Positions 1-64,000 of a DNA stretch of 64,000 nucleotides are shown here, in pieces (position 1 is the first letter of the stretch; each line of letters starts with the position of its first letter). The stretch lies in the sequence record PZ452608.1; one strand, 5' to 3'. The DNA comes from a phage. The notes beneath the pieces are model-generated. The model did no database searches. It worked only from the letters and a program-made list of their open reading frames with translations, and had not been told where the DNA came from. The position numbers and the translations under genes were made by a program.

Positions 1-139
1 GGAAACCAGTTCGCATATCAAAACGAAACTTAGGTGGAGCAAATGCAGAGATAACATCTCCAGTTCGTGTAGTACGCAGTTCACCAACTGATAAAACGTG
101 GTTCAGTATATTTTTATAACTTGAATCTGCTTGTGACAT
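1..139 (-). CDS. thymidylate synthase, N-terminal fragment (gene runs off window start)
   Basis: Reverse-complement ATG at 139; translated N-terminus MSQADSSYKNILNHVLSVGELRTTRTGDVISAFAPPKFRFDMRTGF fits the ThyA N-terminal pattern (RTG..G....FG...RFDL); absent from ORF track because truncated. Confidence 0.55.
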   Translation of the reverse strand, partial: MSQADSSYKNILNHVLSVGELRTTRTGDVISAFAPPKFRFDMRTGF

Positions 140-140
140 A

Positions 141-686
141 TCAAAAGTGTCCTTTTACTTGTGGAACATAAATCTCAAAGGTTGCTTTACCATCATCTGA
201 TGGTCTTGACTGCACCTTTGCAAACACACGGCTATCATACAGTTTATCGAAGAAGTTTTCAAAAGGTAAATACACAGTGGCCTCTTCAGTAACTTTATGG
301 AAAACTGTATGGAAAACTACACCAGCATACGGCAAAGCATCGACAAGAACACCTGCACCACCAATTACAAAGACATCTTCATCAATAGAGCTATCAAGAT
401 ACTTCAAAAATGCTCCAAAGGATTCTTTACTAGCCTTAGCATACATTACATCATCTTTGTCAAAGTCTATACCCAAATATGGAACAGAGTTCGTTAAGAC
501 GAGGTTTGTACGTTCTGGTAAAGGCTTACTACCCAGAGTCTTAAAAGTCTCATTACCCATGACTACTAAGTTGTTTTTAGTGAGTCTCTTAAACTCTTGC
601 ATATCCTGTTTATGTCGAGGCCACGGCATACCAGTTGGAGTACCGAACTCCCCATGTTCACCACTTGCAAAGATTAATTTAATCAT
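141..686 (-). CDS. dihydrofolate reductase
   Basis: 181-aa ORF with DHFR-like motifs (MIKLIFA..FG.PTGMPW, LVVMGNETF, VIGGAGV); stop abuts thyA start. Confidence 0.75.
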   Translation of the reverse strand: MIKLIFASGEHGEFGTPTGMPWPRHKQDMQEFKRLTKNNLVVMGNETFKTLGSKPLPERTNLVLTNSVPYLGIDFDKDDVMYAKASKESFGAFLKYLDSSIDEDVFVIGGAGVLVDALPYAGVVFHTVFHKVTEEATVYLPFENFFDKLYDSRVFAKVQSRPSDDGKATFEIYVPQVKGHF

Positions 687-943
687 TTTGTAAATCCTTT
701 CTTAATGAACCAGTTGATAACATTCTTCACAGCTTTATTGCTATGGTAGATTAAGTGTGGTGTAGGTTGGTATGAACCATAAGCCCAGAAAGCAATGATT
801 TCATTACACTCTGTACACCTTGTACTCTCTTCAGCGATATGACCGTTGACTATTTCACTTACCTCGCCTTGCAAGTCTGTACACCCACAATGTGGACATC
901 GGATAGGTGTTCCATCAGACTCATAGCAGTGTTCAATTTTCAT
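683..943 (-). CDS. small zinc-ribbon protein
   Basis: 86-aa ORF with CPHCGC and CTEC cysteine pairs; 4-nt overlap with DHFR start. Confidence 0.4.
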   Translation of the reverse strand: MKIEHCYESDGTPIRCPHCGCTDLQGEVSEIVNGHIAEESTRCTECNEIIAFWAYGSYQPTPHLIYHSNKAVKNVINWFIKKGFTK

Positions 944-1459
944 CTATTTAACCTCAAAAACTGGTTCAAGAACCAATATAAAGTCTACACAGTCATCTTC
1001 TTCATCCAGAATACCATCAAAGTTCTTAGGAACGAAGTCGAAGAGGCTCATCACAAAACAGTCAGAAGTAACCTTTATAGTTCCTCCCATGTTCTCTACA
1101 GTTAACACTGTACGACTTTCTTTTACCTCCCTCAGAAGATTACCCACAAAGTCATCTAAGAAGTACTTCATCAATGACTTAAAACCTTTAGGATAATCTG
1201 TACCAGAGTATGTTTCAATCTGAGGTACAAGCTTAACATTTATACTAGTCTTTGTTAAGAATGTGTTAGAGAACATACTATCAGGTAGCTTACAAACAGT
1301 CTTTCCAGTACCTTCATGTTCAATCTCAACAAAACCAGCTTCGTCGCCACATGTAACTATTTTAAAAGATGCTTCATTCTCATACTGTGAAGCCATAAAC
1401 TTTTTAAGCATTTCTTTAAGGAAATCTGCATGAGCATCTTGTAAGTAGACATCAATCAT
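944..1459 (-). CDS. hypothetical protein
   Basis: 171-aa ORF, tightly packed in minus-strand operon. Confidence 0.4.
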   Translation of the reverse strand: MIDVYLQDAHADFLKEMLKKFMASQYENEASFKIVTCGDEAGFVEIEHEGTGKTVCKLPDSMFSNTFLTKTSINVKLVPQIETYSGTDYPKGFKSLMKYFLDDFVGNLLREVKESRTVLTVENMGGTIKVTSDCFVMSLFDFVPKNFDGILDEEDDCVDFILVLEPVFEVK

Positions 1460-1472
1460 AGTTAATCACCTA

Positions 1473-1832
1473 TTATGGGAACAAGCACTTAATGTCATCG
1501 TTTTTGAAAACAAAACTCGTGTAGTTGTGACCATCAACATCCAGCCAAACAGCCTGAACATCTACACCATCAAGATTGTGGTAAAGTTCTTTGATGAAGT
1601 GGTCTTTCACAATCTGGCTGCTAGTTGTTTCCAGCTTAATATTTGAGATTGCTGAACCTACAGCCATATAACCCATGACACGTTTCTTCTCAGTATGCTT
1701 AATCTTACCATCTTTGTAAGCCATAATGAGATTGGAAAGAATTTTTACACCGTAGTACTTTTCAAGGTGAGTAGGTGCACCATAAAAGCCTAATGCGAAG
1801 TTTTCAGAGTGGATAATGTTTTCACGTTTCAT
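1473..1832 (-). CDS. hypothetical protein
   Basis: 119-aa ORF in operon context. Confidence 0.4.
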   Translation of the reverse strand: MKRENIIHSENFALGFYGAPTHLEKYYGVKILSNLIMAYKDGKIKHTEKKRVMGYMAVGSAISNIKLETTSSQIVKDHFIKELYHNLDGVDVQAVWLDVDGHNYTSFVFKNDDIKCLFP

Positions 1833-1833
1833 A

Positions 1834-2133
1834 TTAATCTGCCAACCTTAAATTGAAATTAACACCAAATTTTTCACACACTTCCAACATATACTCAAGA
1901 GAGACATTCCCAGTGAGGTGGATTATGTTGGATACACGAGCTTGAGAGATACCACAAATTTTAGCGACTTGCTCTTGAGAAAGACCTCTGGATTTAATCT
2001 CTCTCTTAAAACGATGTGCAACGAAGTCTCTCATTTCGTCTACATCCATTGGACAAATATAACTCTCCATTTCAGCCTCTCTATCAGCCTCCCAATCATC
2101 TTGTGGGGCATAAGGGTCAAAAACCTCATTCAT
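1834..2133 (-). CDS. helix-turn-helix (XRE-like) DNA-binding protein
   Basis: HTH-like segment GLSQEQVAKICGISQARVSNII; start moved to internal ATG (MNEVF) preceded by GGAAGAAG RBS. Confidence 0.45.
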   Translation of the reverse strand: MNEVFDPYAPQDDWEADREAEMESYICPMDVDEMRDFVAHRFKREIKSRGLSQEQVAKICGISQARVSNIIHLTGNVSLEYMLEVCEKFGVNFNLRLAD

Positions 2134-2338
2134 CTTTCTTCTTCCGTTTACGTGAAGTATCAATTAATGAGTCTATGTTTGTAGCTCTGACCTTTTCACG
2201 TTCATCATTAAGATAATCATCAAGAGCCTTTTCAATCTGTGAATCATCTTGACAGATGACTGTAAAGACTGTAAAGCCGTCTGTATCATCAATTATCTTA
2301 CCATAACCGCTTCTGGGGTGTAACTTTTTAAGAGCCAT
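2126..2338 (-). CDS. hypothetical protein
   Basis: 70-aa ORF, lysine-rich C-terminus. Confidence 0.3.
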   Translation of the reverse strand: MALKKLHPRSGYGKIIDDTDGFTVFTVICQDDSQIEKALDDYLNDEREKVRATNIDSLIDTSRKRKKKDE

Positions 2339-2339
2339 A

Positions 2340-2723
2340 TCAGATACCTGTGCAGCTTCTGTTTTCTAAGAAATACTCAACACCGTACATAGCTTTTTGC
2401 ATCAAATCTTCTTTAAACTGGATACGATGGTTGAGCATAGCCTGTACATCAATATCATCATGGTGCTTCTCTTTAATATTTGCAGATTGCAGGAAATACT
2501 CTGCAAGAACACGATATTGATAGTCAGTCACCTTATCAGTCATCTCTGTCAAAGACTCTTCAGAGATTGGTTTCAGTAGCTCACCATTAGCCAGAACAAC
2601 ACCTTTTACAATCTGGCAAGTATCTTCTGGAACACCTGATAAGTCCACATTGGGAAGTTCTGTTGCATTGACTGGTAAATTTATTGCCATAACCATTGCA
2701 GCAGTTAATAAAATCTTTTTCAT
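2340..2723 (-). CDS. secreted/periplasmic protein
   Basis: N-terminal signal-peptide-like MKKILLTAAMVMAINLPVNA. Confidence 0.45.
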   Translation of the reverse strand: MKKILLTAAMVMAINLPVNATELPNVDLSGVPEDTCQIVKGVVLANGELLKPISEESLTEMTDKVTDYQYRVLAEYFLQSANIKEKHHDDIDVQAMLNHRIQFKEDLMQKAMYGVEYFLENRSCTGI

Positions 2724-2829
2724 AATGACCTCAAAGTTATATTAAATTTTGTATTATATTGAGTATAAAAATAAGCTATAACACCTGACTTGTCAACAGA
2801 TTTTATAGCTTATTTGGCAGATTTTTTAT

Positions 2830-3085
2830 AAGGCTACTGCCATCCTTCCATACCAAACCAAACCTTACAAGACCCAACCACACATCACTGTACTCAACAG
2901 AACTCTACCCTACCTCATTAAAAGACCCTCTTAAAGACCTTTTAAAAAGGTAAGTCTCATTTTAATGTAGCTGAGACTAACTACCCATACCAGACCCTAC
3001 CTTACCAAACCAGACCTCACCCTACCCCACCATACCGTATACTACCTCATTAAAAGACCTTGTTTAAAGACCTTTTAATGAGGAG
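2830..3085. repeat. intergenic repeat copy 1: G-poor pyrimidine/A tract plus about 65-nt conserved core with hairpin
   Basis: Core AAAAGACCCTCT.AAAGACCTTTTAAAAAGGTAAGTCTCATTTTAATGTAGCTGAGACTAACTACCCATAC at 2921-2990 is near-identical to 4309-4384; flanking CCATACC-type tracts almost lack G. Confidence 0.55.
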
Positions 3086-3110
3086 CCTCCGAAGAGGCTA
3101 CCTAGTCAAC

Positions 3111-3551
3111 TTAGAAAGGTTTTCTGCGTTGCTTGTTAATGTTAGCTTTCATAGCAGCTAAATGGTTTTGCTGTTCAATTAGTCGTGAACGTTCTTGGTG
3201 GCTAAGTGCCATAGTATTCACATTCTCAATTGCTTGAGTGGCTTGCTTTAAAGCTCGACCAATCTTACCAGACATTTTGCGTTTTGCAATAGTTGCTTGA
3301 TGCTTAGGTTCAACCACACGATAACCAACACCCATTGAAGCAACCAGATAAATCTTCTCTTCTTTAAGAAGCTTCTCAATAAACTTCTCAAGTCGGTTTA
3401 GACGTGTAAGTGCATAAGCCTTCATTTCATCTTCGTACTTAACAATGTCACCTTGATAAGTTGGCTTCACAATACCTAAGAAGGTGTCCATCTCAGAATG
3501 TGATACAGTGTCACCGTAACTAAACTTTGCTGCTAATGCTTTTGTATTCAT
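3111..3551 (-). CDS. hypothetical protein
   Basis: 146-aa ORF flanked by the repeat copies. Confidence 0.4.
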   Translation of the reverse strand: MNTKALAAKFSYGDTVSHSEMDTFLGIVKPTYQGDIVKYEDEMKAYALTRLNRLEKFIEKLLKEEKIYLVASMGVGYRVVEPKHQATIAKRKMSGKIGRALKQATQAIENVNTMALSHQERSRLIEQQNHLAAMKANINKQRRKPF

Positions 3552-3553
3552 AA

Positions 3554-4159
<606 letters not shown>

Positions 4160-4239
4160 TTAGTTGATTGTTAAGTTGTTTGTAAAGAACCCTCAACAGA
4201 AGACTCTTTAGAAACTTGGTAGATTTTTAACGTGGCTAC

Positions 4240-4480
4240 TACCATCCACCCATACCGTGCCACACCACACCGGACCGTACCATGCCCAACCCTACTACAC
4301 CAGACCTTATTAAAAGACCCTCTCCAAAGACCTTTTAAAAAGGTAAGTCTCATTTTAATGTAGCTGAGACTAACTACCCATACATTACCGCACCATATTA
4401 TACCCTACCCCACCATACTTCACTGCACCGAGCCACGCATTACATCACTTAAAAACCCTTTTCAAAGACTCTTAAGTGAT
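4240..4480. repeat. intergenic repeat copy 2 (same core as 2921-2990)
   Basis: Direct repeat of copy 1 including the AGTCTCA...TGAGACT hairpin; G-poor flanks. Confidence 0.55.
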
Positions 4481-4695
4481 GCTGGTGAGTACCCGTTGGT
4501 TTATGATGCTCAGTATACTCACCAAATTTTCTATGTCAACAACTTTTATAAAAAAGTTCTGATAGCTATATGCGTCACGAAACAAAAGATTGTAAACAAG
4601 ACACCCATTGCAAAAGATGTGTCCAAAAGCTTACTTGCAACGTATGACAATACAAAGACAACCAGTATAAACAAAATGACTGTACTGAACATAGT

Positions 4696-5796
4696 TTACT
4701 CATAATCCCTAATAACGAGACCAACAGGGAACTGTAAAGACCCCTTACGAGTCATCTTCTGGAACTGAACCGTTAAAGGTTTCCCGATAAACTCATCAGG
4801 ATGCTCAGCAAGGTACTGTTTCTTCTCATGAGTAGTCTTCCATGAGACATCTACAAAGACGTTAGGAAGAGTCTCTACAACGAACTTACCATGACCACGT
4901 TTATCAGTCTTTACACCAGTCACTTTAAACTCTTCAGTGTGCATCTTCTTGTGCTTAATCAAGAAGTATGAACGGTGACAACACTCATAGAAGGAGTCTT
5001 CAGAGATTGAACGGTACATTGCACCTTCAAACTTAACTTCAACCCACTTATCATGAGCTTCATCAAATTCTTCCCAAGAGTTTACACGACGAGACTTAAC
5101 AGGGACAACTTTACAGCCATCTCTCAAGTCATTCAATGGTGAAGTCTCAATAATATCCCTACGTTCAGGCCACGTCTTAGTGCTATCACAGATGTCATAC
5201 CAGTAAAACTTAAGAAGATGTCTGTCTGGGTTGTCTTCATTTTTAATCATGGAGACAATATCTTCTAAGTCCCACCCATGAGCATAAACCTCCCCGTCAA
5301 ACTCATCAACGTCTGCATGGAGTCTTAACATAGTCATAATGTCAGGTGTTAGCTCAGTAGGTATTTTATAAACAGTATTCTCACGAGAATAAGCCGTGAA
5401 ACTAACTGAATCATCACCTCTTGAAATTCTACAACGGACACCATCAAGTTTTGGTTGAGCATCAGCAGGGAACTTCAGATACTTTGCATGGCTAACCTTT
5501 GCAGCATCATGAGCAAGCTGTACACCTACCTTCTCAGTATTCTGTGCAGACTCTTTTGTGTAAGCGTAACCTTTACGGTCTACTTGTTTCTTATACTTAG
5601 CAGAAACTTCAAAGAGAGCTTGCTGTTCAGCGTTACGCTCATTCTTTTTACCGATGTTTTTAGGTTCTGCTGTATACTCTTCAAACATCATCTTGCCATT
5701 TTCTTTACCGTAGGTTGTAATAACTTTGTCACCTACAGCAACACATGACCAGATGTTAAAAGAGCCATCTTTATTTTGTTTGTACAGTATTGTCAT
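4696..5796 (-). CDS. ATP-dependent DNA ligase
   Basis: Adenylation motif KLDGVRC (KxDGxR), FDGEV, EGAMYR and LIKHKK motifs; start placed at ATG preceded by GAGGAATAAA. Confidence 0.65.
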   Translation of the reverse strand: MTILYKQNKDGSFNIWSCVAVGDKVITTYGKENGKMMFEEYTAEPKNIGKKNERNAEQQALFEVSAKYKKQVDRKGYAYTKESAQNTEKVGVQLAHDAAKVSHAKYLKFPADAQPKLDGVRCRISRGDDSVSFTAYSRENTVYKIPTELTPDIMTMLRLHADVDEFDGEVYAHGWDLEDIVSMIKNEDNPDRHLLKFYWYDICDSTKTWPERRDIIETSPLNDLRDGCKVVPVKSRRVNSWEEFDEAHDKWVEVKFEGAMYRSISEDSFYECCHRSYFLIKHKKMHTEEFKVTGVKTDKRGHGKFVVETLPNVFVDVSWKTTHEKKQYLAEHPDEFIGKPLTVQFQKMTRKGSLQFPVGLVIRDYE

Positions 5797-5797
5797 T

Positions 5798-5989
5798 TTA
5801 TTCCTCTGAGTGATACCAAGTATTGCAAGCATTACATGCGTAAAGCTCTAAGTCGTTTTTATCTGGTTTATGAAAACAGTTCGCTCCGCAGTGGCAACGA
5901 AACGGCTTTCCACCAACTGTCAGGATGAAGGATTGAACCTTTCCATCAGGAGTTCGTACAGCATTTTTATGCTTATCTTCTTTGTTCAT
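5798..5989 (-). CDS. small zinc-ribbon protein
   Basis: 63 aa with CHCGANC and CNACN cysteine clusters. Confidence 0.35.
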   Translation of the reverse strand: MNKEDKHKNAVRTPDGKVQSFILTVGGKPFRCHCGANCFHKPDKNDLELYACNACNTWYHSEE

Positions 5990-6144
5990 TTATCTCTTGC
6001 CTTTGTCAGATTTCATATATGACATGTTACTACGCCTTTTAATGAAATGCACAACGCATTTTGGTGTATCTTTTGCATCTTTGATGTGCAACCTTTCGAA
6101 ACTGCGCACTGTGAAGGTTGCATCTGTCATTGTTTGCTTAGGTT

Positions 6145-6351
6145 TCATTTTCTCTTACCACCAATCTCTACGTCGATAACTTGAACATCACCAGCAACAT
6201 CAAACTTATGAATGATACTTTCCACAGTGTAAGTCCAACCCTCAATGCGAACCAATTCACCTTCTCGTGGGACGATTGGGTTACGTTGAGCTACGGTTGT
6301 AGTGGAGTGAACAACATCATAACAATAGATATAGTTTACTAGGACTTCCAT
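6145..6351 (-). CDS. hypothetical protein
   Basis: Start trimmed to internal ATG with GAGG RBS to avoid about 90-nt overlap with upstream lipoprotein gene. Confidence 0.3.
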   Translation of the reverse strand: MEVLVNYIYCYDVVHSTTTVAQRNPIVPREGELVRIEGWTYTVESIIHKFDVAGDVQVIDVEIGGKRK

Positions 6352-6361
6352 CGTGAAAACC

Positions 6362-6598
6362 TCACTCAATAACCGTAGTGTGTGATTGACCATTTTTTCC
6401 ATAACTATAAGATGTTGTCGTTTGAGAGTTTGGACATCTGACAACAACAATGTCTCTACTTATGGCATCACCATGCAACTTATAGACTTTGCAATCTTGC
6501 ATCTCTGGTGGGAGGCTATAAGAAGCATTTTTATCTTCATAAGAAGGGTTGCAGCCAGCTAGAAAAATAACACCAAGCACAATTACTGATTTCCACAT
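6362..6598 (-). CDS. putative lipoprotein
   Basis: Signal peptide with lipobox MWKSVIVLGVIFLAGC. Confidence 0.45.
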   Translation of the reverse strand: MWKSVIVLGVIFLAGCNPSYEDKNASYSLPPEMQDCKVYKLHGDAISRDIVVVRCPNSQTTTSYSYGKNGQSHTTVIE

Positions 6599-6755
6599 AA
6601 TACTTCTCCTGTCTGTTGTTCACGATACTCAAGCTCTCTGAAAGTTTTGTAGTAATGAATTTTGTAGTACGCTATCTCATTACTTTTTACGTTTGTTTTT
6701 AGTAGGCTCCAATCAGAGTCTTTACCCATCCTTCCCCAGAGACTATATAACCTAT

Positions 6756-6974
6756 TCATAACAATTCCAAGATATCAATGCGTTCACCCTTAAGAACACC
6801 TGTACGGTCTCTTGCAATCTTACCGTCAACAATAAGGATATGTGCAGACCTTAAAGATTCACTATTAAAACCTTTTACGAACTTACTAGGCATCACCACA
6901 ATAAGCATCTCCTGAATCAACTCTGGAGTATAGCAGTTGTCGTGAAGTTGCTGAATAACGTCTGAAAGTGTCAT
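6756..6974 (-). CDS. hypothetical protein
   Basis: 72-aa ORF. Confidence 0.3.
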   Translation of the reverse strand: MTLSDVIQQLHDNCYTPELIQEMLIVVMPSKFVKGFNSESLRSAHILIVDGKIARDRTGVLKGERIDILELL

Positions 6975-7035
6975 GAGACCTCCTATACAAGATACAGTAT
7001 AAGGTACTCTTCCATGAGCACCTTGTCAATACTAA

Positions 7036-9735
7036 TTAGTGTACTTCAAGCCAGCTTTTACCAACCTTACCAGTACCTGTTACAAGTGTTTCTTTCTTAA
7101 GACCTAAGTTCTTAGAAGCTTGTCCATAATACCAGTCAGTAACTGCTTTCACTTCTGCCGTCATACTTTCTGGACATTCCCAGCTTGTTTCATCGTGATA
7201 TGCGCAGAGTAAACGAGCACCAATAGCTGGTTGACGACCATTTAACTTCATCAAACCTTCGTCAATCATACGACGACAAGCAAGGTTAATTGCCTCATTT
7301 TGAATCTGAGCCTCTGAACCCATCAAAAGGTAGTTCAACAGTTTGTGTGGAGATTTACACCACAACCAAGCTCCAGCAACCTTTACAAAACCCCCTTTAG
7401 AGATTGCAGCAGTCTTACCAAACACCTCTTCAAGTGCCTTTTTAGTCGCTTTGTAGTCAGCTTCCAAGTCATCTAGCAGCTTCTTAATTTTAGGCAAACG
7501 GATAAAGTAAGTCTGTTTAGTCAGTGCACCTTCCTGAGTAGTTGCAGCTTTAATTGTCTTAGCAAACTTCTCATCACCTGCACCGAACAGCAGTGCATAG
7601 ATACCATTCTTAGCTTTCTTACGACCCTTGCTAATCTCATGAAGAAGATTCTCATCCTGAGTAGCTCGACAAGTCAAGATATCCTGCTCATCATTCAAGC
7701 TAAAGTAAATACTGTTCAGTGTGTGTGCATCAGTCCCTGAATAGACAACGTAAAGGTCATTCTCAGAGTCATAGCGAAGGTACTTATCAATCTCTGGGTT
7801 GAGGTACTCATCAAAATGTTTGCAGTAATAGCGTCCATCTTCTTGACGAATAAACTCAATCTCTTCTTTACCTTGCGTTACCGCTTTGGTGAAGTCTTTG
7901 TCACCCATAAAGTTACAAAGGAGAACTAGCTGGGCTGAGTTCATGTCTACAGAGACAACATTAGTACCTTCTTCACAAATCCACACTGCCCTCATTGGCT
8001 CCCCATAGACAGCAGCACCAGACGGTACGTTTACAATACCATATTGTGTCATACGTCCAGTTGAAGTACCAAATACCATTGCACCAGCACTAAGGCGACC
8101 ATCTGGACGAATCTGGTTCAGCCAACCTTTCTCGTCATCCTTTGAGTTCTCAATAGTTCTGCGTCGGTGCATCAAAGTATAGTACTTCGCAATCTTCTGT
8201 CCAAGCTCACCTTCAATCGTATCATAAGATGATTCAGTAAGTTTTGGTGAAGTACGGATTAAGCAAGGCTCAAGCAAATCTGTGTATTTCTTCACAGACC
8301 AGTTATGCTCGATGTACTGTACACCTTCATGTTCAACATAACTCAAACCACACCGCTCAACCATTTCCTGCCACTTAGGATGCTTTGTAATCATCTTTTT
8401 ATTGTCTTTGAAACGACAAACTTTGACAGGGCGACCATCTGAGTCTTTCTTGTAATTCCAGTCATCTGGAATCCAACCAACTGATTTCAAGTAGTCTTTA
8501 ACAACTGCTACCTGAGTCATACGAGAAACTTCAAACTCAATTGGTGTATATGGTGCATCAATCAAACCTGTGTAGCGACTTGACTCAAGTTCAAAGTGGT
8601 TAACAACATGACTGTTATAGTACTTCACAGTTTTGACTGTCTTTACTGGCTTCCAGTCTTTGCATTTCTTACCAATCTTTGCGTTCAACTCATTGCAAAT
8701 TGCACGAGCATCCTTCATTGCTACAAAGCCTTCCTTGTACTCTTCACCAGTTACAGAGTTGGTTGGTGTATAGCAATTTCTCTTTTCAATGTTAAAAATC
8801 TTTGTAGTTGGCTTACCAAATGGCTTGATTTCGTATGTCTGCATCTCACCGTTACGTACCTGCTGACGGTACTTTGTCTTAGGGTACTTGGTAATCCTCT
8901 TCAGACCATCTGCATGACCGAATGTTTCAACATATTCATTCCAAGCTTTTGCAAACTCTTCTCCAGTAACTTTACCTTTGGTCTTAATAGTTGGAGGTAG
9001 ATGCGGTTCAACCTCTGAAGCAAGCTCATTAGTCAACTTGTCAAGCTCCTTTACATGAAACTCCATAAGCTCTTTATCAGCTTTCCAACCATTGATAGCC
9101 TGTTGACTCATCCAGAAAGATGTCTCTTTAGCTCGCATGTAAGTTTCATAAGTGTCTATACCACACTTCTTAAGCTTGAGATATTCATTATCCAGTGCAC
9201 GTTTAGTTTTGGCGTTAATACGGATATCTTCTACAACACGAGTGAAGATTTCTGCATTCCAAACACCCCAATGCTCAATCTCTGGCTTACGAACACCAAC
9301 ACGAGCACCCCATGCAGCCAAGCCATGAGCACCTTTATAACCCTTTGGAGTTGGTCTATCCATCCACTGAACACGAGACTGGATAAGAGAATCCTGAAAG
9401 AAATTACTCCACGGCTTACACTTTGGATTATCAAAGTTCCATAAATCAGGGGCAATGTGATTGAAAACCCACCAGTCATAACCGAGACCATTATGGATGC
9501 AAAGACGTTTTGCCTTTAACGCAAACTCAATACCTTCACGTAAGCCACCCTTAATGTACTTGGTATACTTGTGACCGAGGATAGGCTCGTCTGTAAAGAC
9601 CCATACAGGCGGCTCTTCATCGTCAGATTTATAGTCTGCGAAAGCCATTACGTGAACTTTAGTGAACTCAAGGAGTAAACCATCAGTTTCTGTATCACCA
9701 ACTAAATGTAAGTTTTTAAAATCTACGTTTTCCAT
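7036..9735 (-). CDS. DNA polymerase, family A, with 3'-5' exonuclease domain
   Basis: About 900 aa; Exo I motif DTETDGL, motif-B-like KKAKNGIYALLFGAG, motif-C-like YHDE; start set at ATG (MENVDF) preceded by GAGGGAG. Confidence 0.8.
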   Translation of the reverse strand: MENVDFKNLHLVGDTETDGLLLEFTKVHVMAFADYKSDDEEPPVWVFTDEPILGHKYTKYIKGGLREGIEFALKAKRLCIHNGLGYDWWVFNHIAPDLWNFDNPKCKPWSNFFQDSLIQSRVQWMDRPTPKGYKGAHGLAAWGARVGVRKPEIEHWGVWNAEIFTRVVEDIRINAKTKRALDNEYLKLKKCGIDTYETYMRAKETSFWMSQQAINGWKADKELMEFHVKELDKLTNELASEVEPHLPPTIKTKGKVTGEEFAKAWNEYVETFGHADGLKRITKYPKTKYRQQVRNGEMQTYEIKPFGKPTTKIFNIEKRNCYTPTNSVTGEEYKEGFVAMKDARAICNELNAKIGKKCKDWKPVKTVKTVKYYNSHVVNHFELESSRYTGLIDAPYTPIEFEVSRMTQVAVVKDYLKSVGWIPDDWNYKKDSDGRPVKVCRFKDNKKMITKHPKWQEMVERCGLSYVEHEGVQYIEHNWSVKKYTDLLEPCLIRTSPKLTESSYDTIEGELGQKIAKYYTLMHRRRTIENSKDDEKGWLNQIRPDGRLSAGAMVFGTSTGRMTQYGIVNVPSGAAVYGEPMRAVWICEEGTNVVSVDMNSAQLVLLCNFMGDKDFTKAVTQGKEEIEFIRQEDGRYYCKHFDEYLNPEIDKYLRYDSENDLYVVYSGTDAHTLNSIYFSLNDEQDILTCRATQDENLLHEISKGRKKAKNGIYALLFGAGDEKFAKTIKAATTQEGALTKQTYFIRLPKIKKLLDDLEADYKATKKALEEVFGKTAAISKGGFVKVAGAWLWCKSPHKLLNYLLMGSEAQIQNEAINLACRRMIDEGLMKLNGRQPAIGARLLCAYHDETSWECPESMTAEVKAVTDWYYGQASKNLGLKKETLVTGTGKVGKSWLEVH

Positions 9736-9795
9736 TTTTACTCCCTCTAAAATCATTAACCTCATACATTACTGCAAAAAATTATAAAAAGCAAG

Positions 9796-9830
9796 TTGAC
9801 AATGTACTTGACAAGGTGTTAATCTTTGCG
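9796..9830 (+). promoter_or_regulatory. tandem TTGACA promoter module at divergent junction
   Basis: GTTGACAATGTACTTGACAAGGTGT; near-identical module at 55802-55840. Confidence 0.45.
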
Positions 9831-9992
9831 AAGTGGGTTTTTACTTAAAAGGTTACTTAACAGTTTAACTATACAGATACTTTAAAACTCTTAAAAGATT
9901 ATTTAATAGCTTTTAAAAAGCTTTAAAGTATAACGTATAGAATACGTTAAGATAAAAGATTAAAACTTAATAGTTACTTAAAAGAGGCTTAC

Positions 9993-10415
9993 ATGCAGAA
10001 AATGTTTGTTCACCCAGACATAGCTGACTTTGTTAGAGCTTTGCAGAAGTTGGAAGAACTTGACATTGCTGCTCAACGGGAATATGCTCACCATCACAGG
10101 AGAATGGTTGATATACAACATGAAATAGAGTTATCAGAAGACTATGAAGATGACTTAAAATGCTCTGTGTTCGAGCATATGAAAGACGTTGCTATAGCTA
10201 GACGTAAAGCTAAAGATACAGTTGCTTTACTAGATTCTCTTAAAAAGAGGTTGCAAAGTGGTACAGACCTGTGTAATCTAGCATCACTGATTAACGATGT
10301 TGAAACTTCTTGGGACAGGCATTACTATCCACGTTCTGAAAAGACACTTGACTTTTCTTCATCTGAAAACTTAAAATGCTCTAGAAAGAAACTTAACCAA
10401 CTGAGAGAGAAATAA
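9993..10415 (+). CDS. hypothetical protein
   Basis: 140-aa ORF, first gene of plus-strand block. Confidence 0.45.
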   Translation: MQKMFVHPDIADFVRALQKLEELDIAAQREYAHHHRRMVDIQHEIELSEDYEDDLKCSVFEHMKDVAIARRKAKDTVALLDSLKKRLQSGTDLCNLASLINDVETSWDRHYYPRSEKTLDFSSSENLKCSRKKLNQLREK

Positions 10416-10416
10416 T

Positions 10417-11217
10417 ATGAATACTACTGTAGACCAAATGCTTAAAGAAAAAGGTATTGATGAAGCATTTTTAATCAATGCTGTAGAAAGCATGGCTATG
10501 ATTCTTCGTGGAAATAACTATACAGAACAGTTTATGCCAAAAAGCTATAACTTGCCTGAAGATAAAACTGATAACGGTGCTTTTGCAGAGCAGGTTAATA
10601 TGATGTTGTCAGATACTACACTTGCCCTTGCATCTATTGCAGTCGGTGTTGATGCGCTTGCAGAGTTCATTTTTTATGAAATGCAAAAGAATGACTATAT
10701 CAGGATGTCAGATGAAGAAAAGGAACTATTGCTGACTAAGGATACTGATTTCCTTATTGACACACTAATCTCATCAACAAGTGCTGTTATGGCAGTTCTT
10801 GAGAAGCGCATGGAAGAGAAGTTGTCACGGTATGAAAAACTTGATTGGGGCGTAGAAGAGTTAAGCCCACGAATCAAAGAAATTATCCAGCAAACTAAAG
10901 AGTCTTTGGAAGAAGCTGTTGAAAATGACTCTGTAGCTGATATAGAACCTCTTCAGGTGAAAGTTGCACTGATGATTCCAGCTATCTCTACGATGATGAA
11001 TATCGTTGCACTAATCCAACTTTCACAGATGATGGGTGTAAGTATTGAGTTCATTGAAGAGATGACTGGTGGCGTTAGTATGCAAGCAATCAATGATGTT
11101 TTGGTGAACATCGGTGCTTCAATCATTGAAGAGAAACTACGCATTAACTTCGGTGATGATTTTGTGAAGCAAATCTCAGCTATGGCTGAAAAAGAGTCTG
11201 CTGAGCAACTGCACTAA
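10417..11217 (+). CDS. hypothetical protein
   Basis: 266-aa ORF. Confidence 0.45.
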   Translation: MNTTVDQMLKEKGIDEAFLINAVESMAMILRGNNYTEQFMPKSYNLPEDKTDNGAFAEQVNMMLSDTTLALASIAVGVDALAEFIFYEMQKNDYIRMSDEEKELLLTKDTDFLIDTLISSTSAVMAVLEKRMEEKLSRYEKLDWGVEELSPRIKEIIQQTKESLEEAVENDSVADIEPLQVKVALMIPAISTMMNIVALIQLSQMMGVSIEFIEEMTGGVSMQAINDVLVNIGASIIEEKLRINFGDDFVKQISAMAEKESAEQLH

Positions 11218-11235
11218 GTCTTTATAAATCTTACA

Positions 11236-11259
11236 AGCCTCCTTAGTTGGGGGCTTTTT
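11236..11259 (+). terminator. intrinsic terminator
   Basis: AGCCTCC-TTAGTT-GGGGGCT hairpin followed by TTTTT. Confidence 0.5.
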
Positions 11260-11278
11260 AGTAATTAAAGGAGATAAA

Positions 11279-12022
11279 ATGAGTAATATTATCGCATTTA
11301 CTGGAAAGGCACGTTCTGGAAAAGACACCTCATGTTCTATTGTGAAGAACATCTTAGAGGATGAGTACGGCTACAATGTTGCTGTAATGGCCTTTGCAGA
11401 CAACCTTAAACTGTCTGCATCAAAGATATTTGACCTGACTTGGAATGACCTGTATGGTGAAACTAAAGAGACTCCACAAGTATTTGACTTATCATATCCT
11501 GAACTGATGTTTAAAGTTACGGAAGCTATGGAGTTCACCTTCAGAGATGAACGTTACCATATGGACTTCAAGCTTATGTCAGAGTTAACCGGACGATTAA
11601 TCATGGAGCTTAAGAAGGTTGCTAAACCTACCCTATTAACACGTCTGGGATTTAGTAAAAAGTATAAATTCTCATCAAGACAAATTCAACAGATTTGGGG
11701 TACTGAAGTTGTCCGTAAAGTAATGGGCGACAAGTTCTGGTCTAAAGACCTTGAAAAAAGAATGGTTAGATTCCATGAAATGTGCTCACTTAGAAATCAA
11801 TATGGTTTTGTCTTAATCAGTGATTTAAGATTTGACTCTGAAGCTGAATGGCTGAGTAGATTTGCACACCAAACTATTGAAGTAAAAAGAGACAATGTGG
11901 ACAAGGTTTCATCACATGTTTCAGAAAATGGGATTTCTACAAAATATGAGCGTGACATTATTCATAATAATGGTACTCTTGCAGACCTTGAGAACAAGCT
12001 AAGAGCCATCATTAAAGTTTAA
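11279..12022 (+). CDS. deoxynucleoside monophosphate kinase-like protein
   Basis: N-terminal P-loop FTGKARSGKDT resembling T4 gp1 dNMP kinase (SGVKRSGKDT); AGGAG RBS. Confidence 0.55.
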   Translation: MSNIIAFTGKARSGKDTSCSIVKNILEDEYGYNVAVMAFADNLKLSASKIFDLTWNDLYGETKETPQVFDLSYPELMFKVTEAMEFTFRDERYHMDFKLMSELTGRLIMELKKVAKPTLLTRLGFSKKYKFSSRQIQQIWGTEVVRKVMGDKFWSKDLEKRMVRFHEMCSLRNQYGFVLISDLRFDSEAEWLSRFAHQTIEVKRDNVDKVSSHVSENGISTKYERDIIHNNGTLADLENKLRAIIKV

Positions 12023-12030
12023 AAGAGATA

Positions 12031-12231
12031 ATGAAGATGAGAGTAAAAGACAATTTTAAAGTTATTGACCACCGTTTAGTGGAACTCTCATCTCTTTCCA
12101 ATGAGGTAATGATTGAACGTCTTAAGAGAGTTGAATCACGAAGGAAAGAGATTGCAGATGAAATTCATGAACTGGACAAGATTGAAAATGGATTGAAGGC
12201 AGAACTACAACGAAGAGGTGCTAATGTCTAA
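12031..12231 (+). CDS. hypothetical protein
   Basis: 66-aa coiled-coil-like ORF. Confidence 0.35.
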   Translation: MKMRVKDNFKVIDHRLVELSSLSNEVMIERLKRVESRRKEIADEIHELDKIENGLKAELQRRGANV

Positions 12232-14209
12232 AGGTCGTAAATTGAAAGAGGCTGGTCAGTTTGTTGGTCATTGTGCATGTCCACGTTGTGGTTCATCAGA
12301 TGCTGGTTCAATCTACCACCATGACGATGATTCTTATTCGATGACTTGCTTTAGCTGTAACAAAGGTTTCCCAGAGTGGGATTTTGATAAAGGACAAATC
12401 GTGAGCACTTATTCTACTGGTTCAGATAATAAAAACCGTACTTTCCGTGGAATGGATTTAGACGATGTAAAAGAAAACCTAGAAGCAATGGACTTGAAAG
12501 ATAGGAAGATTCCTGCAAAAGTCCTTGAACGCTTAGGTATCAAGGTTGACATTGACAGTGACGGTGAAATTGATGCGCACTTCTATCCAACTTACAAACG
12601 TAATGAAGATGGTAAGCTAGAACATGTTGGCTACCGTGTTCGTCACCGTTACCCAGAAGACCATCCAAAAGAGCACCTACGTGGTAAGCTAAAAGACTTT
12701 TCTGGTGGTGTTGGAGACATTAAAGGTGAACTGGCAATGTTCGGCTCATGGATTGCTCCAGAAGGTGGTAACCGTCTATTCATCTGGGAAGGTGAGATGG
12801 AATGTGCGACAGCAATCTACATGACTTCTTTGGCGATTAAAGATAAGTCTCGTCGTAAGAATTACTGTCACGTATCTGTTCCGTCAGGTGCAAACATTAA
12901 GTCTATCAAAGATAACTATCAGTACATTACATCATTTGATGAAATTTACTTGTGCTTTGATAACGATGAAGCAGGTGCTAAAGCTACCAAAGAGGCTGCT
13001 GGTATCCTACCTATTGAGAAGGTTCGTTTATTCCAGTATCCAGAGGGTGTAAAAGACCTTAACGAATGGTGGACAAAGTTCTATAAAGAGAAAGACACAG
13101 TTCTTGAAGGGTTTAAGCAGCGTATCTACAATGCACCCCGTTACTGCCCTGCTGGAATCAAGAACTTCGCAGATGGTTTTGAGGCAATGAAGAATCGTGG
13201 TCAGATTCCATTGATTCCTTTCCCAGAATCTTTCGGAGATTTGAACAGGCTGACTTATGGTGGTTACGGTTTAGGCGAGATTACAACTCTGGCAGCACCA
13301 TCTTCAGTAGGTAAATCAGCATACACTCGTGAAATGATTTACACTGCTTGGAAAGATACTGATTACAATATTGGTGTAATTCCGGTTGAAGATACCTATG
13401 AAGAGTTGATGGAGATGCTCTGTGCAATCCACCTGAGCAAGCAGATTTCTGAGATTCCTTATGACGAACGTGATTGGGATGAATTGAAGGAAGCACACGC
13501 AGAACTATCTAAAGGTCGTCGTATCCACATCGTAGACCATCAAGGGGCAATTGACCAAGATAACTTGCTGGAGTTTGTTGACTATCTTGTTAACAGCCTT
13601 GATTGTAAGATTATTATTCTTGACCCTATTACGTTGGCTCTGTCACGTTCAGATACGGATGAAGAGGAAGTTTTATCTGAGCTATTGCGTCGTTGCAAAC
13701 GCTACCAGTATGCACAAGTGAACGTCTGTCACGTTCGTAAGAGTGCAGGTGGTCAGAAGGCTAACTCTGAAGGTGGGGATATCTCTGAAGAGGATATTAA
13801 AGGCTCTGGTGCGTATTTCCAGATTTCTATGAACAACATTCTGTTAATGCGTAACAAGGTTGACCCAGACCCTGTTAAGAAAAACTTGACAAAAATCAAA
13901 CTAACTAAATGTCGTCGTCATGGTAAGTCAACGGGTATTGCTGGTCATACTTGGTACAATCCAGATACAGGACGCCTCATCAAAGCATCTGGTTGCGGAG
14001 TTGACATTGATGGTGCAGCAGAAAATATTCGCCAACAGTTTGGTATTGGTGAAGCTGAAGACCATTACGATGACTCTTTGCCACATTATGAGGATGAAGT
14101 GTTTGACCGTGAGACTGGTGAAGTCTATACTGAAGAGCAGCGTCAAAGCTCAACGATTCCACCTGTATTAAGTGAGGATGCAGATGACTGCCCATTCGAA
14201 ACTGAGTGA
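12224..14209 (+). CDS. DNA primase/helicase (zinc-ribbon plus DnaB-like helicase)
   Basis: N-terminal Cys4 zinc ribbon (CPRCGSS...CFSCNKG), Walker A APSSVGKSAY; start at ATG with GAGG RBS rather than track GTG. Confidence 0.7.
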   Translation: MSKGRKLKEAGQFVGHCACPRCGSSDAGSIYHHDDDSYSMTCFSCNKGFPEWDFDKGQIVSTYSTGSDNKNRTFRGMDLDDVKENLEAMDLKDRKIPAKVLERLGIKVDIDSDGEIDAHFYPTYKRNEDGKLEHVGYRVRHRYPEDHPKEHLRGKLKDFSGGVGDIKGELAMFGSWIAPEGGNRLFIWEGEMECATAIYMTSLAIKDKSRRKNYCHVSVPSGANIKSIKDNYQYITSFDEIYLCFDNDEAGAKATKEAAGILPIEKVRLFQYPEGVKDLNEWWTKFYKEKDTVLEGFKQRIYNAPRYCPAGIKNFADGFEAMKNRGQIPLIPFPESFGDLNRLTYGGYGLGEITTLAAPSSVGKSAYTREMIYTAWKDTDYNIGVIPVEDTYEELMEMLCAIHLSKQISEIPYDERDWDELKEAHAELSKGRRIHIVDHQGAIDQDNLLEFVDYLVNSLDCKIIILDPITLALSRSDTDEEEVLSELLRRCKRYQYAQVNVCHVRKSAGGQKANSEGGDISEEDIKGSGAYFQISMNNILLMRNKVDPDPVKKNLTKIKLTKCRRHGKSTGIAGHTWYNPDTGRLIKASGCGVDIDGAAENIRQQFGIGEAEDHYDDSLPHYEDEVFDRETGEVYTEEQRQSSTIPPVLSEDADDCPFETE

Positions 14210-14461
14210 TAGTTATAAAAGAGAGGGGTTCACACCCTTCTTTGAAGAAAAAAGTTTAAATAAATTTCAGGAAGAGTGTTTGACAAAGATTGATAGGTTC
14301 TATAGAATGCTCTACATGAAATGTGATGGAGGTGTTGAGGTAGAAGAAAAGTTCCATCACAGCATAATCACAGTCACTATTACTATACCTGAACATAATA
14401 TTGGTTGGCTGTTTGTAATAAAAGAAAATGTGTTTGAATATCAAGTATATCGGAGAATATC

Positions 14462-14611
14462 ATGAAACACTCTAAAGCATTTGAAAAAGTTTTTGGGGAT
14501 TCCTTAAAAGCCACTGCTGGAAAACCAGCAAAATACTATGAAGAAAAACGTGTAAGAACTGGAAAAACTGCACGTAAAGCAGCTTCTAAAGATAAGCACA
14601 ACTTCCAGTAA
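14462..14611 (+). CDS. small basic protein (49 aa)
   Basis: Not in ORF track (<60 aa); GGAGA RBS; ATG overlaps stop of the 14172-14465 frame (ATGA). Confidence 0.25.
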   Translation: MKHSKAFEKVFGDSLKATAGKPAKYYEEKRVRTGKTARKAASKDKHNFQ

Positions 14612-14683
14612 TTAGTATTTGACAAGAGAGTATCAACAAACTAGAATTGGTACTCTTCATAAATTGAGATAGAGGTTTAAATA

Positions 14684-15541
14684 ATGTCTAAAGTTGTTAA
14701 AATGAAAGCTCCGGTAGAGAAGTACAACGGTACTGAACGTCAAACTCTGCGTTACCTGCTGAAAGATGTCTGGTTTTATTACCTGAACACTTCACCACGT
14801 CCGGGAAAAGGTAAGTCTATTGATAAGAAATTCCCAGGCAAAGACTGTAACTACAGCGTATCAATTCTGGCAGAAGACGGTAACAAACTGTTTAAAGAGT
14901 TTACTAAGTCTAAGAAAAATCCAGAAGGCTGGGATAAAGTCACTACTGAAGCAGTTGATGCAGATGACTTCGAAGAGAAGTTTGGTTGTAAACCACCTTT
15001 TGAAGCAGACACTTACTACATCTTGAAAGTAAGTCGTGCAGCAGCTTATAAAGATGGTGCTGTATGGACAGCTAAACAGTCATTCCCTGTAATGCTGATT
15101 GAAGAAGTAAATGGTAAGCGTGTAGCTGTTAAGCAGCCGATGAAGAAAATCAAAGCTCAAGCATCTGATAAACATGAAGATGACAAGAACTATGATGTAA
15201 TTCATCCAGATATTGCAGTTGGTAACGGTTCTTTTGGTAGTGTGATTCTTTCTACTCACTTCTACACTTTTGAGAACAATGTTCTGACAAAACCTATTCA
15301 GGAACAGTTTATCATTGATACTCTTGTACCTTACACTGGTGGTAACGGTGCTAACGGTGAACCTGAACTGGATGAAGATGAATTGGCTATGCTTGGTCTT
15401 GATGGTGTTGAAGATAACGGTGAAATCACTGAAGAAGACGCAACAGACCACAAACCTTCGAACGATTCTGATGATGGCGATGATGAAGACTTGCCGGACC
15501 CAGATGACGAAGAAGATGAAGACTTCGATACAGAAGACTAA
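14684..15541 (+). CDS. single-stranded DNA-binding protein (putative)
   Basis: Highly acidic C-terminal tail (DDGDDEDLPDPDDEEDEDFDTED) typical of phage SSBs; sits in replication cluster. Confidence 0.45.
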   Translation: MSKVVKMKAPVEKYNGTERQTLRYLLKDVWFYYLNTSPRPGKGKSIDKKFPGKDCNYSVSILAEDGNKLFKEFTKSKKNPEGWDKVTTEAVDADDFEEKFGCKPPFEADTYYILKVSRAAAYKDGAVWTAKQSFPVMLIEEVNGKRVAVKQPMKKIKAQASDKHEDDKNYDVIHPDIAVGNGSFGSVILSTHFYTFENNVLTKPIQEQFIIDTLVPYTGGNGANGEPELDEDELAMLGLDGVEDNGEITEEDATDHKPSNDSDDGDDEDLPDPDDEEDEDFDTED

Positions 15542-15560
15542 TCTCTAAAAGTTACTTTAA

Positions 15561-15587
15561 AGCCCTGTACTTAGTATGGGGCTTTTT
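15561..15587 (+). terminator. intrinsic terminator
   Basis: AGCCC...GGGGCT hairpin followed by TTTTT. Confidence 0.5.
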
Positions 15588-15603
15588 CATATGGAGAGTC
15601 ATA

Positions 15604-16650
15604 ATGGAGAAGTACACATTAACAAAGCTTCCCGATTCAGTTACACATGTCTTTATTGACTCTGACAGCATTGCCTATAAAGGTGCTTGTGTAGTTGAGA
15701 AAGCAAAGTATAAATACGTTAATAAACTCACAGCAGAAGAATCTGAACCATTTGATAATGCGAAAGATGCTGCAAGATGGTTAGCAGACCAGAGAATCCT
15801 TGTGGAAGAGCTTGGCCTGACATTTGAGGAAGATGAATGGGAAAGACAAACTTGGAAAGAAGCTAAGAGTGAAAAAGAAGCTATCATGGCTACTCAACAG
15901 GTGCTTCAGGAATGGCTTAAGATTGTTGGTAAAGAAAGAACTTGGGTAGGTTATTTAACAGAGAAGGGTGTGCATAAACATAAAGACATTAAAGGTCTTG
16001 AGCACCAATATCAAGGTAATCGTAAAGATGCTGTCACACCAACACACTTAGTCGCTTGTCGTGAATACCTTTTATCCAGACCAGAGTTCAAGCTCTTAAA
16101 GGGGGGCTTCGAAGCCGATTCCATCGTAATTGCTAAAGCTGAAAAGATGGGTAAGAAGGCTGCTCTTATGAGTATTGACAAAGACCTTCGACAAGCTGAA
16201 GGGACTTATTGTATTGATATGACTTATGAAAAGTCACCACTAATTTTTATTGCTGATAATAATGTTGGTGATATCTGGGATTGCCCTATCAAATCAAAAC
16301 CAAAAGCTGCAAAAACAGTTGGTGTAGGTTTTAAATTTTTGTGTTATCAGGCTGTTGCTGGAGATAATGCAGACAACTACTTCGGCCTTAAAGGTGCTGG
16401 TAAAGTAGCTGTGATGAATGCTTTAGATGGTAAAGAGACCTATAAAGAGTGTCTTGATGCTATCTATGAACTCTATGCTAAAAAAGAGTCTTACACCTAT
16501 GTGTCATGGGATGGACAGACTGTTACCAAAACACCATTAGAGTTAATGGAACAGCATTTCTTCCTAGCTTATCAAGAGCGAAATAAATCAGATATTTTTT
16601 CATTTGAAAAGTATGGTTGGACTCCAAATGTTGACTCAGCAGATACTTAA
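15604..16650 (+). CDS. 5'-3' exonuclease / flap endonuclease (FEN-like)
   Basis: H3TH-like motif AVAGDNADNYFGLKGAGKVA (compare GDxxDNIPGVxGIGxK); acidic N-terminal FIDSDS. Confidence 0.5.
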   Translation: MEKYTLTKLPDSVTHVFIDSDSIAYKGACVVEKAKYKYVNKLTAEESEPFDNAKDAARWLADQRILVEELGLTFEEDEWERQTWKEAKSEKEAIMATQQVLQEWLKIVGKERTWVGYLTEKGVHKHKDIKGLEHQYQGNRKDAVTPTHLVACREYLLSRPEFKLLKGGFEADSIVIAKAEKMGKKAALMSIDKDLRQAEGTYCIDMTYEKSPLIFIADNNVGDIWDCPIKSKPKAAKTVGVGFKFLCYQAVAGDNADNYFGLKGAGKVAVMNALDGKETYKECLDAIYELYAKKESYTYVSWDGQTVTKTPLELMEQHFFLAYQERNKSDIFSFEKYGWTPNVDSADT

Positions 16651-17128
16651 AGAATATCTACACTATGACCCCGAAACAGGGGTCTTTACGTGGATAAAGA
16701 AAGCAGCTAACAGAACAGTTATAGGTTCCATTGCGGGTACACCACATAAGCGGGGCTATATTAGGATAAAAATTAAAAGAAAATCCTATATGGCTCATGA
16801 TTTAGCAATCCTGTACACAGATGGTTTCCTGCCTAACAGGGTAGACCACCGCAACGGTATTACTAATGATAATCGGAGATTAAATCTAAGGGTTTGCACA
16901 CAAGCTGAAAACTCTTGGAACAGAAGAACGCACTCCAACAACACATCTGGAGTTAAGGGTGTATCTTTCTATAAGGCTAACCAAAAATGGAAGGCCAGAA
17001 TTATGACACACGGGGTATCTCATTTTCTGGGGTATTTTGACAGTATTGAAGATGCCAAAGATGCAGTCACAAAGAAAAGAGAAGAACTACATAAAGAGTT
17101 TTCAAATCACGGAGAAGCTTATGAATGA
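16613..17128 (+). CDS. HNH homing endonuclease (HNH plus AP2-like domain)
   Basis: YDPETGVFTW start, VDHRNGITNDNRRLNLRVCTQAEN HNH motif, GVKGVSFY...WKARI AP2-like; start ambiguous (track uses TTG at 16604). Confidence 0.6.
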   Translation: MVGLQMLTQQILKEYLHYDPETGVFTWIKKAANRTVIGSIAGTPHKRGYIRIKIKRKSYMAHDLAILYTDGFLPNRVDHRNGITNDNRRLNLRVCTQAENSWNRRTHSNNTSGVKGVSFYKANQKWKARIMTHGVSHFLGYFDSIEDAKDAVTKKREELHKEFSNHGEAYE

Positions 17129-17622
17129 AGATTAAAGGATTTGGCAATTGTCCCACCTACGGCCATTGGGTATCTTTGTGTGGGGAAGTTGACCCCACTA
17201 AACATTTTGGTTTTGTCTATTTAGTACACTGTAAGAAAACCGGACAATATTATATCGGAAAGAAACAGCTTAATAGTGTGACTAAAAGAAAAGTTGCTGG
17301 CAAGACTCGGAAGAAGGTAGTCACTAAGGAGAGTGATTGGATGACTTATGAAACTTCTTCTGAGTATATTAAAAAAGATATTGAGAGCTTTGGAAAAGAA
17401 TTTTTTGACTTTTACATTATTCAGACCTACTACACAAAAGGTGGCCTAGTCTATGGTGAAGCAAACCTTCAACATAAATTCGATGTAATGACAAAAAGGA
17501 TTGACTCTAAGCTCAGACTCTTCTACAATGCCAATATTGCAGCAATTAAGTTTATTACTAAAGAAACTTATGAAGATGCTGAAAAAAGAATCCATAAGGT
17601 AATGAAAGCAAACTGTGCTTGA
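17125..17622 (+). CDS. GIY-YIG-like endonuclease domain protein
   Basis: FGFVYLVHCKKTGQYYIGKK resembles GIY-(10-11)-YIG motif; GGAGAAG RBS. Confidence 0.4.
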   Translation: MKIKGFGNCPTYGHWVSLCGEVDPTKHFGFVYLVHCKKTGQYYIGKKQLNSVTKRKVAGKTRKKVVTKESDWMTYETSSEYIKKDIESFGKEFFDFYIIQTYYTKGGLVYGEANLQHKFDVMTKRIDSKLRLFYNANIAAIKFITKETYEDAEKRIHKVMKANCA

Positions 17623-17643
17623 TAACTATTGAGAGAGAATAAA

Positions 17644-17892
17644 ATGTTTAATAAAAGCAAAGCTGTGAGTCATGTAGCAAAAGTTGACAGTAAGATTGAA
17701 GAACTTGAGCGCATTCTTGCAAATGCTAGAGAGTCGATAATTAAAGAGGTTGAAGCTGTTGAATCTCAAATGCAGCACCTAATGCTTAAACGCCAAGAGC
17801 TACGTGAACATCTGGAATATATTGAAACACGAGAGCTAAAGGTTAACAGATATTTTAAGGAGTCCGAATGTTTAACTCAAGAGAATCAGTAA
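17644..17892 (+). CDS. hypothetical protein
   Basis: Coiled-coil-like ORF; ATG start with GAGAGAGA RBS (track start is TTG). Confidence 0.35.
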   Translation: MFNKSKAVSHVAKVDSKIEELERILANARESIIKEVEAVESQMQHLMLKRQELREHLEYIETRELKVNRYFKESECLTQENQ

Positions 17893-18623
17893 AAAACTGG
17901 AATCTTCGTTGCGGAAAAACTCAAAAACAACCATACAGTAATGAGTATTGGGAGTCTTTGAAATCTCAATCTCTGTGTATGCTTGAAGAAGCAAAAGAGC
18001 TTGTAAAAGCAATTGAAGAGAAAGACCCCATTGAGACACTGGATGCTCAGGCAGATTTGCAATATGTTCTTGACGGTTTGATTTACCTGTCACAACATGA
18101 CCATAACGGTGCTATGAAAGCTGTTTGCCACAATAATGACCTGAAGTACACAGACGACTATGAAGAAGCTTTAAAGCGTCTTGCAGATATTGAGAAGCGT
18201 ACTGGTCAAGAGTGTATCATCAGAATGTCAGTAGTTGATGGTAAAGAGTGGTATGCGATTGTTCGTGCAGCCGATGGGAAGATTATGAAGCAATCAAATC
18301 TCCCTAAAGTTCAGCTTGGTGAATACATTGTAGAACTTGAAAGCCAAGAACTTTTTGTGGTAGTATCTGACACATGCGTTATCTGCAAAGGTATTGTATG
18401 TAGCTTAAAGGATTTGGGTGTAGATGGTTTTGTAGAAGTTAATCCAATTACCTCTAAAGCAGATAAAGATTTCTGTAAAGAGAATGGACTATGGATTGCA
18501 GATATTGTCTACTATGATGGTGAGCAGTTCCATGTAACCTCATACCCGAAACTGAATTATGATGCTAATAACCTGAAGTGCTGGTTAAAAGGGGTTGGTT
18601 ATAATGGATTCACAGAACATTAA
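17868..18623 (+). CDS. hypothetical protein
   Basis: 251-aa ORF, AAGGAG RBS. Confidence 0.4.
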   Translation: MFNSRESVKNWNLRCGKTQKQPYSNEYWESLKSQSLCMLEEAKELVKAIEEKDPIETLDAQADLQYVLDGLIYLSQHDHNGAMKAVCHNNDLKYTDDYEEALKRLADIEKRTGQECIIRMSVVDGKEWYAIVRAADGKIMKQSNLPKVQLGEYIVELESQELFVVVSDTCVICKGIVCSLKDLGVDGFVEVNPITSKADKDFCKENGLWIADIVYYDGEQFHVTSYPKLNYDANNLKCWLKGVGYNGFTEH

Positions 18624-18927
18624 TAAAGAAGGTGTGGCTCAGAAGAGCCACTTCTCAAACTACAATATCTCTATGACGGTGTTTATGAATGACCCGTTAC
18701 TTGAGAAGTATGGTGAGACTCCAGATACACTTCTGGATAATGAACAAGTTTTAAAAGCAGTCCTGTACAAATACGGGATTGATATTGAGAAAGAGTATTC
18801 TTTTGAAATCTGTCAACACAGGAATACTTTTGGTAAAGTTGTAATGGCTCCACTCTTCATGGGTGTAGAAAGAACTGACTATGGTTGGTTATATCTAAAA
18901 AGAAACTTGGAGAAATACCGTGTCTAA
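18604..18927 (+). CDS. hypothetical protein
   Basis: ATG start with AAGGGG RBS (track start is TTG). Confidence 0.35.
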   Translation: MDSQNINKEGVAQKSHFSNYNISMTVFMNDPLLEKYGETPDTLLDNEQVLKAVLYKYGIDIEKEYSFEICQHRNTFGKVVMAPLFMGVERTDYGWLYLKRNLEKYRV

Positions 18928-19252
18928 AGCAAAAAAGTTATCTTATGATGACATTATCTCAGGTGCTAAATTAGGTGTTGATAGTATCGGACAAGATGTT
19001 AAGCACGGAGACACAGTTATGTACTGTGATGACCGAAGAGGCAGAAGTGCAATCTTGTTTGGAAGAGTTGTTTGCAAGACGCGAGGCAATTACGTTGTTG
19101 AAGACATGAATGTGGATGTCACAAAACAGCTTGAAATAATTATGAATAGTAATATATCATGGTTCGTCAATTGTATGCACACTTCGTCAGTCACAAAGGT
19201 AAGTGATAAGTTTTACGATATGTGGCAGAATGAGCAAATTTTCAAGATTTAA
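18920..19252 (+). CDS. hypothetical protein
   Basis: 110-aa ORF, apparent GTG start with GGAG RBS. Confidence 0.35.
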   Translation: MSKAKKLSYDDIISGAKLGVDSIGQDVKHGDTVMYCDDRRGRSAILFGRVVCKTRGNYVVEDMNVDVTKQLEIIMNSNISWFVNCMHTSSVTKVSDKFYDMWQNEQIFKI

Positions 19253-19298
19253 ACTAGGGAGCCTCTTCGGAGGCTCTTCTCATCTGTAGGATTCAAAA

Positions 19299-21533
19299 AT
19301 GATTAAGACAATTAAAAAATCAAACGGTACAGTGGTAAGTTTTGACCCAGAAAGACTGAATAAGTGGGCATCATGGGCAGATAAGCGTGGAATCATCTGG
19401 TCAGAAGTCACTATGGAAGCCATGAAACGTGTCTATGAAGGTTGCACCACAAAAGAGATGCACCAAGCCATGATTGATGTTTGTGTTGATAAACAAACTC
19501 AAGAGTACTCAGACATGGCTGGACGGCTACTTCTGGGGATTATCTACAAAGAAGCCTTTGGAGGCTTTACTAAGGTTCCTACGCTGGTTACCTTCGTTAA
19601 AAATATGGAGAGAGCAGGACTTTGGGAGAAGATGGACTATTCTCAGGAAGAGCTTGAATATCTGCAAGGGTACATTGTGCACTCAAAAGATATCTCTTAC
19701 GGCTATGCAGTGTTGAAACAGTTCAGAGATAAATATGGTATCCGTGATATTAAAACGGGAAGACTTTTTGAATCACCACAATTTATGTTTATGGGTATGG
19801 CTATGAAAGCCTTTGAGAAGCAACCAAAGCACCGTAGACTGCAAGATGTGATTAAACTGTACACTTACCTATCTGACCTGAAGATTAATGCTCCTACGCC
19901 TTATCTGAATGGTTTACGTGCTACTAAGTCAGGTTATGCGTCATGCTGTTTGATTAAGGCAAATGATACTGCTGAGTCACTTGGTATTGCTGCAAAGGTT
20001 GCTTATGACATGACTACAAAGCAAGCTGGTATTGGTATGCTGATGGAGACTCGCACTATTGGTGATGGTATCCGTCAAAATACTATTGAGCACATGGGTA
20101 AGCTACCTTATTACAAGCTTGTACGTTCATCTGTAGAGGCAAACAAACAGAAGAGTCGTGGTGGTTCAGCTAATAACTTCTACACTGCTCTAGACCCGCA
20201 GATTGAAGATTTACTGCGTTTGAAGCACCCTACAACGGTTCCTTCTAAACGTATTAATGAGATGGACTACTCATTCGGTACAAACGATTATTTCTGGCAG
20301 TGTGTTCAGTATGATACAGATTGGTTGCTATTCTCTTACAAAGATGCACCAAAACTCTATGACATGTTCTACACAGCATCTGCTGATGAGTTTGCTATGG
20401 CAGTTGGTCATGCAGTACATTCAGGTGTTAAACACAGACGAGTCAAGGCTCGTGAAATTGCTAAGCTGTTTATTCAACAGCGTTATGCTACAGGTCGTGT
20501 GTATCCATTCTTCACTAACAATGCAAACACACATACACCATTTAAAGAACCATTGAAGATGTCAAATCTTTGTATGGAAATTGTATTGCCAGTGTATGGT
20601 TTTGAGAAAGAGACAGACCTTTACAGAGACGATGCTGTGAAAGAGGATGGTGAGGTAGCTCTTTGCTTCCTAGCTAGTTTGGTTGCAGGGAGAATTTCAG
20701 AAGATGAATACGCTGACGTTGCTTATTATGCTCTTGCAATGGTTGACTCCGTTATTGACCTTATGGATTATCCGTATCCGTCGATGCGTAACCATGTTCA
20801 GAAGCGTCGTTCTGTTGGGATTGGCCTTACAAATGTGGCTCATTACCTTGCGAAGAACTACGTGAACTATTCTTCAAGAGCAGGTAAGACGAAGCTTCAT
20901 GAGCTTGCTGAAATGCACTCTTACTACTTACACGAAGCTTCTTTGAGACTTGCTAAAGAACGTGGTGTACCTGAGTATATGAAGTTCACTAAGTATCCTG
21001 AAGGGTGGGTTCCTCCAAAGACAGCTAACAAGAAGATTGATGAAAAGCATGATGCGAAACTACGATATGATTGGGATGACTTAGCACAACGTATCAAAGA
21101 GAATGGTGGAATCCGAAACTCTGTATTAGAAGCTTACATGCCTAATGAGAGTTCTTCACTAGCAACTAATACGACAAATGGCTTGTACCCAATTCGTGAC
21201 TTTATTTTAACTAAAAAGTCTGCAACTGGTAACGTACTGTTTATTGTTCCAGATTATGAAGAGTTGAAGTATGTCTATGAAATTGCTTGGGATATTGACA
21301 CCTTTGATATGATTGATTGTTATGCAATTGCTCAAAAGTTCACTGGTCAAGCTATCTCTTCAGACTTCTATGTTGACTATGCAAAGTCTAAGAAGGTATC
21401 ATTGGCTCAAGCTCTGAAGTACATGATTTATGCCAACTCGGTAGGTATGAAAACCATGTACTACCTTAACAGTCGCATTGGTGTAGGTAAATCTGCACTG
21501 CAAGATGCTTATTGCGAGGGCTGCGGTGTTTAG
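19299..21533 (+). CDS. nrdA: ribonucleotide reductase class I large subunit
   Basis: 744-aa ORF assigned by size and operon context with nrdB and glutaredoxin-like gene; no active-site motif was checked. Confidence 0.75.
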   Translation: MIKTIKKSNGTVVSFDPERLNKWASWADKRGIIWSEVTMEAMKRVYEGCTTKEMHQAMIDVCVDKQTQEYSDMAGRLLLGIIYKEAFGGFTKVPTLVTFVKNMERAGLWEKMDYSQEELEYLQGYIVHSKDISYGYAVLKQFRDKYGIRDIKTGRLFESPQFMFMGMAMKAFEKQPKHRRLQDVIKLYTYLSDLKINAPTPYLNGLRATKSGYASCCLIKANDTAESLGIAAKVAYDMTTKQAGIGMLMETRTIGDGIRQNTIEHMGKLPYYKLVRSSVEANKQKSRGGSANNFYTALDPQIEDLLRLKHPTTVPSKRINEMDYSFGTNDYFWQCVQYDTDWLLFSYKDAPKLYDMFYTASADEFAMAVGHAVHSGVKHRRVKAREIAKLFIQQRYATGRVYPFFTNNANTHTPFKEPLKMSNLCMEIVLPVYGFEKETDLYRDDAVKEDGEVALCFLASLVAGRISEDEYADVAYYALAMVDSVIDLMDYPYPSMRNHVQKRRSVGIGLTNVAHYLAKNYVNYSSRAGKTKLHELAEMHSYYLHEASLRLAKERGVPEYMKFTKYPEGWVPPKTANKKIDEKHDAKLRYDWDDLAQRIKENGGIRNSVLEAYMPNESSSLATNTTNGLYPIRDFILTKKSATGNVLFIVPDYEELKYVYEIAWDIDTFDMIDCYAIAQKFTGQAISSDFYVDYAKSKKVSLAQALKYMIYANSVGMKTMYYLNSRIGVGKSALQDAYCEGCGV

Positions 21534-21588
21534 TTTTAACAACTATGAGGGTCGTAAAAGACCCTCTAAAAATAACTTTGGAGAGAGT

Positions 21589-21846
21589 ATGAAGGACTTA
21601 ATAGCAAATCATGAGTGGCCAATTTATCTGCTCTACAAACCTCGGAAAACGTTGTACTATGTAAGTAGCACAGATATGATGATAAAACAAAATGATGACT
21701 CATGGGTTGATGGTGTGTCATACATCTCTACAGCAGATGGTAAAATCTATGCAAGACCATATGAAATGTTCAATGAAGAAAATTGGGAAGTTCTAGACCG
21801 AAAACAAGCCTTAGAAATGATAAAGAAAGGAGAAATCACACTATGA
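21589..21846 (+). CDS. hypothetical protein
   Basis: ATG with GGAGAGAG RBS after a hairpin (GAGGGTC..GACCCTC) downstream of nrdA. Confidence 0.35.
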   Translation: MKDLIANHEWPIYLLYKPRKTLYYVSSTDMMIKQNDDSWVDGVSYISTADGKIYARPYEMFNEENWEVLDRKQALEMIKKGEITL

Positions 21847-22916
21847 TTAACCAACACCCAATCTTTTTAGGTGGTGAGAGAAAGACATTTGACTCACTTA
21901 ATAAGCACTACCCAAAAATCTTTGAGCTATATAAACAACAAAAAGCGCAAGACTGGTCAGAAGATGAGTTTCCTTTTGAACAATCACGTCTTGATTTTGA
22001 GAGTGTGCCAGCATCAATGTCAGGTGTAATGCTTGAGATTCTTAAGTGGCAGTGGGAAGCAGATACCCAAGTTGCTAAGAGCTTGGCATTCGCCTTTGCA
22101 CCATTCATCTCTGATGACATCTATGCAACTGCAATTATGAAGCAGTCTGAGATTGAAAACCTACATGCTCTTACTTACTCAGAGATTGTAAGGCAATGTA
22201 TTAAAAACCCTGAAACAATCTTAGATGAGATTAACCAGAATGTTGCTGTACAAGACCGATTAAAAACTGTGAATCGTGTTCTTGAAGAATTACTGGATGA
22301 AGGTATAAACTATCGCCTGAGTTATGTCCGTGATTCACTTCTTGACAAAGACCCTTTACACTTCCATAAAGTGATTCTGAAAGGGCTGTTTGCAGTGACT
22401 GCACTTGAAGGTATATCTTTTATGGCATCCTTTGCATGTACTTTTGCACTTGATGCTCAAGATAAATTTCAGGGTATTGCTCAAGCTGTCCAGAAAATTA
22501 TGCTTGACGAAATCCTTCACACTAAAATTGATATTGAAGTTTTAAAAGAAACTTTAAGAGATGATGAGTGGCAGAAAGCTTTTCAACAAATTCTTCCAGA
22601 GATTAAAGTAATCTTAGATGAAGTAGTTGAAAGTGAAGAGAAATGGTCGTATTATATCTTCTCTGAAGGACGTGCTGTAGTTGGGTTAAATACAAAACTT
22701 CTTCATGAGTGGGTTTACTATAATGCTGCCCCACTGTATGATATGTTTGGTATTCCCAGAGATTTTGTAGCTCCTAAAGAACCACCTTTGAAGTATATGA
22801 TTAAGAAGATGGAAATTGATAAAGAGCAGAATGCTAATCAGGAGCAACAGAACGGTGCGTACCTGTTGAATACTGTTGTAGATGATTTGAATAGTGGATT
22901 TTTAGAGGTTCCTTAA
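21843..22916 (+). CDS. nrdB: ribonucleotide reductase class I small subunit
   Basis: Assigned by size and position after nrdA; start at ATG (MINQHPIF) with AAAGGAG RBS; no di-iron motif was checked. Confidence 0.7.
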   Translation: MINQHPIFLGGERKTFDSLNKHYPKIFELYKQQKAQDWSEDEFPFEQSRLDFESVPASMSGVMLEILKWQWEADTQVAKSLAFAFAPFISDDIYATAIMKQSEIENLHALTYSEIVRQCIKNPETILDEINQNVAVQDRLKTVNRVLEELLDEGINYRLSYVRDSLLDKDPLHFHKVILKGLFAVTALEGISFMASFACTFALDAQDKFQGIAQAVQKIMLDEILHTKIDIEVLKETLRDDEWQKAFQQILPEIKVILDEVVESEEKWSYYIFSEGRAVVGLNTKLLHEWVYYNAAPLYDMFGIPRDFVAPKEPPLKYMIKKMEIDKEQNANQEQQNGAYLLNTVVDDLNSGFLEVP

Positions 22917-23158
22917 TGACTTATGTGATTTACTCCAAAACTGGATGCCCTCAGTGTGAGACTGCAAAGAATTTTGCAAAAACTCGTGGTATTGACCATG
23001 TTGTGAGAATGTTAGGGCAGGATTATGAACTGTCAGACCTGATGGATATTGCACAGATGCCAGTTCGTCAGATGCCATTCATCATGAAAACTGATGGACA
23101 AAACCTAAAGCCTGTTGGGACGCTACAGAATTTTATGGCAGAGGTGAATAATGCTTAA
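22916..23158 (+). CDS. glutaredoxin-like protein (NrdH-type)
   Basis: 80 aa with CPQC redox motif, directly after nrdB. Confidence 0.6.
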   Translation: MTYVIYSKTGCPQCETAKNFAKTRGIDHVVRMLGQDYELSDLMDIAQMPVRQMPFIMKTDGQNLKPVGTLQNFMAEVNNA

Positions 23159-23357
23159 ACGCATTTGGGAAGGTTTGGTTGTTGATGCACCAGCTATTGT
23201 GATTGGTATGCTGATTGTTAACCTATTTACTGATTTTGAACAAGGTTCATTGTTTGGGGCCATGTTACTATGGGTTATCTTTGAAATATTAGAGATACAG
23301 TTAGGCATCACTGAAAAACTTAGAAAACTCGTTTCTAAGTTTTCTAAAAAGATTTAA
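23151..23357 (+). CDS. small hydrophobic protein
   Basis: 68-aa hydrophobic ORF. Confidence 0.25.
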   Translation: MLKRIWEGLVVDAPAIVIGMLIVNLFTDFEQGSLFGAMLLWVIFEILEIQLGITEKLRKLVSKFSKKI

Positions 23358-23363
23358 AATGAA

Positions 23364-23386
23364 AGGGTCTCTTCGGAGACCTTTTT
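23364..23386 (+). terminator. intrinsic terminator (UUCG tetraloop)
   Basis: GGGTCTC-TTCG-GAGACC followed by TTTTT. Confidence 0.55.
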
Positions 23387-23405
23387 AGCATGTAAAGGGG
23401 CAATA

Positions 23406-25550
23406 ATGAACAAAGTACAGATTATTAAAAAGAACGGCTCACTTGAAGAACCCGATATCAAAAAAGTTTTAGCAGCAGTAGCTAAGTCAGCTAACAGGGT
23501 TGGATATAAAGAACTTCCACCAGATGTTACCCAAGCTCTTGAGTCAGCATTTATGAGGATTTTGGTAAAGTCCACTAAGCAGAATAATTTGCTTATCTCG
23601 GTAAATGATATTCACAGTATTGTTGAAGGTGCTTTGGCAGAGGTCAATCACGAGATTTATGAGTCTTACTCAACATACAGAAATTACCGTAAAGAGGTTG
23701 CTCAAAATTGGGACGAACTCTACCAGAAGACTAAAGATACACTCTTCTTAGGTGACCGTGAAAATGCTAACTTTGACAGCAGTTTAATTTCTACGAAAGG
23801 TTCAATTATCCGTGGTTACCTGACTAAAGAAATCTTTAAACAGTATCATCTAACACCAGAGGAACTTGAAGCCATTGAGAAAGGCTTTATCTATATCCAC
23901 GATTTGAGAGACCTGATTTTTGGTGGTATTAACTGTTGCCTGTTTGACATTGGTAAAGTACTAAAAGGTGGCTTTGAAATGTCCGGCATTGAGTACTGTG
24001 AACCTAAATCTGTACTGTCAGCGTTGCAGGTTATTGGTGACGTAGTACTTTCAGCAACTGCACAGCAATTTGGTGGTTTTACTTTAGCAGAGATTGATAA
24101 GGTACTTGTACCGTATGCTAAGAAGTCTCTACGCTATCATGCTGAGAAAGCATCATCTTATGGTATTCCTAAAGAGCATTACCACAATTATGTAATGGAG
24201 CAGTTACAAATTGAACTGACTCAAGGTTTTCAGTCACTTGAGATGAAACTAAATACCGTACCTTGTAGCCGTGGTGATTTTGCATTCACAACTTTAACAT
24301 TTGGTTTACTTGACTCAGATATGTCTAATGAGGATAATCGACTACAATACATGATTGCAAGTACTCTCCTAGATGTTCGTATGAATGGACAAGGCAAGAG
24401 TAAAAAACCTGTTGTATTCCCTAAACTGGTCTATATTTATGACCAGAAGAGACATGATGAGAATATCTGTCAAGGTCACCTGTACAGTAAAGCTATTGAG
24501 TGTTGCTCTAAAGCAATGTACCCAGATTTCTTAAGTGTGTCTGGTCATGGTGCTGTAGCAGAGGCTTTTGAGCGTTCTGGTAAGGTAATTTCACCGATGG
24601 GTTGCAGAGCCTTCTTATCTCCATATTTTAATGAGGATGGGGAAGAGTTTTACGTTGGTCGTGCTAACATTGGTGCTGTATCTTTGAACTTGCCAATGAT
24701 TTACCAGTACTCTAAAGAGAATGGTTTAGATTTCTGGAAAGAGCTTGATAAGTACCTAGAGATGATTCGCAACTTCCACAAGAAACGCTACGAAATGATT
24801 GCTAATATGCCAGCAAGTTCTAACCCTCTTGCGTTCACACAAGGTGGTCTGTACAAAGGAACTAAGAAACCTACTGACAAGGTTGGTTGGGATATTGTGA
24901 AGTCCTTCACAGCTTCTTTTGGTGTTACTGCGCTTGATGAGTTGTCTGTTCTTGCTGAAGGTAAACGACTTCATGAAGTTGGAAGCTATAGTTTTACATA
25001 TGATGTTCTGGCATACATTAACATGAAAACCGAAGAGTTTAAAAATGAAGATGGCTTCTTATATGCCGTCTATGGTACTCCAGCAGAATCACTATGTGGG
25101 ACTCAGCTAAAACAGTTCAGAGATATGTTTGGGGTTATCAAAGGTGTTTCCGATAAGGAATACTTTACAAACAGTTTCCATATGAATGTTGCAGCAGACA
25201 TCTCACCATTTGAGAAGCAGGACTTAGAAGAGCCATTCTTCCATATCTGTAGAGGCGGTAGAATCCAGTATGTAAGAGTAGCTAACCCAGAAAACTTATC
25301 AGCACTTAAGAGCTGTATTACAAGAGGGATGTTGAAAGGTTTCTATCAGGGACTTAACTTTGACTTAGCAATCTGTGAACATTGTGGTAACAGGCCAAAG
25401 GCTGATGTTGAAGAATGTGAAGTTTGTCACTCACATGATATCTCTGTGATTAACAGGGTGTGTGGGTATCTTGGATGGACTAAGATTAAAGGTGAATCCC
25501 GAATGAACGATGCAAAAATCGCTGAGATTCGTGACAGAGTTTCTATGTAA
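23406..25550 (+). CDS. nrdD: anaerobic ribonucleoside-triphosphate reductase
   Basis: 714 aa; C-terminal cysteine cluster and glycyl-radical-like RVCGYLG motif. Confidence 0.8.
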   Translation: MNKVQIIKKNGSLEEPDIKKVLAAVAKSANRVGYKELPPDVTQALESAFMRILVKSTKQNNLLISVNDIHSIVEGALAEVNHEIYESYSTYRNYRKEVAQNWDELYQKTKDTLFLGDRENANFDSSLISTKGSIIRGYLTKEIFKQYHLTPEELEAIEKGFIYIHDLRDLIFGGINCCLFDIGKVLKGGFEMSGIEYCEPKSVLSALQVIGDVVLSATAQQFGGFTLAEIDKVLVPYAKKSLRYHAEKASSYGIPKEHYHNYVMEQLQIELTQGFQSLEMKLNTVPCSRGDFAFTTLTFGLLDSDMSNEDNRLQYMIASTLLDVRMNGQGKSKKPVVFPKLVYIYDQKRHDENICQGHLYSKAIECCSKAMYPDFLSVSGHGAVAEAFERSGKVISPMGCRAFLSPYFNEDGEEFYVGRANIGAVSLNLPMIYQYSKENGLDFWKELDKYLEMIRNFHKKRYEMIANMPASSNPLAFTQGGLYKGTKKPTDKVGWDIVKSFTASFGVTALDELSVLAEGKRLHEVGSYSFTYDVLAYINMKTEEFKNEDGFLYAVYGTPAESLCGTQLKQFRDMFGVIKGVSDKEYFTNSFHMNVAADISPFEKQDLEEPFFHICRGGRIQYVRVANPENLSALKSCITRGMLKGFYQGLNFDLAICEHCGNRPKADVEECEVCHSHDISVINRVCGYLGWTKIKGESRMNDAKIAEIRDRVSM

Positions 25551-25704
25551 AACTTGACATGGTGGTGTGAGTCTTGATAGGCTTACATCACCTTTTTTAT
25601 TGGATGTTAGATATGGCAGAGAGTATTATTGGGTTGTTCATAGGTTCTGTCTTACTAGGGTTCTTTTTAGAACTCTCTTATTGTGAATTAAGAGGCAAGT
25701 TAAA

Positions 25705-25905
25705 ATGTTTAAAATATCAAAAGCGTTGATATACATTCTCCACATTCTAATCTTCTTCTTTGGGGTTAGTGTTATGGTATGGGGTTTTTCAGACCCACAA
25801 TGGAGTTTCGCATATCAGGGTCAGATGGATTTATGGTCATGCTTCAAACCATTTTTAGGGTTAGTCATAGCATTCAGTGCATTGCCAACTAAGGTGAAAT
25901 TATGA
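25705..25905 (+). CDS. small membrane protein
   Basis: Two hydrophobic segments. Confidence 0.3.
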   Translation: MFKISKALIYILHILIFFFGVSVMVWGFSDPQWSFAYQGQMDLWSCFKPFLGLVIAFSALPTKVKL

Positions 25906-26297
25906 TTAAGTTGAACAAAAAACAGTTAGAGTGGATTAAAGATTATGCCTCAGAGTGTGGCTCTTGCGAAAAGAATCACGTAAGATATTCAACATTCCAT
26001 ACGACCTTCACATTGTACATCAGCGACAACGTTCTAAGTGATTCCGTAGAAGATGGCGTAGCGTTACCTAATGAATTGCTTGACAAATTAGCTGTAGTCT
26101 CTGGAACTTGGTCTGAAGAAGACGGTCATGAATTATCTAACGATGTTGTCTTCTACACTCTTGAAAACATTATGAATCCAGAGTACATTATACTAATGAC
26201 TTGTGCACAAGATTGTGTGCCATTACAAAACTTCATTAAAGAACACTGCGAAGAATTTATTACTAAACAGGTTCCTTGTCAGGTGGTGTTTGAATGA
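25902..26297 (+). CDS. hypothetical protein
   Basis: 131-aa ORF. Confidence 0.4.
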   Translation: MIKLNKKQLEWIKDYASECGSCEKNHVRYSTFHTTFTLYISDNVLSDSVEDGVALPNELLDKLAVVSGTWSEEDGHELSNDVVFYTLENIMNPEYIILMTCAQDCVPLQNFIKEHCEEFITKQVPCQVVFE

Positions 26298-26593
26298 GTA
26301 AAACAATTCGAAGAAAAGGTTTAAAGAACGTTCATGGACTCTATGAGTGGAGAAATGAGGTACGTAACAGAGAAAATGCTTCAGATGTCTACTTCCATTC
26401 TGATATGATGTCCAGAAAAGGTGGCTCTTACGACTTCACAAGCCAGCCTTGTAGAGAGATTAAGAAGGCCACTAAACGTCTTACAAGAACACAAATAAGG
26501 CAGCTTTCTAAGACATCCTTCTTAGATGAAGATTTTGATATTGATAGCAAGTCTCCAAAGAAAGCCGCTAAGAACACTTATATGTATTGGTGA
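26294..26593 (+). CDS. hypothetical protein
   Basis: 99-aa ORF. Confidence 0.4.
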   Translation: MSKTIRRKGLKNVHGLYEWRNEVRNRENASDVYFHSDMMSRKGGSYDFTSQPCREIKKATKRLTRTQIRQLSKTSFLDEDFDIDSKSPKKAAKNTYMYW

Positions 26594-26602
26594 GGTAACT
26601 AG

Positions 26603-27088
26603 ATGAATTACATGGAGATTCGACCATTTGACACAGCTAATGGTGAAGGGGTTCGTGTAAGCCTCTTCGTAGCTGGTTGTAAGCATCACTGTGAAGGTTG
26701 CTTTAATAAGGAATCTTGGAAGTTTAATGCTGGTAAAGAGTTCACTTATGCAAACCTTTATGGCATCATTAAGTTAATGGATGATAATGCCATCAGTGGG
26801 CTGTCAATACTTGGTGGAGAACCTCTAGATGATAGAAATATTCAAGAGGTTACCAACATATGCAAACGTATTAAAACCGTTTACCCAGAAAAATCTATCT
26901 GGCTCTGGACAGGTTTTCAGTTACATGAAAAAATTCACCTTGATGTGATGAAATATGTTGACGTGGTGATTGATGGTAAGTATGATTCATCTAAACCAAC
27001 AGTTAAACCGTATCGTGGTTCAGATAACCAAAACCTCTGGAGAAAAGAGTACGGATGGCAAGGTGATTGTCAGTGGAGAGCAGAGTAA
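26603..27088 (+). CDS. nrdG: anaerobic RNR activating protein (radical SAM)
   Basis: CKHHCEGC (CxxxCxxC) radical-SAM cluster motif; near nrdD. Confidence 0.7.
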   Translation: MNYMEIRPFDTANGEGVRVSLFVAGCKHHCEGCFNKESWKFNAGKEFTYANLYGIIKLMDDNAISGLSILGGEPLDDRNIQEVTNICKRIKTVYPEKSIWLWTGFQLHEKIHLDVMKYVDVVIDGKYDSSKPTVKPYRGSDNQNLWRKEYGWQGDCQWRAE

Positions 27089-27212
27089 ATCTCGTTATAA
27101 AGTAGGTTATCGGTAAAAGCCACTTTACAATGTTCTACAGAACAAACTTAACCGTTGGTATCACTGAAGAAGAACTTAAAACATTTTGTGAAAAGATTGA
27201 GAGAGATATGAA

Positions 27213-27470
27213 ATGGGACTCTGGAATAGTTTTAAATCAAAAGTGAAAGCAGCACTAGCTTCATTAGGTATGCTCACTGGTGTTGATGTGACTCATCTTA
27301 TGCAGAACTTCAAGATGGATGAGAAACTGGCTAATGAGATTATGAAAAGCATCTATGTAGGCCGTGGCAAAGGTGGTAAGAAGCAAGCCCATCGTCCGAC
27401 TGGTGCAGCAGCAATTAAACGCGCAGCTAAGAAAGCTCGTAACCGTAAACGTAATAAGAAGGCTAAATAA
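27213..27470 (+). CDS. small basic protein
   Basis: Lys/Arg-rich C-terminus. Confidence 0.35.
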   Translation: MGLWNSFKSKVKAALASLGMLTGVDVTHLMQNFKMDEKLANEIMKSIYVGRGKGGKKQAHRPTGAAAIKRAAKKARNRKRNKKAK

Positions 27471-27472
27471 TC

Positions 27473-27793
27473 ATGAGCAAAGTTTATAACACTCGTAAAT
27501 TACAGATTTTCTTACTGTGCCAGTTTATGGCTAGAGAACATAACTCCTACTATTGTGGTACAGGATTCATTAGTGATAATGATGGCTCATATCTCCCATT
27601 CAAAGAGGCTGTAAAACTCTTCAATGAAGAGAAAAGCTCTGAGAAAGGTATTGAAAAGGTTAAATTAACCTATAGTAAGAAAGATAAGAAGATTATCTGC
27701 CTAGATAACTTTGTGAAAGTTACCAAAGAAACTAAAGAGTTAATGGAAGAAAGTGAAATTCCATTCACAAGAATCTTGAAAGTAGCTCAGTAA
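27473..27793 (+). CDS. hypothetical protein
   Basis: 106-aa ORF. Confidence 0.35.
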   Translation: MSKVYNTRKLQIFLLCQFMAREHNSYYCGTGFISDNDGSYLPFKEAVKLFNEEKSSEKGIEKVKLTYSKKDKKIICLDNFVKVTKETKELMEESEIPFTRILKVAQ

Positions 27794-27844
27794 ACAGATA
27801 CTATAAGGGGACTGTAAAGGTTCCCTTTTTATTTTGGAGGTAAA

Positions 27845-28360
27845 ATGTATCTGTCAAACCTGAAACGTTCGGTTGCAATGTCAGTTCTAAGACTCAGCTT
27901 TGATGAGCGTCAAGAGTTTATAGACTCCCACAAATATGACCCTTCAAATTCTAATCACATGGTTCTTTGGAATCGTGGTAACTTACGTGAAAGAGCACTT
28001 GTCCGTTATTACCCACACTACACAATAGATAACCTGTATGAATGGTGTGTTGTGAAGAACACCATTGCAACACTGAACAATCTTTGCAGGTATACGGGTA
28101 AGCAAATATTTACATTAGGTCATCACAAACCTGTTACAAAAGGTGGTGAACATCACTGTGCAAACTGGTTTATCCAAACTAAAGCTGATAACCAGAAGCA
28201 AGGAGATAGCCTCCTAAGTATCCCTAAGATGACCTATGAAGAGCAAGAGAAATATATCAAAAATAATATGCCAGATGTGCTTGACAACAACTATACAGAT
28301 TTGGCAATATCTCTCCTGTTGAAGTTCGAGACAGTTTATAGGGCAACTTATAATGACTAA
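27845..28360 (+). CDS. hypothetical protein, possible HNH-like nuclease
   Basis: GHHKPVTKGGEHHCANW...N..K segment is HNH-like; weak. Confidence 0.3.
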   Translation: MYLSNLKRSVAMSVLRLSFDERQEFIDSHKYDPSNSNHMVLWNRGNLRERALVRYYPHYTIDNLYEWCVVKNTIATLNNLCRYTGKQIFTLGHHKPVTKGGEHHCANWFIQTKADNQKQGDSLLSIPKMTYEEQEKYIKNNMPDVLDNNYTDLAISLLLKFETVYRATYND

Positions 28361-28631
28361 AGAAAAGTGGGAGATTTTACCATTAGTCAGTGAAGGAGGT
28401 AATGGTTGTGAAATGTACATGATACGTGGTCATGTTCCAGAGCCAATTGCACTTGAGATGGTAAACAACTTTACAGATGGTTCTTACAAAGACTTAGGCG
28501 AACCAACTGTCAAGCAACAATGGGTTAAACCTGTACCAGACAGCACAGGTAACTGTAGTGTACTTTATCACGTTGTAGACCCTGCAAAATGCAAATCTGC
28601 AATGGCAGTAACAAACGTAACTTTTGATTGA
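28353..28631 (+). CDS. hypothetical protein
   Basis: 92-aa ORF. Confidence 0.35.
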   Translation: MTKEKWEILPLVSEGGNGCEMYMIRGHVPEPIALEMVNNFTDGSYKDLGEPTVKQQWVKPVPDSTGNCSVLYHVVDPAKCKSAMAVTNVTFD

Positions 28632-28642
28632 GAGAGAAAACT

Positions 28643-29524
28643 ATGAAAACATCTATCCGTGTTACAGTTCATTCACCAACTAAAGGGACTCATGAAGAAG
28701 AGTTTAACATCGTCCAATTCCCTTCTGGTGAGATTGGTGGACACTTTTCGCCAGAGTTTGTTGATTTTACTGCTTATGCAGCATCATCCATCAACAATGT
28801 GATTATGATTGTAAAAGGTTATGACAAGGACACATTGTTTGCTGTGGCACTTGCTAAAGAAGCAATTGATGATTTAATTCCTCATGATTATGCTTTAAAG
28901 ACTGTCATCTTTTACTACTTACCAAATGCACGATATGACCGTCACATGTTTAAAGGTGACGCAGCAGCTTTAAAGGTTTTTGCTAAACAGATTAATGCAA
29001 TGGGATTTGGCGCAGTCTGTGCAGTTGACCCTCACAGCTATGTACCAGATAACCTGTTTAACTGCTTCCAGAGTATTCCTCAAAAGGAGATTGCAGTCCA
29101 CTATGCAAATGACCCACTGGTTGATTACTTAGTAGCCCCAGATGCAGGTGCTGCTAAGAAGGTTGCAGAGACCGCTAAAGAGGTGGATAAACCATATATC
29201 ACAATGTCTAAGGTGCGTAACCTTAAGACTGGTGAAATTACTGGTATGCGAATCCTTGATGATGTTGATTTGACAGATAAAACCGTCATGATTCTGGATG
29301 ATATCTGTGATGGTGGTCGAACCTTCATAGAAGCAGCTAAGCATCTCCGTGAAGCAGGTGCAAAACGTGTGGAACTCTATGTAACACATGGTATCTTCTC
29401 TAAAGATGTTGAAAACCTTCTTGACAATGGTATTGACCATATCTACACTACAAACTCTTTAGGGGAAGCTAAAGACCGTGGCTTAACACATTATGGTCAA
29501 GTTACTGTAGCAAACCTTGATTGA
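28643..29524 (+). CDS. ribose-phosphate pyrophosphokinase family protein (Prs-like; possible ADP-ribose pyrophosphokinase)
   Basis: PRTase motif VMILDDICDGGRTF, C-terminal VTHGIFS...TTNS and N-terminal NARYDRH resembling Prs; ATG start with GAGAGAGA RBS. Confidence 0.65.
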   Translation: MKTSIRVTVHSPTKGTHEEEFNIVQFPSGEIGGHFSPEFVDFTAYAASSINNVIMIVKGYDKDTLFAVALAKEAIDDLIPHDYALKTVIFYYLPNARYDRHMFKGDAAALKVFAKQINAMGFGAVCAVDPHSYVPDNLFNCFQSIPQKEIAVHYANDPLVDYLVAPDAGAAKKVAETAKEVDKPYITMSKVRNLKTGEITGMRILDDVDLTDKTVMILDDICDGGRTFIEAAKHLREAGAKRVELYVTHGIFSKDVENLLDNGIDHIYTTNSLGEAKDRGLTHYGQVTVANLD

Positions 29525-29533
29525 AACTTTATA

Positions 29534-29554
29534 GGGGCTTAAAAGCCCCATTTT
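29534..29554 (+). terminator. intrinsic terminator
   Basis: GGGGCTTAAAAGCCCC then ATTTT. Confidence 0.5.
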
Positions 29555-29569
29555 GAGAGAGATTAAAAG

Positions 29570-31351
29570 ATGACTAAATCACTTTATGCAGTACCAGCAG
29601 GTTTAAATGCAGATGCTTACAAATCTGGTCATGTTTACCAGTATCCTAGTGCAACAGAATACTTGATGTTCAACCTGACACCACGTAGTGATAAATGGTT
29701 TAACAGCCCTTTAGCAATTGACGGTGTAGTGGCTTTTGGTATTCAACGTTTTGTTAAAGATTACTTGATAGACCACTGGAACGCCACTTTCTTTGAACGT
29801 GATAAAAAAGAAGCCATTGATGAAATCTTAGAAGTCATGAATGGTGTTCTGGGTAAAGATGCTATCGGTCGAGAGCATTGGGAAGCACTTCACGACTTAG
29901 GTTATCTACCAGTTGAAGTATACGCTGTAGAAGAAGGTACAGTTGTCCCTATGCGTGTCCCAATGATTGTCTTCCAGAACACTGTTTCAGGTTTCCATTG
30001 GGTAGCGGGATATCTGGAAGATGCTTTCTCTGCTGAGATTTGGAAGGCTTGTACCATTGCAACTATTGCATTGCATTATAAACGCATCTGTAAGAAGTGG
30101 GCTGACCTTACTTGCGACAATGACTTACATTTACCTTATCAGTGCCATGACTTTGCTATGCGTGGTATGTCCGGCTTTACTGATGACGCATTTAACGCTG
30201 TAGGCCACTTAACCAGCTTTAAAGGGACTGATAGCTTCCCTGCTGTATATACAGCTAAACGCATCTACGGACAGTCTTACCCAGTCTCTGATATTGGTGG
30301 TTCTGTACCAGCCACTGAACACTCTGTAATGTGTGCAAACATTGCTTGGGAAGGTGGTAATGAGTTGGTTGAAGAAGAAAGACGCTTTAAAGGTGAGTTG
30401 CAAACCTTCCGTCGCTTCTTAACAGAAACTTATCCAACTGGTATTGCAAGTATTGTTTCAGATACTTATAACTTCTGGAGAACTGTGTCAGAAATCTTAC
30501 CAGCACTCCGTAAAGAAATTATGGAACGTGACGGTAAACTGGTGATTCGTCCTGATTCTGGAGACCCTGTACATATTGTCACAGGTTATAAAGCAATCCA
30601 CTTAGAATGTGCTAAGAAGGCTTATTACGAGCACCTAAGCAAGCTGGAAGCCAGTGACACAATGCTGAATGCTGTTCTGAACATGAAGCTTGAAAATATC
30701 AGCTATGGTATTGCTGGATGGCTACTGTCAGAAGGCTACGAAATGGTTGTTGACAGAGAAGACTTTGAAGTTGCTGACACAGTGATGTTGAAAAATGCTT
30801 ATATGGTTGGTTCTGCAAACGTTGTAACACGTCCTGTAGCTGAGATTGATGGAGCTATTAAGACTCTGTATAACATCTTTGGAGGAACTATTAACTCTAA
30901 AGGTTTTAAGGTACTGGATGAGCACATTGGACTTATCTATGGCGACTCTATCACGTTGGAACGTGCAAACGAAATCCTGAAGCGTCTGTATGAAATGGGG
31001 TTTGCAAGCTCTAACGTGGTGTTTGGTGTAGGCTCTTACACTTACCAGTACATGACTCGTGACACCTTTGCATTTGCTGTCAAAGCAACTCTTGCAAGCA
31101 TTGGTGGCAAAGAGATTATGCTTGCAAAAGACCCTAAAACAGATAGTGGTGTTAAGAAATCTGCCTTTGGTGGTGTAGCACCTATGTGGGATGGTGAGAA
31201 TTTGAAAGCTGTAGATGGCTATGGATTCCAGAGCTTTGCAGATGCACTTGAACATCCAGCTTGTGCTTTACGTTTAGTCTTTAGCGACTCTGAGCAGTAC
31301 GGTTACACAACTCTTGGTGATATTCGAAATAATATTGACAAGCAGCTTTAA
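29570..31351 (+). CDS. nicotinamide phosphoribosyltransferase family protein (NadV/NAMPT-like)
   Basis: ADAYKSGHVYQYP, HDFAMRGMSG (DFGxRG), FKGTDSF motifs of the NAMPT family; 593 aa. Confidence 0.7.
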   Translation: MTKSLYAVPAGLNADAYKSGHVYQYPSATEYLMFNLTPRSDKWFNSPLAIDGVVAFGIQRFVKDYLIDHWNATFFERDKKEAIDEILEVMNGVLGKDAIGREHWEALHDLGYLPVEVYAVEEGTVVPMRVPMIVFQNTVSGFHWVAGYLEDAFSAEIWKACTIATIALHYKRICKKWADLTCDNDLHLPYQCHDFAMRGMSGFTDDAFNAVGHLTSFKGTDSFPAVYTAKRIYGQSYPVSDIGGSVPATEHSVMCANIAWEGGNELVEEERRFKGELQTFRRFLTETYPTGIASIVSDTYNFWRTVSEILPALRKEIMERDGKLVIRPDSGDPVHIVTGYKAIHLECAKKAYYEHLSKLEASDTMLNAVLNMKLENISYGIAGWLLSEGYEMVVDREDFEVADTVMLKNAYMVGSANVVTRPVAEIDGAIKTLYNIFGGTINSKGFKVLDEHIGLIYGDSITLERANEILKRLYEMGFASSNVVFGVGSYTYQYMTRDTFAFAVKATLASIGGKEIMLAKDPKTDSGVKKSAFGGVAPMWDGENLKAVDGYGFQSFADALEHPACALRLVFSDSEQYGYTTLGDIRNNIDKQL

Positions 31352-31365
31352 AAGTATATGATAAG

Positions 31366-31387
31366 AGGCTCCTACGGGAGCCTTTTT
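31366..31387 (+). terminator. intrinsic terminator
   Basis: GGCTCC-TACG-GGAGCC then TTTTT. Confidence 0.55.
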
Positions 31388-31404
31388 AATTTCTGGAGAA
31401 GATT

Positions 31405-31740
31405 ATGAAAATCAAAGAGATGAACATCAACATTGTCTTAGAAGAACGTTGGGAGAATATTAAGAAACCTGAAGATGGTAAAAAGTTCCTTAACAAAATT
31501 TTAGTAGCAGCTAAAGAAGAACTGAATGGCAAGATTGCAGCAGCAGTCACAATAAAAGTTTGTGTAAAAGGTCTTCCAGACAACCACCAATTTGCGCTTG
31601 ACGAGTTTAAAAAAAGCTTCTACAATCCAAACAAACAGATGCTTGAAAGTAACTTTGCAGTATCTACAAGTATCGTCCATGACAGAAGCTTTATCCTTTA
31701 CAAAAATATGAGAGGTGAGTCATGCAAGCATATTGGATAG
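31405..31740 (+). CDS. hypothetical protein
   Basis: 111-aa ORF. Confidence 0.4.
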   Translation: MKIKEMNINIVLEERWENIKKPEDGKKFLNKILVAAKEELNGKIAAAVTIKVCVKGLPDNHQFALDEFKKSFYNPNKQMLESNFAVSTSIVHDRSFILYKNMRGESCKHIG

Positions 31741-31898
31741 AAATTTTACTGTCACTTGGTAGCGTAGCAGTATTTGTTTACCTTCTTTGCAAGTACTATG
31801 CAGAGTACAAGAAGTGTGATTACTGCAATGGGGAAGGGTATACAAGAGCAGGTTGTTGCCCTATGTGTGGTGGTTCTGGTAAAATGTTTAATAAGTAA
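31722..31898 (+). CDS. small membrane-anchored zinc-finger protein (57 aa)
   Basis: Not in ORF track; N-terminal hydrophobic segment then CDYCNGEG...CPMCGGSG (two CxxCxGxG repeats); AGAGGTGAG RBS. Confidence 0.3.
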   Translation: MQAYWIEILLSLGSVAVFVYLLCKYYAEYKKCDYCNGEGYTRAGCCPMCGGSGKMFNK

Positions 31899-31926
31899 TT
31901 TAACAGTAAACTAAGAGGAAAGTATT

Positions 31927-34293
31927 ATGCGCATGGTAAATGACCACGCAGAAGTGATTAAGAGTTCAACTTCTTTAGAGACGTCTCAAGCACAGATTAC
32001 AATGACACCTGAGATGTTCAGCCTTTTGAGTTCTGGTGTATATACCTTTAAAGAAAGGGCAGTGATTCGTGAACTGTCATGTAACGCAGTAGATGCTCAG
32101 AAAGAAGCTGGAAAAGAGAACATTCCGTTCCATGTGCATTTACCTACTCGTTTTGAGCCTTACTTTGAAGTTCGTGATTTTGGAACTGGATTGACTCATG
32201 ATAAAGTTATGAGTTTGTACCTAAACTACGGGGCTTCTACGAAGAATGACTCTAATGACTACATTGGTGCAATGGGTATCGGCTCAAAATCCCCATTTGC
32301 AATTGCTCAGTCATTCACAGTATCTAGCTATGTTGATGGTGTTGTTAATAAGTACTCTGTTTATCTTGAGAATGGTATCCCTCAAGTAACTAAGCTGACC
32401 ACTAACCCAACAAAAGAACCTAATGGTTTAGCTGTACGTGTGGCAGTTGCTGACCACCGTATCTCAAAGTTCTTTGAAGAAGCTGGAAATGTGTACTCAT
32501 ACTTCACTGTAAAACCAGAAAGTAATATTGAGTACGACGATGTATTAGCAGATATGAACGTCATTGCCCGTGAAGAAGGTGTTTATGATGCCATGATTCA
32601 TAAGCAAAGCTGGCGTTCTAGTGGTAACAGGACAGAGTTTAATGTGGTGATGGGTAATATTGCCTATCCAGTGAACATGGAAGCATTACTTGGTGATGAT
32701 TTCTTCAAAGTCTTGCCAGAGTTTTTCCGTAGGAGCGTAGACCTTGTAAACATCTACATGCCTATTGGTTCAGTTGCTATAGCAGCTTCTCGTGAAGCAT
32801 TGCAGATGAATGATACGACAAAAAATGTTATCATCGAGGCTACCAAAAAGATAACTGAAGCAATTACAAAGGATGTTATCAAGAAAGTTAATAGCCAACC
32901 TACACTCATGGATGCTGCACAGGCTTATGCAGAGCTACGTTTGAACTCACGAGAGATGTTTAATGCTGTGTGTCCAAAGCTAGAGTGGGGAGGCATTAAG
33001 CTTGATTCTCTGGAAGAAGAATTGTTAAACATTCGTCGTGGAATTATCTACGCAGAAGACGGCTCAGTCATTTATGAACGTGACGGTAAAGGCAATATTA
33101 AGGTTGATAGGAACGGGAACAATATCCCTAAAGTAGATTATCTTTATGACCCAGTTGCTTATGTCAAGTTCAACTCTTTAGAGAGTAAGATTCGTGCAAC
33201 AGCACTTTCCTACACTCAAGAGGCAAGCATGTTCAATATCTTTGGTGCAATGCGTAAAAGCCAAATTGAACAGTTTTTGTTCGTGATTAATGACCGTCGC
33301 AATAAAAACGGTACTGAGAAGACTGTAGGACGCAATCAAATTTTGCGTGGTGCATGTCGAGACTACGCCAGTGAGTCAAATCTGTTTCACAGATACAATG
33401 GTATTGTCTTTGTATTCTCGACTGAAAAAGAGTTAGATGATTTAATCAATCTACACAAACTTGATAAAAGCTTGTTAAAGATTGTGAAGATGTCTGATAA
33501 GGAACACCACTATCAGCGTAAAGAAGCTGTAAGGGGTGTTGTAAAACTCTGGAAAGCTGTTCCAGCAGAAACTAAAGCTTCATACAAAGAGGTGTCAGAA
33601 GACTTAGACACAATTGAAGAGCCTCAGCTTTATATTAAGGCAGTAGGTGACACAGTTGATGGTAGATGTTTTTGCTCATCTCCAGAGGATGTAGCTAAGT
33701 CAGTTGCTAATGTTACAGGCAAGACAGTCTATGTTTTCCGAAAAGCAAATTGGAAAAAGATACCAGAAGACTGGATTGAAGTAGATGAGAAGCTCTTGAA
33801 CGACAGCTTAACTGATGTTCATTGGATTAACCATAACAGGTATATGACACGCATCTACATGGATGGTGTCCTCGACCTTACAAGCAGTTGGATTATTGCC
33901 AGAAACTTTACGTTCAATAACAGGAAGATTTCTCGCGGGTATTGTTATTCAAGGGATACTATTAAGACAATCTTCTTAGAAGGGAATGAAGATGCTGTTG
34001 AGGCAATGTTCGGTAAGATTCAGTATGTGGCTGCACCGTTTGCATACACTTACACTATCAGTGTTCTTCAGGATTTGAAGTCATGCCTTGATAATGACAC
34101 AAAACTGTACAAAAAGATTAAAAAAGCAGGTGACCGCATGGTTATCAAGCTGACAAACTATCTTTCAAAAAGAAAACAAGAAAACTTCTTGCTTTCACAC
34201 TTAGATTGGAATAAAGTATCACCTATCGAAGTGAGTAAGTTTTTAGGCTTTAATGTGAAATGTGTTCCAGAAGGTACAACAATTTACGATTAA
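31927..34293 (+). CDS. GHKL-ATPase domain protein, rIIA-like
   Basis: Bergerat-fold motifs: N-box ELSCNAVDA, G1 DFGTGL, G2 GIGSKS; 788 aa followed by a 369-aa partner. Confidence 0.45.
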   Translation: MRMVNDHAEVIKSSTSLETSQAQITMTPEMFSLLSSGVYTFKERAVIRELSCNAVDAQKEAGKENIPFHVHLPTRFEPYFEVRDFGTGLTHDKVMSLYLNYGASTKNDSNDYIGAMGIGSKSPFAIAQSFTVSSYVDGVVNKYSVYLENGIPQVTKLTTNPTKEPNGLAVRVAVADHRISKFFEEAGNVYSYFTVKPESNIEYDDVLADMNVIAREEGVYDAMIHKQSWRSSGNRTEFNVVMGNIAYPVNMEALLGDDFFKVLPEFFRRSVDLVNIYMPIGSVAIAASREALQMNDTTKNVIIEATKKITEAITKDVIKKVNSQPTLMDAAQAYAELRLNSREMFNAVCPKLEWGGIKLDSLEEELLNIRRGIIYAEDGSVIYERDGKGNIKVDRNGNNIPKVDYLYDPVAYVKFNSLESKIRATALSYTQEASMFNIFGAMRKSQIEQFLFVINDRRNKNGTEKTVGRNQILRGACRDYASESNLFHRYNGIVFVFSTEKELDDLINLHKLDKSLLKIVKMSDKEHHYQRKEAVRGVVKLWKAVPAETKASYKEVSEDLDTIEEPQLYIKAVGDTVDGRCFCSSPEDVAKSVANVTGKTVYVFRKANWKKIPEDWIEVDEKLLNDSLTDVHWINHNRYMTRIYMDGVLDLTSSWIIARNFTFNNRKISRGYCYSRDTIKTIFLEGNEDAVEAMFGKIQYVAAPFAYTYTISVLQDLKSCLDNDTKLYKKIKKAGDRMVIKLTNYLSKRKQENFLLSHLDWNKVSPIEVSKFLGFNVKCVPEGTTIYD

Positions 34294-34372
34294 AGTGTTT
34301 GACAAGGGGCTTTGAAGCCCCTTAGAATAGCCTCACAAATTGATTGATTAACTAACAAGAGAGAGTAATAAG

Positions 34373-35482
34373 ATGACTACTAAAACTAAAGCACAGATTG
34401 ACGCAGAAATTTACAAACTGGTTAAAGAAGGTAAGCTGACTAAAACAGCTATTGCACAGAAGTTCAATACTTCAACCCGTTCAGTTGGTCGTGCTGTAGA
34501 GCGTCATGAAGCAACCTTAAAAGGCAAGAAGAAGGCAACTTCTACACCAGCTACGAAGACTTTGAAACAAGTTGCTAAGACTTTTAAAAAGAAAGCTGGC
34601 AAACCAGTTGAAAAGGTCGTTAAAGACACTGTACAGAAAGCTCCAGTAAATAAACTGCACGAAGCTATGCAGAAAGATGACAAGATTGAGTACATGATTA
34701 CTGGTGATTCTGTAATTATGACTTATGGTTCAGAATCTGAAATTGTTGAGTCTACTCATCCGAACTATCAAGAGATTGTAGTTCATGTTGTGAAAGGTGA
34801 GTTCAAGAAAGCATTTGAACTGATGAACATTCGTAAGTCTATCGAAAACTTCACTCAGGGTGCTATCACAATCAAAGGCGACAAGCTATTCTACGGTGCT
34901 GTTGAGATGCGTTCTACTCTGGTTGACCGTATTCTTCACATGATGAAAACTGGCGATAAAGGTTTTGAACGACTTGTAATGTTCTTCGAAAAACTGATGG
35001 AAAACCCATCTAAAGATTCTGTAGAACAACTTTGGGGATTTGTATCTCACCTTGATGTTGAAATTGATGAAGAAGGCTACATCATTGGTTGGAAGAAAGT
35101 CTCTACTCGTGAAGGCAAGCTGGTTGACTCTCACACCTACAAAGTGCCTAATGATTTGGGTAACATTGTAGAAATGCCACGTTGGATGGTTGATAATAAC
35201 CGTAACGTAACTTGCTCTCAAGGTCTTCATGTTGGTGCTTGGGATTATGTTCGTTGCTTCTCAGGTGATACAATCCTGAAGGTTCGCGTACATCCACGAG
35301 ATGTTGTATCTGTTCCAACTGATTACAATGATATGAAGATGCGTTCCTCTCGTTATGAAGTTGCAGCAATCGTTGATAATCAACGTAAAGTGCTGGAAGC
35401 ATGGGACGGTAAGACTGAAGCTTTGCATGTCATCGTTGGCACTGCTGGTGAACTCATCTCTCAACGTAAACGTGAAATCTAA
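34373..35482 (+). CDS. hypothetical protein (possible rIIB-like partner)
   Basis: 369-aa ORF immediately downstream of rIIA-like gene; assignment by position only. Confidence 0.3.
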   Translation: MTTKTKAQIDAEIYKLVKEGKLTKTAIAQKFNTSTRSVGRAVERHEATLKGKKKATSTPATKTLKQVAKTFKKKAGKPVEKVVKDTVQKAPVNKLHEAMQKDDKIEYMITGDSVIMTYGSESEIVESTHPNYQEIVVHVVKGEFKKAFELMNIRKSIENFTQGAITIKGDKLFYGAVEMRSTLVDRILHMMKTGDKGFERLVMFFEKLMENPSKDSVEQLWGFVSHLDVEIDEEGYIIGWKKVSTREGKLVDSHTYKVPNDLGNIVEMPRWMVDNNRNVTCSQGLHVGAWDYVRCFSGDTILKVRVHPRDVVSVPTDYNDMKMRSSRYEVAAIVDNQRKVLEAWDGKTEALHVIVGTAGELISQRKREI

Positions 35483-35498
35483 TAAGTAATTTCTTAAA

Positions 35499-35522
35499 AG
35501 GCTGCTTCGGCGGCCTTTTTTA
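35499..35522 (+). terminator. intrinsic terminator (UUCG tetraloop)
   Basis: GGCTGC-TTCG-GCGGCC then TTTTTT. Confidence 0.55.
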
Positions 35523-35582
35523 TTTGTATTTTGTGCAGAGTGCTGTATAATTGATGTCACGATAAACTAAACAGGAGAACCA

Positions 35583-36131
35583 ATGAAGAAATTGATTCTA
35601 GGTTTGTGCTTAATGTTTACAGCACACTTATCTTATGCAGTTGACTGCCCAGAACTATCAATTAGCCAAAAAGTGAACATGTTAAAAGCTTACCAGTATG
35701 GTGAGAATAACATGGGTAAAGGTTGGGGTATCACTCTAGCAGCTATAGCCTTACAAGAGTCAGAGTTAGGTCTGAAGGTAGAAAATAAAAAGACCCATGA
35801 CTATGGTATCTTCCAGAATCACTTGAAGACTGTTGTAAAGCGTAACAAAATTAGTCCTAATGTTGCTAAAAAGAAACTCTTAAAAGATTTTGACTATGCC
35901 GCAAAAGAAACACATAAAGAGCTTGAGTTTTGGACGAAGGTGCATGGTCACCCAAAGTCAAAGAAGACTTTACAAAAAGTTTTAGCATCATATAATGCTG
36001 GGTATTCGTACAGAATCCCTAAAGCTAAGAAATATTCTCAAGATGTCTATAACAACATGAAAGTTATTGCTCAATGTGAATTTGCAACAAACATTTCTAA
36101 GGTAAACCATGAAAAAATTAAAAAAGTCTGA
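35583..36131 (+). CDS. secreted lytic transglycosylase-like protein
   Basis: Signal peptide MKKLILGLCLMFTAHLSYA; ALQESELG...YGIFQ resembles SLT-domain catalytic region. Confidence 0.4.
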   Translation: MKKLILGLCLMFTAHLSYAVDCPELSISQKVNMLKAYQYGENNMGKGWGITLAAIALQESELGLKVENKKTHDYGIFQNHLKTVVKRNKISPNVAKKKLLKDFDYAAKETHKELEFWTKVHGHPKSKKTLQKVLASYNAGYSYRIPKAKKYSQDVYNNMKVIAQCEFATNISKVNHEKIKKV

Positions 36132-36804
36132 TGAAGTCCTGTGCCACGCTTATGACTTACATCCTCATGAGTTAGGTCTTGATTCCTGTGTATGGACTCC
36201 AGAACAGTGTAGGGATTTTGAAGACACTGCAAGAGAAGTTGTATGTTCACTGGAAGAGTTCCACACATCAGAACCAATTGTGAACGTTGTGGACAAAGAG
36301 ACTGGACAAACTATAGGTGTAAGGCGCGATAGTTTAGTCATAGTCAATAAAGACCTTGTAGAAAAAGGTAACCTCATCTTAGCAGATATTGATGGTGTTC
36401 TTACAAATTTTAATCACGAAGATTGCTCAACGGAATTGACTGATGGGTCATTCTCACAGTACACTAATCTTCTTGATTCTGTAAGAGCAAAGCCAACATA
36501 TGTTTTCAACATTATTGATGCAATTGCAAATCATGCAGCAGTTGGACTCTTGACAGCAAGAGGTGAATCTCAGAGAATACCTACTGAGATGTTTTTAAGG
36601 CACAATATAGAGCATGATTACTTGCTTTTTATGCGTGGTTTTGGAACTAACTCTATAAGTGCAGAAAGTTTGAAAGTGAGGATGATTCAGTCTTGCATTC
36701 TTCCTTACTTTAATATAGTATGCTTTATAGAAGATACAGAGAATAATGTTCAGAAGGTAAACAGAATCCTTCCACACATTAAAACTATGTTAGTTAAACA
36801 TTGA
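36109..36804 (+). CDS. HAD-family phosphatase-like protein (possible 5'-nucleotidase)
   Basis: HAD motif I ADIDGVLT. Confidence 0.4.
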   Translation: MKKLKKSDEVLCHAYDLHPHELGLDSCVWTPEQCRDFEDTAREVVCSLEEFHTSEPIVNVVDKETGQTIGVRRDSLVIVNKDLVEKGNLILADIDGVLTNFNHEDCSTELTDGSFSQYTNLLDSVRAKPTYVFNIIDAIANHAAVGLLTARGESQRIPTEMFLRHNIEHDYLLFMRGFGTNSISAESLKVRMIQSCILPYFNIVCFIEDTENNVQKVNRILPHIKTMLVKH

Positions 36805-36815
36805 GAGAAGAACTT

Positions 36816-37280
36816 ATGAACAATATCATTACGGTAGCACTGGACGATACGGCAAACAAATCTGAAGTAGTTCGTAAAATGATTCAAGGTAACTTTGAAG
36901 GTAAAATTTTCCGTGCTGTTAATGTAAAAGCTGATGGTAGCATTCGCGAATATCGTGCATTGTTGAACGTTAAGAAGCACGTAAAAGGTGTTGGTTCAAC
37001 GACTGCACACAAAGAAAACCTGATGACTATCTATGATATGGGTAAGGCTTCAGAGTTAGGTGCTGAGGGTATCGTTAAAGAAGGTGCTCCGTATCGCTCT
37101 TTCAATCTGGAAACTACTCTTATGCTTTCCTTTACAAGTGGTTCCAAAACAATCACTTATCTCTTTACTGATGCTGCAACGGTATCTGCTATTAAGGATA
37201 GCACTGTCAAAGCTGGCGTAGTTGCTGCTGCAAAAGCTTCTTCGATGGCTGCGAATATCCTTGCTAAAGTCCTCGGTTAA
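36816..37280 (+). CDS. hypothetical protein
   Basis: ATG start (track start is TTG); followed by terminator. Confidence 0.4.
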   Translation: MNNIITVALDDTANKSEVVRKMIQGNFEGKIFRAVNVKADGSIREYRALLNVKKHVKGVGSTTAHKENLMTIYDMGKASELGAEGIVKEGAPYRSFNLETTLMLSFTSGSKTITYLFTDAATVSAIKDSTVKAGVVAAAKASSMAANILAKVLG

Positions 37281-37292
37281 GGTTAAGATACA

Positions 37293-37313
37293 GGCTCCTT
37301 CGGGAGCCTTTTT
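37293..37313 (+). terminator. intrinsic terminator (UUCG tetraloop)
   Basis: GGCTCC-TTCG-GGAGCC then TTTTT. Confidence 0.55.
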
Positions 37314-37332
37314 CATTTCAGGAGATTGTTAA

Positions 37333-37680
37333 ATGACATTTAAAGAGTTCTGTCAAGCTACTTTCATAGTTGTTTTCTTAGTTGGGGCAGGTGTCTGGGG
37401 AGGATACTCTTACAGAGACTACCAAGTTGCTGAAACTGAGCTAAACAATGAGAAGCTGATAAGTGTTGCTAAAGATGCTTATCAGGAAGGATTAGCTACA
37501 CTGAGCACCAATTACAAAAATGATTTGAAAGATGTGCTTGCTAAGAATAAGCACACAAAAGAGGTACTAACGTATGAAAAAACTAAGCCAGAGTTTTATA
37601 ATGTTTGTGTTACTGATAATTATGTCAGGGTGTTCAACGAACAAAGTGAACAGTACATTCAAAAACTCCCAAGTAAGTGA
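37333..37680 (+). CDS. membrane-anchored protein, candidate i-spanin
   Basis: N-terminal TM (FIVVFLVGAGVWGG) plus helical periplasmic-type region; overlapped out of frame by a lipoprotein gene. Confidence 0.35.
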   Translation: MTFKEFCQATFIVVFLVGAGVWGGYSYRDYQVAETELNNEKLISVAKDAYQEGLATLSTNYKNDLKDVLAKNKHTKEVLTYEKTKPEFYNVCVTDNYVRVFNEQSEQYIQKLPSK

Positions 37681-37843
37681 GGGTGACAAGTACACTCAAG
37701 AAGAATCACGGTATATCATCAAAGGTAACACAGGCAGTGATGTAGCAGCAGCACTTGAGTTCTACCGTGACGGCTTTTACCAGTGTACAATTAAAGCTAA
37801 TAACCTTATTGACATGATTTTATTAGGGAATAAGCAGCAATGA
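37574..37843 (+). CDS. lipoprotein, candidate o-spanin
   Basis: Signal peptide with lipobox LLIIMSGC; starts inside the 3' end of 37333-37680 in another frame. Confidence 0.35.
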   Translation: MKKLSQSFIMFVLLIIMSGCSTNKVNSTFKNSQVSEGDKYTQEESRYIIKGNTGSDVAAALEFYRDGFYQCTIKANNLIDMILLGNKQQ

Positions 37844-38109
37844 CAGAGAATCAAGACACTTTCTATGTAGAAGGTTACTTACTGTTGCCACGACCAAAAG
37901 AAACTTATATGCGAATTGATTTCTTACCAACCATTATGGATAATGTGATGTGTCATATCTTTATGCAAGGTGTCACAGCACAGCTTAAGCATGTTGGTAA
38001 AGATTGCAAAATAAAGGTTGACACTCATCCAGAAATCAAAGAGAATCACTACACATGGTTCTTACCAGATTCTAAAGAAATCTTAGCAGTTCTTAAAACG
38101 AGGAAGTAA
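37840..38109 (+). CDS. hypothetical protein
   Basis: 89-aa ORF. Confidence 0.35.
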   Translation: MTENQDTFYVEGYLLLPRPKETYMRIDFLPTIMDNVMCHIFMQGVTAQLKHVGKDCKIKVDTHPEIKENHYTWFLPDSKEILAVLKTRK

Positions 38110-38111
38110 CT

Positions 38112-38435
38112 ATGCAGATTAATGGAAGAGACTTTGTAGCCGTTTACTACGAGAAAGATAAAGAAGTTGGCGTAGCGCAAGTATCTTATGGCAATGGTGG
38201 GTGGCTATATGGAACAATCGCAGTAGTTGGAACGAGAAGTGATACAAAAACTTTTAAAGATTGTGTTGACCTTCTTGAAGAATCCATTCAGAATCATTGG
38301 TGTCTGATATGGATGACTGACAACGAAGTGATAGAACGCTTCAAAAAGGTTGATATCAACATTGATAGTATTGAGCATGTTGATTTATATGAGCTAACTG
38401 AGAAGGTAAATTATGAAAGCTCTAGAGGTAATTGA
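38112..38435 (+). CDS. hypothetical protein
   Basis: 107-aa ORF. Confidence 0.35.
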   Translation: MQINGRDFVAVYYEKDKEVGVAQVSYGNGGWLYGTIAVVGTRSDTKTFKDCVDLLEESIQNHWCLIWMTDNEVIERFKKVDINIDSIEHVDLYELTEKVNYESSRGN

Positions 38436-38640
38436 TAAAGATACTGGAGAAGTCGTATCTGCATGTGTTTTCATGAGCGATGACACAGTAATACCGTTTT
38501 ACAATCTTGATGGTTTTAGTTTTACAGGGATAACTCCAGAAGAATACTTTGAAGACCTTACCTTTGCCAGAATTTCTATAGATACATTCTATAAATGCTT
38601 CTATGATGAAGGTAAAGAATTACGAGAAACTGAACTATAA
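38413..38640 (+). CDS. hypothetical protein
   Basis: 75-aa ORF. Confidence 0.3.
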   Translation: MKALEVIDKDTGEVVSACVFMSDDTVIPFYNLDGFSFTGITPEEYFEDLTFARISIDTFYKCFYDEGKELRETEL

Positions 38641-38652
38641 GGTGTATGTTAT

Positions 38653-38853
38653 ATGGCTGACTTCTGCAAAGACTGTTCTATAGAAATGTTTGGACGTGAT
38701 ACAGGTGACTTAAAAGGTCTTATCACTGAAGATGACTTTAAAGCTGGCTATGCAATGCCAGTAATCTGTGAAGGTTGTGGATGTATCTGGGTAGACCATG
38801 AGGGGCAACGTGTAAAACCTTCAGAAGATAAAGAATCTTGGGAGAGATGTTAA
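38653..38853 (+). CDS. small zinc-ribbon protein
   Basis: CKDC...CEGCGC cysteine pairs. Confidence 0.3.
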   Translation: MADFCKDCSIEMFGRDTGDLKGLITEDDFKAGYAMPVICEGCGCIWVDHEGQRVKPSEDKESWERC

Positions 38854-39639
38854 ATGGGTATTGTAAAAATAATCAATGGTGATATCTTTGCCGCATTTGA
38901 TAAAGGTAAGTTTGACATCATCGGTCACGGTTGCAACTGTATGAATTTAATGGGTGCAGGTATCGCTGACAAGATTTCTAAACTTTACCCAAAAGCATAT
39001 GAGACCGATACAGAAGTTTATCTATATGCAGGTGGTATAGGACACAAACCCTGTGAAAATTTACTGGGTAATTTCTCTGTAGCACGTTTAAAACAAGGTC
39101 GTATAGCTAACCTTTACACTCAGCTTAAGACTGGTAAAGATGCCCGATACAGTGCTTTAGAGTCATCTTTGAAACAGCTTAACAGATACTGTGAAGTTAA
39201 TCAGTTGAGGAAAGTTGGTTTACCTATGATTGGTGCAGGTATCGGTGGGTTGGACCCTCAAGCCGTCACAGTTATCATCAATCAGGTGATGAAGAGTGTA
39301 GATGTTTATCTATATGTCTATGAAGGAGAGATGTACCACAAGTTACGCTCAGGTTGGAATAACTACTGTGAACCAGAATACTTTGCAGGTGTAGTAACGT
39401 TCAAAGATGATACAGTTACCCTCTTCAGACGAAGAAAAGGTAAGATACATCAAAGTAACCCTCCGGTTGAGAAGATGTCTCTAAGTAACGCTCTAGTTAC
39501 CCACCTGTCGAAGAGCAATCACAGGATAGCCGTAACATTTGGCAGTGATGCAGATACATATATTTATGCAAGAACTGATGAGGATATCGAGACGGTCTTC
39601 TCTTCACCGGAAGTTACCTTCTTAGACGCAAAGAACTAA
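38854..39639 (+). CDS. macro-domain protein (ADP-ribose binding/processing) with C-terminal extension
   Basis: IINGDIFAAFDKGKFDIIGHGCNCMNLMGAGIA and VGLPMIGAGIGGLDP resemble macro-domain motifs. Confidence 0.5.
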   Translation: MGIVKIINGDIFAAFDKGKFDIIGHGCNCMNLMGAGIADKISKLYPKAYETDTEVYLYAGGIGHKPCENLLGNFSVARLKQGRIANLYTQLKTGKDARYSALESSLKQLNRYCEVNQLRKVGLPMIGAGIGGLDPQAVTVIINQVMKSVDVYLYVYEGEMYHKLRSGWNNYCEPEYFAGVVTFKDDTVTLFRRRKGKIHQSNPPVEKMSLSNALVTHLSKSNHRIAVTFGSDADTYIYARTDEDIETVFSSPEVTFLDAKN

Positions 39640-39670
39640 GAAACTCTGTATAATATTCACAATAGACTAA

Positions 39671-39715
39671 GCCTTCCTTATCTGGTAAATTTTTCAGGTA
39701 AGGAGGGCTTTTTCA
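39671..39715 (+). terminator. intrinsic terminator (long imperfect stem)
   Basis: GCCTTCCTTA...TAAGGAGGGC then TTTTT. Confidence 0.4.
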
Positions 39716-39900
39716 TTTCAGGATTGTGCAGGTAGAGTTCTGTAGAGAAATCTGTAGAGAGAATTTTGAACTCCAAAGAGAAAATTCATTTTCAAACTGT
39801 GCAGGTAATCTCCAAAGAGCTTTTTCATTTTCAAAAAGTGCACCCCGCTCAGGTCGGGCAAGAAAAATCATTTTAGAATTGTGCAGGTAGGTTTTTATGG
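39716..39900. repeat. repeat-rich non-coding region
   Basis: TGTGCAGGTA x3 at about 80-bp spacing, TCTGTAGAGA x2, CTCCAAAGAG x2, CCCTCTCCCC x2. Confidence 0.5.
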
Positions 39901-40065
39901 AGAGCCATACCAACCCCTCTCCCCCTATTACCCCCTCTCTCCCCAAAAGTCAAGAGAAAAATTTGTAGCGGATTGAAAAATAATTCTTGATTTGTGTTCT
40001 GTTTTGTGGTAGTCGTGTGCGCACGTTTCATTACAGTTTTTCCAAAAATATTTTTAAAATTTTTC

Positions 40066-40157
40066 TTGACTCTTTGAACGGGGTTATCTAGTATTTGCAT
40101 CAACGGGGAGGGAATGACCTTCCCCACTAAATAAAGTCCTAAACTGGAGATTCAAAA
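40066..40157 (+). promoter_or_regulatory. type A leader module: sigma70-like promoter, 5' stem-loop, conserved leader and SD
   Basis: TTGACT-17-TAGTAT, then CAACGGGGAGGGAATGACCTTCCCC hairpin, then ACTAAATAAAGTCCTAAACTGGAGATTCAAAAATG; repeated before ORFs at 41718, 42582, 43809, 44706, 45304, 45636. Confidence 0.5.
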
Positions 40158-40538
40158 ATGGCATACCGTGCACCTAAATTCATCAACAAAGACAACTTTC
40201 GCAACGCACTGGAGAAGTCACTTGATGAGAATTTTAAAGGTAACGTTATTGTTGTTCACTCGTTCAATTTCAAGTATGATATTAACGGGAATAAAATCAA
40301 CCATTACACGGCGACAATGCTAGATGGTACTCTTTCAAGTGAAAAAGCCATTTTACATGCACTTGCTGGACGTGGTAAAAACCTGATAAGATGCGATAAG
40401 AGACGTTATCAGGGTGGCGCATATGGTTACGATGATGCTGTTTATCATCTTGAAAATATGGGCTATCAAGTAGAAAAAGCTGGAGTGTCTCAAATAATCG
40501 GTAGTGATGGTTATGTAACAATCTTCAAAATTAACTGA
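40158..40538 (+). CDS. hypothetical protein (array gene 1)
   Basis: 126 aa; type A leader with GGAG SD. Confidence 0.5.
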   Translation: MAYRAPKFINKDNFRNALEKSLDENFKGNVIVVHSFNFKYDINGNKINHYTATMLDGTLSSEKAILHALAGRGKNLIRCDKRRYQGGAYGYDDAVYHLENMGYQVEKAGVSQIIGSDGYVTIFKIN

Positions 40539-40626
40539 TAAAGTACTTTACAAGGGGCTTATAGTTCGATAAAGTAAGCCCCAGATAAAGAGCTTTACCA
40601 CTAAATCCTAAATTGGAGATTCAAAA
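40539..40626 (+). promoter_or_regulatory. type B leader module: GC hairpin plus conserved leader and SD
   Basis: TAAAGTACTTTACA-AGGGGCTTA..TAAGCCCC-AGATAAAGAGCTTTACCACTAAATCCTAAATTGGAGATTCAAAAATG; repeated before ORFs at 41006, 42076, 42873, 44143. Confidence 0.45.
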
Positions 40627-40917
40627 ATGGCTACTATCAAAAACGTTGTAATTCCTGTAAAAACTCGTGATGACGCTCGCATCATGGCGAAAAAGTTAGG
40701 CGGGAAAGTGGTTGACAACGGAAAACAATCTGCTGTAAGATGGGGTGTGAAGGCTGATAAACAGTTGAAGTTAAAAAATTCACCAATAAATCTTTTTACA
40801 TGTGTAAACACTATCGGAAAGACAAATGTATACACGAAAAAGGCATATATTAGACGCGTAGCCTTAACATCTCCAATTCGTACAATGAGAGGTTATGCAA
40901 AGCTGAAAATTAGCTGA
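40627..40917 (+). CDS. hypothetical protein (array gene 2)
   Basis: 96 aa basic protein; type B leader. Confidence 0.5.
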   Translation: MATIKNVVIPVKTRDDARIMAKKLGGKVVDNGKQSAVRWGVKADKQLKLKNSPINLFTCVNTIGKTNVYTKKAYIRRVALTSPIRTMRGYAKLKIS

Positions 40918-41005
40918 TAAAGTACTTTACAAGGGGCTTAAAAGTTGGTATCTTAAGCCCCAGATAAAGAGCTTTACCACTCAATCCTAAACTGGAGATT
41001 CAAAA

Positions 41006-41302
41006 ATGAAATTATCAAATAAAGTTCGTGAAAATCTAAGCAAATTACTCAACAAAATTGATTTCATTGAAACATCAAGAAATAGCCATGATGTTATGGA
41101 ATGGTTACACGGCAAAATAAAAGGTCGTCGTGTAGTGATTTGCTTATGGAATAGTTGCAGGGAGTATAAAAAACCTGTATTGCAAGTTAATATCTATGAT
41201 GATACTCTTAAAAGTCCTGTCAAATCTAAAAGTGATTTATTAGAATCTTATGAGATAACTGTAAGTGGCAAAGTATCACGTAAAGAGGAAGCACCATGTT
41301 AA
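41006..41302 (+). CDS. hypothetical protein (array gene 3)
   Basis: 98 aa; type B leader. Confidence 0.5.
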   Translation: MKLSNKVRENLSKLLNKIDFIETSRNSHDVMEWLHGKIKGRRVVICLWNSCREYKKPVLQVNIYDDTLKSPVKSKSDLLESYEITVSGKVSRKEEAPC

Positions 41303-41628
41303 TGACTGGTATCACTGCAATCATTGCCATTTTCGCGCTCTATAAGGCATATAAAGCCTATAATCTAGCAAATAAGGCAATCACACAACAGGTTAGCAAT
41401 AGCCTTGTAATGAGCTTTCTAGAGCGGTTGAGCGATGAACAATTAAAGCGGTTAGAAATGAGCTTCAGATTCAGGGCGAGAACTTATCAAATCAGCGACA
41501 TTTTCAAAGATGATTTTCAATTAGTCGATGATTATAATTCTCTGATAAATGCTTTAAATATTAGTGACTTAAAAGACTATCATACTGTAATTGTTCAAGA
41601 GTTGAGCAAACGAAAACAAAACTGTTGA
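41296..41628 (+). CDS. hypothetical protein (array gene 4)
   Basis: 110 aa; overlaps upstream gene, no leader module. Confidence 0.35.
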   Translation: MLMTGITAIIAIFALYKAYKAYNLANKAITQQVSNSLVMSFLERLSDEQLKRLEMSFRFRARTYQISDIFKDDFQLVDDYNSLINALNISDLKDYHTVIVQELSKRKQNC

Positions 41629-41717
41629 CACTGATTTTTAGATAGATTAAATTACACATCAACGGGGAGGCAATAAACACCCCACTAAATAAAGCCCTTA
41701 AACTAGGAGATTCTAAA

Positions 41718-41990
41718 ATGTATACTACTAACAACGGTCGCACTTTAAATGTCACTCTACGTCACTATGTAGACGGTGTGATGCACTTTGAGGATTTACA
41801 GGCTGAGCAACATATCTTAGATTGGCAAGTCGCAGGACTCCAAAAAACTGCTACCGGATACGGCAAAAAGATTCCAACTAGCTGGAAAGTATACTATGAA
41901 GGACGTTTGCGCAGAATTTATCAGGATGTATGTAGCAATAGCACATCAAGTTACATCATAGTAAAAGGTAAAAAACTGCATTTAGTATAA
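41718..41990 (+). CDS. hypothetical protein (array gene 5)
   Basis: 90 aa; type A leader (TTGACA-17-TAAATT). Confidence 0.5.
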   Translation: MYTTNNGRTLNVTLRHYVDGVMHFEDLQAEQHILDWQVAGLQKTATGYGKKIPTSWKVYYEGRLRRIYQDVCSNSTSSYIIVKGKKLHLV

Positions 41991-42075
41991 AGTACTTTAC
42001 AGGGGGCTTATTAGTCTGTACAGTAAGCCCCAGATAAAGAGCTTTACCACTCAATCCTAAATTGGAGATTCTAAA

Positions 42076-42480
42076 ATGGCTATTAATAATCGTGAGTTGT
42101 CAATCTTAAAAGCACGTTTAACCGTTAATCGAATCAATGTTATTACATCATCAGCACCGGATGAAACATTGCACAACATTATCGGAAAGATTCAAAGCGT
42201 TATCTTAGACGTTGAAAACGTAAAAAACTCATTGGCTGACGTTGCAGCAGGTATCACGCTAGACGGTGCACAATATGAAATGGTCGACATGTTAGGCAAA
42301 TCTAAGGTAATGAATAAAGAGTTAGACTTGAAAATGTTTAGATTTGCCGTGAAAGTGTGGCTATCTGTTGAGTATGATGCTAATTTTGCAATCGCTGATT
42401 TCTTTGCCACTTGGTTACAACGTAATTTGGCAAATCATGACTTTCGTGACATCTGCGACGCAATTTATGCAGAACTCTAA
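42076..42480 (+). CDS. hypothetical protein (array gene 6)
   Basis: 134 aa; type B leader. Confidence 0.5.
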   Translation: MAINNRELSILKARLTVNRINVITSSAPDETLHNIIGKIQSVILDVENVKNSLADVAAGITLDGAQYEMVDMLGKSKVMNKELDLKMFRFAVKVWLSVEYDANFAIADFFATWLQRNLANHDFRDICDAIYAEL

Positions 42481-42581
42481 AAATTTTATTGACACTGATT
42501 TTTAGATAGATTAAATTACACATCAACGGGGAGGGAATGACCTTCCCCACTAAGTAAAGTCCTTAAACTAGGAGATTCAAA

Positions 42582-42779
42582 ATGGCTATTATCAACGGTT
42601 TAACCATTGAAACCACGCACATCAAAGACATTAAAGTTGGTGATGTAGTTCTTTCCCACGGCGTAGAAAAAACAGTCACTGCAAAGGATATCAAAGATGA
42701 TTCTTTCATGGGTAGAACTCTCTTCGGTGATTCTTATTGCTTAGGTTATCTTGCAGTTTTAAAAGTTGTCAAAAATTAA
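42582..42779 (+). CDS. hypothetical protein (array gene 7)
   Basis: 65 aa; type A leader. Confidence 0.45.
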   Translation: MAIINGLTIETTHIKDIKVGDVVLSHGVEKTVTAKDIKDDSFMGRTLFGDSYCLGYLAVLKVVKN

Positions 42780-42872
42780 CTGATAAAGTACTTTACAAGG
42801 GGCTTATAGTTCGATAAAGTAAGCCCCAGATAAAGAGCTTTACCACTAAATCCTTAAACTAGGAGATTCAAA

Positions 42873-43415
42873 ATGAAATGCTTTCACGGTACTACTCAAG
42901 AAAACTTTATCAACCTGATTAATAACGGTGATAAACCATCAGGTGTATGGAATTGTTCGGATATGGACGGCAATTTTTACGTGTACCCAGAAAATAAACT
43001 CTATGGTGATGATGAGGAAGAGATAGCATCGGAAGGTATCCAGCAAGCTCTAGGAAATGCCACTATCACGGCAGCTTTTCAGATGAAAACTCAAAATATT
43101 GTTATCTTAGAACTTGACATTCCAGAGGATGAGCTAAATGATGATTATTCTTGTGATAACATGTCAAATATAGCAAGCTTTACAGAGTACTTTGATGTAA
43201 ATTGGATTAAAAAGGTCTATACAACAGAGTTCAACGCTATGTATTCACCTTTTTGTCTCCCTTCACTGGATAACCCAAATTTAAATTATCTTGATGAAAC
43301 ATTGGAGCTACTTGCTAAAAGTATCCAACAATCCGACAGTATTCAGGTTTTTTGTGACATCATGGATACACTGACAGAAAACATTGTAGAGAGTGATTTA
43401 AAGGTCTTTTTCTAA
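42873..43415 (+). CDS. hypothetical protein (array gene 8)
   Basis: 180 aa acidic protein; type B leader. Confidence 0.5.
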   Translation: MKCFHGTTQENFINLINNGDKPSGVWNCSDMDGNFYVYPENKLYGDDEEEIASEGIQQALGNATITAAFQMKTQNIVILELDIPEDELNDDYSCDNMSNIASFTEYFDVNWIKKVYTTEFNAMYSPFCLPSLDNPNLNYLDETLELLAKSIQQSDSIQVFCDIMDTLTENIVESDLKVFF

Positions 43416-43481
43416 AAACCTATACATTCACCTTATAAACACTGATTAACCCCTTACAGGGGCTTTTAGAGGGCTTAAATC

Positions 43482-43715
43482 ATGCTTACAACCATTTATC
43501 TCATCCTTTCCATTTGTAACGGCCATTCATGTGACTTTAAAGGGCTTGAAGAGTTTACAGGAAGTAAAGAAAATGCTATTCAAGTTTGCCAGATAGCAAG
43601 ACAAGACTACCCCGCCAGTGATGATATACAATGTTACTTTAAGACAGAAGATGACGAAGGAATCTATTTCGACAGTGTCGATGGTCAATATGAAATTATC
43701 ATTGAAAAAGACTAG
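43482..43715 (+). CDS. hypothetical protein with N-terminal hydrophobic segment (array gene 9)
   Basis: 77 aa; preceded by a different hairpin (CCCCTTACAGGGG). Confidence 0.4.
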   Translation: MLTTIYLILSICNGHSCDFKGLEEFTGSKENAIQVCQIARQDYPASDDIQCYFKTEDDEGIYFDSVDGQYEIIIEKD

Positions 43716-43808
43716 ACAAGCCTGATAAAAGTCTGTAAATTATCAATCAACGGGGAGGGAATGACCTTCCCCACTAAGTAAAGTCCTTAAACTAGGAGAT
43801 TCCAAAAA

Positions 43809-44057
43809 ATGTATACTAAAACTCAACTAAAAAACATGGTTAGCAATGGCTTAATGGATGAAGTCTATAAAGAGTGTAGACGCTACGGGGAAATTAAGGA
43901 TAAGACTAGTTATGAGTATACCCACACAATAGACTTTAAAACCAATGAGAAGAGGACTGACCTTGTTACTGTAGTAGTGATTGAGTATAAACGAATTATT
44001 TGGACCTTTGAGCTAGTAAAAGGTGAGTGCACAGAGATAGAATATAAAGACGCTTAA
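43809..44057 (+). CDS. hypothetical protein (array gene 10)
   Basis: 82 aa; type A leader. Confidence 0.5.
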   Translation: MYTKTQLKNMVSNGLMDEVYKECRRYGEIKDKTSYEYTHTIDFKTNEKRTDLVTVVVIEYKRIIWTFELVKGECTEIEYKDA

Positions 44058-44142
44058 AGTACTTTACATGGGGCTTATTAGTCTGTATAGTAAGCCCCAG
44101 ATAAAGAGCTTTACCACTCAATCCTAAACTGGAGATTCTAAA

Positions 44143-44484
44143 ATGGCTTATGTAACCGTAATTACCGATAAAGCTGGCTCATCTTGGTCAACTCAAGTAA
44201 GTGATAAGATGTCACCTATGCAGTGCCTAAAATACTTTGAACAGTGGAACAAAGGCGAGGGTGTAAGCCCCTTTCAAGTGATGCAAATCATCCATACAGA
44301 TAACGAAGGGAATAAAACGACCTTGAACAGTGAATACTACGCAAGCCGTTTTGAAACGAGAAGTAAAACAATGAAGCTTTTACGTGAATCCGGTTATGCA
44401 CATATTGCCGCTTTAATCTGGGATGACCTGCTAAAAAGTCAGCGTATCAGCTATGTAAAGCCTGAAAAAATCTTCATAAGTTAA
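44143..44484 (+). CDS. hypothetical protein (array gene 11)
   Basis: 113 aa; type B leader. Confidence 0.5.
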   Translation: MAYVTVITDKAGSSWSTQVSDKMSPMQCLKYFEQWNKGEGVSPFQVMQIIHTDNEGNKTTLNSEYYASRFETRSKTMKLLRESGYAHIAALIWDDLLKSQRISYVKPEKIFIS

Positions 44485-44705
44485 TCAATAACTTACAAAA
44501 AACTTTTAAAAAAGTGTTGACAATACCCATTGACATTGGTAACTTTGTTCGAGGGGGTTATCTAAAAGGGATTCACTTAATAGATTCTTTATAGATAAAC
44601 TTAAAAAATTGCTTGCAAAGGCAAATCAAAACAAGTATAGTACTAATCAACGGGGAGGGAATGACCTTCCCCACTAAGTAAAGTCCTTAAACTAGGAGAT
44701 TCAAA

Positions 44706-45236
44706 ATGAACAAGTTTCAAGCTATCAACTACATTCGCTCATCTAACGTTATGACTAAACCCGTTAAAGATACCTTCGAATTTCGTTGCAACGGTGTACA
44801 CTTTGCAACTATCACTAAATCAGAAAACGGGGCTTATTATATACATCGTCGTAATGTTTCTACTGTTGTAGTATCTCACTTTATGCAAGCTGTAGCAGAA
44901 CTGTTACCGCTATTCTTAGGTATTTACTTAGATGAGTGTAAAAACGTTCGCAACCACGTTAAAGACCTTTTAAATGGTTATAAAATGGCTTATGAACGTT
45001 CTATCAAGAATCTTAACAAGTTCTATAAAGCCCCTGAAAACACCGTATCAATAGCTTATGATGTAAGTGGTGAAATGGTCAACCTCTCCAATGTAGAACA
45101 AATTGGCCTTTATGATTTACGTCCTAGCGGTTATTCTAAGACTCTCGGTGAAGGCTTATCCTTCAATATCAAGAACTTAGAAAAAACTTTAAAAGATATT
45201 GAAAAAGATATTGACGAGACAATCAAAAGTCTGTAA
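44706..45236 (+). CDS. hypothetical protein (array gene 12)
   Basis: 176 aa; type A leader with TTGCAA-17-TATAGT. Confidence 0.5.
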   Translation: MNKFQAINYIRSSNVMTKPVKDTFEFRCNGVHFATITKSENGAYYIHRRNVSTVVVSHFMQAVAELLPLFLGIYLDECKNVRNHVKDLLNGYKMAYERSIKNLNKFYKAPENTVSIAYDVSGEMVNLSNVEQIGLYDLRPSGYSKTLGEGLSFNIKNLEKTLKDIEKDIDETIKSL

Positions 45237-45303
45237 ATTGTCAATCAACGGGGAGGGATTAACCTTCCCACTAAGTAAAGTCCTTAAACTAGGAGATTCA
45301 AAA

Positions 45304-45567
45304 ATGGAACACGTAGAATTAACCACACTATTGCAGATTGCAACTGACAAAGAAGACGTAGCGTTGTTTCACCGTATCGAAAGTGATTTGTTCAATGGTG
45401 AAATCATTAAAGAATCTTACGAAGTTGTCGGATTCAAAGATGGTAAAGCATTTGGCTTTTTTGACCTCGACAAAAGCAAAGCGGTTACAATGTACGATGT
45501 TCTATCTTGTGAAATTCTGACAAAATACAACGAAAAAAGGCTTGCAACCTACGCCAATATGCAGTAA
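45304..45567 (+). CDS. hypothetical protein (array gene 13)
   Basis: Start at ATG (MEHVELT) right after type A leader rather than the upstream in-frame ATG of the track ORF. Confidence 0.45.
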   Translation: MEHVELTTLLQIATDKEDVALFHRIESDLFNGEIIKESYEVVGFKDGKAFGFFDLDKSKAVTMYDVLSCEILTKYNEKRLATYANMQ

Positions 45568-45635
45568 ATTACTAAACAACGGGGAGGGAATGACCTTCCC
45601 CACTAAATAAAGTCCTAAACTGGAGATTCTAAATT

Positions 45636-45884
45636 ATGTCAACTATCCGCGTAACTGTTAATGCTTATGGCTGCCACCAACTTGATGCAAAATTCGATAT
45701 CGGTGGAACAGATAACACCTTTGACCTTATCAAAATGCTGATTCAGCAGGTGATACCAGATTATAACCCTACTGATGACTTCTGGAAAGATGCCGTAAAA
45801 GAAGCCATAAACGAGGAATCTCACTACCATTATTGGGGTGACTTGATTGTCTCTCTGTACTACAGCAAACAAGGTTACAACTAA
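45636..45884 (+). CDS. hypothetical protein (array gene 14)
   Basis: 82 aa; type A leader. Confidence 0.5.
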   Translation: MSTIRVTVNAYGCHQLDAKFDIGGTDNTFDLIKMLIQQVIPDYNPTDDFWKDAVKEAINEESHYHYWGDLIVSLYYSKQGYN

Positions 45885-45891
45885 TCGACGC

Positions 45892-45948
45892 AGCGGGGCT
45901 AAATAGCCCCAGATACCTGAAAAGCTCCTTCTCATAGGGGCTTTTTTA
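45892..45948 (+). terminator. tandem terminator hairpins ending plus-strand block
   Basis: GGGGCTAAATAGCCCC then AGCTCC..GGGGCTTTTTT. Confidence 0.45.
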
Positions 45949-45959
45949 CGTCTATAAAG

Positions 45960-47450
45960 AGACTCTATACAATCCCTTTCCTTTCCTTCCTAGAATCTAT
46001 CCCGTACCTTAAAAGCAATAACTCTATAGCTTACTCTATAGCCCCTTATCAAATCAACTTAAATATAAGCCCATAACCCGAAAGGGAAGGGCAACCATTT
46101 AAACGCTCTATAAAGCCCTATAACAGCCTTATCAACCTAACTTAAGCAATCATATTAACCCACTCTAAAAAGCCCTTTATAGAGCTTTCTAGAGCCTTAA
46201 AAGAATCTTATAAGGGTACAAGCTTATAAGCTGGCTAGTATCTTGTGAATATCTAAACAACCCCTTGATAGTCACTAAAAAGTATGTTATAGGGGCTATA
46301 GAGTTACTTCAAAGTTACGTAAAAAGAGCTATAAAGTTACGTAAATGCTAGCCCCCTTAACATTTTCTTAACAATTTCTTAACAATCCCTACATAGTTAT
46401 GCTTGTTAGAGACTTGTTAGCCCCTTGTTAAATCTCTGTTAAGACCATGTAAAAGCCTTGTAAAAGTCTTTGGCATAGCCTTAAAAGCTTCTGTAAAGCC
46501 CTATAAAGAGCTATCCATACAGTTGAGGGGTAGATACTAGTAAGAGGCTTAAAAGAACTTATAAGGGGCTATAGAGAGCTTTTAAGAGGTATGTTTAAGG
46601 AATCACTAAGAGGGAAAGGGAAACGATAAGAAAAGAGATAGTGACCATGTTAATAGCTTGTTAAAAAGATTAAACACTTGTTAGGAACTTGTTAATTATC
46701 TTAATTGGTATTGTTACCAATCCCTACAAAATAACTCTTTAAAATTAACTTGTTAGCTCTTGTTAGTCATCTGTTAAGATTCTGTAAAGCCTATTCAGCA
46801 CTTGTTAAGAATCTATTAAGCTCTTGTTAGTTCTGTTAAGAAACTGTTAAGACCTTTGAAGAGTTGTTAAGAAGATGTGAGAGTTGTTAAGGAATTGTTA
46901 AGGATATTTTAAAATTCTGCAAAGGGGGTGTTACAGGGCTGTTAAGGGCTACCAAGCAGATATACATCCTAATCAGATATTTTTCAGTTCCTTCAAAGAC
47001 CCTAAAAAAATGACTTGATAGTCCTATTTTATAAAAATTTTAAGATTCTGAATAATTACCCAGACAGTCTTTTAAAAATACAGGTAGAAACAGGCTTATA
47101 AGATACCTTGTTAGTACCGTGTTAGACCTTGTGAGATAAGGTCTGTAAAGGTATTCCTGTTAAGTTTGTTAAAACAGTCTATATAGAGGCTTAGTAGTGT
47201 CTAGTGAACACCTATAGAGAGTGTCATAGCTTACATAGAGATTAAGAGGTGTATAGAGGCTTCTAAGAGGGTGTAGAGGGATGGTTAAGGCGATTGTATA
47301 GGTTGTTAAGAAGGCTTGTTAGAAGAGTGTTTAGAGGGCTATTTAGAAGGGTTATACAGAGGGGCTATTAAGACCACTAGATAGTTACTAAGACACTATA
47401 TAGTACTATATAACTATATATATATAGAGAGTAAGATTAAGAAGGTTGTT
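45960..47450. repeat. ORF-free repeat-dense region (iteron-like arrays)
   Basis: No ORF of 60 aa or more on either strand; dozens of YTGTTAAG/CTGTTAAG/TTGTTAG units at roughly 10-12 bp spacing (46380-46450, 46640-46900), CTATARAG-type units (45960-46330, 47160-47300), AT-rich ACTATATAGTACTATATAACTATATATATATAGAGAG near 47390-47440. Confidence 0.55.
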
Positions 47451-47523
47451 AAGAAGGATAGATATTTTATTCACATATGATGGTGACCCAGAGGTTGGGA
47501 CAACCGATAAAATTTTATAAAAA

Positions 47524-47550
47524 TTAAAAAGCCCCCGATTAAGGAGGCTC
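47524..47550 (-). terminator. intrinsic terminator for minus-strand block
   Basis: On minus strand GAGCCTCC..GGGGGCT hairpin then TTTTT. Confidence 0.45.
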
Positions 47551-47560
47551 TTAAGATATT

Positions 47561-48109
47561 TTAAATCAGTGTTTCCAGAACTGTTTTTAGTGATGACTTG
47601 GTTGTCTGATAAAAATGAGTAAAGCCATTGTTGTTATCAAATACCTGCATCATGATATCATCCCCCTTGATTGGGTACACTCGGATATCATAGTGAAAAC
47701 CATTAAAGACACAAGAGCCATTACAGAATGCACTAAAGTCATCCACTGAGATATACTCTTCATGTCCTGTGATTTTTATACAAACACCTTTACTCGGTCT
47801 CTTAGGGTTGATATCTTCCATCACAGACATACTCTGTCCACCAAGAGACACCATAGTGACCACTTTACGGTTCTTCTGTCTAAAGTACATCTTAACTTTC
47901 TGCAAAGTGTCTTCATAGAACGGATAAGACCTTTCTACAAAGATTCCTTCAAGTGGCTCTTTACCATTTTCAACTTCTCGGTTATGCCGTACTGCAAAGA
48001 TAATTTGTTCGAACCAGTCAAGATTTTCTTCGGAGAGTGCTTCCCGAACATCCTTCCAGTCAAGGACTAGATAGTTACCTTCAACATCTTTTAAGTTATC
48101 TTTTTCCAT
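47561..48109 (-). CDS. hypothetical protein
   Basis: Track ORF 47561-48184; start trimmed to internal ATG to avoid 62-nt overlap (uncertain). Confidence 0.35.
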   Translation of the reverse strand: MEKDNLKDVEGNYLVLDWKDVREALSEENLDWFEQIIFAVRHNREVENGKEPLEGIFVERSYPFYEDTLQKVKMYFRQKNRKVVTMVSLGGQSMSVMEDINPKRPSKGVCIKITGHEEYISVDDFSAFCNGSCVFNGFHYDIRVYPIKGDDIMMQVFDNNNGFTHFYQTTKSSLKTVLETLI

Positions 48110-48122
48110 ATCTATCACACCA

Positions 48123-48587
48123 TTATCGTAAAACTTGATATTCTGGTACTGCGAATTTATTACTATTGTTCTTGATGAGGTCATCCTCTGAAACTAAAAA
48201 TGTAATACCACATAAGTGTCTGTAACGACTATCATACTCGAATATCTTAAACAGATATTTACCATCATGATAAACCTGTTGCACTTCACCTTCTGCAACA
48301 ATCTCGCCTGTAATAAAATTTTTTAGTTTATACACATTACCGACCTTAGGTACTGTTTTCATCTCAGGCTCTTTTAGTGCTACACCTATTTTTACATCAC
48401 CGAGTAAATGAGAACTCTCAAAAGCTACGTGTTTCATATAGGCTTCTGAGCATTCCCAAATAAAACAATGTACAAGAACCTTAGCAGCATGTCTTGAGCA
48501 GTTCAACTTATCACAAATTTCTGTGTACATCTCATCTTTAGTAGAATTGTCAAGCATTGCTCTTTGCACTACTTCTTTAATTTTCAT
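48123..48587 (-). CDS. hypothetical protein
   Basis: 154-aa ORF. Confidence 0.4.
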   Translation of the reverse strand: MKIKEVVQRAMLDNSTKDEMYTEICDKLNCSRHAAKVLVHCFIWECSEAYMKHVAFESSHLLGDVKIGVALKEPEMKTVPKVGNVYKLKNFITGEIVAEGEVQQVYHDGKYLFKIFEYDSRYRHLCGITFLVSEDDLIKNNSNKFAVPEYQVLR

Positions 48588-48999
48588 AAGCTCTCCGAAT
48601 AACCCTATTAAGCATCTCTAAAGTCAGCTTTCCAGATTCTAAATGCGGCATAACAAGCTTTAAAGCTTTTTCAACATCATGCACAATATCAATTATACCT
48701 TCTTCATAGGCTTCTACGAGGATATCTTTTACACCGATATAGCCTTCATTGATAATGATTTGCATATCAAAATCTTCTGATTGCTTGTTTAACTTACCTC
48801 TCCAATACCCATCAGCATTAAAAGATATCACTTCACACTCTTTAAAATCCATATCATCTGCATGGAATGGAGTAATTATTGTGCATTGGATTGGGTACTC
48901 TACACCAGTGGTGTCAACATCAAAGACCTTCACAGAAGTAAGTGGTTTCTTTGTTTTAGAGCAGTAAACTGTCAATCTTTTACCAATAAGCTCTTTCAT
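48577..48999 (-). CDS. hypothetical protein
   Basis: 140-aa ORF. Confidence 0.4.
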   Translation of the reverse strand: MKELIGKRLTVYCSKTKKPLTSVKVFDVDTTGVEYPIQCTIITPFHADDMDFKECEVISFNADGYWRGKLNKQSEDFDMQIIINEGYIGVKDILVEAYEEGIIDIVHDVEKALKLVMPHLESGKLTLEMLNRVIRRAYEN

Positions 49000-49051
49000 T
49001 TCGCTACCTTCTAAGTTCTACAAAGGGGCTATCAAGTAACCCCTCAAGCTA

Positions 49052-49276
49052 CTACTCAGACTTTTCAGTCTTCTTATCGGATTTCTTACTAGTCTTCTTC
49101 TCAGCTTTCTGTTCAGGTTCCTTCTCAGAAGTTACCTTGATAACCATGTCAAGAAGCTCTGATAGGTCACTCTTCAGAAGCGTTACAGGCTGCTCATTAT
49201 AGAAGTTTTTGTCAAGATAGACTTTGAACTCTTCAATAGAAGGAAATCCAAAAATTGGTACAGGCGTCTTAATCAT
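49052..49276 (-). CDS. hypothetical protein
   Basis: 74 aa with Lys/Glu-rich C-terminus. Confidence 0.35.
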   Translation of the reverse strand: MIKTPVPIFGFPSIEEFKVYLDKNFYNEQPVTLLKSDLSELLDMVIKVTSEKEPEQKAEKKTSKKSDKKTEKSE

Positions 49277-49352
49277 TACTTAGTCTCTCCATAGGCATCT
49301 TTTAAGATTGCCTTGTTAATCATTTCAGCGATTGCAAAACGAACACATACAG

Positions 49353-49856
49353 CTATAATTGTAGGTTGCATTCTTTACTTACCTCTTCAAGTTTAACCTC
49401 AGAGTCCTTAAGTCGTTTCTTATGAACTCTGAATCTTATTAGTGAGATGATAATACCAGCTAAAGGAACAGTATACAAGTACCAGATATCATGTAGCTTT
49501 GCAGTAATCTGTGCAATGGTCAAATCTTGAGCTATGGAACTGATTGCTGATACTGCCAGTAACATTGCTAAGAAGAAAGCCAGTATCATAACAATATTCA
49601 GACAACCTCTGGCATGGTATTCATGCTTAATGCACTTATTCTTTTCGTCAACAACCCTGTTGTAGTCGTTTGTAAAGTCTCTGTAGAAAGCTTTCAAGTA
49701 TTCTTTATTGTAGCCTTCAAAGCAACCTGTACCGTACCAATAATCACCACCAAAATGTGCTATGATACCGGTATCTCCATTTGGTTTGGTTACTCTTAGA
49801 GAGACATGATGACCAGTCTTCTGGTAATCTATCTTATATCTTTCTTCGTAAATCAT
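49353..49856 (-). CDS. membrane protein
   Basis: Hydrophobic stretches (LNIVMILAFFLAMLLAV, LAGIIISLI); start trimmed to internal ATG. Confidence 0.4.
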   Translation of the reverse strand: MIYEERYKIDYQKTGHHVSLRVTKPNGDTGIIAHFGGDYWYGTGCFEGYNKEYLKAFYRDFTNDYNRVVDEKNKCIKHEYHARGCLNIVMILAFFLAMLLAVSAISSIAQDLTIAQITAKLHDIWYLYTVPLAGIIISLIRFRVHKKRLKDSEVKLEEVSKECNLQL

Positions 49857-50071
49857 TTTCCAACCCCTCTCAATCTCTTGTTCCATTCAAGGTCAACAAA
49901 TCTTTGTAGTGCTTTGCCTCTAGGTGTTACACCTTTTAAATCTGCATCGTAACAATGGTAAAAGTCACCTTCAGCGTGTTTACCATAGCATTTTCTGATA
50001 TTCTGGCTTCTGCGATACTGTTCTAACAAGGACAGTTTGTAGTAATCTTCAACTGTAGTTAGTTTTTTCAT
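49853..50071 (-). CDS. hypothetical protein
   Basis: 72-aa ORF. Confidence 0.35.
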   Translation of the reverse strand: MKKLTTVEDYYKLSLLEQYRRSQNIRKCYGKHAEGDFYHCYDADLKGVTPRGKALQRFVDLEWNKRLRGVGK

Positions 50072-50613
50072 TCTTTCACCATAGCATTTCTGAACTGGCG
50101 TTGTGTTTCTCTTGTAATTTCGTTTGGAGTAAACCCTGCTTTTAGCATATCTCTGAAAAGAACTTCTAAGTGGTCCCTCTCAATGATGTAAATGGCATTC
50201 TGAATAGCTGTTTTACGCTCCTTCAGGTCGCTGCTAATCTCTTCGCACTTGCTTGTAAGTTCTGTGTCAACTTTCTTATAGACTGGCATAACATGTGCAT
50301 AACAACCTTTATTGGTCTCCATGAAGAATTTAAAAGATTCCTCAGAGTCCTTTAGAGCAATCCCTATAAAGTCCTTGTAAGCACCTGTGAAAGATAAGGA
50401 ATCAATCTCAGCAGTTGAGTATACAGTCCCTGCACACAGTCTTGCAGAAGTACTGAATGTGTGGTTTGGTGTTGTGTCAAAGTCTAAGTTCTTCAGTGGT
50501 CGGAAATAAACTATACCATTGTGTGAGATGTGTGTTACAACAGCCTCAACGCTCTTTGAAGGATTCTGTTTAACATACAAAATAATTTTATCGTGTTCTT
50601 TCACTTTAGCCAT
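50068..50613 (-). CDS. hypothetical protein
   Basis: 181-aa ORF. Confidence 0.4.
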   Translation of the reverse strand: MAKVKEHDKIILYVKQNPSKSVEAVVTHISHNGIVYFRPLKNLDFDTTPNHTFSTSARLCAGTVYSTAEIDSLSFTGAYKDFIGIALKDSEESFKFFMETNKGCYAHVMPVYKKVDTELTSKCEEISSDLKERKTAIQNAIYIIERDHLEVLFRDMLKAGFTPNEITRETQRQFRNAMVKE

Positions 50614-50685
50614 ATCTATTCTCCAAAAACTAAAAAGGGAACTACCTCTCGATAGCTCCCATCATAATCAATATTGTATACTCGG

Positions 50686-51267
50686 TCAAGAGTATTTTTT
50701 AGGCAGTAATGCACTGCGCTTGTTGCTCTCTTCACTCAGCAGTGCAATAAATTCATCACCTTTACCCTTCCACGGACTAAATGTAGGGATATGTTCTCTG
50801 ATAGCATCAATCACTGTTTTCAGGGCGTTATTTTTTAACCACCAATCAGACACTGCTGAGGCTACAATATAATAAGCACCATCATCTGTGAAGATTGGCT
50901 CAGAGATACATGGTGAAATCATAGTGGTGATGATAGAGCCGTTATTCATGTAATATGTTCTTTTTTCAACCTTATCAAGAAGTTTATGAAGGTCTGCAAA
51001 GAGACTCACAACCTCTTTATGGTCAATATCTTTTTCAAGATTTGCTCTATATTTCAGCAGTGCAGCATCAACCTCTTTATCATTGAATTTGAAGTATTGG
51101 ACTTCTTCATTCACACATACACTGATATTGTTGGTGTTTATCGTCAATTTGCACAGTTTGACTGGAGAATTGATGTTGGTCTGAAAAAGTGCTACACAGC
51201 CTTCTACATTTCCGAAATGTTTTACTAATGTAACTTCTGGTTGGATATGCTCATGTTCTTCTGACAT
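50686..51267 (-). CDS. hypothetical protein
   Basis: 193-aa ORF. Confidence 0.4.
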   Translation of the reverse strand: MSEEHEHIQPEVTLVKHFGNVEGCVALFQTNINSPVKLCKLTINTNNISVCVNEEVQYFKFNDKEVDAALLKYRANLEKDIDHKEVVSLFADLHKLLDKVEKRTYYMNNGSIITTMISPCISEPIFTDDGAYYIVASAVSDWWLKNNALKTVIDAIREHIPTFSPWKGKGDEFIALLSEESNKRSALLPKKYS

Positions 51268-51611
51268 TACAGTTTCCTCATTAAATACTTTTTAAGTTGT
51301 GTGTTAGGTTTCTCAAAAACTTCTATAGAAGATATCTTAACAGATTCACCACGCATACCAGTATGTTTGAATATGTAGTACTCTAACATCCCTATGTACT
51401 TTGCTGGTAAGTCATGCTTGACATATACCGTCACAGAATCTTCAAATTCAACGACCTTTGTACCATCTTTGTAGTTGAACTCTTTAGGATGGTTGTAGTT
51501 GTCAATGTCATACATTAAAAAGAGTCTTTTACGTTGTAAGTCAAGCTTATTTGTTAAAGACTCTTTAATATCTGAGAAGTTTTTGTACACTGTGACATGG
51601 AGCTTACTCAT
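51267..51611 (-). CDS. hypothetical protein
   Basis: 114-aa ORF. Confidence 0.4.
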   Translation of the reverse strand: MSKLHVTVYKNFSDIKESLTNKLDLQRKRLFLMYDIDNYNHPKEFNYKDGTKVVEFEDSVTVYVKHDLPAKYIGMLEYYIFKHTGMRGESVKISSIEVFEKPNTQLKKYLMRKL

Positions 51612-51897
51612 CGTTAAACTCTCTGACGAAGAAATAGTTGACTTTGTTATTACCTACCATAAGGTCAAAGCAGGTATTTTCAAAAGGTTTGTTGTAGGCA
51701 TCGTATGAAATATATGGGTCAGCTACTTGCTTAGTGCTTAACTTCTTACTTGATGGATTTAAGAGGCCACCATACAGCTTCTTGATAGCCTCTTCTACAA
51801 CAGACCAGATAATTTCGTCAGTAATTTCTTCGTACAGGTCAAGTTCACGCTCTAGTGAGAAGTCACAAATAGGGAAAACAACCTGTACTTTACTCAT
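51604..51897 (-). CDS. hypothetical protein
   Basis: 97-aa ORF. Confidence 0.4.
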   Translation of the reverse strand: MSKVQVVFPICDFSLERELDLYEEITDEIIWSVVEEAIKKLYGGLLNPSSKKLSTKQVADPYISYDAYNKPFENTCFDLMVGNNKVNYFFVREFNDE

Positions 51898-52286
51898 TAA
51901 CGAATAACCTGTGAGACTTGAATTGCTTCAGTTACTGACAAGTCACCTACTTTCTCTTCTTTGATAAAAGTGAAGGTGAGTTCAACAGGTTCTTGCTCTT
52001 CTTGCTCAACTGGAATGCCATTAAGCTCATCGCGGATTGATTGGGTTGTCCAATCCTCCCCACCATCTGGATAATGGATGGCGTAAAGAGGGAACTCCAT
52101 ATCATACCAGCCAAATACAGGGCAACCATCTGCATCATCTCGCATTCTGCGAAGGGTGCTACCTGAGCCTGTAAAGCGAAGACTAATATTTCCATTACAC
52201 TCAAAAATCACTGCGTCAGCAAGTCCAGCATCTTCTCGACCATCATGGCCAAAGGTGTCAACTTTTACTTGAATCTCTTTATTCAT
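51897..52286 (-). CDS. hypothetical protein
   Basis: 129-aa ORF. Confidence 0.4.
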   Translation of the reverse strand: MNKEIQVKVDTFGHDGREDAGLADAVIFECNGNISLRFTGSGSTLRRMRDDADGCPVFGWYDMEFPLYAIHYPDGGEDWTTQSIRDELNGIPVEQEEQEPVELTFTFIKEEKVGDLSVTEAIQVSQVIR

Positions 52287-52677
52287 AAAAACCTCTCTCT
52301 GCTTGTTCTATTTTTGCTCTTAAAGTTTCGCAATGCTGTAGATGGTAGTTAGCTTCTTGTTCATGTGTTGCTAACTGCCTTTCCAGAACAGATTTATAGT
52401 AACCTGCAAGTTGCTCTTTTGTCAATGGGTGCTCTGAAATAATATCAAGTCCACTTTCACCGAGAGGGTTGAATTGTCCATGTTCGTTGACATTGTAAGT
52501 CTCAAACTTGAACAGGCCATTGTTCACAGACTCAATAGGTGACAGTTCAACAAGCTCTACAGTAAACCGTGTATATACCTTGTCACCTCTTGAAACCACA
52601 TTGTTCCCGACAATGCGTACAAGCGAGCCATTACGAGTGTACTTAAAAGTCCCAAAGTCACTAGCCCAAAGTTTCAT
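52279..52677 (-). CDS. hypothetical protein
   Basis: 132-aa ORF. Confidence 0.4.
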   Translation of the reverse strand: MKLWASDFGTFKYTRNGSLVRIVGNNVVSRGDKVYTRFTVELVELSPIESVNNGLFKFETYNVNEHGQFNPLGESGLDIISEHPLTKEQLAGYYKSVLERQLATHEQEANYHLQHCETLRAKIEQAERGFYE

Positions 52678-52692
52678 AGTTTTCTCCTTAGA

Positions 52693-52718
52693 AAATAAAA
52701 AAGGCTCCCGAAGGAGCC
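52693..52718 (-). terminator. intrinsic terminator (UUCG tetraloop) after endolysin gene
   Basis: Minus strand GGCTCC-TTCG-GGAGCC then TTTTTT. Confidence 0.55.
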
Positions 52719-52728
52719 TATGAAGATA

Positions 52729-53193
52729 TTACTTTGGGTATACACTGTCAAGATAAATGTCAGCTTCCATTCTACGTCTGTTTTTCAGTCCGTTTGAAGT
52801 GACCTTCTTACCTTTGACTGTAACCTTGTTCCACCACTGCATAGCTTCTGCACAACCCACCTTATTACCAGCATTGTGGCGCTTGATAAATGTGGAATCC
52901 TGCATAGCTGTGATACCAATGTTGTATGTTTCACTTACAAGTGCGTCAAACTCATTCTGAGAAGTTGGAACATTGACGGCTTTGTTCACTGCTGCAACAA
53001 ACTTTTCAACATCTGCGAGAAGATACTGTTCAGCTTGTTCAGCGGTAATCTTCATACCCATCTTAACAGGTTTTCCGTCAATACGGATTGTCCCATACCC
53101 GATTGTTGGGATTCCGGCAGAATCTTCGTAAGCCTCTAACTCCAGACCTTCGAAGAACTTAATAGCATCTAAACCTTTTCTTGAGAGTTGCAT
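52729..53193 (-). CDS. endolysin, phage lysozyme (GH24-like)
   Basis: FEGLELEAYEDSAGIPTIGYGT catalytic-region pattern of T4/lambda-type lysozymes. Confidence 0.75.
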   Translation of the reverse strand: MQLSRKGLDAIKFFEGLELEAYEDSAGIPTIGYGTIRIDGKPVKMGMKITAEQAEQYLLADVEKFVAAVNKAVNVPTSQNEFDALVSETYNIGITAMQDSTFIKRHNAGNKVGCAEAMQWWNKVTVKGKKVTSNGLKNRRRMEADIYLDSVYPK

Positions 53194-54326
53194 TACGCCT
53201 CCCCTGCTGGGTTAACTGTAACTGTTGCTGCATTAGATGTTACAGAGCCACCTGCACCAGTAACTACACAGGTGTAGCTTCCTGCATCAGCAGCGGTCGC
53301 ACCTTCTTTGGTGTAAGTTGCAGTAGTTGCATCGAGGATGTCTTCCTCACCTTTCTTCCACTGGTAACCTGTCGCACCTGTTGCCACAACATTCAGCGTT
53401 AAGGTCTCACCTTCATTGATTTCTTGATTGGTTGGCTGTTGAGTAATTACTGGAAGTGCGTTCACAGTTACTACAGCAGCATTAGATGTCACTGCACCAC
53501 CCGCACCTGTTACAACGCAAGTATATGAGCCTGCATCTGCTGGCAGAGCACCAGACTTGCTATAGGTAGCATTTGTAGCTGAAGGAATGTCAGAGCCATC
53601 TTTCTTCCACTGGTAACCTGTCGCACCTGTTGCAGTCACTTCCAAGTTAATGCTTCCACCCTCATTGACAGTCTGACCAGAAGGCTGCTGTGTAATCACA
53701 GGCAGTGCATTAACAGCAACTGTTGCCGCATCTGAGGTAACACTTGTTCCAGCCTCTCCAGATACAACACAAGTGTATGAGCCAGCATCAGAAGGTACTA
53801 CAGACTGTTTTGTATAAGTTGCAGAGGTGGCACTAGGAATATCCTCTCCATCCTTTTTCCATTGATATCCAGTGGCATTCGTTGCAATAACACTTAGGGT
53901 AAGCGTACCACCTTCATTTACTGTTTGATTGGTTGGTTGCTGAGTGATTGCTGGTGGCTTGATAGCATCCTTCAACTTAGCATTCAACATTGAGAATGGT
54001 TTAACTCTTGCCAGCCATTCACAATAAATTGTGTCAACGTCTTTACCATTGATAATTGCATATTGTAAGTCCATGAAGAAGTCAGAAGTTCTCATTTGAG
54101 CACCAATGCTGTAAAGCAACTCATCACTAAATGGAACTTTGTAGTCTGGTTTGTAGTCAAACTCATCGACTTCTGCAATATCAGCTTCAGGCCAATACGA
54201 ACTGTAGGTAAGCGGTAAAATAGCCTCTTGATATGTTCTAAAATCATATCTCTTACCAGCCTTTACGTTTGCAATGAAGCCCTTCACAAACTCTTTGAAG
54301 TCTGGGTAAGTCTTTGCTTTAATCAT
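53193..54326 (-). CDS. Ig-like domain repeat protein
   Basis: Three tandem repeats of about 85 aa (ITQQP.NQTVNEGG.L.L.V.AT.ATGYQWKK.G.DI...ATY.K...AGSYTCVV.G); N-terminal 125 aa paralogous to the upstream gene product. Confidence 0.55.
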   Translation of the reverse strand: MIKAKTYPDFKEFVKGFIANVKAGKRYDFRTYQEAILPLTYSSYWPEADIAEVDEFDYKPDYKVPFSDELLYSIGAQMRTSDFFMDLQYAIINGKDVDTIYCEWLARVKPFSMLNAKLKDAIKPPAITQQPTNQTVNEGGTLTLSVIATNATGYQWKKDGEDIPSATSATYTKQSVVPSDAGSYTCVVSGEAGTSVTSDAATVAVNALPVITQQPSGQTVNEGGSINLEVTATGATGYQWKKDGSDIPSATNATYSKSGALPADAGSYTCVVTGAGGAVTSNAAVVTVNALPVITQQPTNQEINEGETLTLNVVATGATGYQWKKGEEDILDATTATYTKEGATAADAGSYTCVVTGAGGSVTSNAATVTVNPAGEA

Positions 54327-54694
54327 TTCTTTTCAGCCTCTAAATGTGCGTTTAGTCTAAAATAACCTTTGTGATTCGGAGATACATCACCAACGACAAT
54401 ACCTTTAACCTTATAGCCTTTACCAATTACATACTGGATATCCATAAGGAATCTTCCAAGACCAACAATATGGAACATTGGGTATAATAGATTCTCAGAG
54501 TCTGGAATATTGATTTCAGGTTTGTAGGTACGCTGTTCGCTTGTTGGTGTAATATCTTCTTCAGGCCATTTACTGAGTCTCCATGTCAAAGGTGTTGGGA
54601 TAACATCATTAAGGTTGTACCTTTCACCATTTTGCACGGAATTGATATAGGATTGTAGGAAGCAATAAAAGTCTTTTGCACTCTTAGCTTTCAT
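54323..54694 (-). CDS. hypothetical protein, paralog of N-terminal domain of Ig-like protein
   Basis: Shares M.KAK..F..F....V..G.RY....PLT....WPE.DI...YKP....P.S..LLY..FMD.QY.I..G pattern with 53193-54326 N-terminus. Confidence 0.45.
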   Translation of the reverse strand: MKAKSAKDFYCFLQSYINSVQNGERYNLNDVIPTPLTWRLSKWPEEDITPTSEQRTYKPEINIPDSENLLYPMFHIVGLGRFLMDIQYVIGKGYKVKGIVVGDVSPNHKGYFRLNAHLEAEKK

Positions 54695-54741
54695 TAAATA
54701 TCCTTATAAATAGTTAAAGGGGCATAAGCCCCTATTCACAC

Positions 54742-55332
54742 TTAAGCTTTGGTCTTAAGTAGGTTCTTAAGTTTTTTAAGATTCATACTCTCATCAAACT
54801 TAAAACCAAATCCATTGACATAATCAATGAACTCGGATTTCTTACTGAGTGACAATGCGTAACTCATATCAAAGTTCTTACTTGTTTCTGCGTCTGGACT
54901 AGAGTTCACATCAAATGAAATTTCCGTAGGCTCTTGCTTACTTTTTCTCATATTATCAACCAACAAACATGTATAGTTTGCTGGATAGAAATTTACACTA
55001 CCATCAACGTAGCTGTACTTATTATTATGGATAAGGTTGGAAAATACCTTAAGGAATGTTTCTGAGTCGTGGCAAACAAGTTTGAATTGGCTGCTCTCTC
55101 CAAGCGCAACTAATGAATACGGACTTTCACTATCAAAGTCATAATTTGGATTCGATGCCGTTACTGTTACACGCATCAAGTTATTAGCAATAGTCTTCTG
55201 TTTAAAAGAATTTTGAACATAGTGAAGACCTCTATCACACTGATTGACTAGCTCTTTAAGTAGGTCATTTGCATATGGTGAATTAATTGATACAGAGCCA
55301 TCACTATTGTAATTAAAACTTACTGTTAACAT
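54742..55332 (-). CDS. hypothetical protein
   Basis: 196-aa ORF. Confidence 0.4.
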   Translation of the reverse strand: MLTVSFNYNSDGSVSINSPYANDLLKELVNQCDRGLHYVQNSFKQKTIANNLMRVTVTASNPNYDFDSESPYSLVALGESSQFKLVCHDSETFLKVFSNLIHNNKYSYVDGSVNFYPANYTCLLVDNMRKSKQEPTEISFDVNSSPDAETSKNFDMSYALSLSKKSEFIDYVNGFGFKFDESMNLKKLKNLLKTKA

Positions 55333-55559
55333 TTTTCAGTTCTCCTGCGATTTATAATTTTGCTGCAATAGAGAAACGAAGTAAACTCACTGGAAGAAAC
55401 CATTAAGTGTTGTTCACTAGATTGAGCCATTGCCCTGAAATACATTCCAGTCAAAGCATCATAGTGACTATTCTTTCCAATTGAGGTTATATAGCCATGA
55501 CTCTTTGCAGTTTGATATAAATCTATAATATCTGCGATTTCTAATTGGGAACTACACAT
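55326..55559 (-). CDS. hypothetical protein
   Basis: 77-aa ORF. Confidence 0.3.
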   Translation of the reverse strand: MCSSQLEIADIIDLYQTAKSHGYITSIGKNSHYDALTGMYFRAMAQSSEQHLMVSSSEFTSFLYCSKIINRRRTEKC

Positions 55560-55723
55560 AGATAATCCTCTTGTCTTCTGTAATTTTGAAAGAACAGGTA
55601 CAGACCAATTTCAGAGGATGAATAGTAGATTAACTCTACCCTTTTTGATTCCTTACAGTGATTGGTATTCTTACCTTTCTTCGGTTTATTTGATTTTCTC
55701 ATTAAGTCTCCTTTGTAGAACAA
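55541..55723 (-). CDS. hypothetical small basic protein
   Basis: 60-aa ORF, first of minus block; weak. Confidence 0.25.
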   Translation of the reverse strand: MFYKGDLMRKSNKPKKGKNTNHCKESKRVELIYYSSSEIGLYLFFQNYRRQEDYLCVVPN

Positions 55724-55801
55724 GGCAGACCTACAGCTTTAACTAAGATGGTACAGTAATCCATACAACAAGTCAAGAACTATTGCAAGTTAAAAAAGTT
55801 G

Positions 55802-55840
55802 TTGACAAAGTACTTGACAAGGTGTAGGCTTATAAATACT
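55802..55840 (+). promoter_or_regulatory. tandem TTGACA promoter module (paralog of 9796-9830)
   Basis: GTTGACAAAGTACTTGACAAGGTGTAGGCTTATAAAT. Confidence 0.45.
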
Positions 55841-55951
55841 TAGAAGATAACTTAAAAGGTTCCTCTAAAAAGGCTATTTAAACAGATATCTTTCTGGATA
55901 TCTATCTTTTATCTTAAAAGCCTTTTAAGAGGTCTTATAAGAGGCATACCA

Positions 55952-56323
55952 ATGAAAAACAGAACAAACAAAGGCCAGTTTAAAAAAGGCCAATCTGGAA
56001 ACCCATCTGGAAGACCAAAAGGCTCTCGCAACAAAAGCTCACTTGTAAAAGCTCAACTGACCATTGATAATTCTGCTGAGTTTGCTGCAAAGTTGTTTGA
56101 AGCGATTGTTACAAGGGATGCTGCTAAGCTTGCAGAGTTCGGGTTAAACACAGACGATGTAACCATCAAGAGCATGATTGAAGTCGGTAAAACTATCATG
56201 ACCCACTCAGCAGGTGAGATGAAAGCAATTGCAGCAGACACTAAGAAGACTCCTGATAACGGCGGTCAGTCTCAGACAGATAACAAACCAACGTTCTCTG
56301 CTGTTGCAACCCTTAAAAAATAA
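55952..56323 (+). CDS. hypothetical protein with GNPSGRPKG motif
   Basis: 123 aa; N-terminal KGQSGNPSGRPKGSRN. Confidence 0.4.
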   Translation: MKNRTNKGQFKKGQSGNPSGRPKGSRNKSSLVKAQLTIDNSAEFAAKLFEAIVTRDAAKLAEFGLNTDDVTIKSMIEVGKTIMTHSAGEMKAIAADTKKTPDNGGQSQTDNKPTFSAVATLKK

Positions 56324-56404
56324 TTTTAAAAGATGTTGACAGACTCTATAAAGTTGCTCTAAAGTCTGTCACATCAAACAACAAATGAGAGAAGAGAGTA
56401 AAAT

Positions 56405-57820
56405 ATGAGCGAATTATTTAAACATGCGCACCTTCATGCAGGTCGAACTGAAAATGGTGCTGTAAACCATACTTCATCAATGTCTGCTCTTGTAGACTTT
56501 TACAAAGCTGCTGGTTCAAGCCGTAGCAATGTAGAAATCTTACCAGACCTGTTCTACAAAGCTTTGCGTGAGGATGTTGATGTTGCAGTTCGTATTTTAC
56601 TGCATATGCGAGATGTACGAGAAGGTATGGGTGAGCGTAAAGCCTTCAGAACTGTTTTACTTCAAGCGATTGAAGACAAAGTTTTAGAGTCTACGCAGGT
56701 TCTTCGCATTATGGATAAGATTGCAGAACTTGGTCGTTTTGATGACTTCAAAATCTTCGTAGGTACTCGTTTCGAGACAGATGCCTTCAAACACTTAGAA
56801 GCAGCATTACTAGACCCTGCAACAGCAGGTTTGGCGGCTAAGTGGTTACCACGAGTCAAACCACGTCATAAGCAGTTTGTAAAACGTTTCTGCAAGTTTG
56901 CCAACTTGAGTGAGAAAGAGTACCGCACACTGTTGTCTGCACTATCTGATACAGTTGAGCAAAAAATCTCTGCTAATGAGTTTGGTAAGATTGACTACAG
57001 TAAGATTCCTTCACTTGCTGCTGCACGTTACCAAAAACTGTTTAACCGTAAAGATGGAGAGCGTTACAAAGCTTACATCGAGTCCTTATCAAAAGGTGAG
57101 ACTAAGATTAACGCTGGTGCTGTTTACCCATACGATGTGATTAAATCTGTCAAGTATGGTAATGCAGATGTTGCTAATGAGCAGTGGAAAGCACTACCAA
57201 ACTGGATGGCAGAAGGTGAAAACATCTTGTGTATGTCTGATGTATCAAGTTCAATGTCTTGGGTGAATTTTGGCTCCATTACTGCTCTGGATATTGGTGT
57301 ATCACTTGCCTTGTATGTAGCAGAACGCAATACAGGTTGCTTTAAGAATGAGTTGATGGTTTATTCGACAAACCCTCACTTCATCGAACTGAGTGGTGAT
57401 TTACGAAACCGTCATCGTCAGGTGATGCGACACGTTGAATATGGCTCAACTAACTTACAAGCAGCTTTTGACCGCATTCTTGAAACAGGTAAAAGAAACA
57501 ACTTGACTCAGAAAGATATGCCAAGTAAGCTTATCATCTTCTCCGATATGGAGTTTAATCAGGTTGATGGAGCTAACGGTCGTACAAACTTTGAAGCAAT
57601 TCAGAGTAAGTACAAAAAAGCTGGATATGAGATGCCACAACTGGTATTCTGGTACTTAGCAAACCGTAATGGTACTTGCGAAGTATCTGTTAAGGATAAC
57701 GGTGTAGCAATGGTATCAGGGTTCTCTCCAGCCACTTTAAAAGCTCTGCTTGGTGGTGAGAAGTTTGACCCAATCAGTGTAATGCTCAAAGCAGTAATGA
57801 TTGACCGTTATATCTGGTAA
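56405..57820 (+). CDS. vWA (MIDAS) domain protein with N-terminal helical domain; possible Ro60/TROVE-like
   Basis: 471 aa; MIDAS-like DxSxS (CMSDVSSSMSW) and downstream IIFSDMEFN; long helical N-terminal region; TROVE assignment is inference only. Confidence 0.4.
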   Translation: MSELFKHAHLHAGRTENGAVNHTSSMSALVDFYKAAGSSRSNVEILPDLFYKALREDVDVAVRILLHMRDVREGMGERKAFRTVLLQAIEDKVLESTQVLRIMDKIAELGRFDDFKIFVGTRFETDAFKHLEAALLDPATAGLAAKWLPRVKPRHKQFVKRFCKFANLSEKEYRTLLSALSDTVEQKISANEFGKIDYSKIPSLAAARYQKLFNRKDGERYKAYIESLSKGETKINAGAVYPYDVIKSVKYGNADVANEQWKALPNWMAEGENILCMSDVSSSMSWVNFGSITALDIGVSLALYVAERNTGCFKNELMVYSTNPHFIELSGDLRNRHRQVMRHVEYGSTNLQAAFDRILETGKRNNLTQKDMPSKLIIFSDMEFNQVDGANGRTNFEAIQSKYKKAGYEMPQLVFWYLANRNGTCEVSVKDNGVAMVSGFSPATLKALLGGEKFDPISVMLKAVMIDRYIW

Positions 57821-57838
57821 AAAGTTTTAAAAAGGGTA

Positions 57839-57867
57839 TTGACAATGTGTTTAATACCCTTTAATAT
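57839..57867 (+). promoter_or_regulatory. sigma70-like promoter upstream of tRNA array
   Basis: TTGACA-17-TAATAT, overlapping AAGGGTA/TACCCTT inverted repeat. Confidence 0.5.
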
Positions 57868-57985
57868 GTTCTACATAGAAACGAAATGAGAGCTTTTCTA
57901 AGATGCTGAAAAATATTTTAAAAAAGTTCTTGACAACCACTAAAAAATAATGTTAAAGTGGTTACATAGAGTTTGAAAAGTTTAT

Positions 57986-58062
57986 CTCTGTTTAGCTCAG
58001 CTTGGTAGAGCGTTCCGTTTGGGGCGGTAAGGCCGGAGGTTCAAGTCCTCCAACAGAGACCA
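57986..58062 (+). tRNA. tRNA-Pro (anticodon TGG)
   Basis: Manual fold: 7-bp acceptor CTCTGTT/AACAGAG, GCTC/GAGC D-stem, loop TTTGGGG, T-arm GGAGG-TTCAAGT-CCTCC, CCA encoded. Confidence 0.75.
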
Positions 58063-58069
58063 AATTAAT

Positions 58070-58147
58070 GTTCCAGTAGACAAAATGGTAAAGTCACCAC
58101 TCTTTCAAAGTGGATATCTGAGGGTTCAAATCCCTTCTGGAACGCCA
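58070..58147 (+). tRNA. tRNA-Glu (anticodon TTC)
   Basis: Acceptor GTTCCAG/CTGGAAC, anticodon stem CCACT/AGTGG, loop CTTTCAA, CCA encoded. Confidence 0.7.
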
Positions 58148-58238
58148 GTTTTGACAGAAGACCAATTACAGCAAACTTAATCTACTCATCTGAAAGTTAA
58201 TCGGACAAAGAAGATATTTGGTCTGGTCATTAAGAATT

Positions 58239-58314
58239 GCGGGTATAGAGAAAGGGCGTCTCACATGTCTCATTAGCATGGTATCGGCAGGTTCGACTCC
58301 TGCACCCGCCTCCA
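58239..58314 (+). tRNA. tRNA with anticodon CAT (Met or Ile-lysidine type), atypical
   Basis: Acceptor GCGGGTA with one mismatch, D-stem GAGA/TCTC, anticodon stem CATGT/GCATG, loop CTCATTA (T at position 37), T-arm GCAGG-TTCGACT-CCTGC. Confidence 0.5.
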
Positions 58315-58398
58315 AATTTACAGAAGACCGTTTACAGCAATATTTATTAAATTTTTAGCGGAAAAAATTGAAAGATACGGTCTGGTAATACTAAACAT

Positions 58399-58475
58399 GG
58401 TTAGGAAGCACATAAGGTATGTGCGGTCGCCTGTTAAGCGAATGGCACAGGGTTCGAATCCCTGACTAACCGCCA
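58399..58475 (+). tRNA. tRNA-Asn (anticodon GTT)
   Basis: Acceptor GGTTAGG/ACTAACC (one mismatch), D-stem GCAC/GTGC, loop CTGTTAA, T-arm CAGGG-TTCGAAT-CCCTG. Confidence 0.65.
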
Positions 58476-58484
58476 AATTTAAAT

Positions 58485-58572
58485 GTGTCGTTATCCCGTA
58501 GATGGTAGCGGTGGGGACTGTAAATCCCTTGTCATTGAGACTCGGTAGGTTCGACTCCTACACGGCACACCA
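58485..58572 (+). tRNA. tRNA-Tyr (anticodon GTA), long variable arm
   Basis: 88 nt; acceptor GTGTCGT/ACGGCAC, loop CTGTAAA, T-arm GTAGG-TTCGACT-CCTAC. Confidence 0.7.
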
Positions 58573-58577
58573 ATAAA

Positions 58578-58655
58578 GGTTATGTAGTTTAATCTGGTTA
58601 AAATACTCCCCTGTCACGGGAGATGATGAGGGTTCGAATCCCTTCGTAACCGCCA
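58578..58655 (+). tRNA. tRNA-Asp (anticodon GTC)
   Basis: Acceptor GGTTATG/CGTAACC, anticodon stem CTCCC/GGGAG, loop CTGTCAC. Confidence 0.75.
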
Positions 58656-58838
58656 ATTTTGATAGGGCTATTTAGCCCCTCCCTTAAAGGGTTCTTACGA
58701 GTATTCTTTAAAGGAGCAGAAGACCAAATTCAGCAAGTTACTTAAAATTTCAAGCCAATTTAATTTTGAAAAATTTAAAACTTGGTCTGGCTCAACAAAT
58801 TTACAGAAGACCGTTTACAGCAAAACTTAAACAATCTA

Positions 58839-58912
58839 TTTCTCCGGTAAAGAAAAGGCGAAGGTTCGATTCCTTCACTCGGCAGATGTCGAGTTGGTGT
58901 AATGGTAGCACT
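58839..58912 (+). other. circularly permuted or rearranged tRNA-like gene (Thr-type anticodon GGT)
   Basis: 58839-58884 encodes anticodon arm (TTTCT-CCGGTAA-AGAAA), T-arm (GAAGG-TTCGATT-CCTTC), acceptor 3' strand ACTCGGC and discriminator; after a 3-nt linker, 58888-58912 encodes complementary acceptor 5' strand GTCGAGT plus D-arm (GTGT-AATGGTA-GCAC). Confidence 0.4.
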
Positions 58913-58943
58913 TAAGATGATAAACAACGGTCTGGTAATTACC

Positions 58944-59073
58944 TTTGTAGATAAGTTATTAAGCTTACTTGTGAGTATGCGACCACAAAGGGTGAATGGG
59001 TAAATTCTAGATTTAAACCCAAAAAGGCACATCGCTACAGACCTTAAGCAAGTCTGGGTAGCTTATCTACAAA
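58944..59073 (+). other. structured element: 12-bp perfect inverted repeat enclosing about 106 nt
   Basis: TTTGTAGATAAG (58944-58955) and CTTATCTACAAA (59062-59073); internal hairpin GGGTAAAT..ATTTAAACCC. Confidence 0.4.
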
Positions 59074-59084
59074 GATAATTTAAT

Positions 59085-59160
59085 GGAAGTGTAGCAGAAT
59101 GGTGATGCGGCAGACTTTTAATCTGACAGGCGATGGGTTCGAATCCCTCCACTTCTACCA
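59085..59160 (+). tRNA. tRNA-Lys (anticodon TTT)
   Basis: Acceptor GGAAGTG/CACTTCT (G-U at 1:72), loop CTTTTAA, T-loop TTCGAAT with weak T-stem, CCA encoded. Confidence 0.65.
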
Positions 59161-59164
59161 ATAT

Positions 59165-59241
59165 GGTTCAGTCGCAGATAAGGTAATGCAAGGGTCTCAT
59201 AAGCCCTATGAATGTGGGTTCGATTCCCATCTGAACCTCCA
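59165..59241 (+). tRNA. tRNA-Met (anticodon CAT)
   Basis: Acceptor GGTTCAG/CTGAACC, anticodon stem AGGGT/GCCCT, loop CTCATAA, T-arm TGGGTTCGATTCCCA. Confidence 0.7.
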
Positions 59242-59242
59242 A

Positions 59243-59318
59243 GCTGGTATAGTTAAGAAGGTTATAACACTCCCCTGATAAGGGAACATCGGTGGTTCGA
59301 TTCCACCTACCAGTACCA
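59243..59318 (+). tRNA. tRNA-Ile (anticodon GAT)
   Basis: Acceptor GCTGGTA/TACCAGT, D-stem GTTA/TAAC, loop CTGATAA, T-arm GGTGG-TTCGATT-CCACC. Confidence 0.75.
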
Positions 59319-59333
59319 ATTTCAATAAAGTTG

Positions 59334-59362
59334 TTGACATTGAGATGTGACTACTTTATAGT
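59334..59362 (+). promoter_or_regulatory. sigma70-like promoter inside tRNA array
   Basis: TTGACA-17-TATAGT. Confidence 0.5.
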
Positions 59363-59566
59363 AACCTTAGTTTTCGTTGCGTAGCGTCTATTTTGCAAAT
59401 TTAAAATAAATGCAAACGACAATGTTTTTCTGGCAGTAGCTTGATAGGCTAAACACCAGTGAGGTCTTCCAATCCCTCATCAAAGAATTTGGCGTACTAG
59501 CCCACGGTATGATTAATAAGGTGGGCATCTTTAAGGGCTTTCTAAGAGAGTCTTTAAAGATAATTA

Positions 59567-59648
59567 CGGGGCGTATCTCAGCGGTCTTCTAAACCGCCGT
59601 TAACCGAGTAAGTGGAGTATGCGGGTTCGAGTCCTGCCGCCTCGACCA
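59567..59648 (+). tRNA. atypical tRNA-like gene (possible anticodon TCT, Arg-type); no canonical D-arm
   Basis: Acceptor CGGGGCG/CGCCTCG, T-arm GCGGG-TTCGAGT-CCTGC, CCA; perfect stem-loop GCGGT-CTTCTAA-ACCGC only 7 nt after acceptor, plus 23-nt extra segment. Confidence 0.4.
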
Positions 59649-59797
59649 ATTTAGTTAGCAGATTACTTAGACGACCTAAACGGGTCTTCCTGTAGGGAGG
59701 TGGTCTGTATCTCATGTTTTCCAGAACATGTAAATAATCTGAGAAGGGGCTTTACAGTGTTGAGATAATACGGTAAGCTTTGAATTATAGTTTTAAT

Positions 59798-59868
59798 AGG
59801 GGTGAGCTATGGCAGCAATAGAGTCTCCAAAATTCTTGATTAGAGTTCGAATCTCTACACCCCTGCCA
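59798..59868 (+). tRNA. short tRNA, probable tRNA-Trp (anticodon CCA), reduced D-arm
   Basis: 71 nt; acceptor AGGGGTG/CACCCCT, anticodon arm AGAGT-CTCCAAA-ATTCT, T-arm TAGAG-TTCGAAT-CTCTA. Confidence 0.45.
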
Positions 59869-59882
59869 GAACAGGTGCTTGT

Positions 59883-60287
59883 ATGAAACTTTGTAGAAAA
59901 TGTTCTCAAGAAAAGCCTTTAAGCTGCTTTCATAAAAGAGGTAATGGCTATCAGTCTGCTTGTAAAGATTGTAAAGCTAAGTACTCAGCAAAGAGATACA
60001 AAGAAGACCCTACTTATAAAGCAAAAAGAAAAGTTAGGGCAAAATATGACAAAAAGAGGAACAGAGAGTTCCTTAGTAGATATAAAAAGTTTTGCAAATG
60101 CAGAATATGTGGCGAATCTGAGCCAGTAGCTTTGGATTTTCATCACTTAGACCCTAAAGAGAAAGATTTTGCTCCAAGCAATCTTAAAACTTACTCTAGA
60201 GGCACTATTAAGCGTGAAGTCCGTAAGTGTGTTGTGCTTTGTTCAAACTGTCATAGGAAAGTTCATGCAGGACTGTTAAGTATTTAA
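59883..60287 (+). CDS. HNH homing endonuclease
   Basis: 134 aa with CRKC, CKDC, CRIC cysteine pairs, HH motif (LDFHHLDP) and CSNCHRKVH; embedded in tRNA array. Confidence 0.6.
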   Translation: MKLCRKCSQEKPLSCFHKRGNGYQSACKDCKAKYSAKRYKEDPTYKAKRKVRAKYDKKRNREFLSRYKKFCKCRICGESEPVALDFHHLDPKEKDFAPSNLKTYSRGTIKREVRKCVVLCSNCHRKVHAGLLSI

Positions 60288-60300
60288 CAGTCTTATTAGG

Positions 60301-60388
60301 GGTAGGTAGCGGCTAATGGCAGCCAAACAGTCTTGAAAACTGTTGCCACTGTAGAGATACGGTGAGGGTTCGACTCCTTTACTTACCG
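60301..60388 (+). tRNA. tRNA-Ser (anticodon TGA), long variable arm; CCA not encoded
   Basis: Acceptor GGTAGGT/ACTTACC, anticodon arm ACAGT-CTTGAAA-ACTGT, 20-nt variable arm. Confidence 0.7.
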
Positions 60389-60544
60389 CCTAATAAGATT
60401 TACTCCGTCCATGCTTGTTCGCATTGTCGGTTTATCCCTCGTGTATTGTCGTACACTGTCAAAGCACCTAGTAGGTGTCACGGAGAAGAGATAATATCAA
60501 GCTCTCCAAAGGTTCTAGTCACCGGATTAAACAAGACTATGCAA

Positions 60545-60565
60545 AGACCTATTTAGGTCTTTTTA
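60545..60565 (+). terminator. intrinsic terminator inside tRNA array
   Basis: AGACC-TATTT-AGGTCT then TTTTT. Confidence 0.5.
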
Positions 60566-60644
60566 GAGGGCTTCTAAGGTTATTAGTCGCTTGTTGTGGA
60601 ACCTTGTTGCTCAGGTTCTTAGAAGTTCTCTAAAAAGATTTAAT

Positions 60645-60721
60645 GCACCTATAGCCCAACTGGTAGAGGCAGCAGACTTAGAATCTGCTCAGTGTGAGTT
60701 CGAATCTCTCTAGGTGTACCA
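60645..60721 (+). tRNA. tRNA with Leu-type anticodon TAG but short (type I) variable loop
   Basis: Acceptor GCACCTA/TAGGTGT, anticodon arm GCAGA-CTTAGAA-TCTGC, 5-nt variable loop, T-arm GTGAG-TTCGAAT-CTCTC. Confidence 0.55.
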
Positions 60722-60728
60722 AATTAAT

Positions 60729-60804
60729 GCAGGTGTAGCAAAATGGTTATGCGGCTGACTCTTAATCAGTAAGACGATGGGTTCAATTCCCTCCACCTGT
60801 ACCA
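60729..60804 (+). tRNA. tRNA-Lys (anticodon CTT)
   Basis: Acceptor GCAGGTG/CACCTGT, anticodon arm GCTGA-CTCTTAA-TCAGT, T-loop TTCAATT. Confidence 0.6.
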
Positions 60805-60810
60805 AACAAT

Positions 60811-60886
60811 GGGGTCATAGTTTATATGGTTAAAATTCGAGTTTTGCAAACTTGGGAACTGAGTTCAATTCTCAGTGACTCCACCA
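60811..60886 (+). tRNA. tRNA-Ala (anticodon TGC)
   Basis: Acceptor GGGGTCA/TGACTCC, anticodon arm CGAGT-TTTGCAA-ACTTG, T-arm CTGAG-TTCAATT-CTCAG. Confidence 0.7.
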
Positions 60887-60892
60887 ATTAGT

Positions 60893-60967
60893 GCATCCAT
60901 AGTTTAAACGGGAAAATTACAGTCTTCCAAACTGAGGTTGAGGGTTCGATTCCCTCTGGATGCTCCA
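60893..60967 (+). tRNA. tRNA-Gly (anticodon TCC)
   Basis: Acceptor GCATCCA/TGGATGC, loop CTTCCAA, T-arm GAGGG-TTCGATT-CCCTC. Confidence 0.7.
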
Positions 60968-60974
60968 AATTAAT

Positions 60975-61050
60975 GCTCCTATCGTATAATTGGTTATTAC
61001 GGTTGCCTTGTAAGCAACTTATCAGGGTTCGAGTCCTTGTGGGAGCACCA
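60975..61050 (+). tRNA. tRNA-Thr (anticodon TGT)
   Basis: Acceptor GCTCCTA/TGGGAGC, anticodon arm GTTGC-CTTGTAA-GCAAC, T-arm CAGGG-TTCGAGT-CCTTG. Confidence 0.75.
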
Positions 61051-61146
61051 ATTCGGAGGTCAAGTGAAAGACCGCTTTGAGTCAACTGAAGACCGTAACA
61101 AATTCCACGAAGTTGAGTTAGCGGCACAACTTCAGACCTCTTTCAT

Positions 61147-61221
61147 ACTCGCTTAGTTTATATGGTAAAACATCACCCTTACAAGATGAAGAAAAAGGTT
61201 CAAGTCCTTTAGTGAGTACCA
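61147..61221 (+). tRNA. tRNA-Val (anticodon TAC)
   Basis: Acceptor ACTCGCT/AGTGAGT, loop CTTACAA, T-arm AAAGG-TTCAAGT-CCTTT. Confidence 0.65.
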
Positions 61222-61222
61222 T

Positions 61223-61300
61223 GTTCCAGTATCCCAATTGGCAGAGGATGCAAGCTCAAACCTTGTATTAGTGACGGTTCGAATCCGTCTTGGAACACCA
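61223..61300 (+). tRNA. tRNA with Leu-type anticodon CAA but short (type I) variable loop
   Basis: Acceptor GTTCCAG/TTGGAAC, anticodon arm (AT)GCAAG-CTCAAAC-CTTGT(AT), T-arm GACGG-TTCGAAT-CCGTC. Confidence 0.55.
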
Positions 61301-61305
61301 ATTTT

Positions 61306-61381
61306 GCAGGATTAGTTCAAATGGAAAGAGCAACAGTCTACGAAGCTGTTAATAGGGGTTCGAATCCCTTATCCTGCGCCA
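61306..61381 (+). tRNA. tRNA-Arg (anticodon ACG)
   Basis: Acceptor GCAGGAT/ATCCTGC, anticodon arm ACAGT-CTACGAA-GCTGT, T-arm AGGGG-TTCGAAT-CCCTT. Confidence 0.7.
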
Positions 61382-61398
61382 GATAAAAAGGTGATACT

Positions 61399-61641
61399 AT
61401 GCAAACATTAACAGTAGTTGAACATGAAAACTGTGAGAGTATTGAGTTTGTCAGGGTCATTGGTGTTGAACACCACATTTTCTTAAAAGTGGGATACTTA
61501 TGTGACCCCACTAGAGTAGAAAGATTTATACGTGATTGTTTTGGTGGTAGACATCTGAAGAGTGTTATTTTTGAGACAGTTTTACCAGAAGGTTTAGAAA
61601 CGAATAATAACATTTACCTCCTTACGAGGATTAGACAATGA
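61399..61641 (+). CDS. hypothetical protein
   Basis: 80-aa ORF inside tRNA array, AAAGGTGA RBS. Confidence 0.4.
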   Translation: MQTLTVVEHENCESIEFVRVIGVEHHIFLKVGYLCDPTRVERFIRDCFGGRHLKSVIFETVLPEGLETNNNIYLLTRIRQ

Positions 61642-62195
61642 GATACTTAAAGTATGCTTCATGGATTTTCTTAGCTTTGTTAGAGCCATTTGCAGCAATC
61701 TTAGCAGTTATCTTAGCACCTTTTGTAGTTCCATTCTACAGTGAGAAGAAAGGACACTTGCCTTTCGGGTTCAGATGGATGGAGACTTATGACAACCCAA
61801 TTGATGGTGATGCAGGTCATATCAAACGATGGGCTAAGATTAGAAAGATTGGTAAGCTTGGTGTCTACATGCAGAGAGTTGGATGGCTCTGGAGAAACAA
61901 AGCTTATAACTTCTCTTACCATGTATTAGGAAGAGATGTAAAAGATGTTACTAAGTGGAAAGGTAATATCAACGTAAGTTCTAACCCTGAAGATAATCAG
62001 ACTGGTTATCTCCTAATGTGGAACAGTAATGCTTGGGGGTTATTCGCTTTTGTGCCGTCAATCAAAATCTTTGGTAAACAATTTTACTGGAGAATTTATA
62101 TTGGGTGGAAACTTAAAAGCGTTGTCCCAGAAGAAAGAGCATTTTCAAGGGAAAGAGTTATGTTGGCATTCTTTATTCATCCACTAAGAAAGTAA
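61638..62195 (+). CDS. membrane protein
   Basis: N-terminal TM (WIFLALLEPFAAILAVILAPFVVPF); 185 aa. Confidence 0.4.
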   Translation: MRYLKYASWIFLALLEPFAAILAVILAPFVVPFYSEKKGHLPFGFRWMETYDNPIDGDAGHIKRWAKIRKIGKLGVYMQRVGWLWRNKAYNFSYHVLGRDVKDVTKWKGNINVSSNPEDNQTGYLLMWNSNAWGLFAFVPSIKIFGKQFYWRIYIGWKLKSVVPEERAFSRERVMLAFFIHPLRK

Positions 62196-62203
62196 AGATT
62201 TAA

Positions 62204-62279
62204 AGGGGATTAGTTTACAAGGTTAAAACCTCGGTCTTTGAAATCGAAGAAGTTGGTTCAATTCCAACATCCCCCGCCA
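62204..62279 (+). tRNA. tRNA-Gln (anticodon TTG)
   Basis: Acceptor AGGGGAT/ATCCCCC (1:72 mismatch), anticodon arm TCGGT-CTTTGAA-ATCGA, T-arm GTTGG-TTCAATT-CCAAC. Confidence 0.65.
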
Positions 62280-62281
62280 AT

Positions 62282-62360
62282 GCTCCATTACTCCAATTGG
62301 CAGAGAGGCCAGACTTAAAATCTGTGTTATGTATCGGTTCGAATCCGATATGGAGTACCA
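62282..62360 (+). tRNA. tRNA with Leu-type anticodon TAA but short variable loop
   Basis: Acceptor GCTCCAT/ATGGAGT, anticodon arm CCAGA-CTTAAAA-TCTGT, T-arm ATCGG-TTCGAAT-CCGAT; D-arm paralogous to 61223-61300. Confidence 0.55.
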
Positions 62361-62365
62361 AATTT

Positions 62366-62441
62366 AGCGGTATAGCATAACTGGCAATGCAGCAGTCTCT
62401 GAAGCTGTCCTATTAAGGTTCAAATCCTTATGCCGCTGCCA
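62366..62441 (+). tRNA. tRNA-Gln (anticodon CTG)
   Basis: Acceptor AGCGGTA/TGCCGCT, D-stem GCAT/ATGC, loop CTCTGAA, T-arm TAAGG-TTCAAAT-CCTTA. Confidence 0.7.
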
Positions 62442-62472
62442 CTTCTAAGGATTCTTACGAGAGTCCTTAAAT

Positions 62473-62548
62473 GTGGCCTTATCATAAATGGTAATGACCC
62501 ATGCTGTGAACATGGTCTATACGGGTTCAAATCCCGTAGGTCACCCCA
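62473..62548 (+). tRNA. tRNA-His (anticodon GTG)
   Basis: Acceptor GTGGCCT/AGGTCAC, anticodon arm CCATG-CTGTGAA-CATGG, T-arm ACGGG-TTCAAAT-CCCGT. Confidence 0.75.
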
Positions 62549-62553
62549 ATTTA

Positions 62554-62630
62554 TAGTCCAAGTAGCTTATATGGTTAAAGCGCGTGTCTGAAAAACATGA
62601 GAAGAGGGTTCAAATCCCACTGGACTACCA
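62554..62630 (+). tRNA. tRNA-Phe (anticodon GAA)
   Basis: Acceptor TAGTCCA/TGGACTA, anticodon arm CGTGT-CTGAAAA-ACATG, T-loop TTCAAAT; exact 5' boundary uncertain by 1 nt. Confidence 0.65.
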
Positions 62631-62646
62631 ATTTCAAAGGTGCTTA

Positions 62647-63381
62647 ATGAAAGAGATGACAGAACAAGGTAAGGAGATTTTCAATCTCTTAAAAACCGGT
62701 AAAGGGTTTTCTAACCCCCTTATTACTGGTGCAGCAGTTCTCGGTGGAACCGTAGCTGCCTCTACATCACTTGTAAGCTCTATTAGCTCTGTATCAGACC
62801 CTACAGTAAAGGATAAGCTTGTTGCTGCTGGACTTACAACAGTTCTGCTTAACAGCTTTACCACGAGTCTGACAAGCACTACATCAACTACCAAAACACT
62901 AACAGATTACGGTCAAAAGTCCATTGATGAGTTTTCATCACGTATGCAGGTAGCAAAAGGTTACTCAAATGTTATGGGTGCAGCAGGTGAACAAGTTGGC
63001 TGTACACCATTTAGTGGTATTATGGGTGTTGCTACAGAGTATGGTCAAAAAGCTATTGATACGATTAACAGTGCACTAGATAGTGTTAATGGTGTGTTAA
63101 GTGACTTACAAGATGCTATTGACAAAGGTCTTGATACTATTTCTGATTTAGCTGAGCAAGCTGTTAGTAAGATTAATGAAGGTATTTCAAAAATTACAGC
63201 TTATGCAGATGAAGTTGTGCAGATGATTGAAGAAGAAGCTGCTCTTATTGCAGAGTACCTTAAAACGAATATCAATGGGTTCTTAGCAGGTATCTTACCA
63301 GACTGGTTTGATGATGCTTGTAAAACTGGTGTAATTGACACTATTGCAACACCAGAAATGAAGAACGCATTACAGAAATAA
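62647..63381 (+). CDS. hypothetical Ser/Thr-rich protein
   Basis: Track ORF starts inside tRNA-Phe; start moved to first ATG after the tRNA (MKEMTEQGK). Confidence 0.4.
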   Translation: MKEMTEQGKEIFNLLKTGKGFSNPLITGAAVLGGTVAASTSLVSSISSVSDPTVKDKLVAAGLTTVLLNSFTTSLTSTTSTTKTLTDYGQKSIDEFSSRMQVAKGYSNVMGAAGEQVGCTPFSGIMGVATEYGQKAIDTINSALDSVNGVLSDLQDAIDKGLDTISDLAEQAVSKINEGISKITAYADEVVQMIEEEAALIAEYLKTNINGFLAGILPDWFDDACKTGVIDTIATPEMKNALQK

Positions 63382-63383
63382 AT

Positions 63384-63476
63384 GGAAGATTAACCCTAAA
63401 AGGTAAGGGAGCAGTTTGCTAAACTGCCAGTAGCTGAGAAATCGGTGTACCAGTTCAAGTCTGGTATCTTCCTCCA
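63384..63476 (+). tRNA. tRNA-Ser (anticodon GCT), long variable arm
   Basis: 93 nt; acceptor GGAAGAT/ATCTTCC, anticodon arm GCAGT-TTGCTAA-ACTGC. Confidence 0.75.
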
Positions 63477-63480
63477 ATTT

Positions 63481-63556
63481 GAATCCGTGACAGAAACGGC
63501 TATGTGCCTGTCTGCAAAACAGGTTTATAAGGGTTCGAGTCCCTTCGGATTCTCCA
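63481..63556 (+). tRNA. tRNA-Cys (anticodon GCA)
   Basis: Acceptor GAATCCG/CGGATTC, anticodon arm CCTGT-CTGCAAA-ACAGG, T-arm AAGGG-TTCGAGT-CCCTT. Confidence 0.75.
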
Positions 63557-63593
63557 AGTTATTTTACTCTCTCTCAATTAAAATAATAATAAT

Positions 63594-63663
63594 GCCCTGC
63601 TATAAGTATTCTTCCTTTCGCTACCGAAGAGTATTTTTAGACAGGGCTTTTTTACAGAGTTAT
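63594..63663 (+). terminator. compound terminator after tRNA array
   Basis: GCCCTGC...ACAGGGC enclosing inner hairpin, then TTTTTT. Confidence 0.45.
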
Positions 63664-63728
63664 ACTTTATAGGAAGACTTATACAGTATGTCTCTGACGT
63701 ACATTGTGGTTTCTCCTTGACGGTCTCT

Positions 63729-63752
63729 GTGCCGTCTTTTTTAAGGGGAAAC
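63729..63752 (+). terminator. intrinsic terminator
   Basis: GACGG-TCTCTGTG-CCGTC then TTTTTT. Confidence 0.55.
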
Positions 63753-63778
63753 ATGGTTAACTATTTGGAGAAAACATA

Positions 63779-63979
63779 ATGAGCGAGACCGTTTATAAAG
63801 AACTTTATGAAGCTAATAAAAAGCTAGAATTTATGCAGAATACTATCATGGCAATTGCAGACAGATTGTCTGTAGCAACAGGTATTGATATTAAAGAAGC
63901 ATCTATGGATGCACTTCTTGATGCTGTTGATGCAAAGTTCGAAGTTAAGAAAGAAGAGACTGCTACAGACTCTGAATAA
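63779..63979 (+). CDS. hypothetical acidic protein
   Basis: 66 aa, GGAG RBS. Confidence 0.4.
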   Translation: MSETVYKELYEANKKLEFMQNTIMAIADRLSVATGIDIKEASMDALLDAVDAKFEVKKEETATDSE

Positions 63980-64000
63980 TTCTATTTGCGGAGGTGCTTA

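What the first reader, a model, noticed from the sequence alone, without database searches (positions are those of the whole stretch)
28643..31351. Adjacent Prs-like and NAMPT-like genes: candidate NAD+ reconstitution (anti-defence) pair
Seen in sequence: a Prs-family enzyme (PRTase motif VMILDDICDGGRTF; VTHGIFS...TTNS) sits immediately upstream of a NAMPT-family enzyme (ADAYKSGHVYQYP, DFAMRG, FKGTDSF). Established knowledge: a Prs-homologue ADP-ribose pyrophosphokinase paired with a NAMPT-homologue transferase forms the phage NARP1 pathway, which rebuilds NAD+ from ADP-ribose and nicotinamide and counters NAD-depleting defences (Thoeris, DSR, SIR2-type systems). Inference: this pair is such a module rather than ordinary PRPP/NMN metabolism; no NMNAT-like gene was seen nearby, which favours the NARP1-type route over the NadV plus NMNAT route. 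The 593-aa NAMPT-like protein is longer than typical NAMPT.
Basis: partly seen in the sequence, partly recalled or inferred. Interest (0 to 1): 0.65.

Follow-up and report, generated by a model that had tools for sequence, protein, structure and literature searches.

The report
Known phage NAD+ rebuilding operon (NARP1)
These two adjacent genes are the already described NARP1 pair (Adps plus Namat), which Felix O1-like coliphages use to rebuild NAD+ from ADP-ribose and nicotinamide when a bacterial defence destroys it; this phage, wV8, is already listed as a NARP1 carrier in the paper that discovered the pathway.

Summary
Two co-directional genes lie at 28643-29524 (293 aa, Prs-like) and 29570-31351 (593 aa, NAMPT-like), and all quoted motifs are present. 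The stretch is 100% identical to Escherichia phage wV8 (Felixounavirus).

The 593-aa protein is 98% identical, without gaps, to gp80 of phage Bas63. The 293-aa protein is 78% identical to Bas63 gp79. Deleting these two Bas63 genes defined NARP1 genetically (Osterman et al.), and a second study confirmed it. wV8 genes EU877232_00148 and _00149 appear in that paper's supplementary tables as a Namat-associated Adps and an Adps-associated Namat.

I tested the family features:
- The Namat signature GSYTYQYMTRD is present.
- All 20 NAD+ contact residues of the SpβL1 Namat crystal structure are kept or conservatively replaced.
- The best structural match is Namat 9W5X (TM 0.95).
- The catalytic lysine of Adps is present.
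- The Prs 5-phosphate loop is changed (DDICDGGRT instead of DDMIDTGGT).
- No NMNAT, Macro or RyR gene flanks the pair.

The extra length of Namat comes from two insertions. One is a roughly 75-residue folded subdomain with no fold match.

One new lead: a Macro-domain protein of the Adpp (ADPR-1''-phosphate phosphatase) family lies 7.5 kb downstream. The published survey scanned only two genes either side of NARP1 and would have missed it.

The parts
28643..29524 (+). adps: ADP-ribose pyrophosphokinase of NARP1 (293 aa from the ATG; an in-frame TTG at 28628 would add 5 aa). GenBank annotates it as ribose-phosphate pyrophosphokinase (wV8 gene 135).
   Evidence: It has Prs-family domains and is 78% identical to Bas63 gp79. 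It is listed as EU877232_00148 with 'Namat within 10 genes: Yes'. It scores 227 bits on an Adps profile, against 134 bits for E. coli Prs. K190 corresponds to the catalytic K162 of SpβL1 Adps. The loop reads DDICDGGRT where Prs has DDMIDTGGT.
29534..29549 (+). Intergenic stem-loop GGGGCU-UAAA-AGCCCC followed by AUUUUG, between adps and namat. It could be a weak attenuator or a transcript-stabilising hairpin.
   Evidence: Read from the sequence. The 45-nt spacer folds at -12.6 kcal/mol, z -2.9 against shuffles. The terminator scan did not call it because only four U follow the stem. Its function is inferred only.
29570..31351 (+). namat: nicotinamide ADP-ribose transferase of NARP1 (593 aa). 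GenBank annotates it as nadV / nicotinamide or nicotinate phosphoribosyltransferase (wV8 gene 136). It carries insertions at about aa 256-272 and 340-427.
   Evidence: It is 98% identical to Bas63 gp80 and listed as EU877232_00149 'Adps-associated'. The best PDB sequence hit is SpβL1 Namat 9W5W/9W5X at E 1.6e-127, against about 1e-40 for human NAMPT. The AF2 model has pLDDT 92.9; its best Foldseek hit is 9W5X with target-normalised TM 0.95. The selectivity-clamp helix motif GSYTYQYMTRD lies at aa 488-498 and the clamp-loop residues are K42-W43. All 20 NAD+ contact residues are conserved or conservatively replaced.
31363..31386 (+). Intrinsic terminator directly after namat: a 10-bp stem with 5 G-C pairs, followed by UUUUUAAUUU.
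   Evidence: Found by the terminator scan. The fold is -16.6 kcal/mol, z -3.3. Sequence.
27805..27827 (+). Upstream terminator-like hairpin. It marks the likely 5' boundary of a four-gene unit (gp77-like, gp78-like, adps, namat).
   Evidence: Found by the terminator scan. The fold is -14.1 kcal/mol, z -2.0. The transcription-unit boundaries are inferred, not shown.
27845..28631 (+). Two small overlapping genes just upstream in the same putative unit: 27845..28360 (171 aa, PHROG 3500) and 28353..28631 (92 aa, PHROG 4726). They are not part of NARP1 chemistry.
   Evidence: ORFs; PHROG hits. They are 89% and 98% identical to bas63_0077 and bas63_0078. The PhageMaP preprint reports Bas63 gp77 as a counter to the Ec67 retron.
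38854..39639 (+). Candidate accessory gene, not adjacent to the pair. It encodes a 261-aa Macro-domain protein of the Poa1p/Adpp-like family (aa 4-155) with an uncharacterised C-terminal extension of about 100 aa. It is the homologue of bas63_0095, annotated 'putative phosphatase'.
   Evidence: Pfam Macro at 31.6 bits and PHROG 335 'phosphatase' at E 8e-113. A profile of 11 published NARP1-operon Adpp proteins hits it at E 2.3e-32 and 107 bits over the full profile; it is the only hit in the six-frame ORFs of the window. It is 27% identical to Vibrio phage Gary Adpp, and the His mutated in that study (H24A) is conserved as H25. Any role with NARP1 is a hypothesis.

Best explanation
The two genes are the NARP1 operon of a Felixounavirus; the window is identical to Escherichia phage wV8. 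When a host defence (SIR2-HerA/Nezha, type I Thoeris, DSR1/DSR2, SEFIR and similar) cleaves NAD+ into ADP-ribose and nicotinamide, NARP1 rebuilds it in two steps. Adps (28643-29524), a diverged PRPP-synthetase homologue, transfers pyrophosphate from ATP to the free ribose C1'' of ADP-ribose, giving ADPR-pyrophosphate. Namat (29570-31351), a diverged NAMPT homologue, then joins ADPR-PP to nicotinamide and releases pyrophosphate. This regenerates NAD+ directly, without NMN or an NMNAT. The pathway consumes the breakdown products of the defence, so it is idle in undefended cells. What is shown here: identity of the genes with the characterised Bas63 operon, and conservation of the defining sequence and structural features. 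What is taken from the literature: the chemistry (purified SpβL1 enzymes) and the anti-defence phenotype (Bas63, Fado, SBSphiJ knock-in). What is inferred: that the wV8 alleles behave the same, including the diverged N-terminal two-thirds of Adps and the insertions in Namat.
For: (1) The region is 100% identical to wV8, and 239 phage records, nearly all Felixounavirus-like, carry at least 80% of it.
(2) Namat is 582/593 identical to Bas63 gp80 and Adps 228/293 identical to gp79, both without gaps.
(3) In Bas63, deleting genes 79-80 sensitises the phage to SIR2-HerA and abolishes NAD+ recovery. ADPR-PP appears only in defended cells infected by wild-type phage. The effect does not depend on host pncC or nadR.
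(4) An independent knockout screen found a 10^4-10^6 drop in plating on Sir2-HerA for either single deletion, rescued by complementation.
(5) wV8's own proteins are in the NARP1 supplementary tables.
(6) Namat-specific features are present: the clamp-helix motif GSYTYQYMTRD, the clamp-loop residues K42-W43 as in Bas63, and all NAD+ contact residues of PDB 9W5W.
(7) The best sequence and fold matches are the Namat crystal structures, ahead of NadV and NAMPT.
(8) Adps keeps the K-x-R catalytic loop, RxDR and DPHS, but changes the 5-phosphate loop. It scores 227 bits on an Adps profile built without Felixounavirus sequences, against 124 bits on TIGR01251. It fails every NCBIfam Prs model that names the enzyme specifically.
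(9) No NMNAT or NUDIX was found among the 38 ORFs scanned.
Against: Nothing measured here contradicts it. The limits are these.
- No experiment has been done on wV8 itself.
- The Bas63 Adps 'did not purify well', so the in vitro chemistry comes from the SpβL1 enzymes. Those are only about 30% (Adps) and 37-39% (Namat) identical to the window proteins.
- The first 170 residues of wV8 Adps are only 57-73% identical to Bas63 Adps.
- SpβL1 Namat can still make NMN from PRPP in vitro, so some ordinary NAMPT activity cannot be excluded.
Confidence: 0.93

Rival explanations
1. Ordinary nucleotide and NAD salvage, as annotated in GenBank. Under this view the first enzyme is a PRPP synthetase and the second a NAMPT or NAPRT that makes NMN, which host NadR or PncC then converts to NAD+.
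For: The public annotations say so. The general Prs model TIGR01251 is just passed (123.6 bits against a 113-bit cut-off), and NCBIfam PRK09198 names the second protein 'nicotinate phosphoribosyltransferase'. SpβL1 Namat makes NMN from PRPP in vitro when ADPR-PP is absent.
Against: Bas63 still overcomes SIR2-HerA in a ΔpncC ΔnadR host, and SpβL1 Adps yields no Prs product. Every NCBIfam Prs model that names the enzyme specifically is missed by 190-480 bits. The 5-phosphate loop is altered. The Namat adenine-clamp motif, which NAMPT lacks, is present. When both substrates are offered, only NAD+ is made.
Confidence: 0.03
2. NARP2-type route: a NadV/Nampt works with a phage NMNAT encoded elsewhere in the genome, and the Prs homologue merely boosts PRPP supply.
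For: The second-best structural matches are NadV structures (9KEO/9KE8). RefSeq labels wV8 gp115 'NAD synthetase'.
Against: The 'NAD synthetase' ORF (17125..17622) is a SegE-type GIY-YIG endonuclease by Pfam at E 9e-28, with no NAD-related hit. No NMNAT or NUDIX family appears among the 38 ORFs scanned. The published phylogeny places wV8 Namat in the Adps-associated clade, not the Nmnat-associated clade.
Confidence: 0.02
3. An extended pathway acting in trans (NARP1-AP-like). The Macro-domain protein at 38854-39639 would dephosphorylate ADPR-1''-phosphate, the product of aRES-type NAD+ phosphorolysis, to ADPR. That would feed Adps and Namat even though the gene lies 7.5 kb away. This extends the best explanation rather than replacing it.
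For: The protein matches a profile of published NARP1-operon Adpp proteins over its full length at 107 bits, E 2e-32, far above its Pfam Macro score of 31.6 bits. The His mutated in Gary Adpp is conserved. The gene keeps the same position, about 9-10 kb downstream of Namat, in contigs whose Namat is only about 49-54% identical overall. The published survey looked only within two genes of NARP1, and its table lists no enterobacterial phage.
Against: The same profile scores equally well (88-131 bits) on short homologues that have no NARP1 within 6 kb in three other phage contigs. The match therefore shows membership of a broad Poa1p-like phage Macro family, not linkage to NARP1. Conserved position could simply reflect shared ancestry. 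Macro domains of this group also remove ADP-ribose from macromolecules or deacetylate O-acetyl-ADPR; the best PDB hits are OARD1/TARG1. The 100-aa C-terminal extension is unexplained.
Confidence: 0.3

Closest known systems
NARP1 of Escherichia phage JohannRWettstein (Bas63), genes 79-80 (Osterman et al., bioRxiv 10.1101/2024.02.11.579819)
   Same: Same genus, same gene order and same flanking genes (NrdG upstream, rIIA/rIIB downstream). Namat is 98% identical and the same length, including both insertions. Adps is the same length, with residues 171-293 at 93% identity.
   Different: The 5' part of adps, about 520 nt (28606-29145), is only 66-77% identical at DNA level, while the flanks are 90-99% identical. 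wV8 therefore carries a different allele of the N-terminal two-thirds of Adps. No experiments have been done on wV8.
NARP1 of Bacillus phage SpβL1 (biochemically and structurally characterised Adps and Namat; PDB 9W5X, 9W5W; PMC12774641)
   Same: Same two-gene arrangement, same catalytic lysine in Adps, same NAD+ contact residues and the same clamp-helix motif in Namat. The model superposes on 9W5X with target-normalised TM 0.95.
   Different: Identity is only about 30% for Adps and 37-39% for Namat. The clamp loop uses K42-W43 instead of R40. The window Namat has two insertions, about +14 and +72 aa, that SpβL1 lacks. The Adps phosphate loop is DDICDGGRT rather than DDLSSFGGT.
NARP2 of Vibrio phage KVP40 (NadV/Nampt plus bifunctional Nmnat)
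   Same: A phage-encoded NAMPT-fold enzyme used to restore NAD+ during infection.
   Different: NARP2 starts from PRPP, needs an Nmnat and has no Adps. Here an Adps is adjacent, no Nmnat was found, and the Namat clamp motif is present.
NARP1-AP of Vibrio phage Gary (Adps-Adpp-Namat; bioRxiv 10.64898/2026.01.28.702374) and the RyDEP-containing NARP1 locus of phage DyoEdafos (bioRxiv 10.64898/2026.05.28.727677)
   Same: The same core pair. A protein of the same Macro family as Adpp exists in this genome.
   Different: No Macro or RyR-domain gene lies within or next to the operon. The Macro gene is about 14 genes downstream, is 261 aa rather than about 155 aa, and has not been tested.
Cellular PRPP synthetase (Prs) and NAMPT/NadV
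   Same: Same folds and the same phosphoribosyl/pyrophosphoryl-transfer chemistry.
   Different: The substrates are the ADP-ribose analogues (ADPR, ADPR-PP). The Prs 5-phosphate loop and the NAMPT pocket entrance are both remodelled.

Membership tests
NARP1 Adps (ADP-ribose pyrophosphokinase) | Prs-family fold and domains | tested here: met
   Pfam Pribosyltran and Pribosyl_synth. TIGR01251 at 123.6 bits against a 113-bit cut-off. The PDB hits are Prs enzymes at E 3e-18 to 1e-12.
NARP1 Adps (ADP-ribose pyrophosphokinase) | Belongs to the Adps subgroup rather than to canonical Prs | tested here: met
   It scores 227 bits on a profile of 12 Namat-associated Adps proteins from unrelated phages, against 134 bits for E. 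coli Prs. It falls far below every NCBIfam Prs model that names the enzyme specifically. It shares the DDICDGG[RAMG]T loop of Gram-negative phage Adps, where Prs has DDMIDTGGT.
NARP1 Adps (ADP-ribose pyrophosphokinase) | Catalytic lysine equivalent to SpβL1 K162 / B. subtilis Prs K197 | tested here: met
   K190 in MSKVRN aligns with K162 in GHKQRN, and the K-x-R spacing is kept.
NARP1 Adps (ADP-ribose pyrophosphokinase) | A Namat gene within 10 genes (true of 97% of the clade) | tested here: met
   Namat starts 45 nt downstream on the same strand. The published table flags wV8 as 'Yes'.
NARP1 Adps (ADP-ribose pyrophosphokinase) | Converts ADPR and ATP to ADPR-PP, and does not make PRPP | not testable with these tools
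   Shown in vitro only for the SpβL1 enzyme. ADPR-PP was detected in vivo for Bas63.
NARP1 Namat (nicotinamide ADP-ribose transferase) | NAMPT-like fold with an intact catalytic core (F189, R192, D215, R306, D308 in SpβL1 numbering) | tested here: met
   AF2 model pLDDT 92.9, and Foldseek 9W5X at E 9e-54 with TM 0.95. F195, R198, D221, R327 and D329 are conserved.
NARP1 Namat (nicotinamide ADP-ribose transferase) | [quoted passage not shown] | tested here: met
   GSYTYQYMTRD at aa 488-498, with Y490 and Y494 aromatic. The motif is also present in all 33 aligned homologues.
NARP1 Namat (nicotinamide ADP-ribose transferase) | Selectivity-clamp loop with Arg/Lys/Tyr at the third position and a stacking residue | tested here: met
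   PRSDKWF: K42 followed by W43, identical to Bas63, for which the paper assigns stacking to the fourth residue. The stacking geometry itself was not modelled here.
NARP1 Namat (nicotinamide ADP-ribose transferase) | Prefers ADPR-PP over PRPP and makes NAD+ directly | not testable with these tools
   Shown for SpβL1 Namat only.
NARP1 as an anti-defence system | Loss of the pair sensitises the phage to NAD+-depleting defences | not testable with these tools
   Shown for Bas63 in two independent studies. Not done for wV8.
NARP2 (Nampt plus Nmnat) | An Nmnat encoded by the same phage (true of 94% of that clade) | tested here: not met
   No CTP_transf_like or NUDIX hit in the 38 ORFs of the window scanned. 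The 'NAD synthetase' annotation is a GIY-YIG endonuclease. About 24 kb of the genome lies outside the window.
NARP1-AP (NARP1 with associated phosphatase Adpp) | A Macro-domain gene within two genes of the NARP1 pair | tested here: not met
   The five genes upstream and three downstream have no Macro hit.
NARP1-AP (NARP1 with associated phosphatase Adpp) | An Adpp-family protein encoded by the phage and acting on ADPR-1''-phosphate | tested here: inconclusive
   A homologue exists at 38854-39639 (107 bits on the Adpp profile, catalytic His conserved). The profile does not separate NARP1-linked from unlinked homologues, and the activity is untested.
RyDEP-containing NARP1 loci | A RyR (PF02026) domain gene inside the operon | tested here: not met
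   No RyR hit in the neighbouring genes.

The most novel reading that the evidence does not exclude
Felixounaviruses, including wV8 and the model phage Bas63, may run an extended NARP1 in which the phosphatase is encoded apart from the operon. The conserved 261-aa Macro-domain protein (38854-39639; bas63_0095), about 14 genes downstream, would be an Adpp-type ADPR-1''-phosphate phosphatase. It would convert the product of aRES-type NAD+ phosphorolysis into the ADPR that Adps needs. The published estimate that 15% of NARP1 phages carry Adpp, which came from scanning two genes on each side, would then undercount. The roughly 200 Felixounavirus-like genomes would be predicted to resist aRES. Separately, the roughly 75-aa folded insertion in Namat, which has no fold match and sits at a site where other lineages carry an unrelated insert, may add a regulatory or interaction function.
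Probability: 0.3. Interest if true: 0.4.

Novelty: already known. Interest (0 to 1): 0.12.

Why it matters
For the finding itself there is little new. It confirms that a reader working from sequence alone can recognise NARP1. It also shows that the public records for wV8 and about 240 related phages still carry misleading names: 'ribose-phosphate pyrophosphokinase', 'nicotinate/nicotinamide phosphoribosyltransferase' and even 'NAD synthetase' for an endonuclease.

There is some practical relevance. wV8 and its relatives are used for E. coli O157 typing and biocontrol. NARP1 predicts that they can overcome SIR2, TIR, DSR and SEFIR-type NAD+-depleting defences.

The side observation would matter modestly if confirmed. 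A distal Adpp-like Macro gene would extend the known NARP1-AP counter-counter-defence to the phage genus where NARP1 was discovered. It could be tested at once in Bas63, which already has deletion tools.

Tried and rejected
1. My guess of the Bas63 accession (MZ501111) was wrong; that record is Bas51. The correct accession, MZ501086, came from the PhageMaP preprint.
2. I took the RefSeq label 'NAD synthetase' for wV8 gp115 as a possible missing NAD enzyme. I rejected it because Pfam shows a SegE GIY-YIG endonuclease and NCBIfam gives nothing. My first coordinates for this ORF were off by one and failed.
3. I looked for Macro, RyR, NMNAT or NUDIX domains in the immediate neighbours and found none.
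5. I tested whether the match to the Adpp profile argues for linkage to NARP1. It does not: unlinked short homologues in three other phage contigs score the same.
6. The sigma-70 promoter scan around the operon gave 16 sites against 11.8 ± 3.6 expected, which is not informative. I assign no promoter.
7. A literature search for a described Felixounavirus Macro-domain function returned nothing relevant.
8. I did not use the metagenome or genome collection scans, the representative-protein search or RNA-family tools. The question was settled without them.


Full report
**What is in the sequence**

Two co-directional ORFs occupy the flagged interval on the + strand.
- The first runs 28628..29524. 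The ATG at 28643 follows a GAGAGAGAAAA leader and is the start used in the wV8 and Bas63 records. It gives 293 aa.
- The second runs 29570..31351 and encodes 593 aa.
- The 45-nt spacer contains a stem-loop, GGGGCU-UAAA-AGCCCC followed by AUUUUG. It folds at -12.6 kcal/mol, z -2.9.
- A clear intrinsic terminator at 31363-31386 follows the second gene. A terminator-like hairpin at 27805-27827 lies upstream.
- The pair therefore probably sits in a four-gene unit with two small upstream genes. This is an inference.

**Where the window comes from**

The stretch 28400-31500 is 100% identical to Escherichia phage wV8 (EU877232 / NC_012749; Ounavirinae, Felixounavirus). Exact identity runs to the last base of that record, so the window crosses the record's arbitrary ends. 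In the phage collection, 259 records match and 239 cover at least 80% of the query. Almost all are Felix O1-like phages of Escherichia, Salmonella, Shigella and Citrobacter. They annotate the genes as 'ribose-phosphate pyrophosphokinase' and 'nicotinamide/nicotinate phosphoribosyltransferase'.

**Family assignment**

- The first protein has Pribosyltran and Pribosyl_synth domains. It just passes the general Prs model TIGR01251 (123.6 bits against 113).
- It misses every NCBIfam Prs model that names the enzyme specifically by hundreds of bits, for example 92 against 297.
- The second protein has NAPRTase and NAMPT_N domains.
- PHROGs place them in families 619 and 448.

**Link to the known system**

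NARP1 was defined by Osterman et al. (bioRxiv 10.1101/2024.02.11.579819) using BASEL phage Bas63 (JohannRWettstein), itself a Felixounavirus.
- Deleting genes 79-80 made Bas63 sensitive to SIR2-HerA and abolished NAD+ recovery.
- ADPR-pyrophosphate appeared only in defended cells infected by wild-type phage.
- The effect did not need host PncC or NadR.
- The Bas63 protein did not purify well, so the chemistry was established with the SpβL1 homologues: ADPR + ATP gives ADPR-PP, and ADPR-PP + nicotinamide gives NAD+.

I fetched Bas63 (MZ501086) and compared the proteins.
- The window's 593-aa protein is 582/593 identical to gp80, with no gaps.
- The 293-aa protein is 228/293 identical to gp79, with no gaps.
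- The flanking genes are also collinear: NrdG upstream, rIIA and rIIB downstream.

An independent knockout screen in Bas63 found that either single deletion lowers plating on Sir2-HerA by 10^4-10^6, rescued by complementation. It found smaller effects on the Ec86 retron and hhe.

wV8 itself is in the supplementary tables of the NARP1 paper. [quoted passage not shown] The finding is therefore a catalogued instance of a published system.

**Membership tests: Namat**

The structural study of SpβL1 Namat (PMC12774641; PDB 9W5X and 9W5W) defines three elements:
- a NAMPT-like catalytic core;
- an adenine 'selectivity clamp' helix with the signature GS-X-Φ-X-Φ-X-Φ-TRD;
- a clamp loop whose third residue is Arg, Lys or Tyr.

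In the window protein:
- The helix motif is GSYTYQYMTRD (aa 488-498).
- The loop reads PRSDKWF, with K42-W43 as in Bas63.
- All 20 residues that contact NAD+ in 9W5W are identical or conservatively replaced: D15, Y17, K42/W43, F195, A196, R198, D221, A248, R327, D329, G458, D459, S460, G488, S489, Y490, Y494, T496, R497, D498.
- By sequence, the best PDB hits are the Namat entries at E 1.6e-127. H. ducreyi NadV scores 1e-103 and mammalian NAMPT about 1e-40.
- An AlphaFold2 model built on 34 homologues has pLDDT 92.9 and pTM 0.91. Its best Foldseek hits are 9W5X/9W5W with target-normalised TM 0.93-0.95.

**Membership tests: Adps**

I aligned the window protein with Bas63 gp79, SpβL1 Adps, a Pseudomonas phage Adps and E. 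coli Prs.
- The pyrophosphoryl-transfer elements are conserved: FPxGE, RxDR, DPHS and the K-x-R loop. K190 matches SpβL1 K162, the residue mutated in the original work.
- The loop that binds the 5-phosphate of ribose-5-phosphate in Prs (DDMIDTGGT) reads DDICDGGRT. Most Gram-negative phage Adps proteins share this variant.
- A profile built from 12 Namat-associated Adps proteins of unrelated phages scores the window protein at 227 bits and E. coli Prs at 134 bits.
- That the altered loop accommodates the ADP moiety is my inference. No Adps structure was found in the PDB copy.

**Alternatives**

- Ordinary PRPP/NMN salvage is contradicted by the Bas63 ΔpncC ΔnadR result, by the lack of Prs activity in SpβL1 Adps, and by the features above.
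- A NARP2-type route needs an Nmnat. Pfam scans of 38 window ORFs gave no CTP_transf_like or NUDIX hit.
- The RefSeq product 'NAD synthetase' for wV8 gp115 (window 17125..17622) is in fact a SegE-type GIY-YIG endonuclease at E 9e-28.
- About 24 kb of the genome lies outside the window and was not scanned.

**Why Namat is 593 aa**

In the 34-sequence alignment, homologues without insertions are 488-500 aa. These include chromosomal Klebsiella, Cronobacter and Erwinia copies that also carry the Namat motif.

The window protein has about 14 extra residues near aa 256-272 and about 72 extra residues at aa 340-427. Both sites vary in length across phage Namats. At the second site, three homologues (P0094, P0097, P0114) carry an unrelated insert of similar size.

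**Mosaic adps**

Against Bas63, DNA identity drops to 66-77% exactly from the adps start to about 29145. It is 90-99% on both sides. Protein identity is 57-73% over residues 1-170 and 93% over residues 171-293. Many Felixounavirus records match the query only from position 291 onward. At least two alleles of the N-terminal part of Adps therefore circulate in the genus.

**A lead outside the interval**

A 2026 preprint (10.64898/2026.01.28.702374) reports the following.
- aRES defences cleave NAD+ to nicotinamide and ADPR-1''-phosphate.
- NARP1 cannot use that product.
- Some phages add a Macro-domain phosphatase, Adpp, to the operon (NARP1-AP).
- The survey scanned only two genes on each side of NARP1, and its table lists no enterobacterial phage.

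In this window the immediate neighbours have no Macro or RyR domain. The ORF at 38854..39639 (261 aa; 97% identical to bas63_0095 'putative phosphatase') does have a Macro domain (Pfam 31.6 bits).
- A profile I built from 11 published Adpp sequences hits it over the whole profile at 107 bits, E 2.3e-32. It is the only hit among the six-frame ORFs of the window.
- It is 27% identical to the characterised Vibrio phage Gary Adpp and keeps the histidine mutated there: H24 corresponds to H25.
- Homologues with the same C-terminal extension of about 100 aa occupy the same position, about 9-10 kb downstream of Namat, in two contigs whose Namat is only about 49-54% identical overall.

There is a caution. 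The same profile scores 88-131 bits on short homologues from three other phage contigs that have no NARP1 within 6 kb. The match shows membership of a broad Poa1p-like phage Macro family, not a specific link to NARP1. I rate a NARP1-supporting phosphatase role at about 0.3.

**Verdict**

The novelty class is 'already known'. Interest is low (0.12). The residual value lies in the distal Adpp-like gene, the unexplained Namat insertion subdomain and the allelic mosaic in adps.

Noticed in passing
window 38854-39639 (+): A 261-aa Macro-domain protein (97% identical to bas63_0095 'putative phosphatase') matches a profile of published NARP1-operon Adpp phosphatases at 107 bits over the full profile, and the catalytic His is conserved. 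It has an uncharacterised C-terminal extension of about 100 aa. It lies about 14 genes downstream of Namat, so the published survey (two genes either side) would have missed it. The same profile also hits homologues that are not linked to NARP1.
   Followed up: partly
[not shown]
   Followed up: partly
window 28606-29145: Mosaic patch. The first 520 nt or so of adps are only 66-77% identical to Bas63, while the flanks are 90-99% identical. Many Felixounavirus records match only from about nt 291 of the operon. At least two alleles of the Adps N-terminal region circulate.
   Followed up: partly
window 17125-17622 (+): RefSeq names this wV8 gene (gp115) 'NAD synthetase'. Pfam shows a SegE-type GIY-YIG endonuclease domain at E 9e-28 and nothing related to NAD, so the annotation is probably wrong.
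   Followed up: yes
window 27805-31386 (+): Terminator-like hairpins at 27805-27827 and 31363-31386 bracket four genes: a 171-aa protein (PHROG 3500, weak HNH-like hit), a 92-aa protein (PHROG 4726), adps and namat. The PhageMaP preprint reports the Bas63 homologue of the 171-aa protein (gp77; 89% identical) as a counter to the Ec67 retron. The unit may therefore be a small anti-defence cluster.
   Followed up: partly
window 29525-29569 and 28625-28642: Both genes are preceded by the same TTGAGAGAGA leader. The adps-namat spacer holds a 6-bp G+C-rich hairpin followed by AUUUUG (-12.6 kcal/mol, z -2.9). It could be a partial terminator or a stabiliser that sets the ratio of the two enzymes.
   Followed up: partly
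PHROG 12872 hits on both proteins; Shigella phage Ag3 entry FJ373894_00125 in the published table: Some phages appear to encode Adps and Namat as one polypeptide. A 547-position PHROG profile matches Adps aa 67-237 with its N-terminal part and Namat aa 409-587 with its C-terminal part. The Ag3 sequence switches from Adps to Namat sequence after DDICDGGRTFVE. This could be a natural fusion or a mis-assembly.
   Followed up: no
proteins P0069, P0073, P0083, P0119: Chromosomal proteins of about 496 aa from Klebsiella, Cronobacter, Erwinia and Kosakonia are 40-48% identical to the window Namat and carry the Namat clamp motif (GSYTYQYNTRD or GSFTYQYNTRD). This fits the bacterial NARP1 copies reported in PMC12774641. 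I did not check their genomic context.
   Followed up: no
window 50686-51267 (-): A 193-aa ORF has weak, sub-threshold Pfam hits to an AID/APOBEC-like deaminase family (SNAD1, 18 bits, E 0.003) and to DUF5092. This is probably noise, and I did not examine it.
   Followed up: no

What the first reader, a model, noticed from the sequence alone, without database searches (positions are those of the whole stretch)
37333..37843. Overlapping membrane protein and lipoprotein pair resembling a two-component spanin, far from the endolysin
Seen in sequence: a 115-aa protein with an N-terminal TM and helical remainder is overlapped in another frame by an 89-aa lipoprotein with lipobox LIIMSGC, the classic Rz/Rz1-type overlapped arrangement. 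It is about 15 kb from the GH24 endolysin (52729-53193, opposite strand), and the lipoprotein is not Pro-rich, so it could instead be a superinfection-exclusion or receptor-masking lipoprotein.
Basis: partly seen in the sequence, partly recalled or inferred. Interest (0 to 1): 0.45.

Follow-up and report, generated by a model that had tools for sequence, protein, structure and literature searches.

The report
Felix O1-type overlapped spanin gene pair
These two overlapping genes are the already-catalogued inner-membrane and outer-membrane "spanin" pair that Felix O1-like phages are predicted to use to break the host outer membrane at the end of lysis, so the finding is real but ordinary.

Summary
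Window 37333-37680 (+) encodes a 115-aa protein with one N-terminal membrane helix. Window 37574-37843 (+) encodes an 89-aa lipoprotein (lipobox IMSG|C20, Ser at +2) in the +1 frame, with a 107-nt overlap.

The window is a Felixounavirus, 100% identical over 3.7 kb to phage wV8 and O157 typing phages. The pair is wV8 gp6/gp7. The published spanin census (Kongari 2018) lists it at these coordinates as an overlapped two-component spanin, and many GenBank records annotate it as i-/o-spanin.

- Both frames are intact in 29 of 29 distinct relatives, and each shows purifying selection.
- Both proteins have homologues in the same overlapped layout in Erwinia/Yersinia myophages, 9NA/Sasha siphophages, a Proteus siphophage and phiEco32-like podophages.
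- In Sasha and the Proteus phage the pair ends a holin-endolysin cassette.

Lysis genes are scattered in Felix O1-like phages and in T4. The T4 o-spanin family has no Pro-rich region, and relatives of this lipoprotein carry 3-4 prolines.

No link to exclusion or defence proteins was found. Function is inferred; I found no experimental test of this family. Novelty: already known. Interest: low.

The parts
37292..37309 (+). Intrinsic terminator-like hairpin (AGGCTCC-TTCG-GGAGCCT followed by a T-run) ending the upstream PNK/gp5 unit. Only 23 nt separate it from the i-spanin start.
   Evidence: Annotated as a Rho-independent terminator in the wV8 record.
37320..37324 (+). Shine-Dalgarno AGGAG, 8 nt upstream of the i-spanin ATG.
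   Evidence: Sequence. The same motif is listed for Felix O1 in the Kongari supplement.
37333..37680 (+). i-spanin gene (wV8 gp6 equivalent), 115 aa. It has a 5-residue N-tail, a membrane helix at about residues 6-24 and an 88-aa mostly helical periplasmic domain.
   Evidence: phrog_1152 'Rz-like spanin', E 1.7e-41. AF2 model is helical but low confidence. Listed in the spanin census.
37348..37404 (+). Codons for the predicted N-terminal transmembrane helix of the i-spanin (residues 6-24).
   Evidence: Kyte-Doolittle 19-mer maximum of 1.73. Depositors of the homologous Sasha gp55 note 'TMD N in, C out'.
37564..37674 (+). Conserved C-terminal domain of the i-spanin (residues 78-114, motif EK-x3-F-x-N-x-C-x4-Y-x4-N-E, invariant Cys92). 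Inferred to be the o-spanin-binding end.
   Evidence: Alignment A5. hhalign of periplasmic domains only gives 97.7% probability, E 1.3e-12.
37561..37564 (+). Shine-Dalgarno GAGG, 9 nt upstream of the o-spanin ATG, inside the i-spanin gene.
   Evidence: Sequence.
37574..37843 (+). o-spanin gene (wV8 gp7 equivalent), 89-aa prolipoprotein in the +1 frame relative to the i-spanin.
   Evidence: phrog_4180 E 1.4e-50 and phrog_456 'Rz-like spanin' E 1.5e-3. Annotated o-spanin in Moogle, VSe11, allfine and others. Listed in the spanin census.
37574..37680 (+). 107-nt dual-coding overlap. It encodes the i-spanin C-terminal residues 81-115 together with the o-spanin signal peptide and the first part of its linker (residues 1-36).
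   Evidence: Flat, low diversity at all three codon positions, 0.045-0.064.
37574..37633 (+). Lipoprotein signal peptide (residues 1-19) and the lipid-modified Cys20 codon (37631-37633). The lipobox is I-M-S-G|C with Ser at +2.
   Evidence: Pattern match. Cys20 is kept in 29 of 29 relatives. Weak NCBIfam lipoprotein-family hits are confined to residues 1 to about 61.
37718..37825 (+). Conserved C-terminal domain of the o-spanin (about residues 49-84; invariant G54, C71, N76, L78). Predicted helix-turn-helix.
   Evidence: Alignments A4 and A6. hhalign without signal peptides gives 95.7-97.5% probability. AF2 helices at 54-75 and 78-87.
52729..53193 (-). Soluble T4-lysozyme-type endolysin, the upstream step of the same lysis pathway. 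It is unlinked to the spanin genes.
   Evidence: PF00959 E 9e-41. phrog_7 endolysin E 2.4e-57.

Best explanation

Shown directly:
- Two overlapping, independently translated genes, each under purifying selection.
- One encodes a protein with a single N-terminal membrane helix.
- The other encodes a prolipoprotein with a lipobox and Ser at +2.
- Each has a conserved C-terminal domain with one invariant cysteine.
- Both proteins are homologous to pairs that end holin-endolysin cassettes in unrelated phages.

Inferred from established spanin biology (lambda Rz/Rz1, T4 PseT.3/PseT.2):
- gp6 inserts N-in/C-out in the inner membrane.
- gp7 is lipidated at Cys20, cleaved by signal peptidase II and sorted by Lol to the inner leaflet of the outer membrane, because +2 is not Asp.
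- A roughly 33-residue flexible linker lets the C-terminal helical hairpin of gp7 bind the conserved C-terminal helices of gp6.
- The complexes span the periplasm, threaded through the peptidoglycan mesh, and are probably stabilised by Dsb-dependent disulfides through Cys92 and/or Cys71.
- They stay inert until the unlinked GH24 endolysin (52729-53193) destroys the wall after holin triggering. They can then cluster and change shape, fusing the inner and outer membranes and releasing progeny.

Because peptidoglycan restrains spanins, their genes need not be linked to or co-timed with the endolysin gene.
For: - Anatomy.
- Purifying selection on both frames, with 29 of 29 relatives intact.
- Family hits: phrog_1152 'Rz-like spanin' at E 1.7e-41 for the membrane protein, and a weak phrog_456 'Rz-like spanin' hit for the lipoprotein.
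- Prior listing: the published census gives wV8 5332-5680 / 5573-5843 and Felix01 as overlapped i-/o-spanins. GenBank records annotate i-/o-spanin.
- Wider family: both proteins recur in the same overlapped layout in Kolesnikvirus, Sashavirus/9NA, Gorganvirus and Kuravirus.
- The homology survives removal of the signal peptide and membrane helix. For the o-spanin, hhalign gives 95.7% (E 1e-8) and 97.5% (E 5e-12). For the i-spanin it gives 97.7% (E 1.3e-12).
- Cassette context: in Sasha the pair follows a small membrane protein, an M15 peptidase endolysin and a 2-TMD protein. In Proteus phage 2207-N35 it follows Phage_holin_8 and a CHAP endolysin.
- Cysteines: there is one invariant periplasmic Cys in each partner. 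This fits the census finding that 507 of 528 two-component spanins have a periplasmic Cys.
- Structure: the AF2 secondary structure is compatible, with a helical i-spanin ectodomain and an o-spanin of disordered linker plus helical hairpin.
- Gene position: scattered lysis genes are described for Felix O1-like phages and for T4.
Against: - I found no experimental test of this spanin family. Three literature searches found only annotation-level mentions.
- There is no detectable sequence similarity to any experimentally characterised spanin beyond the membrane helix or lipobox. This covers lambda Rz/Rz1, T7 18.5/18.7, P2 LysB/LysC and T4 PseT.3/PseT.2. Pfam returned no significant hit; all matches were far below gathering scores.
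- The census predicted no coiled coil for the Felix01/wV8 i-spanin (file 4).
- The mature o-spanin has no proline.
- Both AF2 models are low confidence (pLDDT 58-61).
- The genes sit in an rII / PNK / macro-domain neighbourhood rather than with lysis genes, directly after a terminator and with no recognisable promoter. Timing of expression is therefore unknown.
- Membrane orientation of gp6 is not fixed by charge bias.
Confidence: 0.86

Rival explanations
1. The lipoprotein is a superinfection-exclusion or receptor-masking outer-membrane lipoprotein of the T5 Llp or phi80/N15 Cor type. Its overlap with the membrane-protein gene is only a compact gene arrangement.
For: The gene lies among early-type small genes near rIIA/rIIB rather than with the endolysin. 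The mature protein lacks the Pro-rich region of Rz1. There is no experimental proof of a lysis role.
Against: No PHROG exclusion family or PADLOC family was hit. The lipoprotein always co-occurs with a homologous membrane partner in the same overlapped layout in five phage genera with different receptors and morphotypes. In Sasha and Proteus phage 2207-N35 the pair is the last element of a holin-endolysin cassette. The conserved part is a roughly 35-residue helical hairpin behind a disordered linker, not a globular receptor-plugging domain. From general knowledge rather than a test here, Felix O1-type phages adsorb to LPS core, which a periplasm-facing lipoprotein cannot mask.
Confidence: 0.04
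2. The pair forms an envelope-spanning complex with a role other than, or in addition to, outer-membrane disruption. Examples are blocking secondary DNA injection or modulating lysis timing together with rIIA/rIIB during early infection.
For: The pair is close to rIIA/rIIB, a PNK-like gene and a macro-domain gene, and the spanin-macro linkage recurs in Kolesnikvirus and Kuravirus. Expression timing is unknown.
Against: The same protein pair sits in classical late lysis cassettes in other phages. T4 keeps its proven spanins next to its PNK gene, away from its holin and endolysin genes, so the position says little about function. No feature points to another activity.
Confidence: 0.06
3. The pair is a decaying or dispensable spanin remnant, and the phage breaches the outer membrane by another route.
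For: The proteins are short, with an 88-aa ectodomain and a 70-aa mature lipoprotein. The census predicted no coiled coil.
Against: Both frames show strong purifying selection and are intact in 29 of 29 relatives down to 78% nucleotide identity, with lipobox and cysteines invariant. No other spanin candidate is present in the window.
Confidence: 0.03

Closest known systems
Felix O1 / wV8 / FO1a overlapped two-component spanin, as listed in Kongari et al. 2018 (PMC6139136) and annotated in Moogle, Mushroom, VSe11 and others
   Same: It is the same gene pair. The wV8 entry has the same coordinates relative to the genome, the same 107-nt overlap and the same 348-nt i-spanin gene. The window is 100% identical over 3.7 kb to wV8 and O157 typing phages 8, 11 and 12.
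   Different: Nothing material. RefSeq wV8 still labels gp7 'hypothetical protein' and only gp6 'Rz-like spanin'.
Spanin pairs of 9NA/Sasha (Sashavirus), Proteus phage 2207-N35 (Gorganvirus), phiEco32/NJ01/SGF2 (Kuravirus) and phiEa21-4/Harbringer (Kolesnikvirus)
   Same: Both proteins are homologous, at 95.7-98.7% hhalign probability on mature or periplasmic parts. The layout is the same overlapped one. The i-spanin motif EK..F.N.C....Y....NE and the o-spanin motif G..........Y...Y..C....NGL are shared, with one conserved Cys in each C-terminal domain.
   Different: Those o-spanins have 3-4 prolines and usually extra cysteines in the linker; the Felix O1 group has none. In Sasha and the Proteus phage the pair sits inside a lysis cassette, whereas here and in Kuravirus it is unlinked to the endolysin.
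Lambda Rz/Rz1 (prototype, embedded architecture)
   Same: It has the same functional anatomy: a type II inner-membrane protein with a helical ectodomain, plus a small outer-membrane lipoprotein encoded in the +1 frame. Both have periplasmic cysteines. The genes share DNA.
   Different: There is no detectable homology. hhalign gives 0.5% and 9%, limited to the lipobox, and Pfam Rz families are not hit. The architecture is overlapped rather than embedded. There is no penta-proline stretch and no predicted coiled coils. The ectodomain is shorter. The pair is not in a lysis cassette.
T4 PseT.3/PseT.2 (separated architecture)
   Same: The spanin genes are unlinked to the holin and endolysin genes and lie next to a polynucleotide-kinase gene, one gene away in both phages. 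The o-spanin has no Pro-rich region and some predicted secondary structure.
   Different: There is no sequence similarity beyond the membrane helix or lipobox. T4 genes are separated, not overlapped. The T4 i-spanin has no periplasmic Cys and its o-spanin has two. The gene order relative to PNK is reversed.

Membership tests
Two-component spanin (functional class; Summer 2007, Kongari 2018) | i-spanin: a small protein with a single N-terminal transmembrane helix and a predominantly alpha-helical C-terminal ectodomain | tested here: met
   The Kyte-Doolittle maximum is 1.73 at residues 6-24 and there is no other hydrophobic segment. The AF2 model has helices at 39-55, 65-78, 85-92 and 95-111, at low confidence. 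The census Jpred figure is 66% helix.
Two-component spanin (functional class; Summer 2007, Kongari 2018) | N-in/C-out (type II) topology of the i-spanin | not testable with these tools
   Charge bias around the helix is weak. Orientation is inferred from the conserved Cys in the C-terminal domain and from depositor TMHMM notes for the Sasha homologue.
Two-component spanin (functional class; Summer 2007, Kongari 2018) | o-spanin: signal peptidase II signal with lipobox Cys, and a +2 residue compatible with outer-membrane sorting (not Asp) | tested here: met
   MKK + hydrophobic core + IMSG|C20-S21 matches the lipobox pattern. Cys20 is invariant in 29 of 29 relatives and across the wider family. 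Actual lipidation is not testable here.
Two-component spanin (functional class; Summer 2007, Kongari 2018) | Adjacent genes in embedded, overlapped or separated architecture, with the o-spanin having its own start and RBS | tested here: met
   107-nt overlap, +1 frame, GAGG 9 nt upstream of the o-spanin ATG. The dual-coding diversity signature supports it.
Two-component spanin (functional class; Summer 2007, Kongari 2018) | At least one periplasmic cysteine available for intermolecular disulfides (507 of 528 systems) | tested here: met
   i-spanin Cys92 and o-spanin Cys71 are invariant. Disulfide formation itself was not tested.
Two-component spanin (functional class; Summer 2007, Kongari 2018) | Genetic linkage to holin and endolysin genes (typical, not obligatory) | tested here: not met
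   The endolysin is 14.9 kb away on the other strand, and no holin family was recognised in the window. Homologous pairs do sit in lysis cassettes in Sasha and Proteus phage 2207-N35. T4 and Felix O1-like phages are accepted exceptions.
Two-component spanin (functional class; Summer 2007, Kongari 2018) | Physical complex between the C-terminal ends of the two proteins | not testable with these tools
   Only monomer prediction was available. The C-terminal domains of both are the conserved parts, which is compatible but indirect.
Two-component spanin (functional class; Summer 2007, Kongari 2018) | Required for outer-membrane disruption (spherical-cell arrest in mutants; complements lambda RzRz1 defects) | not testable with these tools
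   This needs an experiment. No published test for this family was found.
Lambda Rz / Rz1 sequence families | Detectable sequence homology to Rz and Rz1, including the Rz1 proline-rich region | tested here: not met
   No Rz-family Pfam hit at E<=1. hhalign gives 0.5% (Rz) and 9% (Rz1, lipobox only). The mature lipoprotein has no Pro.
T4 PseT.3 / PseT.2 spanin families | Detectable sequence homology to PseT.3 (i) and PseT.2 (o) | tested here: not met
   hhalign gives 0.9% and 10-12%, restricted to the membrane helix or lipobox. Searches paired the wrong partners and are superseded.
PHROG 1152 (i-spanin) / PHROG 4180 (lipoprotein partner) | Full-length profile match | tested here: met
   E 1.7e-41 over residues 1-115 and E 1.4e-50 over residues 1-88.
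Superinfection-exclusion / receptor-blocking lipoproteins (Llp, Cor type) and anti-phage defence proteins | Sequence similarity to a known exclusion or defence family, and occurrence as a stand-alone lipoprotein gene | tested here: not met
   No such PHROG family at E<=0.1 and no PADLOC hit at E<=1. The gene is never stand-alone and is always overlapped with the membrane partner. Llp and Cor sequences were not compared directly.

The most novel reading that the evidence does not exclude
The Felix O1 / 9NA / phiEco32 / phiEa21-4 spanin family may work differently from the lambda and T4 paradigms. The i-spanin has no predicted coiled coil. In the Felix O1 branch the o-spanin has no proline and ends in a helical hairpin. 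Each partner has exactly one invariant periplasmic cysteine, placed in the conserved C-terminal domain that presumably forms the interface. That arrangement would allow a heterotypic Cys92-Cys71 disulfide that covalently ties the inner-membrane protein to the outer-membrane protein. Lambda and T4 use only homotypic links. My evidence neither supports nor excludes this over homotypic dimers.
Probability: 0.2. Interest if true: 0.35.

Novelty: already known. Interest (0 to 1): 0.08.

Why it matters
It matters little beyond annotation. The result confirms that the pair is the phage's outer-membrane-disruption module. RefSeq wV8 and many relatives still label the lipoprotein gene 'hypothetical' or call it from an internal Met, which drops the lipobox. 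At least two genome papers report 'only one spanin found' for this reason.

Felix O1-like phages are used for Salmonella and E. coli biocontrol, so a complete lysis gene set is useful background. The family is widespread (myo-, sipho- and podophages) and, as far as I could find, has not been tested experimentally. It would be a reasonable third model beside lambda and T4 if someone wanted to test how general the coiled-coil and proline-rich fusion model is.

Tried and rejected
- Pfam on both proteins gave only sub-threshold noise. NCBIfam gave only weak N-terminal hits (residues 1 to about 61) to lipoprotein and other envelope-protein families for gp7, and a meaningless weak hit for gp6. PADLOC gave nothing.
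- An exhaustive HMMER search of 1.84 billion representatives with the mature o-spanin profile found only two convincing short relatives (P0039, and P0040 at E 1.8e-9) plus a frameshifted fragment (P0023). The remaining hits were long proteins matched through short repeated stretches and were ignored.
- PDB sequence searches with both family profiles gave nothing below E 0.19.
- A Foldseek search of the o-spanin model against PDB gave no match with E<=0.001. The model is low confidence, so this says nothing either way.
- The first T4 comparison paired the wrong partners, because PseT.2 is the lipoprotein and PseT.3 the membrane protein. It was redone correctly and was still negative.
- hhalign against lambda, T7 and P2 spanins gave at most 13% probability, so common ancestry cannot be claimed.
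- The search for related loci with the broad alignment failed because no conserved 7-10 column stretch exists. It was rerun with the single protein.
- Homologues that appeared to lack the signal peptide (68- and 73-aa calls starting MNKV or MSGC) are gene-caller artefacts. The upstream DNA encodes MRKLSQSFITFVLLILMSGC.
- A search for a holin among small membrane ORFs of the window found no PHROG holin family.
- No sigma-70-like promoter fits between the upstream terminator and the i-spanin start, so the transcription source is unresolved.

Full report
**What is there**

- ORF 37333-37680 encodes 115 aa. AGGAG lies 8 nt upstream. Its only strongly hydrophobic stretch is residues 6-24 (mean Kyte-Doolittle 1.73). 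That leaves a 5-residue N-tail and an 88-residue C-terminal domain.
- ORF 37574-37843 encodes 89 aa in the +1 frame, with GAGG 9 nt upstream.
- It starts with a typical lipoprotein signal: MKK, a hydrophobic core, then IMSG|C20 with Ser at +2.
- Its 70-residue mature part has no proline and one more cysteine, Cys71.
- The overlap is 107 nt.
- An intrinsic terminator-like hairpin (37292-37309) sits 23 nt before the first start codon. The next one follows the macro-domain gene at 39669-39710.

**Source and prior annotation**

The 3.7 kb around the pair is 100% identical to Escherichia phage wV8 and to O157 typing phages 8, 11 and 12. It is 92-99% identical to some 200 other Felixounavirus genomes. 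The two ORFs are wV8 gp6 and gp7.

- RefSeq calls gp6 'Rz-like spanin' and gp7 'hypothetical protein'.
- Many other records call them i-spanin and o-spanin.
- The published spanin census (Kongari et al. 2018, PMC6139136) lists 'wV8 ovl 5332-5680 / 5573-5843, overlap 107' in its supplementary tables. Felix01 and FO1a are listed in the same way. The main text groups Felix01, FO1a and UAB_phi87 among overlapped spanins.
- The Moogle genome announcement says Felix O1-like phages have an endolysin, both spanins and a putative holin scattered around the genome rather than in a cassette (PMC4319497).

The finding is therefore already in the literature as a bioinformatic assignment.

**Are both genes real?**

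I collected 33 copies, 29 of them distinct, from phage records, IMG/VR and metagenome contigs. They span 78-100% nucleotide identity.

- In all 29 distinct copies both ORFs are intact at identical coordinates.
- The lipobox Cys20, Cys71 of the lipoprotein and Cys92 of the membrane protein never change.

Nucleotide diversity by codon position:

| Region | Position 1 | Position 2 | Position 3 |
|---|---|---|---|
| i-spanin only | 0.082 | 0.057 | 0.224 |
| o-spanin only, own frame | 0.083 | 0.053 | 0.323 |
| Overlap | uniformly low, 0.045-0.064 at all three positions | | |

The first two rows show the third-position excess expected of coding sequence under purifying selection. The flat, low values in the overlap are the expected signature of two constrained frames. 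Some database homologues appear to start at MSGC or MNKV and so to lack a signal peptide. The upstream DNA still encodes the full signal and lipobox, so these are gene-caller choices.

**Wider family and genomic context**

- PHROG places gp6 in phrog_1152 'Rz-like spanin' (E 1.7e-41).
- PHROG places gp7 in phrog_4180, of unknown function (E 1.4e-50), with a weak hit to a spanin family.
- tblastn and a profile search found distant versions of the lipoprotein in Erwinia and Yersinia Ounavirinae, in Salmonella siphophages 9NA and Sasha, in Proteus siphophage 2207-N35, and in phiEco32-like podophages.
- In every case an ORF for a small N-terminally anchored membrane protein overlaps its 5' end, and that protein aligns with gp6.

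I removed signal peptides and membrane helices to stop them driving the scores. The homology holds:

| Comparison | hhalign probability | E-value |
|---|---|---|
| o-spanin, Felix group vs 9NA/Proteus/Kuravirus group | 95.7% | 1e-8 |
| o-spanin, Felix group vs Erwinia/Yersinia group | 97.5% | 5e-12 |
| i-spanin ectodomains | 97.7% | 1.3e-12 |

The conserved parts are the C-terminal roughly 35 residues of each protein.

- In the i-spanin the motif is EK-x3-F-x-N-x-C-x4-Y-x4-N-E.
- In the o-spanin it is a G...Y..Y..C....NGL motif.
- Each contains one invariant cysteine.

The context in two of these phages is informative:

- In Sasha the pair follows a small membrane protein, a Peptidase_M15_4 endolysin (E 8.9e-13) and a two-TMD protein.
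- In Proteus phage 2207-N35 it follows Phage_holin_8 (E 9.7e-14) and a CHAP-domain endolysin (E 1.2e-7).

So the same protein pair is the terminal element of classical lysis cassettes built around different endolysins.

*Distance from the endolysin.* The GH24 endolysin is indeed at 52729-53193 on the minus strand (PF00959, E 9e-41), 14.9 kb away. This is the described condition in Felix O1-like phages. T4's proven spanin genes are likewise unlinked to the holin gene t and the endolysin gene e. In the accepted model, intact peptidoglycan keeps spanin complexes inactive. On that model co-regulation with the endolysin is not required.

*Lack of prolines.* This is true for the Felix O1 and Moogle branch. 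Homologues in the same family have 3-4 prolines in the linker, and the T4 o-spanin family has no Pro-rich region. In the Felix branch, linker residues up to 36 are encoded by the same DNA as the most conserved part of the i-spanin. Their composition is therefore largely dictated by the other frame.

The census also records no Pepcoil coiled coil for this i-spanin. That places it among the more than 120 i-spanins with none.

**Structure**

- The AF2 model of the lipoprotein has mean pLDDT 61. It shows the signal helix, a disordered segment at about 19-53, and a helix-turn-helix at 54-75 and 78-87. This hairpin is its most confident part.
- The AF2 model of the membrane protein has mean pLDDT 58. 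It shows the membrane helix followed by four or five helices.
- Both models are low confidence. I use them only for secondary structure, which agrees with the census Jpred numbers.
- Foldseek against PDB gave nothing, which is uninformative for such a model.
- Sequence searches of PDB gave nothing.

**Relation to characterised spanins**

hhalign against lambda Rz/Rz1, T7 18.5/18.7, P2 LysB/LysC and T4 PseT.3/PseT.2 gave probabilities of 13% or less. The aligned stretches were either confined to the membrane helix or lipobox, or were short low-probability segments. My first T4 comparison, paired the wrong partners and is superseded.

The pair therefore belongs to the spanin class by anatomy and by context of its homologues. 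It does not belong by homology to a tested protein. I found no experimental paper on this family.

**Rivals**

- *Exclusion or receptor-masking lipoprotein.* This has no positive evidence. There are no PHROG exclusion or PADLOC hits. It is also contradicted by obligatory pairing with the membrane partner across phages with different hosts and tails, and by the lysis-cassette context of homologues.
- *A non-lysis envelope role.* The rII / PNK / macro-domain neighbourhood suggests this, but it cannot be excluded without expression data or mutants. T4 shows the same positional habit.
- *A decaying remnant.* The selection signature contradicts this.

**Verdict**

The case is already known as a catalogued but experimentally untested overlapped two-component spanin. 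Interest is low.

The one open and mildly interesting point concerns the disulfide arrangement. Each partner has a single invariant cysteine, so they could form homotypic dimers as in lambda and T4, or a heterotypic i-o link.

Noticed in passing
window 6362-6598 (-): This is a second lipoprotein-like ORF: 78 aa, MWKSVIVLGVIFLAG|CNPSYE..., three further Cys, phrog_902 of unknown function (E 5e-17). It sits among small minus-strand genes between a ligase-like gene (4696-5832) and the DNA polymerase (7036-9765). Neither neighbouring ORF has a membrane helix, so it is not a second spanin pair. It is a better candidate than gp7 for a stand-alone envelope or exclusion lipoprotein.
   Followed up: partly
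window 38854-39639 (+); L004 2761-3201; L006 2784-3551: A macro-domain gene (PF01661, E 1.7e-7; annotated 'phosphatase') lies 1 kb downstream of the spanin pair. In Erwinia phage Harbringer and in the podophage SGF2 (Kuravirus) the corresponding gene follows the o-spanin directly. The wV8-type and SGF2 macro proteins are homologous (25% identity, E 2e-8). A spanin-macro linkage is thus shared between myophages and podophages, for no obvious reason.
   Followed up: partly
window 36109-36804 (+) and L007 (T4 134002-135781): A polynucleotide-kinase-like gene (phrog_3970, E 2e-134) lies one gene upstream of the spanin pair. In T4 the spanins pseT.3 and pseT.2 lie one gene (pseT.1) from the PNK gene pseT. 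The spanins themselves show no sequence similarity, so this is a positional parallel only.
   Followed up: partly
window 35583-36131 (+): This 182-aa protein has an N-terminal signal-peptide-like segment (MKKLILGLCLMFTAHLSYA) and a sub-threshold SLT lytic-transglycosylase hit (19.2 bits against a cutoff of 21.3, E 9e-4). It is annotated 'putative lysin' in phage radambza. It sits between rIIB and the PNK-like gene, 1.2 kb upstream of the spanins. It may be an exported second muralytic enzyme. There was no PDB sequence hit.
   Followed up: partly
window 37310-37320 and 39711-39720 (+): Both intrinsic terminators flanking the gp6-gp12 unit are followed by the same TTTTCATTTCA tail. The first runs straight into the i-spanin RBS. 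No sigma-70-like promoter fits between the terminator and the gene, so how the unit is transcribed (read-through or a phage-specific promoter) is unresolved.
   Followed up: no
window 23151-23357 (+): This 68-aa ORF has two hydrophobic segments and a charged C-terminus (phrog_4532, unknown function), which is a class II holin-like shape. No PHROG holin family was hit by it or by five other small membrane ORFs, so the holin of this phage was not identified in the window.
   Followed up: partly
GenBank/metagenome homologues (P0009-P0022; PMC8300805; PMC9951933): Many gene calls for the o-spanin start at an internal Met (MSGC... or MNKV...) and lose the signal peptide. Two genome papers report finding only one of the two spanins in Felixounavirus isolates. 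This is an annotation artefact, since the lipobox is present upstream wherever I checked.
   Followed up: yes

What the first reader, a model, noticed from the sequence alone, without database searches (positions are those of the whole stretch)
38854..39639. Macro-domain protein with a C-terminal extension
Seen in sequence: N-terminal half carries macro-domain-like motifs (GDIF..DIIGHGCNCMNLMGAGIA; VGLPMIGAGIGGLDP) followed by about 120 aa of unknown function. Established knowledge: macro domains bind or hydrolyse ADP-ribose derivatives, and ADP-ribose-based chemistry is used in bacterial defence. It lies 7.5 kb from the Prs-like/NAMPT-like pair and just upstream of the small-gene array; any link is inference.
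Basis: partly seen in the sequence, partly recalled or inferred. Interest (0 to 1): 0.5.

Follow-up and report, generated by a model that had tools for sequence, protein, structure and literature searches.

The report
Phage macro-domain ADP-ribose phosphatase homologue
This phage gene encodes a real macro-domain enzyme, most likely the missing third step (removing a phosphate from ADP-ribose-1''-phosphate) of the phage's own NAD+-rebuilding counter-defence pathway, and it carries an extra, fast-evolving tail domain of unknown function.

Summary
Window 38854-39639 (+) is a 261-aa ORF, 100% identical to gp12 of Escherichia phage wV8 (Felixounavirus), already annotated 'macro domain protein/phosphatase'. 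Residues 1-157 form a confident macro fold. Residues 158-261 form a compact beta-rich domain with no detectable relatives outside this phage lineage.

The macro domain lacks the catalytic Lys of TARG1/DarG/AdfM (invariant Gln90 instead). It has the His-x-x-Asn plus N-L-Y-T-Q signature of Adpp, the phage ADP-ribose-1''-phosphate phosphatase described in a January 2026 preprint. Adpp lets the NARP1 pathway (Adps + Namat) rebuild NAD+ after cleavage by the aRES defence. The essential Adpp His24 aligns with His25 here.

wV8's Prs-like/NAMPT-like pair is listed as NARP1 in the 2024 NARP1 preprint's supplement. In Vibrio phage K354 a homologous macro gene sits directly between those two genes.

Best reading: an unlinked, two-domain Adpp, so a split 'NARP1-AP', missed by the published survey, which looked only two genes away. 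No activity has been tested. T4-like phages carry the same macro family mostly without NARP1, so the coupling is inferred. The C-terminal domain's role is unknown. Modest interest: a new variant of a known kind.

The parts
38854..39639 (+). gp12 ORF, 261 aa (wV8 WV8_gp012; 'phosphatase' / 'macro domain protein')
   Evidence: ORF list and sequence. 100% identical to wV8, SP22 and O157 typing phages 8/11/12. Annotation. PHROG 335 at E=8e-113.
38854..39324 (+). Macro domain, residues 1-157. Key residues: Asp10, His25 (codon 38926-38928), Asn28, loop MGAGIA 33-38, N86-L-Y-T-Q90 (Gln90 codon 39121-39123), loop IGAGIGG 126-132
   Evidence: Pfam Macro. AF2 model and Foldseek hits to TARG1/DarG/Poa1p. 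Invariant columns in the homologue alignment. Alignment to Adpp proteins.
39325..39636 (+). C-terminal domain, residues 158-261: one helix, six beta-strands and a C-terminal helix. Lineage-restricted, with no known relatives
39669..39710 (+). Intrinsic-terminator-like hairpin plus T-run, 30 nt after the stop codon. It ends the transcription unit
   Evidence: Scan result. Annotated as a Rho-independent terminator in NC_012749.
37292..37309 (+). Upstream terminator-like hairpin. Together with 39669-39710 it brackets the gp6-gp12 gene block
38653..38853 (+). gp11, 66 aa, CxxC...CxxC. Its TAA stop directly abuts the ATG of gp12 (possible translational coupling). Function unknown
   Evidence: No Pfam or NCBIfam family.
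28643..29524 (+). Prs-like gene = Adps of NARP1 (ADPR pyrophosphorylating enzyme). Proposed downstream partner
   Evidence: Pfam Pribosyltran/Pribosyl_synth. wV8 EU877232_00148 is listed among Adps proteins in the supplement of bioRxiv 10.1101/2024.02.11.579819.
29570..31351 (+). NAMPT-like gene = Namat of NARP1. Proposed downstream partner
   Evidence: ORF. wV8 EU877232_00149 is listed as 'Adps-associated' in the same supplement. 100% match to the wV8 gene annotated as nicotinamide/nicotinate phosphoribosyltransferase.

Best explanation
gp12 is a two-domain protein. Its N-terminal macro domain is an Adpp-type ADP-ribose-1''-phosphate phosphatase. When a host RES-type NADase (aRES) splits NAD+ into nicotinamide and ADPR-1''-P, gp12 would remove the 1''-phosphate to give ADPR. 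The phage's own NARP1 enzymes, encoded 7.5 kb upstream on the same strand, would then convert ADPR back to NAD+: Adps turns ADPR + ATP into ADPR-PP, and Namat turns ADPR-PP + nicotinamide into NAD+. On this reading Felixounaviruses carry a 'split' NARP1-AP pathway.

Shown here: the macro fold, the conserved ligand-binding residues, the Adpp-type active-site signature, NARP1 in the same genome, and conserved synteny.

Inferred: the substrate, the coupling to NARP1, and the target defence.

The C-terminal ~105-aa domain is a lineage-specific, fast-evolving add-on that appears only fused to this macro domain. My best guess, at low confidence, is that it mediates a protein-protein contact with a host defence protein or with the NARP1 enzymes, rather than catalysis.
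For: 1. Fold and binding residues.

2. Signature. The essential His24 of Vibrio phage Gary Adpp (the H24A mutant construct listed in the supplement; mutations in Adpp abolish anti-aRES activity) aligns with the invariant His25. The N-[LV]-Y-[GT]-Q and P-x-I-G-x-G-x-x-G-G motifs are shared. BLASTP against Gary Adpp gives 27% identity, E=3e-13.

3. Profile scoring. An HMM built from 11 NARP1-linked Adpp proteins scores gp12(1-160) at 103.6 bits. That lies inside the leave-clade-out range of true members (96-177 bits). A DarG/AdfM HMM gives 38.8 bits, inside the range of Adpp proteins (23-44) and far below true DarG members (107-173).

4. Several proteins in the preprint's Table S1 (PaYy-2, MAG1, phiAbaA1, B09_Aci05) are direct tblastn hits of gp12.

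5. In Vibrio phage K354 a homologue lies, overlapping, between the prs-like and NAMPT-like genes, just after rIIA/rIIB.

6. wV8 Adps and Namat are listed in the NARP1 preprint's supplement.

7. Distant two-domain homologues (33-41% identity) all sit in the same NAMPT-rIIA-rIIB-...-macro arrangement, as does the Erwinia Kolesnikvirus homologue.

8. Namat at >=60% identity occurs in 261 phage records. Full-length gp12-like proteins occur in 244-258. That fits near one-to-one co-occurrence.

9. The aRES systems tested in the preprint come from E. coli, Klebsiella and Enterobacter, which overlaps wV8's E. coli host.
Against: No biochemical or genetic data exist for gp12 or any Felixounavirus homologue.

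The gene is about 14 genes from NARP1 and in a different terminator-bounded unit. It therefore fails the operon criterion by which Adpp was defined.

The macro family is much wider than NARP1. There are 2842 phage records with a homologue, including 998 Escherichia phages against only 192 with a Namat homologue. T4-like Tk.4 proteins score as high on the Adpp profile (100.7 bits) although most of those phages appear to lack NARP1. The family therefore has, or also has, a NARP1-independent role.

The NJ tree does not resolve whether gp12 is closer to NARP1-linked Adpp or to T4-like proteins.

PHROG 335 also contains the DarG2-like AdfM, so family membership alone is not diagnostic.

Validated Adpp proteins are single-domain. 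The extra domain could redirect specificity.
Confidence: 0.58

Rival explanations
1. DarG2/AdfM-like anti-DarT factor: the macro domain removes ADP-ribose from thymine in phage DNA modified by DarT2, and the C-terminal domain acts like the DarT-binding domain of DarG.
For: The NCBIfam DarG model matches residues 7-162 at E=1.7e-12. DarG macro domains are among the best structural matches (E about 2e-9, target TM 0.78-0.80). A phage macro-domain anti-DarT factor, AdfM, exists and falls in the same PHROG 335. The two-domain layout, macro plus a second domain, loosely parallels DarG2.
Against: The catalytic Lys (Taq DarG K80, PhiKZ AdfM K78, in the motif F-P-T-K) is an invariant Gln here (N-L-Y-T-Q90). 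The NCBIfam score is 47 bits against a cut-off of 250 and covers only the macro part, positions 4-152 of 338. A DarG/AdfM profile gives 38.8 bits against 107-173 for true members. The C-terminal domain has no detectable similarity to anything, DarG included.
Confidence: 0.07
2. General (TARG1-like) mono-ADP-ribosyl hydrolase or O-acetyl-ADPR deacetylase. It would act on ADP-ribosylated protein or RNA, for example to undo host ADP-ribosyltransferase defences. The C-terminal domain would select the macromolecular substrate.
For: TARG1 is the top hit by sequence (E=9e-6 single sequence, 5.5e-17 by profile) and by fold. The same macro family is widespread in T4-like phages, most of which appear to lack NARP1, so some NARP1-independent activity must exist. 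An added recognition domain would fit a macromolecular substrate.
Against: Both residues of the TARG1 catalytic dyad are absent: K84 aligns with Gln90 and D125 with Gly131. The experimentally validated Adpp has the same TARG1-first hit list, so that ranking does not discriminate. There is no evidence for any particular target.
Confidence: 0.13
3. Binder or degrader of ADP-ribose-derived immune signals (Thoeris cADPR isomers, His-ADPR). It would act as a sponge, or as an enzyme that feeds ADPR to NARP1, analogous to RyDEP.
For: Macro domains bind ADPR derivatives (established knowledge). Another NARP1 accessory enzyme, RyDEP, converts 2'/3'cADPR to ADPR (PMC13232231), so accessory 'feeder' enzymes for NARP1 are a recurring theme.
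Against: Nothing specific supports it. The catalytic His needed for phosphatase function is strictly conserved, which a pure sponge would not require. No similarity to known sponges was seen in the family scans.
Confidence: 0.07
4. Housekeeping clean-up of ADPR-1''-P (or Appr>p products) made during RNA repair or tRNA-splicing-type 2'-phosphotransfer, as for yeast Poa1p, and unrelated to defence.
For: The Poa1p-like N-terminal motif matches well (HGCNC...GAGIA...YPKA against HSCNC...GGGIA...YPKA). One metagenomic homologue (P0026) is fused to the Pfam 'cyclic-phosphate processing receiver' domain cREC_REC. A gene annotated polynucleotide kinase lies 2 kb upstream; its metagenomic counterparts have HAD_PNKP Pfam marks. 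The phage carries 26 tRNA genes.
Against: No Tpt1/KptA-type 2'-phosphotransferase or RNA ligase was identified near the gene, although the whole genome was not searched. The phage encodes NARP1, which gives the ADPR product an obvious use. The gene evolves fast and shows allele replacement, which is atypical of housekeeping genes.
Confidence: 0.07

Closest known systems
Adpp (ADPR-1''-phosphate phosphatase of the NARP1-AP pathway; Vibrio phage Gary KNV71_gp137; bioRxiv 10.64898/2026.01.28.702374)
   Same: Same PHROG (335). Macro fold. Essential His conserved (H24 aligns with H25). Shared N-x-Y-x-Q and IG-x-G-x-x-GG motifs. The profile score falls in the range of true members. NARP1 is present in the same genome.
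   Different: 27% identity. Not in the NARP1 operon (7.5 kb and about 14 genes away). Lacks the insertion after the Gln found in most NARP1-linked members. Carries an extra ~105-aa C-terminal domain, whereas the 12 Adpp-type proteins aligned here are single-domain, 148-167 aa. Activity untested.
Yeast Poa1p (ADP-ribose 1''-phosphate phosphatase; PDB 6LFQ-6LFU)
   Same: Macro fold (Foldseek E=7e-9, target TM 0.76). N-terminal H-x-C-N-C...G-x-G-I-A...Y-P-K-A motif, including the His studied by H23A.
   Different: Poa1p Ser30 corresponds to Leu32. Sequence similarity is confined mainly to the N-terminal 40 residues in the single-sequence search. Poa1p is a eukaryotic enzyme acting on a tRNA-splicing by-product. 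It has no C-terminal domain.
DarG2 antitoxin macro domain and phage AdfM (PhiKZ gp104; PMC13309987)
   Same: Same macro subclass and the same PHROG 335. Asn28 aligns with DarG Asn22. Both have the G-G-L type second loop.
   Different: The catalytic Lys is replaced by Gln. A His replaces the first Asn of the N-x-x-N motif. Profile scores are low. There is no DarT-binding domain homology.
Human TARG1/OARD1 (PDB 4J5Q/R/S)
   Same: Best solved-structure match by sequence and by fold.
   Different: The catalytic dyad K84/D125 is absent (Gln90/Gly131).
T4-type Tk.4 protein ('17.5 kDa protein in tk-vs intergenic region')
   Same: 34-36% identity and the same motif set, including His and N-L-Y-T-Q. 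Already noted as a homologue in the Felix O1 annotation.
   Different: Single-domain, about 155 aa. Most Escherichia phages that carry it appear to lack NARP1. To my knowledge it is uncharacterised.

Membership tests
Macro domain (Pfam PF01661) | Profile score above the curated gathering threshold | tested here: met
   31.6 bits against a cut-off of 22, E=1.7e-7, residues 25-141.
Macro domain (Pfam PF01661) | Three-layer alpha/beta/alpha macro fold | tested here: met
   AF2 pLDDT 91.2. Foldseek hits to TARG1, DarG, Poa1p and viral macro domains, probability 1.00, target TM 0.7-0.85.
Macro domain (Pfam PF01661) | ADP-ribose-binding elements: N-terminal Asp contacting adenine and two Gly-rich phosphate-binding loops | tested here: met
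   Gly9 (near-invariant) followed by Asp10, M33-G-A-G-I-A38 and I126-G-A-G-I-G-G132 are invariant, near-invariant or the majority residue in 23 homologues. Ligand binding itself was not tested.
Adpp / NARP1-AP phosphatase | Poa1p-like macro domain homologous to validated Adpp | tested here: met
   BLASTP against Gary Adpp E=3e-13. Adpp-profile score 103.6 bits, within the leave-out range of 96-177. Same PHROG 335.
Adpp / NARP1-AP phosphatase | Catalytic His (Gary H24; an H24A mutant is listed and Adpp mutations abolish anti-aRES function) | tested here: met
   His25 aligns with H24 and is invariant in the 23-sequence alignment.
Adpp / NARP1-AP phosphatase | Gene located within the NARP1 operon (within two genes of Adps/Namat) | tested here: not met
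   gp12 starts 7.5 kb and about 14 genes downstream of Namat, beyond two terminators. No Felix-like, Escherichia or Salmonella phages occur in Table S1.
Adpp / NARP1-AP phosphatase | NARP1 (Adps + Namat) encoded by the same phage | tested here: met
   Window 28643-29524 and 29570-31351. wV8 genes are listed in the NARP1 preprint's supplement.
Adpp / NARP1-AP phosphatase | Converts ADPR-1''-P to ADPR and, with NARP1, overcomes aRES defence | not testable with these tools
   Needs enzymology and plaque assays.
DarG2 / AdfM (DNA ADP-ribosylglycohydrolase) | Catalytic Lys in the F-P-T-K motif (Taq K80; PhiKZ K78) | tested here: not met
   The aligned position is the invariant Gln90 (N-L-Y-T-Q).
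DarG2 / AdfM (DNA ADP-ribosylglycohydrolase) | Score above the NCBIfam NF048014 cut-off, and a DarT-binding C-terminal domain | tested here: not met
   47.3 bits against a cut-off of 250. Only model positions 4-152 of 338 are matched. The C-terminal domain has no relatives.
TARG1/OARD1 | Catalytic dyad Lys84 / Asp125 | tested here: not met
   In the profile alignment K84 aligns with Gln90 and D125 with Gly131.
Poa1p | Active-site His23 and Ser30 | tested here: inconclusive
   His23 aligns with His25 (met). Ser30 aligns with Leu32 (not met). Whether Ser30 is needed for phosphatase chemistry in phage Adpp is unknown.

The most novel reading that the evidence does not exclude
The fast-evolving, lineage-restricted C-terminal domain is a new fold that gives gp12 a second mode of action. 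Two examples: it directly binds and blocks a host NADase or ADP-ribosyltransferase, as DarG's second domain or aRad1 do; or it docks the phosphatase onto Adps/Namat to channel ADPR. Felixounavirus gp12 would then be a dual enzyme-plus-inhibitor counter-defence protein. A corollary is that unlinked Adpp genes make NARP1-AP much more common than the published 15% of NARP1 phages.
Probability: 0.15. Interest if true: 0.6.

Novelty: new variant of a known kind. Interest (0 to 1): 0.36.

Why it matters
If gp12 is a working Adpp, the roughly 250 sequenced Felix O1-like phages, several of them used or proposed as therapeutic, typing or biocontrol phages for E. coli O157 and Salmonella, already carry a complete three-enzyme answer to both canonical NADase defences and RES-type NAD+ phosphorylases.

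It would also mean the published estimate of NARP1-AP prevalence is a lower bound. That estimate counted macro genes only within two genes of NARP1.

The orphan C-terminal domain is a defined, testable handle. It evolves much faster than the macro domain and is swapped as a cassette between near-identical genomes. That is the behaviour expected of a part that touches a host protein.

If gp12 is not an Adpp, the result is still useful: it would show that the His/Gln-type phage macro family, which includes T4 Tk.4, has another activity.

Tried and rejected
1. gp11-gp12 fusion. The wV8 record says both gp11 and gp12 are 'similar to NP_944800.1', which suggested a fused protein in Felix O1. The Felix O1 record shows two separate genes (66 aa and 261 aa), so this is an annotation slip.

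2. Stand-alone C-terminal domain. P0032 (114 aa) and P0040 (54 aa) looked like free copies. Their sequences are fragments of full-length alleles.

3. Weak multi-stretch hits of the C-domain profile to very large proteins. Four mid-size hits were checked against Pfam. Three are PQQ beta-propeller repeat proteins and the fourth only overlaps a fibronectin type III/SusE region. I judged all of them to be beta-hairpin or compositional resemblance.

4. C-domain fold searches:
- BFVD returned only its own family.
- Per-member Pfam scans returned nothing consistent.
- The afdb50 library was unavailable.

5. aRad1-like inhibitor. An HMM built from seven published aRad1 sequences finds nothing in any frame of the window.

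6. Phylogeny to decide Adpp versus T4-like affinity. The deep NJ nodes have bootstrap support of 6-32, so the question is unresolved. One earlier script timed out.

7. PHROG membership as a discriminator. It fails, because PHROG 335 also holds AdfM.

8. Literature. No paper mentions a Felixounavirus macro domain.

Full report
WHAT IS THERE

The DNA is 100% identical to gene 12 of Escherichia phage wV8 (Felixounavirus, Ounavirinae). It is more than 90% identical in about 200 Felix O1-like phage records, where it is annotated 'hypothetical protein', 'macro domain protein' or 'phosphatase'. The window is a wrap-around of that genome: window coordinate = record coordinate + 32000 for the first part of the record.

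The gene is the last of a block (gp6 to gp12) bracketed by two terminator-like hairpins, at 37292-37309 and 39669-39710. The stop codon of the 66-aa CxxC...CxxC ORF gp11 directly abuts its ATG.

THE MACRO DOMAIN IS REAL

- Pfam Macro matches above its curated threshold: 31.6 bits against 22.
- An AlphaFold2 model built on 23 homologues has mean pLDDT 91.2 and pTM 0.89.
- Its best solved-structure matches are TARG1, DarG and Poa1p macro domains (Foldseek E 4.5e-10 to 7e-9, target TM 0.76-0.85).
- His25, Gly26, Asn28, Cys29, Met33, Gly36, Ala38, Asn86, Leu87, Thr89, Gln90, Pro124, Gly127 and Gly129 are invariant across homologues down to 30% identity.

The macro fold ends near residue 157. The extension is therefore about 105 aa, not about 120.

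WHICH KIND OF MACRO DOMAIN

Three characterised relatives had to be told apart.

TARG1. It uses Lys84 and Asp125. In the profile alignment these positions are Gln90 and Gly131.

DarG2 and AdfM. DarG2, and the phage anti-DarT factor AdfM (PhiKZ gp104), use Asn22 and Lys80 (Lys78 in AdfM) (PMC13309987). I recovered the Mtb, Thermus and Thermosipho DarG sequences from alignments to PhiKZ gp104. Their N-T-V-N ... F-P-T-K signature corresponds here to H-G-C-N ... N-L-Y-T-Q. The Asn is kept, the catalytic Lys is not. The NCBIfam DarG model matches only its macro part, at 47 bits against a cut-off of 250.

Adpp. This is the relevant relative. A January 2026 preprint (bioRxiv 10.64898/2026.01.28.702374) reports four things:
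- The aRES defence cleaves NAD+ to nicotinamide plus ADPR-1''-phosphate.
- NARP1 (Adps + Namat) cannot use that product.
- 15% of NARP1 phages carry a Poa1p-like macro protein, Adpp, inside the operon.
- Purified Adpp from Vibrio phage Gary converts ADPR-1''-P to ADPR, and mutation (an H24A construct is listed) or deletion of the gene abolishes the anti-aRES effect.

gp12 aligns with Gary Adpp at 27% identity (E=3e-13), with His25 on His24. In a joint alignment it shares the H-x-x-N-C, N-x-Y-x-Q and P-x-I-G-x-G-x-x-G-G motifs with ten Table S1 proteins.

Profile scoring:

| Sequence scored | Adpp profile (11 NARP1-linked proteins) | DarG/AdfM profile (4 proteins) |
|---|---|---|
| gp12 residues 1-160 | 103.6 bits | 38.8 bits |
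| True Adpp members | 96-177 bits (own clade left out) | 23-44 bits |
| True DarG/AdfM members | 46-66 bits | 107-173 bits (left out) |

A size-matched four-sequence Adpp profile still gives gp12 80 bits.

Gary Adpp has the same PDB hit list as gp12, with TARG1 first. The TARG1-first ranking therefore says nothing against the Adpp reading.

PHROG 335 ('phosphatase') contains gp12, Adpp, T4-like Tk.4 and AdfM alike. PHROG membership does not discriminate. The active-site signature and the profile scores do.

LINK TO THE Prs-LIKE/NAMPT-LIKE PAIR

The pair lies at window 28643-29524 and 29570-31351. Both wV8 genes are listed in the supplement of the original NARP1 preprint, as an Adps homologue and as 'Adps-associated' Namat (bioRxiv 10.1101/2024.02.11.579819).

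gp12 starts 7.5 kb downstream on the same strand. The published Adpp survey looked only two genes either side of NARP1, and its Table S1 holds no Felix-like, Escherichia or Salmonella phage.

Independent genomic support:
- In Vibrio phage K354 a 148-aa homologue overlaps the end of the prs-like gene and precedes the NAMPT-like gene, immediately after rIIA/rIIB.
- Metagenomic two-domain homologues at 33-41% identity, and the Erwinia Kolesnikvirus homologue, all keep the order NAMPT-like, rIIA, rIIB..., PNKP-like..., macro.
- Namat homologues at >=60% identity occur in 261 phage records. Full-length gp12-like proteins occur in 244-258.

BEST EXPLANATION

gp12 is most likely an unlinked Adpp that supplies ADPR to NARP1 when the host depletes NAD+ through a RES-type phosphorylase.

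The macro fold, the conserved residues, the Adpp-type signature, NARP1 in the same genome and the conserved synteny are shown.

The substrate, the coupling to NARP1 and the target defence are inferred.

CAVEATS

The macro family is far broader than NARP1. Homologues occur in 2842 phage records, including 998 Escherichia phages against 192 with a Namat homologue. T4-like Tk.4 proteins, encoded between vs and tk, score equally well on the Adpp profile. In a Vequintavirus the macro gene has no NAMPT-like gene within 12 kb.

Either ADPR-1''-P removal is useful without NARP1, or the family has another substrate. The NJ tree does not resolve gp12's nearest functional neighbours.

THE C-TERMINAL DOMAIN

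Residues 158-261 are predicted as one helix, six strands and a C-terminal helix. pLDDT is about 85-94 in the full-length model and 78 when modelled alone. The pTM of 0.89 suggests fixed packing on the macro domain, but I could not inspect the coordinates.

It has no detectable relatives:
- No Pfam match.
- No BFVD match outside its own family.
- No resemblance to aRad1.
- A profile search of 1.84 billion representative proteins finds it only fused to this macro domain. The apparent stand-alone hits are gene fragments.

It evolves much faster than the macro domain. For the same three proteins, identity to wV8 is 82%, 76% and 55% in the macro part and 53%, 46% and 23% in the tail.

One Felix-like contig is 95.4% identical to the window up to codon 48 of gp12, and again from about 190 nt past the stop. 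In between it carries an unalignable allele, 41% identical at protein level.

The whole gene is also less conserved than Namat across the same phages. This pattern fits a part engaged with a variable partner. That is inference only.

NOVELTY AND SCORE

The gene and its macro annotation are already public, and the family's biochemical function was described in 2026.

Three points are new here:
- the assignment of the Felixounavirus protein to the Adpp type rather than the DarG/AdfM or TARG1 type;
- the implication of a split NARP1-AP that the operon-based survey missed;
- the lineage-specific, orphan, cassette-like C-terminal domain.

That makes it a new variant of a known kind, of modest interest (0.36). 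It would rise if the C-terminal domain proves to be a second counter-defence module.

Noticed in passing
L010 (Logan SRR18206799 contig) versus window 38997-39824: A Felix-like contig is 95.4% identical to window 28854-38996 and 95.7% identical to 39825-40077, but unalignable in between. From codon ~48 onward the macro gene is replaced by a 41%-identical allele (P0009). This is cassette-like allele replacement, with one junction inside the conserved HGCNC...GAGIA-coding stretch.
   Followed up: partly
L007:8998-9780 (Erwinia phage vEam_PM_21, Kolesnikvirus): The syntenic 260-aa homologue has Gln in place of the His that is essential in Adpp (IGQGCNC instead of IGHGCNC). This may be a loss or change of activity in that lineage.
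   Followed up: no
window 38653-38853 (gp11); L009:9810-10001: A 66-aa CxxC...CxxC ORF ends with a TAA directly abutting the gp12 ATG. A distant relative has an unrelated 63-aa CxxC...CxxC ORF overlapping the macro start at the same place, while another (L008) has a non-Cys 103-aa ORF there. It could be a small Zn-ribbon partner, or coincidence. The wV8 note calling gp12 'similar to NP_944800.1' is an annotation slip.
   Followed up: partly
L004:4169-7122 (Vibrio phage K354): A contiguous prs-like / macro / NAMPT-like trio lies right after rIIA/rIIB. This NARP1-AP arrangement resembles a compacted version of the wV8 region.
   Followed up: yes
P0026 (339-aa metagenomic protein): A macro domain of the same clade is fused to the Pfam cREC_REC 'cyclic-phosphate processing receiver' domain. 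This hints at a link to Appr>p/Appr1p metabolism outside phage NARP1.
   Followed up: no
Hits H58 and H63 (Microbacterium phages Pumpernickel, Zooman): Macro homologues lie under genes annotated as ADP-ribosyltransferase. These may be writer-eraser fusions or neighbours.
   Followed up: no
window 39713-42600: Downstream of the terminator begins the array of small genes. In NC_012749 each is preceded by an annotated direct repeat (DR_1 to DR_9, 40-80 bp). These are probably repeated promoter or regulatory cassettes.
   Followed up: no
window 57986-63556: A cluster of 26 tRNA genes on the + strand.
   Followed up: no
window 36109-36804 (gp4): Annotated 'polynucleotide kinase', but it has no Pfam match here. 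Metagenomic counterparts carry only weak or faint HAD_PNKP marks, so it is probably a HAD-type phosphatase rather than a kinase. It is conserved in synteny between rIIB and the macro gene.
   Followed up: partly
window 28628-31351 versus NC_012749: The wrap-around offset between the window and the RefSeq record differs by 1 nt on the two sides of the record ends. The window therefore comes from a differently permuted, or 1-nt different, assembly of the same phage.
   Followed up: partly
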